A DNA stretch of 64,000 nucleotides from positions 347,385 through 411,384 of the forward strand of contig NMRA01000133.1 in the NCBI GenBank assembly GCA_002633005.1. Reading direction: 5' to 3'. Position numbers and translations under genes: made by a program. The DNA is from Phoronis australis (lineage: Eukaryota > Animalia > Phoronida). Under the pieces are notes generated by a model that was not told where the DNA came from, searched no databases, and was given only the letters and a program-made list of their open reading frames with translations. This document shows, piece by piece, positions 1 to 64,000 of this stretch. How positions within the stretch are numbered: the stretch's first letter is position 1; every line of letters begins with the position of its first letter.

Positions 1-461
1 GGTTGTAAGAAATTTTTATTTAGACACTCCAATTTATGCACAATCGTCCAAAATGCTGCGAGGAGTTGTAGCAGTTTTAAACTGACCCGCGTTTGCATGA
101 GTGGCCATCAAAAGTAGGACTTTCATTACTTATAAAAAAATTGAAAACAAAGTGATAACTCTTGAAAATTGCTACGTTTTTGAGTTTTCATCTTGGACAT
201 TTTACATCAAATGAAATTTTGTCATGTCATTGACACCGTTTTTTGGTATGATTGTACCTTCCTTTTTTACTAAAGTTTACTAAAAATACATGGTCACATG
301 ACTAAATCAATGCCAGATTGGTGTACATTAAAAATCCCGTTTTATAGCCTTTCTGTTTTCAGAACAGAAATACTTTAAAATTTCTTCTTAAGTTAAATTT
401 TAATTTTGTTTGATATTTGACTAATTCCACTGCCAAGCCAATAAAGTCCTACATAACCTAA
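1..461. mobile_element. Kolobok-like (TTAA-flanked) MITE, right part
   Basis: Ends GTCCTACATAACCTAA and shares internal blocks (GAGTTTTCATCTTG, ATGAAATTT, CATGGTCACATGAC) with copies at about 41063, 47707 and 59763. Confidence 0.6.
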
Positions 462-783
462 GTTAGTTTCCCTCGTGTGACCAAACATTTACTATGTTCA
501 AGAATAAAACATTTTATTTCAGCCTGACAAAAGATTTTTAAATTTATTTTTTTTGCAATATTACACCTATGCTGTCAAAATTAAACATGCAACTGACATA
601 AGCACCCCATAAAATACAATGTTTTACCTACCTCCCCACTCAGATAGTATCTCAAACTAAAACAAATGAACATAATATTTCAAGGAGATGGTGTACGCAG
701 TAAAAACAAAACTAAGCCTCAAATACAGCATCATAAAAACTGTAAGTACCCAAATCCTGAATGATTGGGCTAATCAAACCTGC

Positions 784-3700
784 CTTAGAATTGAAGAAGA
801 TGAAATACATCTGGCAGAAGGTGAATACCAGGTGCATCATGGGACGGACCCCCAGCAGAGCACTGTTCACACAAGGCTTGTCGAAGTATTCACCAAACAA
901 CAGACCATCGTGAATCATACTGCCGACGCCAAACCCTGAGAAGATGGAAAACATGACAATTGATCTTTGAAGGATTTTAAATTTTATTGAGTAATTAATT
1001 TAACAAAAATTTATATTTTAAAAGTACATAAGTATGCCACCTTTATCAGTCTGGGCACAATTAATGACTGTGAGCCATTCAATGACAGAGGGTGTCTAGT
1101 GGCCAATCACAGCCAGGGGATATGGTCACATGATGTGCATTGCACAGAGGTGTTTCTTCCGTGTTAATATGCCTATAAATGGCACGCATTGCACAAGTAG
1201 TCTTTACATCCATGTAACAATAACTTGAACAAAACCGAGAAAGTGGTGGCAAAGGAATAAATGAAAAATAAAAGATTGCGGTAGCGATTACAAGGATATA
1301 AAGATTACGTTATGCAACAGAACATGAGTTTGGACTCTTCTTACCTATTGCACCAAGTCTCAAGTAGAAGCTGCCTGTGTGCTGTCCTGATTGGTCGAGG
1401 GTGACCTTACTGACAGGTTGCTTGCTGAGGAATCGACGACGCTCGGGACTTGGTCCCGGAGAGCAACACGTCTTGTTACTGAGAAGGTACGTGTACACAT
1501 ACGCCAGGAACAGGACACCAACACCGTATAAATACAGATAGAAGCCCTGCAGAAGAAAGCAGAAGGAGACGAGGAATGAAAGCTGTATTAGGCGCTACTT
1601 TGGAAAGTCAAAAAATGCCCAAGTTCAAGATTAATGAGAATACTGTCAAAAATAAAACCTATGAGCTTCATTCTGACCACAGTATAACCACAAAGTATTA
1701 AATTGCTTAATTTGAAGACAAATTTTTTGTTACACAAAATTAAAACAAACGAATCAAATCTCAATGGTGTAAATCAGGATGTCCTGAGGTAATAGTCATA
1801 TTATCACAGCAACACACACGCGTGTGTGCACACACACACACAGGCACGCACGCACACACACAGGCGCACACACACGCACACACACACGTACAAACATACC
1901 GAACTACAATAGCTACAAATTAAAACAGACTTGACTGAGCTGAAACACCATGACCAATGAATTTGTTCTATAAACTAAAATCTAACCTCGAAGAAGTTAT
2001 ATTTCACAGGTCTTGAGAACATTTCTGCTATTGGAAACACAGCGCCGAGAATGATCACAAAGATGGCATAAAGACCACTCAGAATGCTGAATAGACTGGC
2101 ACTGAAAGAAAACAATATACATATACTTTGCATATGTAAGTGTAATTAAAATATCTTTCCATGAAAAGAATCCTACGTTGACATCCTCACCAGTCGAGAT
2201 TGGTCAACTTGACTGGTTTGCATACCTTGCTATTGATTGGTCAACTTGACTGGTTTGCATACCTTGCTGTTGATTGGTCAACTTGACTGGTTTGCATACC
2301 TTGCTGTTGCAGTCAATTATATGGCTTCCAACTGCTGATGTTAAACACACTAGGGGGCAACAAAATGATTTTTAAATTTTCGAAAGCTTTAAATAGCATA
2401 TATGAATAGATTGTGAAAAGCACACGCTAATAGGTCCTTGAATTTTGAAAATCAGACAAGAAATTGACTTTTTGCAATCTAAAATTTTTGCATAATCTTG
2501 CCATATCATGTTCCTCAATAATTCTGCTGGGAGTGCGATATAATTGGGCCAATTACCAAACCACAACAGAGTTGGATTTTGAGGTAAGCCAAGCGTCATC
2601 GTACAATTCCGGGCATGAACTACGTAAGAATCCCACATCTAACAGGCTTTTTAGCATTTCCAATATTACTTTTTACGTGATTTCGTGTTGTACACATAAG
2701 CGCGCTTAATGTAATATTTCAACACTTGCTTTTGACAACATAAGAAGGATCTCAGATGGTCAGTAACTTTTTAAATTTTAACCTCCTTCATTTTAAATGC
2801 ATGCAGATGTCTATGAACTCTTCTCGAAATTGACACTCAGTTGATGCTTGGCCCCTACTACCTTTTGTCCCTGTTCATGGCAGGGATGTCGATTGCTGGC
2901 ATTGGTTGTGGTTTTTGCGGTTGCACCATCACCGTGGTTGGTCCGTTGTTGGTGATAGGCCGCATAGTATTGGTTCTACTGCGATTGTGGTCACTGTCAA
3001 TGCTGGAGACACTAAGCTCTTCACCTTAGAAGGAGAGAAAGTCAGCTTCATCCTTACAACATTCTCCATAATCCATGCACCCTATAGTCTTTTCGACAAT
3101 TGATTTGCCTGTTACATAACTGCATACTAAGAAGTAAAGGTTACAACTTGTTCATTATCGGTGAATTAGAATGAAATTATTGATGTTTACGTTTAATCAG
3201 TCCATAATTACCAGATATGACATTGATAAATGAATAATCACAATGTCACTGGCTTGCCAGCAAGTAGCATAATTCGTTTCGTTATTCAATAAATCGAGAC
3301 CAGACAGAAATAATCCTGCAACATCTCACCAATTTCGGAAACAATATGGCCGACTAGTGTAATTTTATTATAACATTTTTCCATAAAAGATACGTCGAAC
3401 AAAACTACGTTTAAGTTCTTTACCATAACAACCGTCAGATGTTTTGAAAACACGTGACCATCACATCAATGCTAGAAAATTACACAAAGGCAGTTTTGGT
3501 AATTATGTTTCTTCAATATTGGTAACATTTTACTGTAACCCTATTCTGTTGTAATCACTTGTAAAACCGTGATCACTGATACACACACATATATATATAC
3601 ATTATATATCACTTGTAAAAATTGAAACATTTTCATGCTGACTTCAATTTCTATTTTAACTTTGTAAATTTGTACTGCAATTTACAAATCATTATATTTG

Positions 3701-4180
3701 ATTGTAAGCTATATTGAATAGTTTTCAGGACTGATATAAAACTACAAACAAAATAAAGTCTTGAATACTCTGCAAACGTTGCAGAACATCCAGAAAGAAG
3801 AACAGAGTTGTAAAAATTTTATTGGATGGCAGTATGATAACTAGTCTATTGTAATGCCACACAAAAAGTAAACAGTAAATCATTCCTACAACTCGTTCCA
3901 AACATTATTGCTGGAATGCAGGTTTTTGTGCAATAAAAATGGCTGTCATTACAAGATTATCCTCCTACCGGTATCCGAAAGTGGTGATATCGTTGGTAAG
4001 AGCTCCGTCTCCGGTTTCCCGCTCATATGATTCTGTGTGACCAGAGTGTTGCGATGTCGTGATGCACTCGACACATTGCTGCAAGGCAGACTGGCATTGG
4101 ATGATGTTAACTGCTGCGACGTTGGAGTAGACGTACCTCCAGAAGCGATCAGGGGTTTCTTCACAGCAGGAGGCACCCAA
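784..4180 (-). CDS. OTOP: Otopetrin-family proton channel, partial multi-exon gene (3' part continues beyond the left edge)
   Basis: Phase-compatible exons with AG acceptors: 4180-3969, 3024-2862, 2101-1987, 1546-1345, 935-784 (or 780). Spliced peptide contains LFSILSGLYAIFVIILGAVFPIAE, EGFYLYLYGVGVLFLAY, HTGSFYLRLGAIGFGVGSMIHDGL and HLVFTFCQMYFIFFNSK, characteristic otopetrin motifs. Confidence 0.9.
1812..1888. repeat. (CA)n/(CACG)n microsatellite
   Basis: Direct reading. Confidence 0.9.
2198..2309. repeat. 37-bp minisatellite x3
   Basis: GATTGGTCAACTTGACTGGTTTGCATACCTTGCTRTT at 2198, 2235 and 2272. Confidence 0.9.
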
Positions 4181-7100
4181 CTGCAGCAAAGAAAAATGGA
4201 GGATTAGATAATGTAGTGAAATAATTCCTAGTTTTTAATTTCATTGAAAATATAGTTTTTGACTTTATTCAAAGAGTCCAACAATAAAGTGAAGTTTAAA
4301 AGTTCTGTCAAAACAATCATAACTGATAAACGCTTTTGTTAAAATTTTCGGTGACTATGCTAAATTTTCACTTATTTTGCCAAATAGTCGTTGTTAATGT
4401 CTTCAAAGGTTTGCTTGGTTTTCTGGAAACTTTACCAAACATTGTTTTGTAACTTCTACACATTACAAACGAAGCTGAAATTTATTTCTTTTGAGGAATT
4501 TCACAAATTATTTGTGTGCTGCATTGTGTACTAAATTTTCAAACAAGTAGAATATACACGATCAACTTCCTTGAGCTTAATAGGACACAACACGTACAAT
4601 TTTATAGACCTTATTCACGTAGTCGCTATTTCATAAAAAGCCTCTTTTTAGGCTTAAAAAACATATATTTGAGACATAAATATAATGAGGCACACAGAAA
4701 ATTGCATTTTGCACTATAAGACACAGAATGCAATGTTTTTTTTTTAAAACCTAAAAGGATGCTCTTTGTAAAATGACAACTGCATGAATAAGGCGTATAA
4801 TGATGTAAAAAAAGACAGAACTGACCAATCACAAAGAAACACCGGTCTATTGCACAGGCATTAACGCAAATGACCTAAATAAACTATTTTAATTCTAATG
4901 GGAAATACAGCCATAACGAGTTCAAAGATTTTTATTGGCTTGGGGCAGCACTATAAATTTGTTTTAATTTCCTAAGTTATTAAAATGACAGCCAGTAACT
5001 AATCAGAGCTATTGACTTTGCCCAGAATTAACCCAGAAACCTTAAAAATATCAGTTAAACACCTTATATTCTTCTCTACTTCCATTAGGAAAACATAGTT
5101 TCAAAGGAATTGTAACTGATCTGAAAGGTCTCCACCTGCCGGTATGCTGTAATTCCAGCTAGTTTCAAGGGCTTTTCATAACAACGTCAACGTTCTGAGG
5201 AGCGTTCTCTGGTCCAAGATCAAAGTTAACAGCCCCTCATGCAAAAGTGGAAAATTTTCAAAAGAATTCTTCAAAACCTTTCGAAGAGCAGTGTGATCGT
5301 ATCTGAATGTTTCAGTGAATACGATCGGTCATTTCATAGTCATATGATGTTCCAAAGTTACCAGTAGCTAACCTAGGACCTTTTTGCACAATTCCACAAT
5401 TCCAACATAATGGCAATGCTAAATTAATAGCTGTTTATATAACATGACTATTACCTTGGGGTAAAAACGAATGTCAAATGTTTTGGGTAAATGTTAGGGT
5501 CCTTATAAACAATCAAGTCATGAAATTAGGTAAGCTTAAACTGTTTCTATGGTTACGTATACTGTGATCATAATGGAGCTCATGGGTGTCACAGTATTTT
5601 TGACTTCTTCGAGTGAATTCTTATCTGACTTTAAACCTGACCATCTTTGACCTAACATAGCAGCGGAATGGCAATAAAACTTTAACTTCCTATACTAAAA
5701 ACATGGCTTAAGGCAAATGGTTTTTAACAAAATAAGTTTAAATTTGTAAAAAACTAACATTTTGCAAATCAAATTTATTGTCTTCCCGGACTACAAGTAC
5801 CACACTGTAATAAGAATCTAATATAATTTGGTTCCAGATAATTACAGTTGGAATCCCATCAACAAAATCCATACGCCAATCACACTTCTGTTTTACGATT
5901 TAGCAATCAGACAGTTAAGGTATAAGTGAGATTTGATGAAACAAAACTCGATTAATATTGCTGATAACAAAAAATAAGGACACAATAAATTTTCATCCGA
6001 CTTTTCAACTAACTTCTTAAAAATTCTTAAAAAGACTGAATAGCTTTATTGCAAAGACTGCAGGAGAATATGAGTGAACTGTTTACTACAACCTTACACC
6101 ACATCTGCTACAACTGTACTTATCACGTACCACGTACAGCGATCAAAATGAAAAAAACAATGAACCCAGAACTTCAGCAATTAAGGCGCATGTTTACAAA
6201 TAGGTGCAATAAACATTCTTGTGTGTAAAAAACTATTTACAGACGCGTTACGGAAGGTAGTTTCAACTTGGAAAACAAATTTTTCTTAATTTTGCACATA
6301 AAATTTTACCTGTGGTACTTGCAAGGCCTTAACGAAAATACAATAGCAGGTGCTAACGATCGCAGACAAGGTCAGAAAATGAAAAAGTTGGCAGTATATG
6401 GAAATGTCTTCCAGTATTCCGTGAGGCAGAACCGGAAATAGACAAAAGGAGTTATTGTTTTTGTAAGTGGTCTTTCTTAACGACAGGTTACCTTGATTTG
6501 GGATTGCGAACAAAACACAGGGTGATTATGTTATAATCCAGGTATGTTTTGAAACAACTGTGAAGGTAGAACTGAACATTCCAAATTTCTTTAAAAAAAC
6601 GTTCCTCAGAGCAACCGCAAGAAAAGCCAGTATACCCGAGTAGTACCGGTTTAAGATTAAGGTTCTTGAGCTTAAATAGGTGAAGTCCAAAGTAGTGAGA
6701 GAATGCCTGCCTGCAACTACTGTTACAGAAAGAATTATGCTAAGACCACGAGTTGTGAGCTATTCTTGTTGAACAATCTAACTGATAAATAACTGTTGGT
6801 TTTTCACAGTGATACCATTTCCTTGACCCCTTAGTGTCAACAAAACCTCTTAAACAGTTGATGAGGAATTTGTAAGAGGTTTTAGTTATTTCTTTAAACG
6901 CAGAAATACACAAAACTGCCCAACAAACATGCTTTGTATGTTTGCATGCTGTACCCTGGCAAATAAAAAATCAACCGTATCAGGTGTCAATGTCCAATAT
7001 TTTGAGGGATAAACAAGGTCATTATCATGCACTGACATTCTATGGAAACAGACAGTGCTGTTTTGGAAGAACACTTAATGATAGAATGTTTAAAGGCAGA

Positions 7101-9551
7101 TTACCACTGGCGCTGTTCCCATGATAAAATTAATTATTGGAAATAATCCCGTGCTTTTACCAAGCAGATCTTTAGCAGGATTTTTTTGTATTGGGACATG
7201 AATTGACTGGGATTCCGAGTTTCAGCAAATTTTACTGGATTCATAATGGGGAGAATTATTATTCTTGATTTGTTGATTCAATAAAAATTTTAACCGTTAT
7301 ATGTATCATAAGATCCGTGGTGCTGGCGTATGCGTTGTGCTGCACTTACTTTGTTAGTGTCAGTACCAGCCAATAGGGGCAACATAACCTTTCGGTATTC
7401 ATGAATACTTGGGGCACAAGGCAGTTTGGGAATTAACACCGTGTATTTTTACTCGAAATATTTCTGGGATTTCAAAGTACATGGGAATGGCACTATAGAG
7501 TGATTCAAAATGTAGCCCAAATCCAGTCCATTCAATATGCCTATGACCTGAGGTCACTCAAGAAAGATTTTTTTCAAATTCATAGATATTTACAAATTGG
7601 CATCAAGAGCTCTGTTTGTCTTCATGTATCATTTAAGATACTATATTGAACTTGACGTACATAAGAGCTAATCAGAAAACAAAAACGATCACAAAATATT
7701 AGGGAAACAAATAAAAATTAACTAGATGACGTTATTCCAAGATGTTTGAATAACTGACTCATTTTCAGTGAATTTTCGGTGAAGAAACAGTATCCCTAAT
7801 AGCAATTCAAATCAATAATGCACTCTCTACACTAACAAAGTAAGCCATTTATTCAATACCCTTACATATCACATATCTGCTATTATATTGGTACACTGTC
7901 GTCTGCCTTCAGTCAACATGGATCGTTTTGTAATGTAGACAGGTGTGCAGGTGTGCGGCCTAAATACTAGAGTCAATACAACCACCAGATGGCCTGACAG
8001 GCAAAAGACCTTCTCTGTATAAGCATTGATTTTCTATTAGTTTGGTGAATTGGCCTAATTCAATATTCATTTCCCAGGGGGATGGCAAAAATCAAGACGA
8101 TACTCAATGGTTGGCTGAGCGTGACTTTTGCTGAGGAGGCGATTGTTTACAAGAATCCAAACAAAAAACAAGACAACACATAATATTTTAGAAACAGATG
8201 GTTCTGTAACTCATCTGCTGCTACACAATGGTCATTGTCTACCAGAGGCGTGACATCCCCCTTTTTCCACACCTCAATAGTCCAAAGACCAATTAGTCCC
8301 AAAGCACAACAGCTCATTTGTACAAAGAATTTCTGCTTCTCTGACGGCTCACTGGCCTGTGGACAGTAACTTAGCTCAAATACCAAGCCCCAATAGCAAA
8401 TGAATGTGGCCTACTTGGCTGCTGTCACTTCAGCAATGTCTCTCTGGAAGAGTCAAATTAAGTGAAGAAGAGGGTTCTCAAGAGTTCTAAATCTGGTGTT
8501 TTGTACAATGGGCCGAACCTACGTATGTGGCCTGTGCACACCGATGCAATTCAGGTATTGGACTGCCTGCTATCCAAGCTTTTTATCTGAGGGTGCATGG
8601 AAGCATTGTTCTACACCAGATTGAGAAAATGGAAAAATCTAAATTTTTGGCAGCACTTTACTATTCAAGAAGCAAGATTTAGCTCCACCCAAGAATCAGA
8701 TATTCTTCATTAGCATTTAAAAAAAAGCAAAGGTAAAACAACTTACAAATAACTCGAGTGTCCAAATAGTAATCAATAATCTATAGAAAAATTCGTTGTT
8801 CGACATTCAACAAATGCATTGAAAATGGAAGATTCTGGCAGTGCAAAATAGCAACATAATGTTTCTCATTGGTTTCACCTTTTATTTAAGACAGCGTTTC
8901 AGTCAGAGGTTTCAATTTTTAATCCAGGTTTTTTATAATCACGGACATTGTTGACTTAGTGAACTGGCAGACCGAGCATTTTCTGCTGTTAAGATTCTGA
9001 GCATATTCTGTTGCTAGATAGTGGTAGATGTATTCAGGTTGCCAAGACACCCTGTACCACGGTAACCAATTAAAGTCACAATTGTAGCAGATAGCGATTA
9101 GTCATTTACATAATTAACTTTTGCCTCTGAAAATAACAAGACAAGACACGAACACTGGCGTCAGGAGCTTTTACATTATTAAATGAATTGCAAGTATGTT
9201 GCAGTAGACCAACCACACAGTCCCACTGCAGCTAATAACTCTTACCACACACATTTCTTGAGTGTGCGACTAATTTGTAAGCGAGGTTTTTATAGATATG
9301 AGCCGACACCCACAAAACATCGCAGTAAAACACTCGGTGTAGTGCTGTCTTACTTGGAATCCAGAGGTAACAGAAAACTAGCTGTTCAAGCAATGTTACA
9401 AGAAGAGATACTAAACTAATTGGAACCATTAATGAAGTCAATGGTTTCAACATGTTACAGCTGGGTAGTCTAGGATAACTGCCAGCTTGGCTCAAACAAG
9501 ATCACTGCCAGCATGGCGCAAACATGAATCTAGCCACTTTTACATGAGAGA

Positions 9552-9607
9552 CAGTTGTCACGGTGCCAGTTGTCACGGTGCCAGTTGTTACGGTGCCAGT
9601 TGTCACT
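9552..9607. repeat. 15-bp tandem repeat x3.7
   Basis: CAGTTGTCACGGTGC units. Confidence 0.85.
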
Positions 9608-10040
9608 GTGTGACTTGCTCCACTTCAGTCACATTTACATGACATTACATTGCAAATTGGACCAGCAGGAGTCACTTACACGAAGACTGTCTGCGCATGC
9701 TCACATAAACAATAGCGAACGTCCAAACCACGTGGAATGCCAGCGGATCACCCACAAATACGCTATTGCACAAGTGCATTAAAAGATGATCCGTTCCACC
9801 ATGTCCCAGTTGTGTTAAGAGGTGTAGTTGAACGGAGCAACTGATTGAGTGCAACTCGCTCTACCTCTCACAGTGGTGTCAAAAATAGCCCTCGCTAAGT
9901 CAACTTGCTTCATGTCAGTCGTGTTTGCACACACACTTGCTCCCGATCAGCTGCTCCGTGTTAGTAACTCCGTGATAGCTGTCTCTCGTGTAAATGCAAC
10001 TTATGACTGCCTACATGACCCATACAGCATCACTACCATC

Positions 10041-10260
10041 ATGGCCCAAATAGGATGACCGACGGTCAGCATGGCCCAAATAGGACAACTGACAGTCAGC
10101 ATGGCCCAAATAGGACAATTGACAGTCAGGATGGCCCAAATAGGATGACTGACGGTCAGCATGGTCCAAATAGGATGACTGACAGTCAGCGTGACCCAAA
10201 TAAGATGACTGACAGCCAGCGTGACCCAAATAGGATGACTGACAGCCAGCATGACCCAAA
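10041..10260. repeat. 30-bp minisatellite x7.3
   Basis: ATGGCCCAAATAGGATGACTGACAGTCAGC units. Confidence 0.92.
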
Positions 10261-12328
10261 CAGTGTGGCCCAACAACTCATGCAGATAGCCGGCAAGAGA
10301 GGCGCGTCCTTGGGAGATACTTCCATAGAACAGGTATAAGGAACATCACGCTCAGATGTGTGACTCTTCATGATCAATTTTATTACAAGAGTGAATTTTC
10401 ACAGAGAATTTCCTTCTAAGCTGCGCCCTCTGATTTAATTCTCTACAAAATGTTCAATTTCCGGGTTCAAAGCTCAACAGAACTGAGAAATCCAGCTTAG
10501 AATGGTGAACTATACAAACTTAAAGGCGAACCGTACAATAGAATGTTAAGTTATTACGATATTTGACAAAAATACGTATCTTAATGCAGAAATGAGAAAA
10601 ATATCTCGTTTTCAAACAGGTGAACACATTTAATGAGTCTTTAGAAGATTACACATCAAATGTCCCGTAGACGCACTTTATCTGTTACACCTGCAGACAC
10701 AGCTAGAAAATGTAAACTTCTACACGTATTTATTAACACAAAGTCACATTTGTAACGAAGTCATAGCTTAAAGCTCTTTCACAAACATTTCTATTGCCCT
10801 GTATGATTTAAATACCTGTCCAATGAAATGAATTCATATAACAAAATCTTAGCAATATTCATTCTCATCAGATTTGTAAAAGCAAAAATTTAATCTCTGC
10901 AACAAGAATGGTAGTTGTTAACATTGGCATGCTGGCCTGAAGGTTTGACAATCAGTAGTTAATGCTGTACTTGAATTTACTATAATCAATTTTTAGATGG
11001 TCATGCGATGAATGGAATTTCTAAAGGAAAGAAACAAATTGTAGACAAAGATGGAAAAATCCATACAGTTCAATAGAATCAGTCACCTTGACAACAGAAC
11101 ATGGCCTTCACGTCTTAAAGTGAAGGCGCATGTATTTTTCAATTAACCATCACTCTTGGGTTTTGTAATGGAAACATACACTTTCCACTGTCCACAAACT
11201 ATTATGGTAAAATCTCTCCAATTTAAGACAAGATGCGGCAGACAAGAGGAATTTTATTTTATTTTTTAAAAAAGATATGTTGTACCAAATTAATACTTTT
11301 CTATTGTACCATAGCTGACATATGACAAAGTGATGAAAATTGTGGGTTGTCACATCAACGTTAAGGGGACTTTGAAAAAAACAAAAAGGGCAATTTTGTC
11401 CGAAATGAGTGAAATTTAGCCATATGTCATGTGTTACAGTCTCCTAATAATTATGACACATCACCTGGAAACACAACACAAGCGTGAAGACAATTATCCA
11501 ACATTGCCTCATGTTCAGTGTGCTAAACAAAGATATTCATAAATTTCCCATAGATTAGCGACCATAACCACAGGGGTTCTCGGTCACTGGACTTATTGAT
11601 AAAAGGCAAGGTGTGTTAATCGATAAGAAGAATCCATAGAGAGGCTAATTAGTACAGACTCATCGGTAATGATTTTTTCATCTTAACAAATTTATCTTGT
11701 CTTCTATTTAGAGCATCGTAGAAAGGGAATCACAACTAAATAGCAATTGCTTAATGGAACAGAATTTTAACGGATGAAATACCAAAGTTTTGCGTTATAC
11801 ATATTGATATAAATTGTGTGTTGTTGAAATGGGGTTCACATAGATTGAATATGAGAACAATAAGGGTTAGTACAAATGTGAAAACCATTATAACTGACCA
11901 ACAGATGGCAGGTTCAGCTACGTCTTAATACTGAACTGATTTGTGTTAACACCTATGCTCAGCTTAACGCTTACTTGCAAAAATGTGCCCGGCTTAGCGC
12001 TCATGCTCTATGGTCGAGATGAATGCTTTGAAGCAACTGTGTCCTTGAGAATGTCCGACTCGCGTGAATTTTAGCTCCCAAAAACCTACGCAAGTTGAAT
12101 ACACTCGAGTAGTGAACTGTTGGAAATCGAACTATTGGGGTACCTTGTCCTATTCGGGCCTAAAATAACGAAATTTCCTGCTACGCTTTATTTCATTATT
12201 ACAACGAAAACGCCATGGTAACCCTCATTGACCACTGGTGCAAGCACTTCCCCCGCCTTTATCTAGAGGATGTCCAGGGCTTTCAAATGGACATCCCGAC
12301 TCAAATTTAGAACCCTAGCAACGATGTC

Positions 12329-12452
12329 TTGTTCAACATTAAGAAGTAGAGTACCTTAAGCATGGTGTCACTTCCTAAACAGCAGCTCCATTGTTCAACA
12401 TTAAGAAGTAGAGTACCTTAAGCATGGTGTCACTTCCTAAACAGCAGCTCCA
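12329..12452. repeat. 62-bp exact tandem duplication
   Basis: TTGTTCAACATTAAG...CAGCAGCTCCA at 12329 and 12391. Confidence 0.9.
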
Positions 12453-15400
12453 CGTGTACTTTTAGACAACAACTGTTTTAGCGCATTAACATTCAAAACC
12501 CTTGAACGCATTAATTAGTTTCATGGGGGAAACAGATATAGAGTATCCAAATTACACACTTCAAACGAGAAATGCTAGAAATGTTAATTAAAATTCTCAC
12601 AACTCTGTCACAATTACAAAAGACGCTCCAAGTAAGTTAGTTGTTCACCATCAGCCTTGTGGGTACATGATCTGACTATTACTGCGTGAAGCACTCAGAT
12701 TTTTCATACGTACACGACTTCGTAATTTGTAAGTGAAAATAGATGTTCCCCGCACAACTTTTTCAGATAAGAAGTCGCCTACAATAGCCATTTTCCAACA
12801 TGGCGGCAACACAATGAGATGTACGCTCCGTCGCTAGACGCTGATTGAACAGCTGGCCAATAGCGTTTGGCCGGTTCTTGATTGTGGAGTTAGTTGCAAA
12901 GTGTAATATTCAAATAAACCGTGATACAAAAATGTCAAGCCTTTCAAAATGTGCCTCTCGACCCTGTCCACTGTTATACAACATAACTTGACACTGACCC
13001 ACATGACGGTTGTTTTTGAGCTCTCACAATGACAAAGAGTTCAGTCGAATGTTTGGAATTTGTCCGAAACAGAGCACTTTCGATTTTCCTGCAAAATTCA
13101 TTTGACTTGAGGAAATAAAATACCACTTTTGTCCTGTACAGCTAACCCAGCAATGTAGACACAGGGACCCTCAACAAATGAGGATGCAACTCATACTGAA
13201 GGCAGACCAAATATGGCAGAATTGCCCTAAAAGCATGTTAAGAAAACAGATTCCTTTCACCGCATTGTCAATGATATTTCTCTTGAGCTGTAATCTGTGT
13301 ATTTCACGACTTATACTCTCCATGAAAGTCTAGTTTTGAGACCAGGCAACATCTTTATCTGTGCTGTCCTTAGGGGATCAATGTTCTCGATATTTACATG
13401 GTGAATTTTCGCTTCATTGTCGAGATTACCTGTCAGAGGTTCTTGTCATCTAAAAGTTCGGTGAAGATGCCAAAATGGGTGTTGGAGAATATATTAAGCT
13501 GTTGGCCAAAGAAAACAAGGCAAACTAATGACACTATTGTAAATAAGAACTACCTAAATTGGCTACTCTGCTATTTATGTACATGCAAAAGCTGTTTTAT
13601 CTCAGAGTTATGGCTCTGTAGTGTTTAACACCATCCAATGCATGCAACAGCCCGTGTAGAAAAAACACTTGAATAGCGAAGCAGCTGTGTTTTTATGGTT
13701 TATTAACATTTATTGCAATAAAAACAAGGATAAAGTTTAATTTAGAAGTCATCTTTTAGGTAAAAACACAGTGTCTGATTGAGTACAGGTCTTGTACTAG
13801 GTTAACATGACTGACGATAACTTTTGCGTATTCTTCACCAACCAAATCCAGCATGTAAATCGAAAATTGATGTCACAGAAGGCTTACTCACTGCAGGGAC
13901 TGATAAACCAAACACAATGATAAACAAAGACCTACATCCTATGTGCATGTTTCCTTTGAAGTATGTAAATGGCTGGCTACTTGAGAGCTGGTGAAAACAG
14001 TCTAAGTGCCCGCAAGAGACTAGGTTCACATGAGTGGGAAAACAATAACAGTTTCATTGGTTAAAACATATAACAAAAACTATCACTTTAGCCATAAATG
14101 GACCATTTTCACCAGCACTTTGTATCCTCACCAGTCAAATAGCTTTAAGTGGAACTAGCATGCCAAGTCCAGTCTGTGATTGCCTGGTCAAATTAGTTAG
14201 AAACACAACATAATTTACCGGACCATGTGAATATGAAGTACGTTGAAAATTGCCAAATGTTTTGTGTAAAAAATGATCCATCGTAGAATTTTTTGTTTTC
14301 ACATTTACAAAGTTGTCAATGAGTATAACTGCACTTTGTTTAGCACAGATTACCTTAAAATAGCATTGTCGTTTAGATCCTGTTATGCATTAGCATAGAT
14401 AGGCGCCTGCAAATATACCTTTAATGGCAAACTGATGTAATGAAAATATGTGCACTATCTTACATTTATAAATTGAGTAATGAGCCCAAGAACCAAGAAC
14501 CTCTCACCCCTGTTCATGGGTGCTAATGTGCTGAGCAAACCGCCAGGGAAGCGCCAGCAAAAGTGGCACATAAACCAGTTCACATTTGTGGAGTTTTTGC
14601 TACTAAAGTTCTTAAAGCAAATACGCCAATGTTTTAGGGATTAGTTTTAACTGTTCATATTACCGGCATTTTTACTACTAGCACACGGTAAGTGTAGGAG
14701 AAAATACCAGCATTTTAAAACCAGTGAGTGAACGACGTATTAGGTCTACATTTTGTCTGGTGGGATTTTACCCTTAATTAACAACCACAAGTTACTAAAA
14801 TGATTATTTCATATATGAATAATAAAGATTTGTAATTAACCAATATCATAAGACATGAAATTTACATTTAAAAGACTCTTGTCGCTGTGCAAAACCGACA
14901 CTGGTCAGAAAAACGTGAATTATATCAATTTTTAATCAAAAATGAGGAATATTTTCCATGAAAAAAATTCCAGAACGTTGGTTGCCAGTATAGCAATTAA
15001 TATTTATAAATGACCATACAGACTCAAATTTAGGCATAACCTGTAACATTCTGAGCATAACTAAATACAAATGTAGACTTCTCAGTTTCCGTAAAATGAA
15101 GACACTACAAATGCACACAATTTTAATAAGGCTAGTCATGTTTCTAAAATCCCACTGGCATTACATCCTGTCAATAAAGTCTCAGGTGAAAACATTGTAA
15201 GCATTGTGTGGCATTTTTCATACATGGGAAGCTAAGAACTAAACATCTATAAAATGCCGCTTTTGTTGCAGCCTTTGTTATCGTCATCGTCATCGCATGG
15301 TTTAAGCACGCGAATTATTGATTCCATGTAGCCAGTATGCTTTGGGAAAAATCTATGATGGGTGAGACAGTGTCAAATGAACCCAAGCATAGTAATAAGG

Positions 15401-18400
15401 CAGGGACTTGGTGAATTCAAAGAAACGGTCGATGACAAATTTTTCGGAAAATTCTAGAATGAAAACAAGAATGGAGACAAGTGAAAATTTTGTTACACTA
15501 AAAGCTTACAAATTTCAGACCAAAATATTTGCCAAGTTCGTCCTTTTCATCTTTCAAAGGCTCTGAACATTGCTGTGAATGCCCGCAACTTTTCAAAATA
15601 TTGCTTGATGGTAGTTACACGATAACGAATTTCAAAATCGTTAAGTATAATTTTAGTACTACTTATTATCTAATGAAAAACGCCAAAAAATAAAATTTCA
15701 CTTCGCCGCCCGCCATATAGCGTCCTCAATTGTCAAGATTTTACTGTTTATCGTGTTTTTATGTAAGATAAGCAGCACCAAATCATGATGAAATCTCATC
15801 GAATCAAAACACAACATGTCGGACGATTGAAATTTCCTTTTCTCTTTTGAAAATAAATGAGAATTATCACCCTTTTTGCCAAGATTGACTCAGCTGATTG
15901 TTTACCACAAGCTGACATGTTGGGCATATCAGCCATTGTGAGTGAAATTATTTTGGAATATAGTACACAGTATGATGGTACTCAAAACAACTTGTTAAGG
16001 GAGGATTCTCGAAAGATTAGCTCAGATGAAGAACACTTATGACCCAATCGACAGAGTTCAAGGTAATGTTCTGTTACCAAAGTATACAGTGCTATGGTCA
16101 ACCACCACGAGTTGACACTTCGCTGGGTTCTTTGGAGGAGGCAAAGTTTCCCCATGTGTTTAAGAAATTTGGTTATTTAATTTTAATCAAAGTAAAAGAA
16201 TGACTAAAATACAGTTTGAAAGTAGCAAAAATCAATCATAACATAGCTATGGAAGCAATTATGAGGCACCAGTCTAAACCCATTAAAAATCAAAAAGAGC
16301 AATTTCCAAATAACTTTCATTGAAAAGCTTACATTTTATCATATCCCGAATATTGCAATGAACACAGTCATGGCAGATTTCTAAAATTTAATGTTATACC
16401 ATTGTGAAAAATGATAAAGGAATAATGAAATACCAGTGCACAAGTATCTACGTTTACATGATAAAGTTTCTTCAGTTTAGAGCACGATATGGGGGACAAG
16501 TACAAAATCCTTTTATCAAAATTTTCAACAAAATAAACAGGAAAAAAATTTACTTCACCATTTCCAAAGTTTATATAAATGAACAAACTAGGAAATTCGA
16601 ACCTATTATCAATACATATAGCTGTCGTAAGTGCAGTCATACCTAAAATTTCCATAGGCACGTGACTACGAACAAGACGCTGCATTTTGTATAAAAGCGA
16701 AATATTGGAACTGACGTTCATACTCAGATTTACAAATTACAATATGGACTACAATAACACTTTTGATAAAATGGGCCCTAGAACTCTTTCCAAGAAAACA
16801 TAAACTGAAAATAAAGAATATTCTTTTGATGAAAACTTCAAAATTAGGCCAATGATGATAACAAAGCAGATGGAATCACTCACTGGAGACTTTTTCTCAG
16901 TTATCTAATATTCCATGGTTATGAACAATATGCGGGCATTATGGCCAGGTCTTTATCACTTCCAGATGACTTGACAGCATATTCTAAGGTGACATAGAGC
17001 ACATTTACTAACTGATTTTATGTGCATTAGTTGAGGAATAGGACAGATAAACCAGTGCCCCTATCTTAATGGGCTATTAAACAAGATTAGCTGTACATTC
17101 ATTAAGCTGCCCAGAGGGATCAAAGAGATGACTTGATCTCCAAGCTAATATCCAATACTGCCAGGCTTAACCTTAGATTGATGATGACAATTGACTGACA
17201 ACTCTTCGTTCCGCACCAAATATTCCCCTTTATTACAATCGATCAAGAAAAATAGCCCAAAACCCAATAGGTATATGACATGAATTGACCGTTAAGAGAG
17301 TTTGTTTCAACAGTTTTTGAGAACAACCCTTCCTGTCCACTAACCGAAATTTACAATTTCCATCTTATACAGAAATACGGCATGGTTACTACCGTATGAC
17401 AGTCAAAGGTGTACGGCAGTTGCTGAAACCTACCACAAAAGTTCAGATACTCTTGTGTAAAATTATACCCAATGGCACGGCTCCAATCCATAGATAACTA
17501 GGCAGAGCATATGGCATTCTACACTTCCGCCCATCGAATTAACACAATTGTCAATATTTAGTCGAATAACACATGCGTGAGGAAATACTACACACATCTG
17601 ATATGAGACTTATCCAGAAAGAGCAATAACACAAAAGAACATTTTCTTCCAAAATAATGAATCATTGTTAAAAGCGGAACTCGTTACGTCATGTTCTTGG
17701 GGAAACACCATGTTGTTCATTTGCAAGCAATGCACAACAACAAAAATTAGACACGCAAGTGAAACAAGTCTTTTAAAAGAGTTGTGAGAGCAAGAAACCA
17801 TCTTTCGCTTGACCTAATTTCTAATTCTGGTATAAAAATGGGTCAAATACGAAACGCAATTTCTCTCATTCACCGACATTTTGAGACGAGTATTTTTGAG
17901 TGAATCGGTTGATTGTATGCCACCGTACACGACGGTTGAAAAGAACTCATAAAATGCACTGCGAAATCTCACTGCGCTGATGCTGTCTAACAACTCAAAC
18001 GCCATCTAGTGACAAGACGGGGAGTTTATTCTGTTGCCGATACATCGGAAAACGATTATTGGCAAGTTTTGAAAAGAAATAATAAAACAAGAGCAACATA
18101 CTAGACGCCATATTGCTGTACTGTTTAGAAAACAGTATTACAGAAGGCGACTTATTTTTCACGGCTGATAAACCAGCCTTCAAGCAAGACAAATACCATA
18201 ACTTATGGTAAATATTCTCTAACTTGGGAATGTCTCTAGAATTTGGGCCACGGAATCTTTGGCAAAAATTAAATTTCTTTGATTCTGGAATTTGATACGA
18301 CGGTGATAATTGGTGTTCATCATATTTCTCATATTTCAGAAAATGTGTTTTCAATCTAAAGAGTGAGAATATTTTGCTGTCTTTCCAATGATTCATGAAT

Positions 18401-21400
18401 TTGGGATGGACAATATTGTTTATTTCTAGAAATTGTGACAAGCTCCGATAGTGAATGAAATAATTATTTTTTCGAGTCCAAAATAGATAACTTTTACCAT
18501 ACGCCTGGGATGTTTTCTAGTGTTTGATACCTACAGGCTTGCCTTGATCAGGGGGGAGGGACATTTTATCTGCCTAGCAATAACACAACAGTCAGTTTCC
18601 CCAGGATTTAAAGTTATGGTAGTCTTTTAGCGCAAAAGGCCGGTTCATAATCATAGCACTTTAAACTCACAGAAATATTCTTAAGATAATGCTGCAAGAC
18701 TTTATCTTTGAATTCAGCGGAAATATTCACAAAACTATAAATCTTAATATATAATATAATATTTTCTGAAAGTAGAAACCCTGTAGAATTTGATTTTTGA
18801 CTGCTCATCTGCCATTAACTGGATCCGTGACCATGTCGTTAAGTAAAATTTAGCAAAAAACTTCAGGTGCATTGATTGCAAAAAGGATCCATAACGAGGC
18901 TAAATTTATTTTGATATAAATGGTCACGATGAAAGTTAAAAAATAAATGAACATCAAAGTAAACGGGTGGTGATGCTGACGTCATCGAAGTTATCGCAAG
19001 GTAACGCTCCACGCTAAGATTTTTTTCAATGAGACAATTTGAGAACCTTTACATGTGCTAAATGACATTAAACTTATTTTTAAATCTATCAGGTGATATT
19101 AGAGCAGCTATTAGTATGATAAAAGTGGCACCTGGCGATAACTTTGATTGCACCAAAGTTAAGCGTTCATACTGCACCGCAGCGTCGACGCTGCGCTATT
19201 AAATCCACCTGTTAACTGCGATGTTAACTGGCGCTGTTAACTGCGATCCAGGACTGGAGTTAAGCATTCATACTGACCGCAACACCCCAAACCATCGAGA
19301 CGTCGATCTTAGTATGAAAGGCCCTATTGTTTACCGAAAGCACCTCTAGTAGATTGATCTCAATGGCCAATAGCCTTAAAAGATACCATGGACACGCAAT
19401 CAACTAGAGTACACCATAAAAATTATTCAGACATGACCTGGAATTAACAGTCATTACGCCTGGGCAGAAGCCCACCTAGTCTTCCTTCCTAGTCTTCCCT
19501 CGTGACTGAGAATGAAGCGTAATGAACAGGAAAATTAGTGAGGTGGCTAAAGGCCCTTTCCCATATAGTTAACTTTGCTATTATCAAAGCTTTGATGTTA
19601 CTGTGGTTAACCGCGAAGTTAAGTGTTAGTGTTCACATCAACTTCGGAATTATAGTTCAGTGGAGTTATCGCAAGGTGGCGCCTTGCTGTTTTTTGACAG
19701 TGCTTGCCATTAAAAATGTCAAAGGCATTTCTTTTTCCCCAGATGGAAATTAGAACATTACTTCAAAAGGCAGCTAACAGTTGGGACGGTGATGAACTAG
19801 ATGACACATTAAAACATTTGACTCTTGCGCAAGCAGTAATTTTTTTAAAGTAAAGAATTCATCAACAAACACAAACTGTAACAGAATAATGGCAACATAA
19901 TTATTTGAACACAATATTAACAAATAGTGACTCCTGCCCATAGCTCCGATGGCATCGAAGTTAAGTGTTGCCATAGTAGTGAAGCGTCAACATTTCACTG
20001 TTAAATACACCTCTTTACTTCAGAGTTAACTTGTTTTGTGCTGTTAACTTTGATTCAAAACCATAGTCGAGTGTTCCCATTGATTGAAGCTTTGACAGCA
20101 CCGAAGCTTCGGAGGAAGTGGGAAAGCCCTTTAAGCCATTCCGCAATTAAGAATTTTGCATCCGTAACAGTCACTACTAGTCACTTTTGCTGTTAACAGA
20201 ATTAGCAGTTATGGTGGGGAGCAGCATTTTGTCGAATTACTTTTGTCTTGTAATGTAAATCGTTTATAATGACAAAGACAGCATCCACATTAATCAGTTA
20301 ATTACAAATAAGTAGTCATCGCCGTTATTAAGAAAAACAAAATTATATTACCAACTCCCAAGAAACCAGCCTGACAAAGGATTGATAAAACATTATCGTG
20401 GATTATAAGAGAGAGACGACAATAATTGTGCTAAAGCCACAAATTCCAGAAGGGAATAAAAGTTGAAAAGTCATCCTGCAGTCTACCCTTAGCAGACTAA
20501 CAGTATTAACAGAAATTATCATTTTTAATGTCAGTGCACAACCATGTTGGTGAGATGAACGCATAAACAGAGACAAATCACTCAAACAAAGTAAACATTA
20601 TTAGTCATCTCGTTGAACAAGCAGAGGAATTGTAAAATACACCTGCACAAAGGCTTGAAAAGGTAAGTCCTGCCATGAAAACAATGACTACAAAGAACTG
20701 TCTGAAATTTTGGAATCAATGAACTGAAAAGTCATGGATCTGCTTGAATAAAATGGTATCTGATGATTACTCAAACTACCATTATGAATGTGGTTTCACT
20801 GATGTGAAAACAATCACAGCATGATCCAGTGTGATTGAGTTTAACCGCAAACTATTATCCCAGATCCTCACTTTCATCATAGAGAGATTGTCCAAAGAGT
20901 AAATACTAAAAAAACAATTGGCAAATACCACAAAAACATTCCAATTACCCACCATTTTTTAAAGGAAGCTTTTGACAGCAATGACAAGCAGTTGAAAAGG
21001 GGACATGCATGGGAAGGGGACATGCATGGGGTACATCTGTCAAACATCGCATCATCTAANAAGTAAAATTTAGCAAAAAACTTCAGGTGCATTGATTGCA
21101 AAAAGGATCCATAACGAGGCTAAATTTATTTTGATATAAATGGTCACGATGAAAGTTAAAAAATACTGTTAGTTTCCTAAAGTATCGTTTTATTTTTGTT
21201 TAAAGCAACTTCTGTTTTCTCACAATAATGATAGAATCCTAATTTTGATGGAATGTCGTGCAAAAGTAGAATATTTTAAAAACTCCTAATAATGTTTTGT
21301 AGAACAGTACATAAACCATGATATATTATGAAGTTTTATATGAACTAATAAGTCATTTCTGACATACTATGATCCAGAGTTTGCCAAATCAGAAAGAAAA

Positions 21401-21520
21401 GCTTTCCACAAAGCAATTTAAAAAGTACGTATACTAAAAATTTTTGAGTTTACATTCACGGCAGTCCCAGTGATAACTTTTACTATCAGGGCCAATGGAA
21501 TGCCTAGGTTAAATTCATTA

Positions 21521-21990
21521 GGCCCTTTCATATTGACTTAACTCTGGTCTGAGTGGAGCGTCGACGTAAACAGCGCAGTTAACTGGACCGCTCATACTGG
21601 CTTCGGTAGTAAATGAACATCAAAGTAAACGGGTGGTGATGCTGACGTCATCGAAGTTATCGCAATGTAACGCTCCACGCTAAGATTTTTTTCAATGAGA
21701 CAATTTGAGAACCTTTACATGTGCTAAATGACATTAAACTTATTTCTAAATCTATCAGTAGTTATTAGAGCAGCTATTAGTATGATAAAAGTGGCACCTG
21801 GCGATAACTTTGATTGGACCAAAGTTAAGCGTTCATACTGCACCGCAGCGTCGACGCTGCGCTATTAAATCCACCTGTTAACTGCGATGTTAACTGGAGC
21901 TGTTAACTGCGATCCAGGACTGGAGTTAAGCATTCATACTGACCGCAACACCCCAAACCATCGAGACGTCGATCTTAGTATGAAAGGCCC
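21521..21990. mobile_element. PIF/Harbinger-like MITE (truncated counterpart at about 18945-19324)
   Basis: TIRs GGCCCTTTCATA / TATGAAAGGCCC with T/A-rich flanks. Confidence 0.6.
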
Positions 21991-22216
21991 TACTGTTTAC
22001 CGAAAGCACCTCTAGTAGATTGATCTCAATGGCCAATAGCCTTAAAAGATACCATGGACATGCAATCAACTAGAGTACACCATAAAAATTATTCAGACAT
22101 GACCTGGAATTAACAGTCATTACGCCTGGCAGAAGCCCACCTAGTCTTCCTTCCTAGTCTTCCCTCGTGACTGAGAATGAAGCGTAATGAACAGGAAAAT
22201 TAGTGAGGTGGCTAAA

Positions 22217-22871
22217 GGCCCTTTCCCATATATAGTTAACTTTGCTATTATCAAAGCTTTGATGTTACTGTGGTTAACCGCGAAGTTAAGTGTTAGTGTT
22301 CCCATCAACTTCGGAATTATAGTTCTGTGGAGTTATCGCAAGGTGGCGCCTTGCTGTTTTTTGACAGTGCTTGCCATTAAAAATGTCAAAGGCATTTCCT
22401 TTTCCCCAGATGGAAATTAGAACATTACTTCAAAAGGCAGCTAACAGTTGGGACGGTGATGATGAACTAGATGACACATTAAAACATTTGACTCTTGCGC
22501 AAGCTAACAGCTGATCCAAACAAAGGCAATATAGCGTGGTGGGAACTCGCTTTGCGTATACTGCACATTCAGTAATTTTTTTAATGTACAGAATTCATCA
22601 ACAAATACAAACTGAAAAAGAATGATTATAACAGCAACATAATTATTTGAACGCAATATTAACAAATAGTGACTCCTGCCAATATCTCCGATGGCATCGA
22701 AGTTAAGTGTTCCCATAGTACTGAAGCGTCAACATTTCACTGTTAAATACATCTCTTTACTTCAGAGTTAACTTGTTTTGTGCTGTTAACTTTGATTCAA
22801 GACCATAGTCGAGTGTTCCCATTGATTGAAGCTTTGACAGCACCGAAGCTTCGGAGGAAGTGGGAAAGCCC
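22217..22871. mobile_element. PIF/Harbinger-like MITE (counterpart at 19552-20129)
   Basis: TIRs GGCCCTTTCCCA / TGGGAAAGCCC with TAA/TTA flanks. Confidence 0.55.
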
Positions 22872-25800
22872 TTTAAGCCATTCCGCAATTAAGAATTTTG
22901 CATCCGCAACAGTCACTACTAGTCACTTTTGCTGTTAACAGAATTAGCAGTTATGGTGGGGAGCAGCATTTTGTCGAATTACTTTTGTCTTGTAATGTAA
23001 ATCCTTTATAATGACAAAGACAGCATCCACACTAATCAGTTAATTACAAATAAGTAGTCATCGCCGTTATTAAGAAAAACAAAATTATATTACCAACTCC
23101 CAAGAAACCAGCCTGACAAAGGATTGATAAAACATTATCGTGGATTATAAGAGAGAGACGACAATAATTGTGCTAAAGCCACAAATTCCAGAAGGGAATA
23201 AAAGTTGAAAAGTCATCCTGCAGTCTACCCTTAGCAGACTAACAGTATTAACAGAAATTATCATTTTTAATGTCAGTGCACAACCATGTTGGTGAGATGA
23301 ACGCATAAACAGAGACAAATCACTCAAACAAAGTAAACATTATTAGTCATCTCGTTGAACAAGCAGAGGAATTGTAAAATACACCTGCACAAAGGCTTGA
23401 AAAGGTAAGTCCTGCCATGAAAACAATGACTACAAAGAACTGTCTGAAATTTTGGAATCAATGAACTGAAAAGTCATGGATCTGCTTGAATAAAATGGTA
23501 TCTGATGATTACTCAAACTACCATTATGAATGTGGTTTCACTGATGTGAAAACAATCACAGCATGATCCAGTGTGATTGAGTTTAACCGCAAACTATTAT
23601 CCCAGATCCTCACTTTCATCATAGAGAGATTGTCCAAAGAGTAAATACTAAAAAAACAATTGGCAAATACCACAAAAACATTCCAATTACCCACCATTTT
23701 TTAAAGGAAGCTTTTGACAGCAATGACAAGCAGTTGAAAAGGGGACATGCATGGGAAGGGGACATGCATGGGGTACATCTGTCAAACATCGCATCATCTA
23801 ATCTAATTCCATCTTCATAAACAGGGAGACATGGCGACTTTAAGAGGATAGATTATTATACAAGGTCAGCTGCCCTGAGTAAGAAGAATCCATCCGTTGT
23901 TTCTTTGATATTAAGAGTCAACTGCAGTATTTTTACCCAATTAGAATGCCATGCCTTTCAAAAGAAATTTTGAGATTCCTAAACACCAAAAACGCCCATT
24001 ACCTGTAGGTTCCATATTTAGTGTTTTGCGGACATGTTTGCAACAACTATATACAACATTAACTTTCCTACTGGAAGATGGCAGGCAGTATCAAGACTAT
24101 AGTCGACAATCAGTCATAACTGAACTTGTATCCCTTTCCCACTGCTTTTAGTCTGTTACGTGAGACGTTGAAATAAACTGCAAAGTTAACAGCGATGTTT
24201 CCAATGATGTCAGTCTTTAACCCACGAGGAATTTCATGACTAGTGGTGCCATGATCAACGAAATTAACACAAGGTAGCGTCGCTATCTCAAATTTTAAAA
24301 AAGTTCCAAGTATTGCACAAATTTTTAAACATGAAGGGTCAAAGAAATATTCAGATACTAACAGAAATGAAATGTTTATAGTATTGGAATTGTAAATGTT
24401 TCAACAAAATGCTTATAAATTTTTACCCACTTTTAAATCCATATGTCTACTAGAATTGTGATTTTAACTTCAGTCTCAAAGAGCTCTTTAAATATTGATA
24501 CATCAAAGTTCACAGAAAATGTCTCAGTAAAATTGTATTAACTGAATGATAGCTTCTTGAACTCCACATTAAGTTAAAAAGTACAGTTGAGAGCTGAAAA
24601 CGCCAGCAGTCTTCCACTGGCAAAAATGATAAGCCGTGCTGTAATTTCCGCCGGAAGATATCCTTGTTTTCTCACCACTCGTAAACAACGAATTGATATT
24701 AAAGCATGTTTATTCTGGTGATATAATCTTGTTAACACAACGATAACAATGGCTCTCATTCTCAACACAAGTATCCTTAGAAAAGAGCAGTGAAAAGTCC
24801 TTAGGAAAAAAGCATCCGTTGCTGCCAGCATAGCATCAGCCAAGTGATCCTTACAACTGTTAAGACCATTTGCGCATTCTCTGCTAGTGAAATTGTTGGA
24901 GAAAACACAAGTGTTTTAGCAATATCTGAATTGAACATGAATGTTTTTCATAAGTTTACACATGTCACCATTCTAACAGTCAAACTGTGAAGTATAGTTG
25001 TTCAAATAGATTGCAAGCCAATAAAAATATGAGAAACTGTTGAGCAGTTTCCCATAGTTAAGACATACCATCTGACACCGAAATGTCATTGCTACCCATA
25101 TGTTTCTTAAGTTGCTTTCTCATTAAAGTTACTTCCAGGACTAGTTCATGGTCGAAAGATGTTCTAGATTAATGTGATAACCTACAATTATCACAATTAT
25201 CACCTTTCCTGTATTAAACACCAGATGTCGCTACGCTGGATTGCTTACTTGCTCCAAATACCGGTACTAATCAGGGCACTGGTCGAATACAGTTGTCCCT
25301 GATTTTAGCTGAACTAGGCATTCGCTGAATAACGGGGGACCATTATTCAGTGGAGGAAACTGATTCTCAAAATAAAAAGGTTCCTGAAGTATACAGCGGC
25401 CGTTGCACCGATGTGGGTAAAAACTGATCAAATAAAATGTGATACAAAATTAGTGTCATAAAAAATTACACTCTTCCTTAAGTAAACTTATTATTGATTG
25501 GTGTTGAAAAAATTGGCATTTTGCCGTTCACTCTGCTGGTAAAATTTGGGTGCGCTCTTTAAGGTTGGCTTTCGGTGCCGTCACCTGTTGCCTTATTGGC
25601 CAGTTTTGTTCCCTGAGTTGTTCTTCTCCCGAGTGATCGAACTGTTCTCAGAAGTTGTGTACATGTCACAACAAATTACTAGAACTGAATTCATTTCCTT
25701 ACAAGTTTTTAGTATTTTAATACCAGGAAATCGAATTTCATAAAAAATTTTGCTCCTGCAAAGCTGTCATCATTTCCTGACAGATGTCGCAAAATTTTAA

Positions 25801-28800
25801 GAAATAGCATGCGTTGAGCGTACAGTTTTCTTTGTTACAAAAGGCTGAGAATTATGAAATAAAATAACGTTTACTAGATTGTTTTTCACTTAAATGGCTC
25901 TAGAAGGCAAGGTGAGTGTTGGTTGACACCCAGATATTTGCACGCTCCCCTGCCGGTTTAGAGCTCTATGTGATGACATTAGTTTCGTGACGAGGTGACG
26001 AGCAGAACTACTCGGACTGTGTCACAGGAAAGAAAAACGAAAAAGGTTGTGAGTATGCACGTTGATCTGTCGACTGAACTACGTACTTGCATGGCTAATG
26101 ACCTATATCTCTTTATGCCGTACAGCCCCAGTGACATCACGAAAAACAGTGCTTGCAGTGGGGCTTTATGGAACTAATAAATTTTTACTTTTCAAAGTAA
26201 AAAAGAAAAATACTGCGCACTATTTAGGAATATGTGGATGCCAGTGAACAACCTTTGTACTTTCAAAATTCATATTAAAATGCTGAAACATGTAGTTCAG
26301 GCCTCTTTTAAGGTCCACTATATCCAACCGGTGCCATCATCAGCAGCACTTAACAGAACCTCTATTTTTGTTAGAATTCTTTTCATATATAGTTAAATTG
26401 TACAATGACAGTAAAATTGAGCAACGAGTGCGCGAAATGGCGGCAAGAACTTCGCATTCTCATGGCAAGACAATTTATGACAGTCGAGAAAAACAGTCCA
26501 GACCAAACCTTTTGCATTGTGCTTACATAATCAAGCTGACTTTGGTCTGTTCACTGGTCCTTAGTCTTATTGAGCATACTAACTTTAGTATCCTCCTAAA
26601 TTTAAACTGGTCTAAATCCCCTTTTGCATTGGATGAAAAATTATTGTGCACAAGAAAGAGCGTTAGTCCACCATTCTAAATCCATAATGCAAAAGGCACT
26701 TAGTCTAAACCTTGTCTTGGTGATTTCAGCCTAACCAGGTTCTGCAAACAGCTACCAACTATTTATATTTCTTCTGACAGATCAAAGCCCAATTCAGCTA
26801 AAACACATCCTCATTATCACAAGTGGATTCTGTAGTTGGATGTGGGTGGCTTTAATTCTCCTGGATACTCACACTAAGCAAGCCAACCATTACATACGCA
26901 GTCACATTTAGAGATATGGCAAATTATGTTTTTAGTTCCAAACTTTTAAAGGTAACGGTAACAAAAGTTTACATCAAGCATCGTCTCGTTTCAAAAGTAC
27001 AGGTAATTTAATCCAAATTCATTCTAACGTTAAGTTGGATTCACGAAAAGTCAATTTCAAAAAGTTAAAAAATGGGTTCTCTTTATACAACGCAGTTGAT
27101 CTCACTTAAACGCTTTAACAGAGTTAAAAGGCAGCTGCCAATAGTCATTCAAAATGTGTATGGATAGCTGGTCATACGTATACTTTTATCTCAACTGAGT
27201 GAAATTTAATTTGTCTTCAGACTCTCAACAAGTTTTTTAAGAAGAAATCTAAAATGTTGATGTTTGCTGTAACTTGCATTAATTTACTATAGAAGCATAA
27301 TATCCATAAACCTCTAAAGGCAAATTGACCCAAAGCGGCATATTCTAAAACAACCACACAGAGGGAGTTCTGAGCAGAACGAGCTAGTCATGTTCTTTCC
27401 ACAATGTCACACTCCTCTGGCAATTTTTTTGATTTATACCTCGTCAAAAGTCTGGAATGAATCACTCAGCATCGTGAAACTCAACACCTTGATTACAATC
27501 GCCTCAGGTATATCAGCAATCACAGTGGGCAGAGCAGGAGCTAATCAATTTCTCAAAGACTTCAGAAACTGTTGAACTCTTCAGTTGTGCGTGTTAATCT
27601 CTGATTAATACAACACCTATCTACTCTGTCTGCATCAGAAAAAAATCATTAAGAGATTTGGAAACAATATAGCTTTTACAATTAATCACTAGACGTGCGT
27701 GACTGATAATTCAAGTGATTGTTATTTGCATATATGTACTAATACATCACATCACTTCAGATAAAAAGAGGTGAGTAATAAAATTCACTCAAATCATACG
27801 AATGAGTATGGTTAGATAACACTATTCTCAAATGTTTAAAACAACATATTTTCCTAAAAGTCATTAAAGTTTATTAGGTCTGTAATAAATAGATTCACTC
27901 AAAAACGGGATTTCCTACATATAATTGGTGACACAATAAATGCAGTCTCTAAAATAAACATTGAATCTCAAAAGTACAAAATATACTAAATTATTCATTA
28001 TCTTTTTTCAATGGGAGAAAAATAATGCTTTCTCATCAACCCCAAGCCTCTACTACAAAACCCCTCCACTGATGTTACGTAACTCAAGAGAGTGTACACA
28101 ACTCAAGAGGTCAGAGATGATGACCAGTGAAGGACATTAGCAAAGATGAAGTGACCTCTCAAGTATCTACTATAGACAAATCAGTGATTATCAGCCAGGA
28201 CTTACTTTCTCCGCTGCAGAGATTTATTTCAGTAATGGACTACATACTAAATACTCTAGAGGAACAATTCAAAATCTGCAGGAATTACGGATTCACTTAT
28301 TGATTTTTGCAAACTTTCTCCAGGTGGAAAGTTAACCGTTGATCAGGGCTTCAAATGATTTAAGAGAAGTAATGCACGTATAGTATAGTAAATCTAAGAC
28401 CGAATTTGACGTTGATTCGAAGGATGCAAATAAAGCTTTGCCAACAATGCACTTCATCACAACAAAAGATCAGCTTCTCCTTGTTCAATTACAGTAAAAA
28501 TTCTCCAGTTTGAAACAGTCCCTACAACTTGTAATGCAGAAATTCGAGCAGAAATTGAATATTCCTGATTCTGAAAATTGGGACACAGTCGATTCTGGTG
28601 GTCATCGTATTTCTAAACTTTTGAACACTGAATAACAGTCTGAAAGTGGACAAATGGAAAATCATAAAATCGTGAATAGTAACTGCCAACGCAAACTTTT
28701 CATGGATCTTCACAATGAGTATCATGGAGGTGAATGGTCGTTATTCTTAAATTTGTAACGGTCAATATTGCCCATTTCTAAAATCCGATACAAGTTCTGA

Positions 28801-30115
28801 CCTTGAACAAAATCATTATTTTTTCACAGTAAAAACGGGACAATTTTTGCTGCAGTCTGTGAATCACTCGTTACCGAGCCAAGAAAAGACAAATGCGCCC
28901 TACTTGTCCATAACCGTGGAATTTCAATATCCAAAATGAAAAGGGCTCATTAAGATATAGCCATTGTATTAATAAGTACTCAGCAATCGTGGTATGATTG
29001 TTACACAACTGCCAAAAGTCAGAGTGCGATGACATCTGGTGGCAAGGAGATGTTGCAGAGCGGAACAAGTCTTCAAAATGTAAGGGTCTTGCAAAAACAC
29101 AAGATTTTTAAACTTATTTGCTGATTTTTGCCCCAAGGCAGAAATCAAAACCTGCACAATCATGTATGCAGTTAGCATTTGACAATACGGCCGATGATCA
29201 TATATTTTCTAGTTATTGCTTTTCAAAACGAACTGTAATATTACGTGTACACTGGCAGACCTAGGATGTCAGGCCCTTATCTCAACCTTTTTAGAACATA
29301 CCTCAAACACAATATATTTTTATAAAGGAAATAAAGTTTTCTTTACACACGTAATAATATACCTATCGTAAGTCACGTGATGTTCTCATTGTCACTACAG
29401 CATGAGATACTTGTCCATCACTAGCTACCCTGGGATTGGCTGCTGCCTGACCCTCGTTTGGGATCATTCACTGATCAATCAATGTTCGCCAATCGAAGAT
29501 CGGGCAGCAGCCAATCATAGACAAGCTGAGTGTCATGCAGTGGAGAGATTGAGACCCTCGTAAGACTTCAACAGATATAATTATGGCTAGATAGAAAGCA
29601 GTGAAAGTCTCTTTATTACATAAATAAAGTGTATGACAGGTATGTTCTAAAAAGACCAAACTCACGTGGTCAGTAACGCCAACCTTACTTTTAGAATAAA
29701 AGAGGTAGTATAAGGCCAGAGAACAGCATGCCTATAGGTTACGTTTCATTTGGTTGTGCCCATAGGAAGAAACCAGGCACCATAAATCTCATCAATGGGA
29801 CGTGGCCTTGCACAATGCATAAAATAAAAGCTTCTGAAAAACTACTGGAGCCCACAATCAGGTGACAAAGCACTCACACAGTTGGCCGAAAATTACTTTT
29901 TGTACAGTAGATGGCACTGGTCAGATGTAGCGGTACCTGATTTAGAGAACCAGTTTCCTCCACTGAATAATGTATTAATGGACCCACTGATGTATTATTC
30001 ACTTCAGTAATTGCCTGGTTCACTAAATCTGACCAGTACCCAATAGATCCTCTGGGCCACAATACTAAACCAAAGTCGTTAACACTCCATTTCAAGAAGA
30101 TTTAAGCTTACGTAC

Positions 30116-30432
30116 ATCTGCGTGCCTGCTTCACTCTCTGAGCTGCTGCTTGAACTCTCATCTTCTTCATCTCTGTGCTCTCGTTCTTCGTCAGAGTCAT
30201 CACTCAGGCTATCTTCACCCCCACGTAATACTCCAGAGTTCAACAAGGTGACGGACACGGATCTGGGTTCCGTATCACTATCCAGTCCGCTCAGATCTCC
30301 TAACGATTCTGGAATACTCGGTGTGGATGCCGCTGGTGAAGTCGATCGGCATTCGTCCGTTTCCAAATGGCCATTTGAGTCGAACATAAGTTCCTGCTCG
30401 TCCGAAGACGAATAAATGTTTGTTTGGCTCAT
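30116..30432 (-). CDS. Acidic Ser/Asp/Glu-rich first coding exon, probably the N-terminus of the otopetrin gene
   Basis: ATG at 30432 starts MSQTNIYSSSDEQELMFD...EEDESSSSSSESEAGTQ in sequence more GC-rich than its surroundings. Donor GTACGT at 30115 gives phase 2, matching the phase-2 acceptor at 4180. An alternative donor GTAAGC at 30111 is phase 0. Linkage to OTOP is inference. Confidence 0.6.
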
Positions 30433-30539
30433 ATCAAACTTATGATTTCCAGAAGAAGGTAAAACTAAAACGCACCGGTACGGAATCCATCCCTGGTCCC
30501 CAGCTAAACGCACATCACGTTCACTAACAACTACCGCAC

Positions 30540-30915
30540 CTGTCGCTTTTGTGAAGTTTGTGTTGAATGTGCTCGGGTAATAGCTCAGCTACTTAAAAAT
30601 CTAAGACAGGAAATATTGTACGAGTCATTGTCCAGTAAATAGTTGGTTACGTTCAAAATATGACTAATATTTAGAAATTACGTCACTTCTCTCTACACTA
30701 TTCCTTATCAAAGCACTTTTGGTTTAGTTGAAAAAAGTTTCGGATTGTCTCCCCTTCCCCTTTTCTAAAAGTGAAAACACGGAAGTAACGTGGGTCACAT
30801 GATTTTAGACTCCGCCATGAAAGATAAGTTGTGCTGTTAACAAGCTGGTAAACCGCTGTCATTCACTTATATTTGAGTCATACTTGCGGCAGCCGTACAT
30901 ATTTGTAGGTAAGAC
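30540..30915. promoter_or_regulatory. Putative bidirectional promoter and Rab9 5' non-coding exon
   Basis: Lies between the minus-strand ATG exon and Rab9. Contains TTACGTCA (CRE-like), CGGAAGT (ETS), GGTCACATGA (E-box), CCGCCAT (YY1-like) and a strong plus-strand donor AG/GTAAGA at 30909. Rab9 coding exon 1 has an acceptor at 37978 and so needs an upstream exon. Confidence 0.5.
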
Positions 30916-31008
30916 AGAGTGTTGCTTTTTTGATTTGAATAATTTAAGTTTATGCTGAATAATTTTCGATGAAACTCATACAATTCTCAGACAATATTGT
31001 AAAAAATC

Positions 31009-32024
31009 CACAGGCGTCCTCAGCTTCTGATCGTCCCCAATACACTACATATAATACTACAAGGTATGGCACTCCCTACTAGAAATTCCGGTTTGTCGCG
31101 TAAAGTCACGATATCGATAACTCTACACTTAGCCGCCAGTAGAAAAACTATTGAGTACTTCTGTAACTCACCCGCAATTTCCGGACCGTCCTTGACCTCG
31201 AGCGGCCCACAATGAAAGTGTGTGGGGGCTTTTTGTGAACATTTTTGTTCTTTGACTGCGAATTTCTTATGAAGTCGCCGGAACAGGACACCGTGAATGG
31301 TATTGGGAGAAAGAACAATTCTTCATGGTTTGTTGAACCTCTTGTTGTAGATGTGCTTCCAGTGAATTATATGGGCCTCTGTTAGCTAATCGTTAACAGG
31401 CAATTGCCTATTAGCTGAATGGTTAGCACGCTTGCCGGTTTTATGGGGGTCGCGGGTTCGATACCCAGGTCGGGTAATCTCGGCTATTACTACAAATGGC
31501 GTAGTCGGCAAACGGATGATCTACCGATGAAGCACCGCCAACTAGTACCCACGGACCTCGGGACGGCGCGTGTGGAAGGTTCCAGGAGTCAAGGACCTGT
31601 ATGAGAGACTACCTTGTGTTCACCTGTGTTGTGGTGGTAAAGGTACCAAGAGATGTTGATGACCTGTATGCGAGACATCCTGGTGTTCACCTCCTTGGTC
31701 GCGTGCCTGTTCCGTAGGGAAGGGGGGAATGTTGTAGATGTGCTTCCGGTGAAATATATGAGCCTCTGTAGCTACTCGCTAACGGGCAATTGCCTATTAG
31801 TTGAGTGGTTAGCACGCTTGCCGGTTTTATGGGGGTCACAGGTTCGATCCCCGGGTGGGGTAATCTTGGCTATTACTACACTCTGTTTTGTGTAAATTTA
31901 TTGAGTTTTATATTTGCTATGGACGGCTGAAGTGAAGCACCCGTGGAATTTCTAGTCGGGAGTGTCATACCTTGTAGTATTATATGTAGTGTATTGGGGA
32001 CGATCAGAAGCTGAGGACGCCTGT
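31009..32024. mobile_element. Non-autonomous TIR DNA element (CACAGGCGTCC family, 8-bp TSD), host of the TRIM insertion
   Basis: Long TIRs CACAGGCGTCCTCAGCTTCTGATCGTCCCCAATACACTAC..., flanked by AAAAAATC on both sides. Confidence 0.8.
31343..31880 (+). mobile_element. Miniature non-autonomous LTR retrotransposon (TRIM) with tRNA-derived LTRs (Helenus-like)
   Basis: LTRs 31343-31494 and 31730-31880 (TGTTGTAG...ACTACA, about 90% identical), PBS TGGCGTAGTCGGCA at 31497, PPT AGGGAAGGGGGGAA at 31716-31729, 4-bp TSD CTCT on both sides, A/B boxes within each LTR. Confidence 0.9.
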
Positions 32025-32064
32025 AAAAAAATCCACCAGGCGGTACCCACAGCCACAGCACAGG

Positions 32065-32780
32065 CACAGGCGTCCTCGGCTTCTGATCGTCCCCAATACA
32101 CTATATACAATACAACAAAATATGACACTCCGGACCAGAAATTCCACGGATACTTCACTTCAGTCGTCCATATCAAACACAAAACTCAATAAATTTACAC
32201 AAAACAAGGTTTCAACACACCAGGCATTAGCAATTGTTTTTTCTTTTAATATCATTCACAGTGTCCTGCTCCAGCGAGATCACAACAAATTTGCGGTCAA
32301 AGCACAAAAATGTTCCCAAAACGCCCACGCATTGAGCCTCCTTGGACAGTTCGAGAACGAGGACGGTATGGCCATTGCCGATTTGTCACGGACTGTCACG
32401 ACATCGATAACTCCACATTAGCCAGACCATTTTGTAACCTTCCGTGAGAAGCTGTCCATCTGTTACTCATTGGATAATTCCGTACTGCCCCTGACCGCGA
32501 ACCGTCCAAGGAGGCTCGATGCGTGGGCTTTTTGGGAACATTTTTGTGCTTTGACCACGAATTTGTTGTGATCTGGCTGGAGCAAGATACCGTGAATGGT
32601 GTTAGAAGAAAGAGCATTTACTAATGGTTTGTTGAAACCTTGTCTTGTGTAAATTTATTGAGTTTTATGTTTGATATGGACGGCTGAAGTGAAGTACCCA
32701 GGGAATTTCTGGTCGGGAGTGTCATACCTTGTAGTATTACATAGGGTATTGGGGACGATCAGAAGCTGAGGAGGCCTGTG
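32065..32780. mobile_element. Second CACAGGCGTCC-family fold-back element, without the TRIM
   Basis: Same TIR at 32065 and its inverse ending at 32780; internally largely palindromic. It shows the empty TRIM-equivalent site near 32631-32657. Confidence 0.8.
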
Positions 32781-32811
32781 AGCGGTACAGTGTCACTGTT
32801 AGTACTAAATC

Positions 32812-32986
32812 TGAGTAGAGCAAGCGGCACTCATCGTATATAATGGACCCTGATTTAGAGAACCAGGCAATCACTGAATAACTGCCATTATTTAGTGGAT
32901 GAAACTGGTTCTCTAAGTCAGGGTCCATTATATCCGACTAGTGCCGAGCAAGCAGTACAGTACTTACTACAACAGCTAACTGTGTA
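32812..32986. repeat. Palindromic dispersed repeat (related copies at about 25265-25420 and 29875-30060)
   Basis: Hairpin TATAATGGACCCTGATTTAGAGAACCAG ... CTGGTTCTCTAAGTCAGGGTCCATTATA. CCTGATTTAGAGAACCAG is also at 29936 and a related block is at about 25297. Confidence 0.6.
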
Positions 32987-33154
32987 TGACTGGACGTCTA
33001 AATACAGCTTGCAAAGGATGTGGATAAAAATTTCCCAATGTAGGCGAAGTGTGCTTTTTCGTTTTGCTAAAACTCTGGTCCTTTCGCAACGAAACGTATA
33101 TATCAAAATCTAGCACTTCTAAGCCTACGTATTAAAGTTTTTGCTACTATTCAG

Positions 33155-33297
33155 TTGATACATGCTTACGGTGAATCCTATGAGCCTCTGTTAACTTCTT
33201 GCTAACAGGCGATTGCCTATTAGGTGAATGGTTTGCACTCTTATCCAGTTTTATAAGGTTTGTAGTTCAATTCCTGGGTCAGGTGACCTCGGCAATT
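33155..33297 (+). mobile_element. Diverged solo LTR of the tRNA-LTR TRIM family
   Basis: ATGCTTACGGTGAATCCTATGAGCCTCTGTTAAC...GCTAACAGGCGATTGCCTATTAGGTGAATGGTTTGCAC...GTTCAATTCC aligns with the LTR at 31343-31494. Confidence 0.7.
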
Positions 33298-36200
33298 GAC
33301 CTATCGCAAGCTCCACCCCTTTGGAGTTGCTACAAGACCTATGTTGTCCATTTGGTAAATGCCATTTTCTTACATCACTCTCCTGCTTTTGTAAAAAAGA
33401 AAAGCTATAAATCGATTTTAAAACTTGCGCCATTTGTGGTTTGGTAAAGTGACATCTTTTGGGGGTTGATTGTAACTTCACCTTAACAAAATTTCCTCAG
33501 AATTTTGGTTCATTGGAAATAAAGTATTCAAAGCGACGAACCAAGTTCAACCACGTCTTGTCACTTAATTAACTTTTATGAACTGTGTGCAATCTTGTGA
33601 AAAGAACAGTGGATTAAAGACTTGGCGAAAACAGAAATTAACCAACAGATGGCGCTTAATTTCATGGTGCTGAAATTTGATGCAAATGATCACTCCACAA
33701 ATGTAACTGCAGAATAATGAACTAACAACATTTTTTCATGTTGTTAACCAAGCTAATTTGTAGTCAAGGAACTGTAGTTTTTAATAGCTTTGTGCGAGAT
33801 TTCTCGTTTGCTCATATTTCATCCAGATTGTTCCAAACATGTATGTTTATACAACGTTGCACCAAGAAGAAATTTTCACGCAATTAAGACAGGCTTTATA
33901 CAACTGTGTAGCATATGGAAGCAGGAATTCATAAAAACAGACCACCACTTATGTAATACTTAGGATTTTACTTTCCGCTACTTTGCTGTGGTTTGGCAAG
34001 AATTTAGTTAATGAATAAAGGTTTAATTGTTGTTCCAAGCTCATCATACGATTTTGTCGCAAGGTCATGTGTAGTTGCCTTTGCATTACATTCAATATTG
34101 AGTTACCAATATTTGAACTGTGGCGTGTGAGTTGAATGTCCTGCCTGCTCGGCCAAACAGCAAGTGCTCGCTAACGTATGATTTAACGAGGCCTTTATTC
34201 ATCTGTTCATCATACTCGGAACCAGAAATTCACAGCGCTTTTTTCAGTCGTGCTAAACAGTGAGGGGTTGCGTAAAATATACCTGCACTGAGACGTTAAC
34301 CCGGAATCTTCTGAGTATGAGGCAAGAGTGCAAACCAATTGGCCAAGTGGAAATTACCTGGTGAGGGGCTTTGTAACAATACTCATACTTAAATCCGTTA
34401 TCTTGTGCATGTGTGTCAAGCATCCAAACCAATCAGCTAAGAGGCAATTGCTTATTGGCGAGCGAGCGATGAGGCTTTACAACAAGAGTAAGCTGCTATG
34501 TGTCCTGGGAATAAGTACCATTTGAGCATAAATTGAGGGACATCTGAGGAGACAACTGCTTTTTTAAATCCTAATTGGAACACATGTTCCCAATAATTAA
34601 GTTGTCTTTCTGATGTCAGTTTATTTGCCAGCAAAATTGTGAACTAGACATTTTTGATGCGGTTGCATCACTGCACATATTTCCATGACCTCTGACCTCT
34701 GACCTCTGGTCAGGATCACAAGTGCACTAAACTTTTCCCTTAGGATCACTACTATCATACCTAGCGCCACCTGGACTACAAAATGGCAATGTCAACGATT
34801 TCGATAGTGAATGAAATGACAGGAATATTTTTGGGGGTTCAAAAGACTTAAAGACATCAATGGCATCAAAAAGTGTCTATCTGTGGTCAAACGTTCTTTT
34901 AACAAAATGGGTGTAGTGATTTAGTCAGTGTGAAGCATGGTTTGCTGTAATTCATCTGTCGTCTAGAGTACCAGTCACTTGTAAACTGTCTGAGCCAGCT
35001 CAGATGGTAGCATTGTCTATTGTGGTGCCTGGTATCAGATTGCAGCAACGCTCTTGGCATCCTGACATTTCCTTTCAGCAACACTGGGCATGTTATGGAA
35101 TTTGCCTTCAGTAACACTGGTGTTATGCTCGTATGTCCGCCAGTTTGATGCTACTTTGTTGGGAGTCGCATGGCTCCCATCCATCTCTCGAAGTCTTGTG
35201 TACATCTCAGGGTGGTGGTCTCATTTTAGTTTGGGCGCTGTTGTGAAAGTCTTCTTGTCCACAGGTTGAAGCTAGACCACCGTCGTGTAAAAGGAGCGTC
35301 CAAAACAATCAGCCAAAGAGCAGTTGCTCACTAAGGAGTGATTTATTTTACTATGTCACACCCAGAATGCAAAAATCACAACACAAGTAGTTTTCCCTTG
35401 ACTATGCCACCAATAATGTATTTTGATATGTGAAGAGTGTAGAAAGATCTGTTAATTTGGGACACATTATGGTTGATAGGTGAAATCATGTGTTATTTTT
35501 TTGTTAATGGCACATAGTACCAAAATGAAGCTCTGTAGCATAGATACCAACAGACACTATTTGATTTTTGTCTTGATTGACATGTACACCTTGCCTGTGA
35601 TTTGACTACTTGTGTTGCCAACTCTTTTGATAACAATTCAGATCAGGTGAGCTTGGTAATGTTTTTAAACCCCAAAGCGTTTGTGTTAAAAATTCAACAT
35701 TGATAGCTAAATGGGGAAATTGAGCTTTAATGTTGATTTAGAGTTAATATAAGTTGCCTTGACATGGTGAGTCATTTCATGTGTCAAGAATGGTTTCAAG
35801 GGACACTTAACTGTCAGTTCCTCTCAAGTCCAGAAATACTTCTCATGTGAGCGAGAAATATGTTTAGATCAGTGTTGATATTAGGTGATTTTAATCAAAA
35901 GTTACTATTTGACGGAAGGCAGGTTAACATTTGATTTATGCACAGGTACTTGCTTTACTTTGGAAATGCATACCTTATATTACTGCAATTAAGTTACCTC
36001 AGTTTTGCTATTTCTCTCCACAACTGTGTGTGCATGGTCGTTAATATAATGATTTGTTTGTATTCATTCTACCATTTTAATTTAGTACTGACAAGTCTCT
36101 AAATAATTTTTATCTTGTAATACATTGTTCAAATGCCCCAGCAGCCTTTTGACATGCAGTGTGTATTGCTGAAAGCAAATTCTGCTCAACTGGTTTAGTT

Positions 36201-38011
36201 AGTCATGTGAGATTTGAGATTGCTGGAGGTGAAATGCTTGAACTACTTAGCTTGCCCTTTTGTTATGTTATAGCATGAAAGTTGGAGTTTGAACTCTCTT
36301 CATGCTAATTGTGTTAGCTACAATATTGGTTTCATTTTCTCAGTTGAAAGCATACTTCGGCCCTCTATCCACCAAACATAGAACAAACCACTCATTTCAG
36401 CTTAGCAGTTTGTAGAAGTGGTTGCGTTTTCACTCTGTTGTAATGTTGAAATACTTACCTCTGTTATCTTGGTTAAGTTCACAGTCAATTCCTACAAAAG
36501 CTGCCTCACTGACTTTTGACTGAGTGAAATTAAAGTGCATGGGCTAGTATTGTAAAATCATGTTTTACAAATGTACATTAGTAATTTTGGAAGGTCTTCT
36601 TTAGTGTCAAGCTCTGTGACCATTAGAGGTACTTTCCAAGTCATAGAAAGATTAGCTCAGTAAAAATTGGTGATCACTGACGCAGTATCTATAGTCCTTC
36701 ACTCATGATGCCAGCACTGTTTCTGAGGAGTGAATCATTCAAAGCGGCCATAAGCCCGCATTTCGTCCAAGAAGTGAGGGCTAACTTAGACGACTTGTGT
36801 CTATAAAATTGTTTTCTACTCAGATTTTTGGGCTTGCAAAGTGTAGCTGGTTGGATATGCATTGCGATCGTGATCGGAGCACAAGATGACAAGCCAACTT
36901 ACAAGTAGAACATATGGCAGTTATAGGCTTTTGGTTCATTTGAGGCCCTGAAATCACTTTCAGTTTGACTAATTTCGTAACGTTTCGTTTTTTGATGGAA
37001 CGTGGGTTTATTCACTGATAAATGTCTGACATGCGTACGTTGAAGTTTCCTTGAAGTAAGTTCCACTATATGGCTGTTCTTCATGTGCTACTAATTTAAG
37101 CCCAGCATATAAGTGTGATTGCACCATACATGAATAAACGTCTGATAGCTTGTTCTAAGTATTCAAATTAATGTGAACTAAAAGCCATGTCAGACTGTGC
37201 CATCCAGCTTCCTGATTGTGGTTTTTCTCAGGTCTTGATGGAATTACTGTAGCATGTTTTAAGTACTTTCATAATGCTCAGTGGTGGAATTTGGGATTTG
37301 TTGGTCTTTATGGTAGGCCTTTTGTACCCTTTTATCAAATATTTGAAAAGCAGTTCAACTGAGGATTTCTTGGGATTAAGATTTAAAGTTCAGTTTTTGG
37401 GAAAGATAGACACGCTTTTTCGGGCTAATTATTCGAAATGAAGGCACCCATGACCCAAAAAACAACACATCTGGTTTGCATGATCCCTGAGGGTTGTGTA
37501 GAACCTTATTGACAAGTCTATAGATTTTAACTTAGCAAAAGTATATATTTCTTGAAAGTAGAAAGCTGGTAGGATTTTGTTTTTGACGTTTTATCAGTCT
37601 GCCATTATCTGGGTCATGTGACCATGTATTTTTTAGTAAATTGGTCTCATTGTTCCTTACTCAGATGAAAGTGAGTTTTGGTTTTGTAATTAGTTGCTGC
37701 TGGAGACTGTGCACAGCGTCACGTGACGAGTCAAATAGTAGAACAGTGTCTCCATCACTGTGCATCACGTGACGAGTCAAACAGTTGAGCTCTGTCTCCA
37801 TCACTTTTTTTTCCCAGCCCAGAAACCACATCTATTTTGACAAAGAAAAATTCAATGAAAAGCTGTTTTTGTTATAGAAGGTAAATTTATAGTCACTTTT
37901 AATCCAAGAATCAATGCTTGTTGCAGTTAGATGTGAGAATTTCTGTAAAAATCCATGTTGTTCATTTTTACTTCTCAGGTATGGAGCATTGAGGTCATCG
38001 ATCGTCAAATC

Positions 38012-40339
38012 ATGTCGGTGAAAACGAAACTGTTGAAAGTTGTCCTTCTGGGCGATGGAGGCGTGGGAAAGAGCTCGTTGATGAATAGGTTCGTCAGCAA
38101 CAAGTTCGACGCGCAGTCATTCCACACGATTGGAGTCGAGTTTCTCACCAAGGATATTATTGTAGACAACCAAGAATATACACTGCAGGTGGGCTGGTGG
38201 ATAATTAATGTAAATTGTTATCCATAAAATACAAATCCCAAGTTATTATCATTCAGGTCATAACACAAGGTGAGGCGTAATTGTAACAACTTTAGGCACC
38301 TGTTGGCCCGAGTTATGCAATCGCTGAGCGTCAATAAAAAATTCTTTTGCATCGATGACATGAAGCATGTTCATATAGTTGTCCCTCTTCACGTCGGCCA
38401 GTGTGTTGAAACACTGTACTGTGGCTCTTACATAACTGTAGATTTGTGTTCGTAACGACGATACTGGTTGAGGGTGTGCTGTTTTGACAATTCCCAGGAC
38501 AGTTGAGTCGAACTTTTTATGGATTTGTGGTTTCTAAATGCGTTTGCACAATAAATGTTTTCATCATCATAATCACTTTGTTTCTAATGGTTTCCATGTC
38601 ACTTTCTTCTCAAAATATTGAATGTGTTCATAATAAGTAAACCTTATCTTACAAATCTTGCGATCTCCTATAAGGCTCTTTGAGTGAAGGAGATTGAAAA
38701 GCTCTACCCTGGCGTATCTATGTGGAATAGTTCTGCTTTATTCTTGTTGTGTTTCATGTTATCTGCTTGGTATATTTTTGGCTCGACTGTATTAGCAAGT
38801 GGTTAAACTCTTCTGTGTGTATGGACATAATGTTGTACATTATTGCTAACAAAAATAACTCTTGAAACATTGGAATAGATCACACAGACTTGAAATGTTG
38901 AGGCTGTGACAAAACATAGTCTTCTTAAGCATGTAGACATGAAACGCATTTAATTCAGGAAGTCTAATCTCAAGAAGTTATTTTAGATCTCTAGTTCCGC
39001 ATAAGACACATTTTCCGTTGGTATTGATCAGTTGTTGCTGTTTGAGTAGCTGGCAAGAAAATTCGTTTAATAAAAATAGGGCTGTCCCATATTACACACA
39101 GCGATAGAGCTCTCCTTTTTCCAGAGATAAGGAAGTGCGTGACCTCGTTTCGGAAATCAGACACATTTTCGTGTCTCTCATTGATGTCGGTAAGATAAAG
39201 AATTTCAGGTCACGCATCCATGAGTATTTGTCGAGTTTATCAAACTTCCTCACGTCGGAGTTGCAGTCCATGCCACAGTGGTAATACTTCGTCGACATTG
39301 GAAGGACGAATAGTGTAATGCAACCGAGAATAACTTGTAAAGAATGAGACAACAACAAATAACGTTAAACTCCAGTGCTACAATAACGAGGCAGTAAATG
39401 CGCCTGATGGATGTTTACTACACTGTGGGTAAATACTGCGAGATTCGAGTGTCGCTCTTGTAATCCGGAAGAGTCCTATTCTAATTTTACACTGTTCATT
39501 GGTTGGAGTTCACCAATACACTGTTCATTGGTTGGAGTTCACCAACTGCTTATGACTTGATTTGTCTCCTCCAACTTGATTTATTGTTTGTTAAAGGTAA
39601 TGCGCTTTAGACCTGACCTAGGTAGAGAAGCATGCAGTGTTCAAAATACATGGTGGCCTGGGGCCAGTGGATTTGCGGCGGATCCAGTGGATGTGGTCTC
39701 ATATTCAAGTAACTGGCAGGCCGGACCAGCTGAAGCTTGAACACTGGATGTATGGGGCTGTAAAGTTGCAGACAAAAATTTGGTCGTCAGTAAAGGTTTT
39801 GGTCAGATGACAGTGGCCCTAAACTTGGAAGTTTATTGAAATCAAGGTAGCATGTTTTTATTGACAAATTATTTGACGGTATATGTGATCTGTTTCAGGT
39901 ATGGGATACTGCGGGGCAGGAAAGGTTCAAAAGCCTACGAACACCATTCTATAGAGGGGCCGACTGTTGCCTGTTGACATTTGGAGTGGACGACTTACAA
40001 AGTTTTCACAATGTAGGAATGTGGATCAAAGAGTTTTTGTATTATGCGGACGTGCAGGACACAGACAATTTTCCGTTTGTGGTCATAGGCAACAAAATCG
40101 ACATTGAAAATCGAGCCGTGCAGAAAGTACAGGCAGAGGAGTGGTGTCGGCTCAATGGAGGTTTCCCGTATTACGAAACAAGTGCTAAAGACTCCACGAA
40201 TGTCGACTTGGCGTTCACCGAGGCAGTAAAGCGATTAGTCGAGCTCGAGGAAAAGATGGATCAAAAGGAGAAAGGTCAAGGGAGTGCGGTCGATCTCCGA
40301 CGGGCAAGGGGCAATAAGTCATCATCGTGTTGCACTTGA
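38012..40339 (+). CDS. RAB9: Ras-related small GTPase Rab9, about 205 aa, two coding exons
   Basis: Exons 38012-38188 and 39899-40339, GT-AG, phase 0. Motifs LLKVVLLGDGGVGKSSLMNRFV, FHTIGVEF, WDTAGQERFKSLRTPFYRG, GNKID, ETSAKD and a C-terminal CC prenylation motif (SSCCT). Confidence 0.95.
39078..39477 (-). mobile_element. Non-autonomous DNA element with THAP-domain remnant (ISL2EU/PHIS-like)
   Basis: Imperfect TIRs AGGGCTGTCC / GGAAGAGTCCT flanked by AT. Remnant MSTKYYHCGMDCNSD...FFILP resembles a THAP N-terminus; a second copy lies at 49996-50354. Confidence 0.6.
39488..39545. repeat. 29-bp tandem duplication
   Basis: TACACTGTTCATTGGTTGGAGTTCACCAA x2. Confidence 0.85.
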
Positions 40340-41062
40340 TCAATATAATCGGATTTTCTGGCAGACCCTGAATGTTTTGTTGTGGACTGTTGATTTGTGA
40401 TTACGTTTAAATCTTTAATATTCTTGGTAATGTTCTGGTCATCAAGACTGACTTGTTTTAATTTGTCATAGTGCTCTATCATTTTCGGGAGGATTAAACT
40501 TTGTCTTTAGTACACTGTAGTCTGGTTTTCTATTGATTCCTATTTCTTAATTGGAATGTCATGCCTTGGGGACCTGGTTGTACACTAATTGAGATTATGT
40601 CAACTGCTGTCCACCATACATTCGACCAATGTAAAGCACTTCTCTATAGTTTTTAAAATTTGACAAGTATTTTCTTGTCGTAAAACTGGCAAACTATCAG
40701 TGCAATCCATTTCACAAAGCATTGTAATTACATTTCAACTGATGTAGATGGTTGGCCTGCGAGTCACGATGCCGTAAAGATGAGCACGGAAATGACCTAC
40801 TAGATTTATAACTGGACTAGCCTCAGTTTCGAAATTGTTGTCATCTGGAGTTGAAACTAAACAAGATGTTTTTGTGATGAGCTAGTCAGGAAACTTAAAG
40901 TTGAAATTGTACCTGCACCAACACATTGTCCAAATGTCAAAAGTAAATGAAATGCACAGGCATCTGAGACATCGCTGATTTTATTAAACGTGAAACAAAG
41001 TGCAAATAAAACAACAAAAACAAAAATACCAGAAAAAAATTTAAACTCTGAGCCTTAGGCTT

Positions 41063-41879
41063 TTAAAGCTATGTAGGACACTAGGAAATGCGGCTAACTT
41101 CGGAACTCTATGCCTCAGAAATGGCTGATAGGATTCACTTGAAACTTTCAGATACTAAGTACGCTCTACGTACTGTTCTGCAAATGCTGTTGGGACTTAT
41201 TTTCAAAATTTCCATTTTATGAATATAAATAGGTAAATAAAACAACAAGAATGGATCAACTGAAATTTGAAATTTTCGGATGTAATAACTTCCTTTGTCA
41301 ACAGAAACAGAAACATAAAAAAATTTAAACTCTGTTTCTGTTTCTGTTGACAAAGGAAGTTATTACATCCGAAAATTTCAAATTTCAGTTGATCCATTCT
41401 TGTTGTTTTATTTACCTATTTATATTCTACATTTCGTGAAACAATAGTATCCTTGGGAGGATCTGGATCGCCTTTATATTTAGTTTCAGATTTATTTTCT
41501 ACATTTTATGAAGGGATGTAAAAAACAGGAATCCTATGCTTTTAATGGAAAAACTTCAAACTTGCATTAAATAAAATATCAATGACATCGTAATTTAGAA
41601 AACACTGATAGCATTTTTGAGATTTCATCTTGACTATCTACATCAAATGAAATGTCATGTTCATACAGTTTTTTTGCAGTGAACATTACTTAAATTACCT
41701 TTTCGCTAAAATTTTACTGAAAACATGGTCACATGACCCACATAGGTACAAAGTCAAAAACCAAATTATGCAGTCTTTCTATTTTCACAAAATATAAACT
41801 TTTACTGGTCGAAATCAATACTTTTGTAGAAATTTGGCTGAATGCAAAGCTTTGTCAATAAGGTTCTACATAACTTCAA
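41063..41879. mobile_element. Kolobok-like MITE, rearranged (contains the palindrome)
   Basis: TTAAAGCTATGTAGGAC ... GTTCTACATAACTTCAA termini and family-internal blocks. Confidence 0.6.
41221..41427. repeat. Perfect inverted repeat, 95-bp arms and 17-nt spacer
   Basis: 41221-41315 is the exact reverse complement of 41333-41427 by manual reading. Confidence 0.9.
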
Positions 41880-43745
41880 TAGCGCATCAAGAATTCGTTC
41901 GTTAAAACATAAGCAAACGAAAGGAGCAAATTGACACATGATAAATGAAAGAAGAGATTACAACTGCCTCCTACGATGAAATAAACATTTAAGACGGGGA
42001 TGAACTTTGAGATCATTTCAAATTTAGATAGCAGCCAAAAATTACCTGAACCTGAAAACAAATTGAATGTATAGTAATTCTACAAGCTAATTATTCACTT
42101 CTTCACGCAAAAACATTTGCCAAAAGTGTCATTTTTACGTTATTCTAACGCTGGTTACTTTACAAATAATGGAAAATTATCAAAAAAATATTTTATGATG
42201 TCACAGGACAAACCATGCTACCAATGTTCTTAATTTTCATTTTTGTGGAGAAACTTGACAAAACATAATTTCTGATGCTGGCCATATTGTGTGCTAATTA
42301 AGGGATGAATTACCCTATTTGACAAGCAGTCGACTACTGCCACCTGTGTTTTGTGGGTAACCTTTATGTGTTAAAAATCAAACGTGAAACATTCAATAGC
42401 TGGTGCTTATGAAGAAATCTTGAAACATCAGGATAGAGAGCATGAAATGGTTCATGAGCACGCGTTCCAGAGAAACGGATAACGATAATGCTAAAATTCT
42501 CCAAAATTTGGGACATCGACATTTAAGTTGAAATTGAAGTCTCTTGATTATGAGGATTGGGACATGGGCAATTCAGGCCTTCATTTTATTTCTCCAATTG
42601 TATCGACATAGTCTGAAAAAAGACTTGACCATTGATAGAATCATTGGAAGAATCATTGGAAATAGCCACCGACGCAATAGTTCCATGGCTCTCCACAGCA
42701 TGTAACATAGAGCTGTACTGATTACTTGTCATTGATCATAATTTTGGAATTTGGGAAGGCCAACATAGTCCATTTCTAAAATTTGATGCCATGAGCAAAT
42801 TAACTTATTTTTCACTGTCCAGAAAAGGAGATATTTCTACTGTACCCTTACAACACTAGCGCCACCAAGTGACTTCAAAGTTCCCCAAGGCAAACAATTA
42901 GCATCTCATAATCAAAAATGCAATCAACTATGAAACAAAAACTCACGCAAAAATAGGACTGTGCACTGGTACTCACTTACTGAAAAGACCCAATATTGAT
43001 ACTTTTAAGTTAATATGGTACTTTTATCTTTACTTGCAAAACTCTGGATGAGGAAATAAAATTTGAACGAAAGTTAGGTCAATTGATGCATGAACGATAG
43101 AACTGAAAAATTAGCAACCATCAACGAAATTTCTTTGGCAAAGTTAGAACGCATGATTTCAGCATTGGCTTAACTAGATAACAACATAAAAGTTTCTAAT
43201 GACAGATCCTAATAACCATCAACTGATGCGTGAAATGAAAATTAGCAACCACGAACAAAATTTTCCAAATTTCAACTACATGATTGTGTCCATTAGCTTG
43301 ACATATTCTTTATAGTCTTGACAATGAGAGCAACCTGATGAGATATGAGAATGAAAGAATACTGTTTTGGCTTCTTAGATAATATCTCAAAAAAGCCCAC
43401 AAGAGTTCTCCAAAAAGAGTGGCACAGTATCAGGCCACGTGGGAAACAGAAGCCACACAACTTTAAATGAATTTGAAAAAAATATTTGGCTTGGCCTATA
43501 TGATAACTTCTAATGAAATGTAGGGTGGAATTCAGTAACACTAGAACCTCACTAAAAAGCAAGACTTCCTGAGATAACGTGAGATATTGCCATTATTTTA
43601 AATGAGAACATGTGATTTTGGGTAGATTTTAGCAAGGACCTAGCATAGGTCCTAGCATTACTGAACTCTACCCAGATATCGTATGGTGCACACCCCAAAG
43701 GTTGTGGCTAGACCAATTGAAAAACATCTTGCAGCAACAATAAAG

Positions 43746-46700
43746 CTAACGATATCCACCCAACAAAATTGGCTTGGCCTTTTCCAAAATATCCAGCTCA
43801 GGATCCAGAGATCGTCCGAGTCCCTCCAGAACCATGATGGCAAGTATTATGGAGACAAAGTTACTTTGCATCTTCACTTTATGTGCCATCAGCAGGTGGA
43901 ATACTTTACTAAGGAGTTCACCCACTTGAAACTGAAAACGGCAAAAAGAAATATAAATGTTTTAAATCATAACATAATCATTATCCATAATAACCACATC
44001 TGATTCAGTAATTTGCCAACTACAGTCACAGTGTTAACACAAATGGCCACGTTTTTGAAACATGTCTGTTTGTCATGGTGCACAATTATAAATTACCTTT
44101 TGCTAAATACCAATTTCAATTCAAAATAATATTAATATCAGTTATGTCCAAATTGATACAGAGGTCTACAAACATCTGGATCACAATAGTAATGAGGGTA
44201 TCTTGGAGAAAAAATGTACTGTTGTAGATAAACCAATACAAAATGTAGTTGTAGATCAACCAATGCAAAATTGTACAAAGACCACACAAAATATTCATTT
44301 TCGCCAAAATAGTGATAAGCAGAAAAACTCTTTGTTTTTAAGATAACGCATATGCTAACTAAACAGCATCTGTCAATAAAATGTGAATGGAGGGGAGAGA
44401 ATGAGGGGGGGTGGGAGGGAGGGGGTGTGTGGATAGGGTAAGGGGAGTGAACATGGCAAGGGGGTGGGGGTGGAGGGAAGGAGGGAGAGAGGAAGGGAGT
44501 GTTGGCTACTTACCTTTCCAAGCATAAGTGACTCTTTTCTTGCTTCGTTCACAAGGTCTGCCATTTGACCTTTGAACTTGTCAATGTCTGCACACTCATT
44601 GTATTCACTGTGCTTCAACATCAGCTCAGCTACTGTGGCACCCTGACAATTAAGAAAGGTGCATTTTGCAGCTGACATCAACTATGAGTTTCAGCAAATG
44701 ACACTTTTCACATTCTCAAACTATCAGTCTAAATGAAGCATGAAAAAGTCGAAGAGAGAGCAAATCAAATATCATTCAAAAGGGCCACATCATATCTCGC
44801 GCAACAGGTACGCTCAACTCCACCAAAGGTGTCACTTGATAATCTAGTTGTAGTATAATATCTCTTAAAACAAATCAAGATTTGTGATGCAGTCTTTAAA
44901 TGAATAGCATATTGACGCCTTTAAACAAGCAATAACTTGTGGTAAGGCCCTCATTATAAATGCTAAACGGTTAAATTTTCAAAACTACTGTTAAAGACTT
45001 ACATCACCACAAACGACTGCAGTGAAGACTTTCTTAAAATTTCGCCTGTCCTCTTCCTCCAGCACGGTTGCTATGCCGACATCAAGAAAAACGAGCCGTA
45101 AAGGGCACTCTACTGGCTTTACATTCACAATGAGCGTGTCCAAGAGATCAACAACATTCAGCTTCACTTCCTCCTGAAAAATCAGACGTCACGTGACTTT
45201 TTGCAGGATAGCTCGAGAGGAAGACTATTTGGACTTCCAGGAATTCAAAACAACAATTTCTACAGACATCCCAATTTAATCTTGGAAAAGGTAAGATTGC
45301 AAGCACAACAAACCGATGTAATGCCGGAAATGCCAATGCTCTCATACAGACTAAATGCCAGTTACCAAGCCAATATGAATTGAAGATGTAAGTACCTGAA
45401 AACACACCATGCTGCCAAATTTGTCGAGGACTGATAAGTAAACCGGTAGTTTCTGAACAGCAGTAATTCCTAAAATAATCGAGCACACAATATGGCCGGA
45501 ATGTGAAGTTCTATTTAGTCAAATTTCTCCACAATAACAATCGAGAAAATTCAGTTCTATCTTTTGCATGGTTGGTATATGTTATAAAGCAAAAGTTGAG
45601 AATGCTGCATTCTGATTGGTCAGTTAAGCCGTCACTCAAAATCCTCGTGAAAGGTCAATTTATAGCAGTCACCTGTGGGCTGAACTGATCCACGTTCTGC
45701 ACCATGATGTTACCAGGGTGAAGGTCGCCATGGACTAAGTTATCAACAAACACCTGCAAACATTAATTATAAGTAAATAAATAACTATTCAAGAAGGAAT
45801 TCATATCGTTCATTTGCAAGCTTTCTTCGGTGACACTGGTTTGACTTAACATGCCTGACCAATCACACGATTCACAGGCACCTTTTATGAATTATGGCCT
45901 TCACAAGTTTTGAAATAGCTAACATACATAAAGTTGCATTTTGTGCTAGACTTTTTGATCTCTCAAAAAAGGAATGGCCCAAAGGAGGTCTTCACAAGTA
46001 ATTAGCTCTGTTATTAGAAGAAGAATTTGTAATACACCAGAGGCCTGTTCCTAAAAGCAAAATAATTAGAACAGAAAGGTAGCAGTGAAATCATGTGCTT
46101 TGCATGACGATATCACCCAAAGTCTTATGCAATCTCTTTGCTACTGAAGCCAAAATTTAACACAGAGAATTAAATATAACAAATGACGATTTCAGCAAGT
46201 AGTTCATTATGAAGCCGAAGACAGTTTACCACATACAACGGGGACGTCACATGCAACGGGGACGTCACATGCAACGGGGACGTCACATGCAACAGGGACG
46301 TCACATGCAACAGGGACGTCACATGCACCGGGGACGTCACATGCAACAGGGATGTCACATTCCAAACAAAACTTCAACTTCATTTACACTTCAGTTAAAG
46401 TTATTACTAAAAGTCTTTCATTGCAAAAAAAACAATTTATAATAAAAAACCACCATTTTCCTAAACATAATGGGAGGTGTTACAGAACTTCAAAAGAAAG
46501 GACATTGCTGGTGACCAGGCCCTATGAGTTGGCTTGTCACAGTGTGACAATGTATGTGCCAAGCATAGTCTCAACTGCCAATCCTTTGCAAAGCCAGAAA
46601 TCATTTCCCATTTGAGTATGAAACAAAGTGAGACCACTTTTGTCGCAGGAAATGGTCTAAATCAAAATACATTTGCCTAGACAGCATGCTGGTTAACATC

Positions 46701-49700
46701 TGTTTTAAGCAGAGTTAGTGCAATGATACCGTCATTCCAGAGACATCATAACGGCGACCTACCATCTTCAGAAGTGCGTCAATTCCAATGTTGGCCAGTT
46801 TACTACGGACGGCGACAACGTTCTCGACCTCAGTGTCCTCTCTCAAGAATGTAGAAATGGGCGTGGCCTCCTGAACAGAGAACTAACACTTGTAATGCCT
46901 TATAACATAACTAGGCCACGGGTCTAAATATTTTATTTGAAATCAAAAACTGTTCTTCGCATCTTCTATTCTTCTTTTGTGCTTACTAAGGGTGAGTGTC
47001 TGATATTCTATGATCAAGTACGCGATGACTTACATGAATAACTGTCTAATCTCAATGTGCACTTGATGACCCAAGTCTGAACTCGAAGTCTCAAGTTTTT
47101 ACTCAAGTTTGTAGCTCAAATGTAGAGGTCATCAAGTGCAAACATGGACTAGAAACTCATATGCATAAACCATTAATGTTCGTAAGCAGACTAATGAGCC
47201 GATTCATTTGACTTGCCTCCTCCACTAAAAAGAACAACATCTATGCATCAATAACCTTAACAGCTTGAATTATTTTTGCAATAACAGACACTTGTTTTGC
47301 ATAAGATGTGACGGACAAGTGAAATTTTATTTTGTCAAATTTTTCTTCAAAAGCTTAAAAATCACAAGAAAACTTTAGTTGATCATTAGCTTGGCAACTT
47401 TGTACTGCATGGATCTCATAAAACAGCATTTGTTAATTAGCATTTGTTAATTAGCCTTTGGTAATTAGCCTTTGGTAATTAGCATTTTGTAAAGATCTCA
47501 TTATTTGTAAGCAGCCTTTGAAAAATGACAATTTTAGCAAAAGAGAATTCCCGTACCTCCCATGTCTCCACCAGCACGTCTCTACGGATGTAAGGCCATA
47601 TAGGGCGAGGAAACTTGACAAAGGGAACGTTGTCAAAGTTGCTCGCAAACTTCTCGAGTTGAGCAGCCTCTTGTCTCAGATCCAACTACAAAGTAAAGGA
47701 ACGTGTTGAGGTATGCAGTACCCTACAAAAATGGAAAAATTTGGCTAACTTCGGAACATCATATCTCAGAAATGGTTGATTGGATTCAGAATAAACTTTC
47801 AGATATTATAGTTTATGCACTGCTCTCCAAAGTAATGTTGGGAATTGTTTATTGAATGTGCACGAGGGGCTATCAAAAATAATAATTTTAATAATTTTTA
47901 TGAAAGAAGTCTTAAGTTGCATGAAACGAAAAAATGAGATAATTTAGAAAAATTGTAACAGCTTTTTGAGACCTTATCTTGAACATTTCTTACGTCAAAT
48001 AAAAATTTGTCACGTTATTGATACTGTTGTTTTGCCATCAGCGGAACTTTCCTTTTCATTACATTTGACAAGAAAGACATTTTCAGAATATACATACTAA
48101 AACTAAGTTAAAATCTATAGTTTCGTAGATATTTGGCGAAATACACTGGTCAATAAGATCCTACATTGTACATAACCTTAAGTGAAAATTGACACAAGAA
48201 GTTAGATCTTAAACCGTTTCCCATTACTTAAGCAAAAATGTGTTTTTGAATTAAAAATCTGAATATCAACGAACAATAGTTTTTAAAAAGTTGATGAATT
48301 ACGTTGAAATTCATCTGCCTTCGTCAACGTTATTCGAAAAACTCTGAAGGAAAACCGACAAAAAATGACACTAAATCGTTTGAAAATCAGCCAAAAATTT
48401 ATGCACGTCACCTTGATTTCTCGAATTTTCGACTAGAAGAAATAACATCAACCCTTTTTTCGAAAACCACTGCCTTTAAGTACCTGTCCAAGCATAATGT
48501 GAGAGAACTCCTCTATACAGTCAGTGACACTCAGCCACCTCAAGCTGGGTACAGCAAACTCAATGATCCAGGCTACAGCCATGAGTAGACGCAGATCACG
48601 TGTCACAGTGGAATAAATACCAGGATGTAGTACCTGCGGAATATATGGGCAACGTGGACTTCAGTAAACAAGGAAAAGCACACAAAACATCAACCTATAA
48701 TCATTGACAAACTTGGCAAAAACTGAGTGGCTTCTCTAGGGTGAATCCTGTGTTCTTGTTTGATGTTTATTACAAAAAAATCAGTTTAATAATAATAAGA
48801 GTTAAGCCCAGACAGCACTACAAGGCAATATATCTGTGTTATTACTTATTGAATTAATTTTTTTTAAAAATTTGCCTGATCATTTTAAATGCAATGTACT
48901 TGACTTTGCACACAAGTACAAACTCTGAGCATTTTCTTAATTTCCAAGCAACCCAACATCAGCTTTGTGGCTATGCATGAATATAAAGAAAACGATACAA
49001 TTATCAACTTGTCCAGGAGAAAAAAAGTGTGGGCAACACGTCTCTACCAATTCCTCCGATAAGAGAATCCCTCAGGATATGATATCAATTTTGCATGATT
49101 TCGCTATCAGTACTAGTGGATGTAAATCCCAAAGCACTTCACTTCTTCACTTGACAAAAGTGCCATCGACACACAGACTTACCCATAAGTTAATCCTTAA
49201 ATGAATTGTCACTACGTTTAAGCGTTATCTATTTAAACTAGTGCAACTTGCCCCACTTGTGACAACTTACTCCACCAGAATCAAGGTGGAAGCACCACCT
49301 GCGTGGCTGTAAACCTGGGTCAAGGTGGACGTAATTATCAGCTGCGCTTACATACAGATAGGTCTTCTTTAGAGCTACGCATGAGCTGTTCATTGTCATG
49401 CAAAGAGCGACAACTTCCGCTTTACCCTAGTTATCAAATATATGAGTCTGTACGCTCCACTTAAAAGTGGGGTTAGTTACAATAGTGCAAGTTGTTCTAG
49501 GGTAGGCTGTGTGTGGACGAGACTTACTAGTACAAGTTGTTCTAAGGTAGGCCGTGTGCGGACGGGACTTACTAGCGCAAGTTGTTCTAGGGTAGGCTGT
49601 GTGTGGACGAGACTTACTAGTGCAAGTTGTTCTAAGGTAGGCTGTGTGTGGACGAGACTTACTAGTGCAAGTTGTTCTAAGGTAGGCTGTGTGAAGACGA

Positions 49701-52053
49701 GACTTACTAGTGCAAGTTGTTCTAGGGCAGGCTGTGTGTGGACGAGACTTACTAGTGCAAATTGTTCTGGGGTAGGCGGTGTGTGGACGAGACTAAGGAG
49801 AAAGTGCAAGACATGGGCACCGAGGGAATACACGCATACTTAAACAGCTTGGCAATTGAGTTTGTGTATTCTGTTGTTTGGCCTGTAATAACCTAAATGT
49901 TTTAACAGAGGTGACACTTCTGCTCTAAAACCAAGGGTCATTTTTGACATGTTATTTTAATTCACAGGGAAAGTCATGTAAAACCATATGTCAAATTACA
50001 CAGCGACACTCGAATCTCGTAGTATTTACCCGAGATGAACATTTGCTGCCTCATTTTCATGGCATTGGAGTTTCACATGTTCTTTGTTGTCTGATTCTTT
50101 ACAAGCTTTTTCTCGGTTGCATTACTCTGTTTGTGCTTCCAATACTAACAAAGTATTACTGTTGCGCTGTGGGCTGCAACTACGATGTGAGAAAGTTTGA
50201 TAAACTGGACTACCATGTGGATGTGTAATGTGAAATTTTTCACTTTCCCGACATCAGAGACACGAAAATGTGCTTGGTTTCCAAAAGAAGGTCAAGTGCT
50301 TTCTTATCTCTGAGACAAAGGAGAGTTCCATCGCCGTGTAATCTGGACTGCCCTATTACAGTGTACAGTGTGGGAAGGTTTCTAATGCTAAGCACGCAAT
50401 GCACTATGGATAACAAGGTGCATGTGACTTTCTTGAAAATTAACCGCATCGTGCGCGAAATGTCAACTGGAAGAGAAATGGTGGCTAAAATATAAACCAT
50501 AAGACATTAATAATAATAACAAATTATAGTTTTATCGTGACAGACCATCCTAAGTCGCCAGCACACCAATTGGAGATGGTCAAAATTCCGGAGCAAACCA
50601 CGGATTTTTGCTCAATGGACTATTTGTGATTTCAAGCCCTTACAAATTCAGCTGATGAGTTGCTTTTTAACATATTAACCTATATTCAAATTGGTGATAA
50701 CAGCGTGTGCAATTTGTATTCCATGAAGTTCCCAAGACTGCATCATGGCTATTTTACATTGTATAATTTGCGGTCAACATCAGAGAAAATGATGAAGCAA
50801 TATTTTGCATAGGCAACGTCAAACTTCTCGTCAATCACCTCTAAGTCACATCGGACTACACACCTTGACACAAACAGGAATAAGACCCTCAGTATCTTCC
50901 ACGTCCTTGCTGCCTTTGACTTCATTAGCGTCGTCACTGTCGTCCTCACTGCTCCCCCAGTTATGGAATTTGACAATCTCAAATGGGTCAACGTCAGTGT
51001 CATTTTCGTCCTGTTCTTCAAGAATTGTATTCAGTAGATCTTCATCTGGTATGGTGTCGGGCTTTATCCATGCTTTGTGAGCCTGTAAGATACAGGTAAT
51101 AGTCAAGGACACTTGATACTTGTTACGTAAGGGAAATCATTTACTAAAACGCCAGTATTCAGCTTCTTAAAATGGGTCAATGTTACTGCATGTGCATTCA
51201 TGAAGGAAATCAAATTATAATAGAATAAGTTAGAAGATTACGCAAATGTAAATTTCCGAGTATGCATATCAACATGTAGAGAAGCTATGACAACATAAAT
51301 CCTAATCACTTTCATATCAGATGCACTTTAGCTTTGAAAACCTCACAAGCACATGAAACAAACCTGAGCTACTGCTCCTGAGCCTTGCGGAACCCTGTTT
51401 ATCTTGACTAGAATGTCCCTCCAACGTCTGCCCCCAAACGCTCTCCTAAGACGCTGACGTGTGGACCCCCATCCATGGGCCGGCGCCCTTCTCTGTAACT
51501 GTGCCAATTGCTGACAGAAATCGTCTGGAAATAGGTCCCGTCTTGTGCTGACCCACTGACCTAGTTTTATAAATGTTGCCCCGGAACTCTCTACGGCCAA
51601 CCTAAAGAACTGGTACCAAAGATTTGTTGCCCGAGGCCCAAGATACGTGATTGGGTACAAGCAGAGTACAGGTGTGAAGGTTAGATACAGACGAATGGCA
51701 CGTAGAATTGTGAGAACAAATTCGATGAAACTTCTGGAAACGCGTCCTAAATAGGTAGATTCCTTCTGAGTAACTTTAGGTATGGGATGTATTCTGAAAA
51801 CCTGTTCTGGCACGGTAGTCAGTTCACATTCTGCTGGTAACAATCTCCATATGACAACACCACCGAATCCTGACGCAAATGAAAACTGTCTCAGACATTT
51901 CACAGACTTTATCCTCCACTGACGAGGTGATATAAATTGACAATAAAATGGCCGCCACTTGACCCGATTAAGGAAACATGAAGAGCACTTAGGACCATGC
52001 GAGACGAGAGTGAGCGTTCTCGCTAATGGCTGAAGCAACCTCAGTAAAGCCAT
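43746..52053 (-). CDS. ADCK2: aarF/ABC1 domain-containing atypical kinase 2 (mitochondrial), about 620 aa, nine coding exons
   Basis: Exons 52053-51364, 51082-50864, 48633-48484, 47685-47557, 46870-46763, 45753-45673, 45173-45003, 44642-44514, 43931-43746, all GT-AG. Motifs FIKLGQWVSTRRDLF, GSGAVAQ, VKVLHPG, LDLRQEA, HGDLHPGNI, LDVGI, LEGLGRSLDP; basic N-terminal targeting-like peptide. Confidence 0.92.
46230..46360. repeat. 18-bp minisatellite x7
   Basis: CACATGCAACRGGGACGT units in an ADCK2 intron. Confidence 0.92.
47706..48181. mobile_element. Kolobok-like MITE
   Basis: GGCTAACTTCGGAAC...TCAGAAATGGTTGATTGGATTC block; ends ACATAACCTTAA. Confidence 0.6.
49483..49795. repeat. 45-bp minisatellite x7
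   Basis: TAGTGCAAGTTGTTCTARGGTAGGCTGTGTGTGGACGAGACTTAC units in an ADCK2 intron. Confidence 0.92.
49996..50354 (+). mobile_element. Second copy of the THAP-remnant element
   Basis: Homologous to 39078-39477 in the opposite orientation; TKYYCCAVGCNYDVRKFDKLD...FFTFP. Confidence 0.6.
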
Positions 52054-52560
52054 GGAAGTATCTATTGGTTCCTTTGGAACTAAAACTCACGTTCCTATTA
52101 ACTTAACTCCACTTGCAATGCAGATGAGGATGTTGGTCCCGCCGACGACTGAAATAAAAATAGAGATAAGGTAAACATCTTGAAACAAATTACAAAAACT
52201 CACAACAGTATGCTTTTATCATAGAGAGTTCACATGAAACTGTTAATTTCCAAAGTTTGTTGCACTGTTAAGCCTTAGAAAACGACTTTTTTGTTCCTAA
52301 AAGTAGGATACTATTTAAATAGACTATACATTACATTTCACGAATATGCAGAGTACTTTGAGAACAAAAATGGTATCTGAATGAATAACATTATCAATTT
52401 ATCTGAGATGGGAAGTGATCGGAATTGATGTGATCTGGAAGTGCCAAATTGACTGGAGTCTGTATCAAGTACATAGGTTATTAAAGTCAGCGACCATTGT
52501 GCTTCTTTTTCCACTTTTTAACAACCGATCGAAATACCGATCCTTATATGTTGGCGGATG

Positions 52561-54749
52561 CAGGGCTCGACATAACGAGCTGCAGGTCGCATTTGCGACC
52601 TGAAATTTGGAAATGCGAGCTGAGATTTTTGTCAGCTCGTATAAAGTCGCAAAATGCGACCTGGAATTTCCAACGAATGCGAGCTGAGTTTTTACACTTC
52701 TCAACAGATACCTGGCAAATACAAAGCAGCTCTTGTTAATCCGACCGTTATTTGGTTGTTGCCAAATACAAGTTCAAAAGAACACTAACCGAGAACAGGC
52801 CTCCCGATGACTTGTAAGCAAGTCGCGTGAACATGGGATATGCAGAATCGATCTTTGACGCGTTTCATTGGCTAACACTTTCGGCCACTTTTGTAAATTC
52901 CCGGATTCGCCGAAGAAAGTTTCGGGCCAATGCTTACACGTGATAAAACTTCACAAAACAACGGTGTTTCTATTAATTCTTAAGCGATCAACTTACCAAA
53001 CTTTGTGGTGGACAAAAATGCTTATTTTTCACATAAGATGTCCTTATTACATGTACCAAATATCCACGACAATATCCCTGATATCGCACTGCGGCACCAT
53101 TAGCGCGCAAGCGGTCCCGGCAGACAATCGTGACTTAGACTGAGGTATGCTTCTCCTTTTATCGTATTAAGACAGCCAAAGTGAAAATGACAACCTTGTT
53201 AATCGCCAAACGACGGTCACGTCTTTACTTTCAATTTTCCAAGAAATTCTCAAACCCTTTACTTGTTTCTGGGGCTACGTGCGCGAAATATGATTTGTCT
53301 TTCACACGTTGTTGCCAACGTAAAGTGTAGGCCTACTCCAGCGATTCAAGTGCGTGAACTCACGCGTGCGCACCACTTCAAAGAACAGCGACAGTCCTAA
53401 ATGAAAGAGTATACCGGCTTGGCTCTGGTTTATTTGAAAATGAACTCAGATTCCCAGCGGTTATAAAAGACCCGATGTCCCGGGACCGATATAACCCAGA
53501 ACTAACGTTATTCTGTTCCGATGTTTCCCGAGGTCGATGTTCTGTAAACCCTGTATTCTATGCCCGTAGCCAGTTATTGCAACTAAACTGGCACTAGATG
53601 CGAAATTGTGGTTCCAGTTAGCGAACTTTTCATTCTTCTCTTTATACGCCCCCCCCCCCGGCAACTTTTCGCTCCCCGAACCACCGTCGCCGTAAAATGT
53701 TCAGACTTCTATAGAAACAACCTTGTTCCGGCTGAAGCGGGCAGTTAAAAAATCATTCCGGGTGGCTAAAAAGGGTACAATGTAGGTGGTAACGATATCC
53801 AGAAAGTCACCCCTACCAGATGGAGTTTGCCTCGCAAAATCGTATTATTATAATGTTTCTTACCATTGCAGCGTTTTAATATCTTATTACCGCAAACACT
53901 GAGGTTAACGACTATGCTCACGCACAAGCCTACTCCCTACCTTTAAAGTGTTTCATAATAAGCGCTCACTGATCTATTAAAAGTCCTCCCTTAAATTTTG
54001 AGAATTTCCAATTAAGCGCCCACAGTTCAAGCTAGCGCCCATCATTGCGCACTACAAACGACCGCGTGTGGTTTAAAATTGACACGCAGTTTATATGGTG
54101 TGTGTCACTTTCATTTTACACAACTTCAGTTTTCTAAAACGTCTTTTCACAGCATGTAAAAACCAAATCCCGGCTTTGTTTTATACCTCGGAAAGAAAAT
54201 TAACACTAGTGACATGCGTGTCGTTTTGCGACTGACCTATTTTTCCCGTACTTGGAAGGTATTGAAGAGCAAACTCGCGATTACCCGAGTTAGTTTGAAT
54301 CGTTAACGACTTTGATGACGGCCAGTGAGAAGACCAGATCTAACAAAATCCCGGATACTTTTTCAACGGGCATTTTCTCCCTTTTCACATCGCAAATTTA
54401 GCTACTCGAATGCACGAGTCAGTTAGAGAGCACTGATTCAACTTTCACGCCGGCAACTTGCCTTGCGCTCTAGAGACTTTCAATGGCGGTCGTGAAGAAC
54501 AGTAAGGCCGTACCTGCATGAATGAAGTCAATTTTGAAATCCGAAATTTGTGAGTATTTAACGCTGCAGGTAAGAGCATAATCTAAACATTTTCCCGATG
54601 ATCTAAAAAATCTGTTTTGGCGCGTAAAAATGGCGGGAAAATTTTGCGACCTGGCATTTACGAATGCGAGCTGGATTTTGAAAATGCGACCTGGGATTTT
54701 GGCTAGGTCGCAAAATGCGACCTGGCGATTTTATTAGCGTCGAGCCCTG
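52561..54749. mobile_element. 2.2-kb TIR element with 5-bp TSD (hAT5-like, no intact transposase seen)
   Basis: TIR CAGGGCTCGAC...GTCGAGCCCTG, TSD GGATG on both sides, subterminal repeats ATGCGACCTG/ATGCGAGCTG at both ends. Confidence 0.8.
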
Positions 54750-54834
54750 GGATGTTAGGGATAAACTGAACTGTGCATTACTGTGAAAATAACAACAAAA
54801 CAAAGTGTGGGTTAAGAGCCGCGATGAAGCAAGT

Positions 54835-55410
54835 TTTATTGTTTGCTAAGGTTGATGTTTGAGATGTGACCTGTGAACATCTCTATTGTTTCTGATGAGA
54901 TGGCATGTTGTGGGAGTCTACTCCAGAGTAATATAGTAGACGGGAAGAAAAAGTTTGCGTACAGTGCAGTGTGAATGTATGTTTTCTCAAAGGTGAGGGA
55001 GTGGGAATTACATGATCTAGAAATATGTAGGGGGTGCATGGAAGATATGAGGGGGAATGCCAACCATGGTCCTGTACATGAGGGATTGTTTATTTTGAGC
55101 ACCTCTTTCTTGAAGAGTGGGCCATTTAAATGTGGTAAGCATATACGAAACAGAGGAGAATCTGGAGTGGCCATTTAGGATGTTGTTTTCTTTCTATCCT
55201 GTCAATATTGGAGCGAGTGGAGAGATCCTAGACGGAGGAGGAATGTTCAAGTTTGGCCCCCACTAGTGAAGTGTTGGTAAAGGCTTTTGTTTTACGGGAA
55301 GCATACTTGAGGTTGCGTTTAATGAAGCCAAGAGTTCTCTTTGCCTTGAGTTAGAGGTAATTGTGTCTATGTGAGTGTCCCAAGATAAATTATTGGTCAG
55401 AGTGACCCCC
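54835..55410 (-). mobile_element. Degenerate 5'-truncated LINE (CR1/L2-group-like) ORF2 3' end
   Basis: Frameshifted remnants KAKRTLGFIKRNLKYAS and FFFPSTILLWSRLPQHAI, typical of post-RT C-termini of non-LTR elements. Confidence 0.75.
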
Positions 55411-55815
55411 TCGCTAATTCGTTTCTTCAGTAATGTTTAAGTAGCCACGTGTTTGAAGCACATACATGTACAATAAACGCACATCTGGCAGATTTAACCA
55501 GTGTGTTATTTATACTGTATGAATACAGGACAGCATCATAGGCAAAAGTCAGCGACAGTAGAAAGATGCGCCTCAACAAGGCGCAACCACAATTTTCTGG
55601 TATTCACATTTCCTGAACATGAATTTTAAGCAGGGTTTGTCTGTACCACAGACCATATTTACACTTCCTCCATCAGTCACGCCACTTTGTTTGTGTAAAG
55701 TACTACATGTTGAGGATTCGACCAGCCAATCAGAAACGCCGGTGTAAAAAAATTTCTGAGGAAATTTAAGTGATACCTGCGTGATTTTTAGTATACAGCC
55801 TACACTGGCTACAGG

Positions 55816-55894
55816 CACAGGCGTCCTCAGCTTCTGATCGTCCCCAAGTATAATATAGTGTATTGGGGACAATCAGAAGCTGAGGACGCCTGTG
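55816..55894. mobile_element. 79-bp minimal hairpin member of the CACAGGCGTCC family
   Basis: TIRs nearly abutting; perfect 8-bp TSD GCTACAGG at 55808-55815 and 55895-55902. Confidence 0.85.
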
Positions 55895-55907
55895 GCTACA
55901 GGCAGCC

Positions 55908-56831
55908 TAGGCAATGATCATCGCCTCTGTTGGCCTGAACCAGAGGCGATGCAGAGGCTATAGGCGCTCTGTACGCCGGAAGCTTTTCGGCGAATTATGC
56001 CTCGCACCGACTAAACAATCAGAGTCACATTGTTATAAATACCTTTCGCACATAGAGGAAAACCTGAGGAAGTTGTCGATGTGTTTAATTCCTTCCAACT
56101 CGAACAAAGCTCCCATTATCAAACTTTTTCTTCGACCAGTCCCTATTTCAGTTCCCAAAATCGTGAACTCACCATTTTTATACTGCGCACGCTCCAATTT
56201 TTACCGCGCTCGCTAGGTGATGTGACTTCATGACCTCAATCTTTAAATAGGCCAAAGGTGAGCCATTGCGGTCTTGTCAGTCAAATGTTCGTTTCCAAAA
56301 TGCCACCACTTATACTTGTCTTTAATTGACGTTACTTGAAACTGATTGTATTTCAATGAATTATTGTTTGTATTTGATAAAAATAAATGCTGTTGATATG
56401 ACATTTAATAGTCTTTGTGCACATATTTGACATTTTAATGTTTAACAACACGGCAAATGCACGGCTGGTTCCCGGCAGCACGTACGCGAAGGGCGGGAAC
56501 TTCAGCTTTCAAAGTTCGCCGGTAGGTCCGCAACTTCTTTGGCCTGGTTAAAAAAATGAAAATGTTGATTTCACGATTTTGGGAACTGAAATAGGGACTG
56601 CTCAAAGAAAAAGTTTCATAACGGGAGTATTTGTTCGAGTTGGAAGGAATTAGACACATCGACAACCTCCTAAAGGTGTTCCTCTATGCGCAAAAGGTAT
56701 TTATAACAACGTGACTTTGATGGTTTAGTCGGTGCGAGGCATAATTCGCCGAAAAGCTTCCGGCGTACAGAGCGCCTATAGCCTCTACATCGCCTCTGCT
56801 TCGGGCCAACAGAGGCGATGGTCATTGCCTA
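55908..56831. mobile_element. Long-TIR non-autonomous DNA element with 9-bp TSD (Mutator/foldback-like)
   Basis: About 260-bp inverted arms starting TAGGCAATGA; TSD CAGGCAGCC at 55899-55907 and 56832-56840. Confidence 0.85.
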
Positions 56832-57257
56832 CAGGCAGCCCAGCGGCACGCAGGGAACCAACGAGGAGTGACCCCAAGACAAGGTATGGGCTTGATTTAT
56901 CCATTTGAGTGATGCGTTGCGAAGATCAGAACCAAGCATTAGAAACTGTAATTTCTGGTAACATGTTAGTGCAATAAATAACCAAAAATCGACAAAACTT
57001 ACCAAAACATCGTGAACGTGCTGTCCATACACTGTCGTAAACGCCTTTTTGTTGGCAAACAAATTGTACTATAGCCACGATACAATAAAACATTTCCCCT
57101 ATTAGCCTCCGTTGTATTCACGGTAGATGCACTATACAGTGTAAAAACGTGTAAAAAATGAATGCATTAAAATCTATTTCTTTCCGAATTAATATCAAAC
57201 ACATCCTGAAACAGAGTTCCCGAAATGTTATCTTTCTACAGATTTCTTCTAACTGTC

Positions 57258-57358
57258 ATGGCGACCCCCTTGCTCACAGCGGTTTTCTGCAAAGATTGTT
57301 TCACGCGACGGTTTCCTATTGTGTCGTCTTGTTTAAAACGTTTTCTACTATCTCAAAG
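57258..57358 (+). CDS. GATB: Probable first coding exon of GATB (mitochondrial targeting peptide)
   Basis: ATGGCG start, peptide MATPLLTAVFCKDCFTRRFPIVSSCLKRFLLSQ, phase-2 donor (AG/GTGCTT, weak) compatible with the phase-2 acceptor at 58046. An upstream acceptor TCTTTCTACAG ends at 57241. Confidence 0.55.
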
Positions 57359-57466
57359 GTGCTTCTAAAAGAACTAATAGTGTTTAATTGGATCTAATTA
57401 TCAGTATGTCGCTCTTATGCATGGGTGGCGCAGCACTGAAAGAAATGGGGGGGGCAATACGTTCTG

Positions 57467-57668
57467 TAGGCAATGACCATCGCCTCTGTTGGCCCGAAGC
57501 AGAGGCGATGTAGAGGCTATAGGCGCTCTGTACGCCGGAAGCTTTTCGGCAAATTATGCCTCGCACCGACTAAACCATCAAAGTCACGTTGTTATAAATA
57601 CCTTTTGCGCATAGAGGAACACCTTAGGAGGTTGTCGAAGTGTTTAAGTCCTTCCAACTCGAACAAAT
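57467..57668 (+). mobile_element. Solo truncated TIR arm of the 55908-56831 family
   Basis: Near-identical to the reverse complement of about 56630-56831. Confidence 0.8.
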
Positions 57669-58045
57669 GATATTACCTCCTAAATTGTTTAAGTCAAAAC
57701 CAGTGTTGAAAATATCCTCTATTAGTTGCTACCAAATTGCGTAATGTTTTGGTCTTGATAACATATCACAATGACATATTTCGATCTCCTGAGCGTGTGG
57801 GCTTTTATGATTCTTGCTTGAAATTGACAAAGTTACGATTATTAAAAACGGGACCTGTATGTTCAACTTGTATTGGCATAAGTGACCAGTAGCCTCTTTT
57901 GGCTTTACGATAATCCTCAATTTTCTCAATTGTGTTTTTCAGACTTGTGGCTAATTTTGTACACTTGCCAAGAGTTAACCCAATGATATCTCAGTCATCA
58001 CCTTGAATACATACTGTAGCTCATTAACATATTCTTTCATTTCAG

Positions 58046-61000
58046 TGGCAAACAACCTTATTGGAGGCCAGTCATTGGTCTAGAAATCCATGCCCAGATC
58101 CTGTCTAACTCCAAGCTGTTCTCGGGGGCGGGTACTGTGTTTGCTGCTGCCACAAACTCACAAGTATCTTATTTTGACGCTGCACTTCCGGGCACATTGC
58201 CAGTAAGGAAACACTGTTTAAGAGGATTCGACACAATTTGCCAAAAAGCCATAAAGTAGTTCTTGTAGTACAGCATTAAAACATTCTAATGTTGTTTTTA
58301 TAATTTCAATTAATAGAATATTTAATTTGAAAATTTTTGATTTTGCATTGCTTTAATTTTTATTTTGGGTTTTGCTGTTAAATAGCGTGTGATATCAAAC
58401 TTTACAATTATCTCGAAGCCGTTAAAACATAAAACTGACATTAATCAGTTTTCCAAACCATTTCAGTCATTAATTTTATTAGAGGTAAATTTCACATTTT
58501 TGACAAGTGCCTTTGTTTTCGTGGTTGTAACTGGAAATTAATTTTAATGACCCCACAATTTTTACAGAGTAAAAAGTACGAAAAATAGTATGAAGTTCAA
58601 TGGCAAATTAAAATTAAGTAATTAAATAATTCTACTCTCAGAAGGTGGGTGGTACTTTTTACCATCTTAGTGGGTAGACGCAAAAGAGAAAGAGCTGTTC
58701 AGCATCGTGGCGTTCATGATGGGATAAGTGTTGCCTGTAATTGAGCATTGCTGACATTTGTACAGTTTCACAGGTGCCACCTAGCAGCCATCAAGCTCTT
58801 CAGTGTTTTTAAAAACGAGTTTTGTGGCAAAAATGAATACCTACATTCTTATTCCCAGGTCATCAACAAACGTTGTGTCGAGGCTGCAATCAAGACTGGC
58901 TTAGCCTTAAACTGTAAAATAAACCTGACTTCGAAGTTTGACCGAAAGCACTATTTCTATGGGGATCTTCCAGTAAGTGAAATTTCGTTTTGAAATCTTA
59001 ACTTTTTTCTTGGCGTATAATAATTTGTTACTTTACAAATATTTTAATATACTGCCTGTTTGCAGGAATCACGTTTTTGAGAAAGGTTTTAACTTTTAAT
59101 TTAAAAATTTAATTTTTGATTTTTGATTTCTTATATTTTCCACTCTATTCAGGCCAAATTATCATTTTGCTCTTTAAGCATTACAGTAATTTGTGTTCAT
59201 GCATGTGCATATATTAACTATGTTTGATAATGTCTAAGAGTTGCATTTCATCGCTGTTTAGCTGTCAATATTGAATTCTTAACCAAAGCGCTTTGGGGTT
59301 TAAAAGGATTGGTAACGAAAATAGAATCCTATTGCAGTAAAGAATATTATGAGATTGATTTTATGAGAGTAAAGGGTCTGAATTAAACCAGTTAAACATG
59401 GTGAAATTCACCTTTAAATAAAAAAACTGGAACACGTTCCTTTAAAACATTTATTGCTATATTTAGGCAGGTTATCAAATAACCCAACATCGTACTCCAA
59501 TTGCTGTGGACGGACATTTAGACTATGTCGTTTACGGCAAACATACAAAGCAGAAGCCCCAAAGTCTCCGGGCGAGAATTATCCAGATTCAAATGGAGCA
59601 GGACAGTGGGAAAAGTCTACATGATGTTGAGGAGCGGAAAAGTTTGATTGACTTGAATAGGGCAGGTAGGATACACTGATAAGGTCACTGCATGATGTAG
59701 AGAAGTGGAAATGTTTGATTGACTTGAATAGGGCAGGTAGGATACACTGATAAGGTCTCTACTCAAGGTTATGTTGGACTCTACAGAAATGTCCAGTTTT
59801 GGCTAGCTTCGAAATATCATTTCTTGGAAATGACTGATTGGATTTGTAAAAAAATTTCAGACGAGCTGTGATTTATGCTCAGTTCTCCAAAACTGTTTTA
59901 GTAATTGTGTTGTTATTAATCAATACTTTGATATAAAAGTAAGAATTATTGGTCTTCTTACTCGCCGTGTGTTGGTTACGTCACATGTCTGTTTGGGTAA
60001 GATGCTCTTTATTAAGTCTGCTTGGATTGGCGGCCCCGACAGCTCAGTGGACTAGAACATCTGCATGGTTAGCAGAAAGACTTGGGTTCAAACCCCGGTC
60101 GGGACAGCGATCTTTTCAGACTTAACTATAGGTCATGTGATATGACCATCGTATGACGTGTATGAAGACTAATAATTCTTTGAGGAATTGTTTTTAAATT
60201 GCTCCACTTTTGCACGAGGGGCAAGTAAAAACAAGAATTCAAAAATAGGAAAAATCTAAATTTTCAAAAGGGCATTTTAGAAAACTGTAACAGCGTTTTT
60301 GAGATTTCATCTAGAATATTGATATCACATGAAATTTGATCATGTAATTCATACCAGTGTTTTGTTATGAATGTTCTTTTATTTTACACTACGTTTTACT
60401 AAAAAGACATGGTCACATGACCCAATTAATGACAGATTAAAAATCAAATTATACATGGTTTCTACTTTCAGAAAAAAATATTACTTTCTAAAGTTTTTTA
60501 GATATTTAACTAAATGCATAGACTTGTCAAAAATGTCCTACGTCACCTTAAAGTGGAACTATCGCATTTGAAACATCTTATGCAGATGTTGTTTTTGATA
60601 GTATTAACTTCTCGTCATGACAGTCAACGTTGGGTTATTAATATTTTGTGTGTTTGAAAACTTTCCTGTCCACGACATCGCTCTCGGACAACAGTCTCAC
60701 TTTGTACATTTGTGTAATGTTAACGGTGTTTGAAAATGTTGTTTCAGGAGTGGGTCTAATGGAGATAGTCACGGCCCCAGATTTCACAAGTGCTGAGGAG
60801 GCGTCATCATTCGTCAATGAACTGCAGCTGGTACTGCGGACGATAGAAACGTGTGATGGAAATATGGCTGGTGAGGGAACTGTCTACGTGTTACAATTTC
60901 TGCAAAAAAATAATGATTAGAAATACCCCCGGTAGATTCATCGAAATATGTTAATAATAAGTAATTGAAAAAGATTTTAGACTTTTAAGTGTGCGCGCAT

Positions 61001-63796
61001 TAATTTGAAACTATCAGAGCTAATTTGATTTTCTTTGTGTTTTCCAGAGGGGTCAATGAGGGTTGACGCAAACATCTCCATTCATGCACCTGATGAACCA
61101 CTGAAGGGTATTCGGGCAGAGGTGAAGAATATAAATAGTTTCCGCTTCGTAAGGAAAGCAATAGGTAGGTTACACTTTCTATTTAGAGCGTGAATCTTGG
61201 CTCTTAGTTGGGTCAAATGAAATGTAAATAGTTGGCATGCAGTAAAATCTCATTGGTTTAGGACACAATGTGGCAGACCGCAAATTGGCAATAAATGTTT
61301 TACCATTTTCATGTCATATTCCACAGCTGGGATCTGACAATGTTTTTTCAAGTTGCGTTTCTTTCACGGCAATGTTATGAAACTAATGAAAAAAGTTGTA
61401 CCAAATATTGATATCCTGAATTGGCAAGATTTTACCATATTTTGACATCTGTAGTTTGTACTCAGAGGAGTATAATATCTTGTGTACTGCATCGTTCTTT
61501 GCAGCATATCTTTAATTTCTAAAGAATTTACTGTTAGGTGTTGACTTAGGGGTTGTTCTCTAAATTTCATATCACTACACTGCTGTCATACCTCATCATA
61601 AACAACAACAAAATCAAAATTTAAGAATTAGAATTTAATTTTTAATGATTTGATTTTTGTACGATAAAAATTTTATCAATACTTAGCTCTGTACTCTTTT
61701 AAATTGATAGTCATTGCTTATCAGCATTCTGCTATTTTTCTAGCAGATATTTGTGAAGATTTCTCCCTGTTTTGATGTGTCTAAGTCTGACACAGTTTTG
61801 TACTGACACAAATGCATTTTTCATTGCTCAATTTTATACCTTTATGGCAGGATGTGAAAGAAGAGCAACATGGAGTGTTGAAATGTGCCCACGAATGCAT
61901 TGCAAATGGTGTGCTTTTAGGGTTATTTATTTTTATCATAAAAATGGCCACTAGATGGCACAAAAACATACAATCCATCCAACAACAGGAACATGCCATA
62001 TTTTAATAAAATATGTCAAGGAACTTCAGTGAAACAAGAGAAAACAGAATAAAATGAAATTGCCACTAGTGGGCACAGCTTCTGTTGGATTCGCCTGAAA
62101 GTTGTCGTCGTATGTTGTTATCTTCATATAAATACACTTACAGATCCTGCAGTGGGTTTAGAAGAAACAACTATGGGCACAGAATAAAACAAAACTACCA
62201 CTAGGAGGCGCCACAGTAGTTAGTCACCATCGTCAAACGTCCTCTTCACACTGAGAATATGTAAGCCAATTTTGAAAACCATCCCTAGAATGATTTGGTT
62301 GATACAGGGGTAGACGCCAAAAGCAAGACTTGAAAACAGAAAAAATGGCAAAATACCTCGATTCCATCCAAAAACAGCAAAATAGTGTCATCTTACCAAT
62401 AGATGCCTATATTTAAAATTTTATGAAAATATGTTGAGGACCTTTGAAGATACAGAATTAAACGTAAAAACTAAAATTGCCACTAAGGCGCACACCAGTA
62501 GTCAGATCTTTCCGAAAGTCTTCGTTGCCTGTAGTCAACATCATATAAATACACTTGCTAAATTAAGTAAAGATCCTGCAAACACTTTAAGAGATACAGC
62601 CATGAGCGGAAAAAAAAACTGCCACAATGTGGCGCCCCAGTATACAAAGTCATCAGAAAATCATCGTCAGCTGTCCACTTCATAGTAAAAACATACATGC
62701 CAATTTTCAAAATTATCCTGAAAACGATTTGGTTGATAGATTAGTGAATGCCAAAAAACAGGCTCGAAAAAAGTAAAAATGGCCACTAGGTGGCGCAAGC
62801 AAGATCGAATTCATCTGAAAACGGAGCGATAGCGTCACCTTATTAACAGATGCCAGTATGCCAAATTTTATGAAAATACGGTGAGGACCTTTGAAGATTC
62901 AGAGGTAAACGTAAAAAAATAAAATTGCCACTAGGTGGCACACCAGTAGTCAGATCTATCCAAAAGTCGTCCTCGTCCGTTGTTAACATCATATAAATAC
63001 ACTTACTAAATTTCGTAAAGATCCTGTGAACGGTTTAGGAGAAACAGCCATAGGCGCAAAAAAAAAACTGCCACTAGGAGGCGCCACAGTAGTCGGAAGT
63101 CGTCGGAAAATCGTCGGACGTCAACTTCATAGTAAGAACATACATGACAATTTTCACAATCATTTTTGAGCGGTTTGGATGATAGAGAGGTTGACGCAAA
63201 AAAACAGTAAAAAGGACCTCTAGGTGGCGCAACATACCCTGAATCCACCTGAAAACGAGAGGATCGCGTCATCTTACTAATAGGTGCCTACATACCAAAT
63301 TTCATTAAAATCAGTTTAGGACTTTTGAAGATACAGAGGTAAGCATAAAAAACTAAAATTGCCACCAGAGGGCACACCGATTGTCAGAGCGGTCCGAAAA
63401 TTCGCTCATGCTGTCCCATTCACGGAAGGAACACGTGCAAAATTTCATGAACATATGTCAAGGGGTTTTGGAGATAGAGCAGCAGACGCCGGACGGACGG
63501 AGATGACGGCGTAAATATGTGGGCGCATAAAAAGGACAAATTAATTCATTTTTCATTTTTTGTCATAAGCTCTTTGAGTGATTCACTGATCAGATGCAAG
63601 TTTTGCTTTTGCTTGTACCAAATCTCTATTTTTTACTTTTCATTTTTGGTTTGAAAAATGTAACTATTATCGTGATGTTTTGAAATACTCACTTTTACGT
63701 GTTGGTTTCAGACTATGAAATAAAAAGACAAACGGCAGTGCGGGAAAGTGGTAAAAACATCGTTAAAGAGACAAGAGCATTTGATTTTGCTACAGG
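58046..63796 (+). CDS. GATB: Mitochondrial glutamyl-tRNA(Gln) amidotransferase subunit B, partial (continues beyond the right edge)
   Basis: Phase-compatible exons 58046-58202, 58859-58972, 59467-59665, 60748-60870, 61048-61164, 63712-63796. Motifs [84 protein letters not shown]. Confidence 0.95.
59620..59757 (+). repeat. 71-bp tandem duplication of a GATB exon end plus splice donor
   Basis: GTTTGATTGACTTGAATAGGGCAG/GTAGGATACACTGATAAGGTC occurs at 59642 and 59713. Confidence 0.9.
59941..60180. mobile_element. 240-bp TIR element carrying an internal tRNA-like sequence
   Basis: About 60-bp imperfect inverted arms 59941-60001 and 60121-60180 (AAGAATTATTGGTCTTC / GAAGACTAATAATTCTT). Confidence 0.7.
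60033..60106 (+). pseudogene. tRNA-derived sequence (Thr-GGT-like anticodon), probably repeat-borne rather than a functional tRNA
   Basis: Acceptor GCCCCGA/TCGGGAC, A box CAGCTCAGTGG, anticodon stem TCTGC/GCAGA with a 7-nt loop, B box GGTTCAAACCC. Confidence 0.65.
61940..63533 (+). mobile_element. Helentron/HINE-like repeat with an internal ~145-bp tandem array
   Basis: About 10-11 diverged subunits in ABC trimer order, most with a CCACTAGGTGGCGC-like motif; AAACAAGAG near the 5' end and a GGACGGACGG microsatellite near the 3' end. Confidence 0.6.
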
Positions 63797-64000
63797 GTAA
63801 GTGACAAACCTATGTCTTGCATCATAGCCTCTCATGGTTTTATCATATGTTCGAGGTGCAGTTGTTCAATTTTCTTTCAATTGGAGAAATACATTGTTTT
63901 TTCATTCCATTAACCTTTTTATGGATAACGTAAGATGTCATGTACACAAAAGATTGTAGAATAACGGCTATACAAAACAGCCCTGGTAGTTGATGTAGAT

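What the first reader, a model, noticed from the sequence alone, without database searches (positions are those of the whole stretch)
31343..31880. Complete miniature LTR retrotransposon whose LTRs contain a tRNA-like Pol III cassette
Seen in sequence: two ~151-bp TG...CA direct repeats (about 14 substitutions and 1 indel), each with an A box (TAGCTGAATGG, 31412) and B box (GGTTCGATACC, 31455) in a tRNA-like context. A PBS TGGCGTAGTCGGCA lies 2 nt after LTR1, a PPT abuts LTR2, the 4-bp TSD is CTCT, and the 235-bp interior is non-coding with its own ~32-bp direct repeat (about 31594 and 31661). Established knowledge: the PBS is complementary to the 3' end of eukaryotic tRNA-Ser, 4-bp TSDs are typical of many Gypsy-type integrases, and plant Cassandra TRIMs use 5S-derived LTRs in the same way. 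From memory, tRNA-LTR TRIMs have been named Helenus, so the class may be known while this family is new. Inference: a SINE/LTR hybrid transcribed by Pol III and mobilised in trans by an autonomous LTR element.
Basis: partly seen in the sequence, partly recalled or inferred. Interest (0 to 1): 0.85.

Follow-up and report, generated by a model that had tools for sequence, protein, structure and literature searches.

The report
Helenus mini-retrotransposon with palindromic LTR hairpin
This is a real, somewhat aged copy of a tiny gene-less jumping element with a tRNA look-alike in each end repeat, a new family of the Helenus type described in 2024 and likely copied by RNA polymerase III, and it shares with fish, coelacanth, bivalve and ribbon-worm relatives a self-complementary hairpin that may pair two of its RNAs for packaging.

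Summary
Observation confirmed: LTRs 31343-31494 and 31730-31880 (14 substitutions, 1 indel), A and B boxes, tRNA-Ser primer site, purine tract and CTCT duplication. The element sits inside a 475-bp inverted-repeat DNA element whose other copies lack exactly 542 bp (538 + 4). Reads show a multicopy family and suggest two more 4-bp duplications. The tRNA covariance model does not hit the LTR; a sequence-only tRNA profile does, so it is a promoter relic, not a tRNA. It is a new family of Helenus (Kojima 2024), with a primer site absent from that paper's data, in an unplaced invertebrate. The scan has found Helenus-type elements before on other DNA. Pol III transcription and the Gypsy helper are inferred, not shown. 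New point: the LTR carries an inverted copy of the tRNA D-arm just upstream of it, with a palindrome at the apex. By eye, 54 of 76 published non-wasp animal Helenus LTRs have this module, 32 with a perfect palindrome of 14 different sequences; the paper does not mention it. This suggests one shared animal lineage and possibly an RNA dimerisation signal.

The parts
31339..31342 (+). left target-site duplication CTCT
   Evidence: empty sites shorter by 542 = 538 + 4
31343..31494 (+). 5' LTR, 152 bp, TG...CA
31379..31401 (+). U3 end: imperfect inverted copy of the tRNA-like D-arm (left arm of a long hairpin)
   Evidence: folds; z -2.2 to -3.4 against shuffles
31398..31409 (.). perfect 12-bp palindrome (10 bp in LTR2, 31785-31794) centred on the predicted Pol III start
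   Evidence: start position inferred from A-box register
31405..31476 (+). tRNA-derived cassette with broken acceptor stem; A box 31412-31422, B box 31455-31465
   Evidence: no Rfam tRNA hit
31439..31442 (+). T4 run in the anticodon loop; with 31825-31828 the only run of 4 or more T on the + strand inside the element
31497..31510 (+). primer-binding site, 14 nt complementary to the 3' end of tRNA-Ser
31495..31729 (+). 235-bp non-coding interior with a 32-bp direct repeat at 31594-31625 and 31661-31692
31716..31729 (+). polypurine tract abutting the 3' LTR
31730..31880 (+). 3' LTR, 151 bp; A box 31798, B box 31841
31881..31884 (+). right target-site duplication CTCT
31009..32025 (.). host element: non-autonomous inverted-repeat DNA element (475 bp without the insertion, 80-bp arms 98% alike, 8-bp duplication) into which the retroelement inserted
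33152..33305 (+). degenerate lone LTR of the same or a sister family, 76% identical over 136 bp, ends eroded, no duplication recognised
34290..34465 (-). more distant relic: hairpin/palindrome module and tRNA-like sequence, apparently interrupted or rearranged

Best explanation
This is a complete but aged copy of a multicopy, non-coding miniature LTR retrotransposon of the Helenus type, likely transcribed by RNA polymerase III from the tRNA-derived A and B boxes in its 5' LTR and likely copied and inserted by the proteins of an autonomous Gypsy-type element. Shown: paired LTRs, tRNA-Ser primer site, purine tract, exact 4-bp duplication, many other copies, tRNA-derived boxes without a tRNA fold, and an inverted copy of the D-arm in U3 with a palindrome at its apex. 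Inferred: Pol III would start near 31403-31405, read through the weak T4 of the 5' LTR and stop at or beyond the T4 of the 3' LTR, giving an RNA of about 425 nt with about 38 nt repeated at both ends; tRNA-Ser would prime the minus strand and the purine tract the plus strand. Because the start lies at the centre of the palindrome, the long hairpin could form only at the RNA's 3' end, where it may strengthen termination and expose a self-complementary apex for RNA-RNA pairing.
For: Anatomy. PBS equals the tRNA-Ser antisense sequence for 14 nt. Empty paralogous sites in the window and joints skipping 542 bases in 8, 7 and 1 contigs of X1, X2, X5 and 35, 25, 29 reads of X8-X10. 28 and 30 contigs of X1 and X2 leave at 31494 into unlike flanks. 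Loose ends pair up as two further 4-bp duplications. A 16-mer of LTR1 lies in a tRNA gene in 84 of 120 viral loci; a profile of 237 other tRNAs hits both halves of both LTRs in register, 0 of 1000 shuffles reaching either LTR's best score. Helenus definition and 4-bp duplication in animals. Hairpin -27.0 kcal/mol in the 3' context against -4.2 for the predicted 5' end; hairpins under 20 nt upstream enhance termination at U4 in human cells.
Against: No Rfam tRNA match; ARAGORN finds LTR2 only at a lowered threshold and LTR1 not in register. RNA-seq reads fall on both strands, carry host flanks at the LTR borders and show no start inside the LTR, and only 14 of 1520, 11 of 1324 and 21 of 1235 reads are 99% alike to this stretch: no support for Pol III transcription of this copy. 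A T4 only 35 nt after the predicted start is a problem unless read through. The published zebrafish LTR has no T4 at all, so the termination idea is not general. No autonomous partner was found or searchable. LTR divergence 0.10: this copy is not recent.
Confidence: 0.85

Rival explanations
1. An ordinary Pol II-driven TRIM whose LTR once captured a tRNA-derived SINE head that is now a passenger.
For: No Pol III start seen; family RNA appears as read-through from host transcripts. No tRNA fold. A T4 early in the predicted transcript. Kojima also had no experimental proof of Pol III use.
Against: Both boxes and their 43-nt spacing are kept in both LTRs and in Helenus families across phyla; the cassette and its inverted copy fill most of a 151-bp LTR.
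Confidence: 0.11
2. Two tRNA-derived SINE copies (or a local duplication) that only mimic LTRs.
For: LTR-like relics without recognisable ends lie nearby; LTR reads outnumber interior reads in RNA.
Against: TG...CA ends, primer site 2 nt after LTR1, purine tract abutting LTR2, one 4-bp duplication around the whole 538 bp and empty sites shorter by exactly 542 bp; no A-rich tail.
Confidence: 0.02
3. The U3 hairpin and palindrome are a neutral by-product: an old fold-back duplication at the transcript start, kept symmetrical by template-switch correction of quasi-palindromes, with no role in dimerisation or termination.
For: 88 perfect palindromes of 10 bp or more occur in the 64 kb, so one palindrome is not rare; 22 of 76 published LTRs lack the module and 22 of 54 have an imperfect apex (hand count). 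Correction of quasi-palindromes is recalled, not tested.
Against: The module persists from coelacanth and fishes to bivalves, ribbon worms and this host, and its loop tetramer takes 10 of the 16 possible palindromic values although a hairpin loop need not be self-complementary (hand count).
Confidence: 0.3

Closest known systems
Helenus TRIMs (TRIMp3), Kojima 2024, PMC10886601; read parts 1-4 and 6 of 6 of the text, word searches, and parts 1, 5, 6, 7, 9, 10, 11 of 11 of the supplement
   Same: Under 1 kb, two TG...CA LTRs with tRNA-derived A and B boxes, primer site, purine tract, no coding capacity, 4-bp duplication as in animal families; size and layout closest to bivalve and nemertean families (for example Helenus-2_MyGa: LTR 144, interior 226, a tRNA-Ser primer); the same U3 hairpin module by eye.
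   Different: None of six short motifs tried (five from this element, including its primer site) occurs in the supplement; published tRNA-Ser sites are of other isoacceptors. Host is an unplaced invertebrate that falls outside the sampled molluscs in a one-gene tree. Its only T4 is in the anticodon loop, not after the tRNA part as in many bivalve families.
Cassandra (plant TRIM with 5S-derived LTR; described in PMC10886601 and PMC7215508 passages; the 2008 paper was not available)
   Same: Small-RNA-derived Pol III promoter in both LTRs; transcript starts in the 5' LTR and ends in the 3' LTR with a short terminal repeat (18 nt there, about 38 nt predicted here).
   Different: tRNA-type not 5S-type promoter; animal host; Pol III transcription shown for Cassandra, not here.
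Ajax (nemertean TRIM with 5S-derived LTR, PMC10886601)
   Same: By eye both Ajax LTRs carry a similar hairpin with a palindrome-like apex followed by an A-box-like stretch.
   Different: Ajax has 5S internal control elements and 5-bp duplications; no 5S match here.
Palindromic dimerisation signals of retroviruses and Ty1 (PMC4974528, passages)
   Same: Self-complementary sequence in a genomic RNA that must be packaged, proposed to pair two RNAs.
   Different: Those lie near the 5' end; here the complete hairpin would exist only at the 3' end; dimerisation is untested.

Membership tests
Helenus | TRIM shorter than 1000 bp with two LTRs | tested here: met
   538 bp, LTRs 152 and 151 bp, 90% identical
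Helenus | tRNA-derived sequence in the LTR with box A (TRGCY...YGG) and box B (GGTTC) | tested here: met
   boxes at 31412/31455 and 31798/31841; tRNA profile and 16-mer tests; LTR2 box A departs by one base; Rfam covariance model negative
Helenus | primer-binding site complementary to a tRNA | tested here: met
   14 of 14 nt with human tRNA-Ser antisense oligonucleotide; the host's own tRNA-Ser was not available
Helenus | polypurine tract before the 3' LTR | tested here: met
   14 purines at 31716-31729
Helenus | 4-bp target-site duplication in animal families | tested here: met
   CTCT; empty sites shorter by 542 bp; two more duplications inferred from loose ends
Helenus | no protein-coding capacity | tested here: met
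   longest stop-to-stop frame overlapping the element is 84 aa; frames not scanned against Pfam
Helenus | interspersed multicopy family | tested here: met
   28 and 30 contigs leave the LTR end into unlike flanks; variant contigs across LTR and interior; copy number not measured
TRIMp3 (Pol III-driven TRIM) | transcription by RNA polymerase III from the LTR | tested here: inconclusive
   three RNA-seq runs show no internal start; library type unspecified
animal Helenus | mobilised by an autonomous Gypsy element sharing the primer site | not testable with these tools
   no genome held; one viral-contig match to LTR end plus primer site shows no LTR-like sequence beside it
Cassandra / Ajax | 5S rRNA-derived sequence in the LTR | tested here: not met
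   no 5S match at E<=10
functional tRNA gene | cloverleaf with paired acceptor stem scoring above threshold | tested here: not met
retrozyme | self-cleaving ribozyme in the LTR | tested here: not met
   no Rfam ribozyme match; no hammerhead or twister core pattern on either strand

The most novel reading that the evidence does not exclude
Most animal Helenus elements (coelacanth, sturgeon, carp-like fishes, bivalves, ribbon worms, this host, and probably Ajax) are one lineage defined by an inverted copy of the tRNA D-arm centred on the Pol III start. The hairpin exists only at the 3' end of the RNA, and its freely covarying palindromic apex is a kissing-loop dimerisation signal that lets a 0.4-kb parasite RNA be packaged by Gypsy particles; in this family it also makes one weak T4 a terminator in the 3' LTR but not the 5' LTR.
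Probability: 0.3. Interest if true: 0.65.

Novelty: new member of a known kind. Interest (0 to 1): 0.4.

Why it matters
As a new family of a class described in 2024 it adds a host lineage and a primer type, and it is a source of false tRNA-like annotations. The shared U3 hairpin matters more: it argues against separate origins of fish and mollusc Helenus, and it offers short, testable cis-signals for two open questions, namely how TRIMs without LTR homology to their helper get packaged, and how a Pol III transcript can end in the second of two identical LTRs.

Tried and rejected
No whole genome is held, so no genome-wide census or helper search. Metagenome scans: LTR end plus primer site 0 matches; primer site alone 118 loci, none with LTR similarity, chance matches. 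Viral-contig scans: tRNA-Ser-like 20-mer 0; palindrome 16-mer 3 loci with no extension beyond 23 nt; LTR end plus primer site 1 locus without LTR-like flank. Rfam: no tRNA, 5S or ribozyme match in the element; the only gathering-level hit in the window is an unrelated tRNA-like gene at 60033. No RNA holder was listed by the run index. A module-like match at 19546-19569 has no tRNA-like sequence behind it and is taken as chance. The 33152 relic got no score from the tRNA profile when scored alone (the script stopped there). Host placement: ADCK2 exon search gave nothing at E<=1e-30, best representatives 39-48% identical and mostly unnamed; Rab9 tree leaves the host unplaced. biv-TRIM (PMC6934838, passages) lacks a canonical primer site and was rejected as a relative. 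Earlier scan notes had no look-alike of this sequence and none on a palindrome or dimer signal.

Full report
Observation. The sequence at 31343-31880 is as described. LTR1 (31343-31494, 152 bp) and LTR2 (31730-31880, 151 bp) begin TG and end CA and differ by 14 substitutions (10 transitions) and one indel; CTCT flanks both ends; the interior is 235 bp. A boxes start at 31412 and 31798 and B boxes at 31455 and 31841, 43 nt apart; the B-box pattern matches 3 places in the window on both strands and only these 2 have the A-box pattern upstream (the patterns are recalled). The primer site (31497-31510) is identical to the first 14 nt of an antisense oligonucleotide for human tRNA-Ser printed in PMC3299991 (one passage read). 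A 14-purine tract abuts LTR2. The interior holds a 32-bp direct repeat, 88% alike. The longest stop-to-stop frame overlapping the element is 84 aa. LTR divergence is 0.10 by Kimura's two-parameter distance, so this copy is not recent.

It is a true insertion. The element lies inside a non-autonomous DNA element (31009-32025, 475 bp without the insertion, 80-bp inverted arms, 8-bp duplication). Two related copies of that host repeat in the window are uninterrupted at the same site. In public DNA contigs, joints from 31338 to 31881 skip 542 bases, that is 538 plus 4, in 8, 7, 1 and 0 contigs of X1, X2, X5 and X6, and in 35, 25 and 29 reads of X8, X9, X10. These may be paralogues or an empty allele; they cannot be told apart here.

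It is a multicopy family. 28 contigs of X1 and 30 of X2 (one sample) run on past the LTR end at 31494 into unlike sequence (agreement 0.39 and 0.38), and variant contigs cover LTR and interior. I give no copy number, since summed depth is not one. In RNA reads the commonest loose ends pair up as further 4-bp duplications: in X8 and X9 a flank before the LTR ends GAAG and a flank behind 31492 reads AA then GAAG; in X10 a flank before ends GCCC and a flank behind 31494 begins GCCC. The pairing is my inference from consensus ends, not from single molecules. A second organism label (X6, one study) has 23 laid records including LTR and interior pieces.

The LTR is tRNA-derived but is not a tRNA. 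At threshold 85 ARAGORN calls LTR2 a possible pseudogene and does not call LTR1; 8 of 1000 shuffles of each LTR were called. A profile of 237 other tRNAs from those loci (239 unique genes of 70-80 nt lacking the 16-mer, 2 dropped for unknown letters) ranks the A-box and B-box halves of both LTRs third to sixth in the window, in register, each weak alone (E 0.09-0.6); 0 of 1000 shuffles reached the best score of either LTR. The acceptor stem is broken. This is what Kojima reports for Helenus: boxes kept, tRNA function unlikely.

Expression. Three RNA-seq runs of one study contain family reads on both strands, many with host flanks at the exact LTR borders, no start inside the LTR, and only 14 of 1520, 11 of 1324 and 21 of 1235 reads 99% alike to the stretch. 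This reads as read-through from host transcripts carrying LTRs and neither supports nor excludes Pol III transcription.

Host. The window holds Rab9 and ADCK2 exons. In a tree of 45 Rab9 rows (the window, 24 named and 20 unnamed rows picked from the hits; 146 columns) the window's row lies outside the supported mollusc group (99/94) and joins no named group. One gene and a long branch make this weak; an earlier scan note on this genome says likely mollusc. I call the host an unplaced invertebrate.

Comparison with what is known. Helenus (PMC10886601) is defined as a TRIM under 1 kb with tRNA-derived LTRs, primer site and purine tract, with 4-bp duplications in animals and primer sites resembling those of Gypsy elements; Pol III use was not shown. 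This element meets every structural criterion. None of six short terms, among them its primer site, occurs in the supplement, and the listed tRNA-Ser sites are of other types, so the family is new to that set; Repbase and Dfam could not be searched. Four paper searches found no later family survey; two citing papers only mention the class (passages). The scan itself lists 77 notes with these words in at least 17 genomes.

A feature not in the paper. U3 ends in an imperfect inverted copy of the tRNA-like D-arm: 31379-31401 pairs with 31406-31427, with a perfect 12-bp palindrome at 31398-31409 (10 bp in LTR2) whose centre falls at the predicted Pol III start. The core hairpin folds better than 200 of 200 shuffles (z -3.4); the longer stretches give z -2.2 and -2.5, and the 33152 relic -0.2. 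A degenerate pattern for the module matches 5 sites in the window (9 strand matches, 0.47 expected): both LTRs, both relics and one chance site; the pattern was built partly from these LTRs. A palindrome alone is common (88 of 10 bp or more in the window). What makes it notable is the published set. By eye, in the 76 non-wasp animal LTR consensus sequences shown have the same arrangement (arm, six-base apex, arm running into the A box) and 22 lack it; 32 of the 54 have a perfect palindromic hexamer, of 14 different sequences (such as CCATGG, CTGCAG, GTTAAC, AGTACT, AGATCT, ATCGAT), covering 10 of the 16 possible palindromic tetramers; this element's CAATTG is a fifteenth hexamer. The families are related, so these are not independent counts, and the tally is a hand count. 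Five motif strings of the module first occur in the animal part of the file; I did not read supplement parts 2-4 and 8. The paper's text has no occurrence of palindrome, hairpin or inverted, and proposes separate origins for fish and mollusc Helenus.

Mechanism. Inferred: TFIIIC binds the boxes of the 5' LTR and Pol III starts near 31403-31405. The only runs of four T on the + strand are in the anticodon loops (31439, 31825). Ending at the second would give about 425 nt with about 38 nt repeated, as Cassandra does with 18 nt. The predicted 5' end folds weakly (-4.2 kcal/mol) while the 3' context forms a -27.0 kcal/mol structure whose long stem closes 4-10 nt before the T4 (that fold also pairs the T run itself). 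In human cells a hairpin under 20 nt upstream enhances termination at U4 (abstract and section 7 of bioRxiv 10.1101/2020.09.11.294140). This could explain termination in the second LTR only, but the zebrafish LTR has the module and no T4, so it cannot be the general role. A loop that stays self-complementary while changing sequence points to pairing between two molecules; palindromes are proposed to dimerise Ty1 RNA and kissing loops retroviral RNA (passages of PMC4974528). The predicted self-duplex is -46.8 and -54.6 kcal/mol against -17.8 and -21.7 for the monomer, which any such hairpin would give and is no evidence by itself. tRNA-Ser priming, purine-tract priming and integration by a Gypsy-type integrase follow from established LTR biology and Kojima's argument; no helper was seen.

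Verdict. A confirmed new family of a known class, interest 0.4, raised above a plain new record by the shared, apparently unreported U3 hairpin, whose function is a hypothesis.

Noticed in passing
window 31009-32025, 32065-32780, 55816-55895: Three related copies or remnants of a non-autonomous inverted-repeat DNA element; the first has an 8-bp duplication (hAT-like by recall) and hosts the retroelement; the family is abundant in reads.
   Followed up: partly
window 60033-60106 (+): tRNA-Thr(GGT)-like sequence, Rfam 35.6 bits with mismatched stems; this anticodon is unusual in animals (recalled), so likely a SINE head or pseudogene; no LTR ends or duplication found.
   Followed up: partly
window 33152-33305 (+) and 34290-34465 (-): Two LTR-like relics carrying the same hairpin module within 3 kb of the element; the second seems to hold two D-arm-like starts about 110 bp apart.
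   Followed up: partly
window 30079-30588 (-): An acidic, serine-rich reading frame with an ATG near 30432; if it is a first exon, the element lies about 0.9 kb upstream of a gene start.
   Followed up: no
window 39851-40339 (+) and 44373-52086 (-); proteins P0008/P0030 and P0069/P0219: Rab9 and ADCK2 lie tail to tail; unnamed relatives of both come from contigs of the same two lengths, suggesting the neighbourhood is conserved elsewhere.
   Followed up: no
window 18841-23801: Tandem near-identical duplication of about 2.1 kb (98%), possibly a recent duplication or an assembly artefact.
   Followed up: no
PMC10886601 supplement, Ajax-1_NGe and Ajax-1_LiLo LTRs: By eye both Ajax LTRs have the Helenus-type hairpin module and a tRNA-type A-box-like stretch ahead of the 5S-derived part, suggesting Ajax derives from the same lineage.
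   Followed up: no
PMC10886601 supplement, Helenus-2_SyJa and Helenus-2_SyUm LTRs: By eye these wasp LTRs contain a hammerhead-ribozyme-like core downstream of the tRNA part; other wasp families have a different hairpin ending in a four-base palindrome just before the A box.
   Followed up: no
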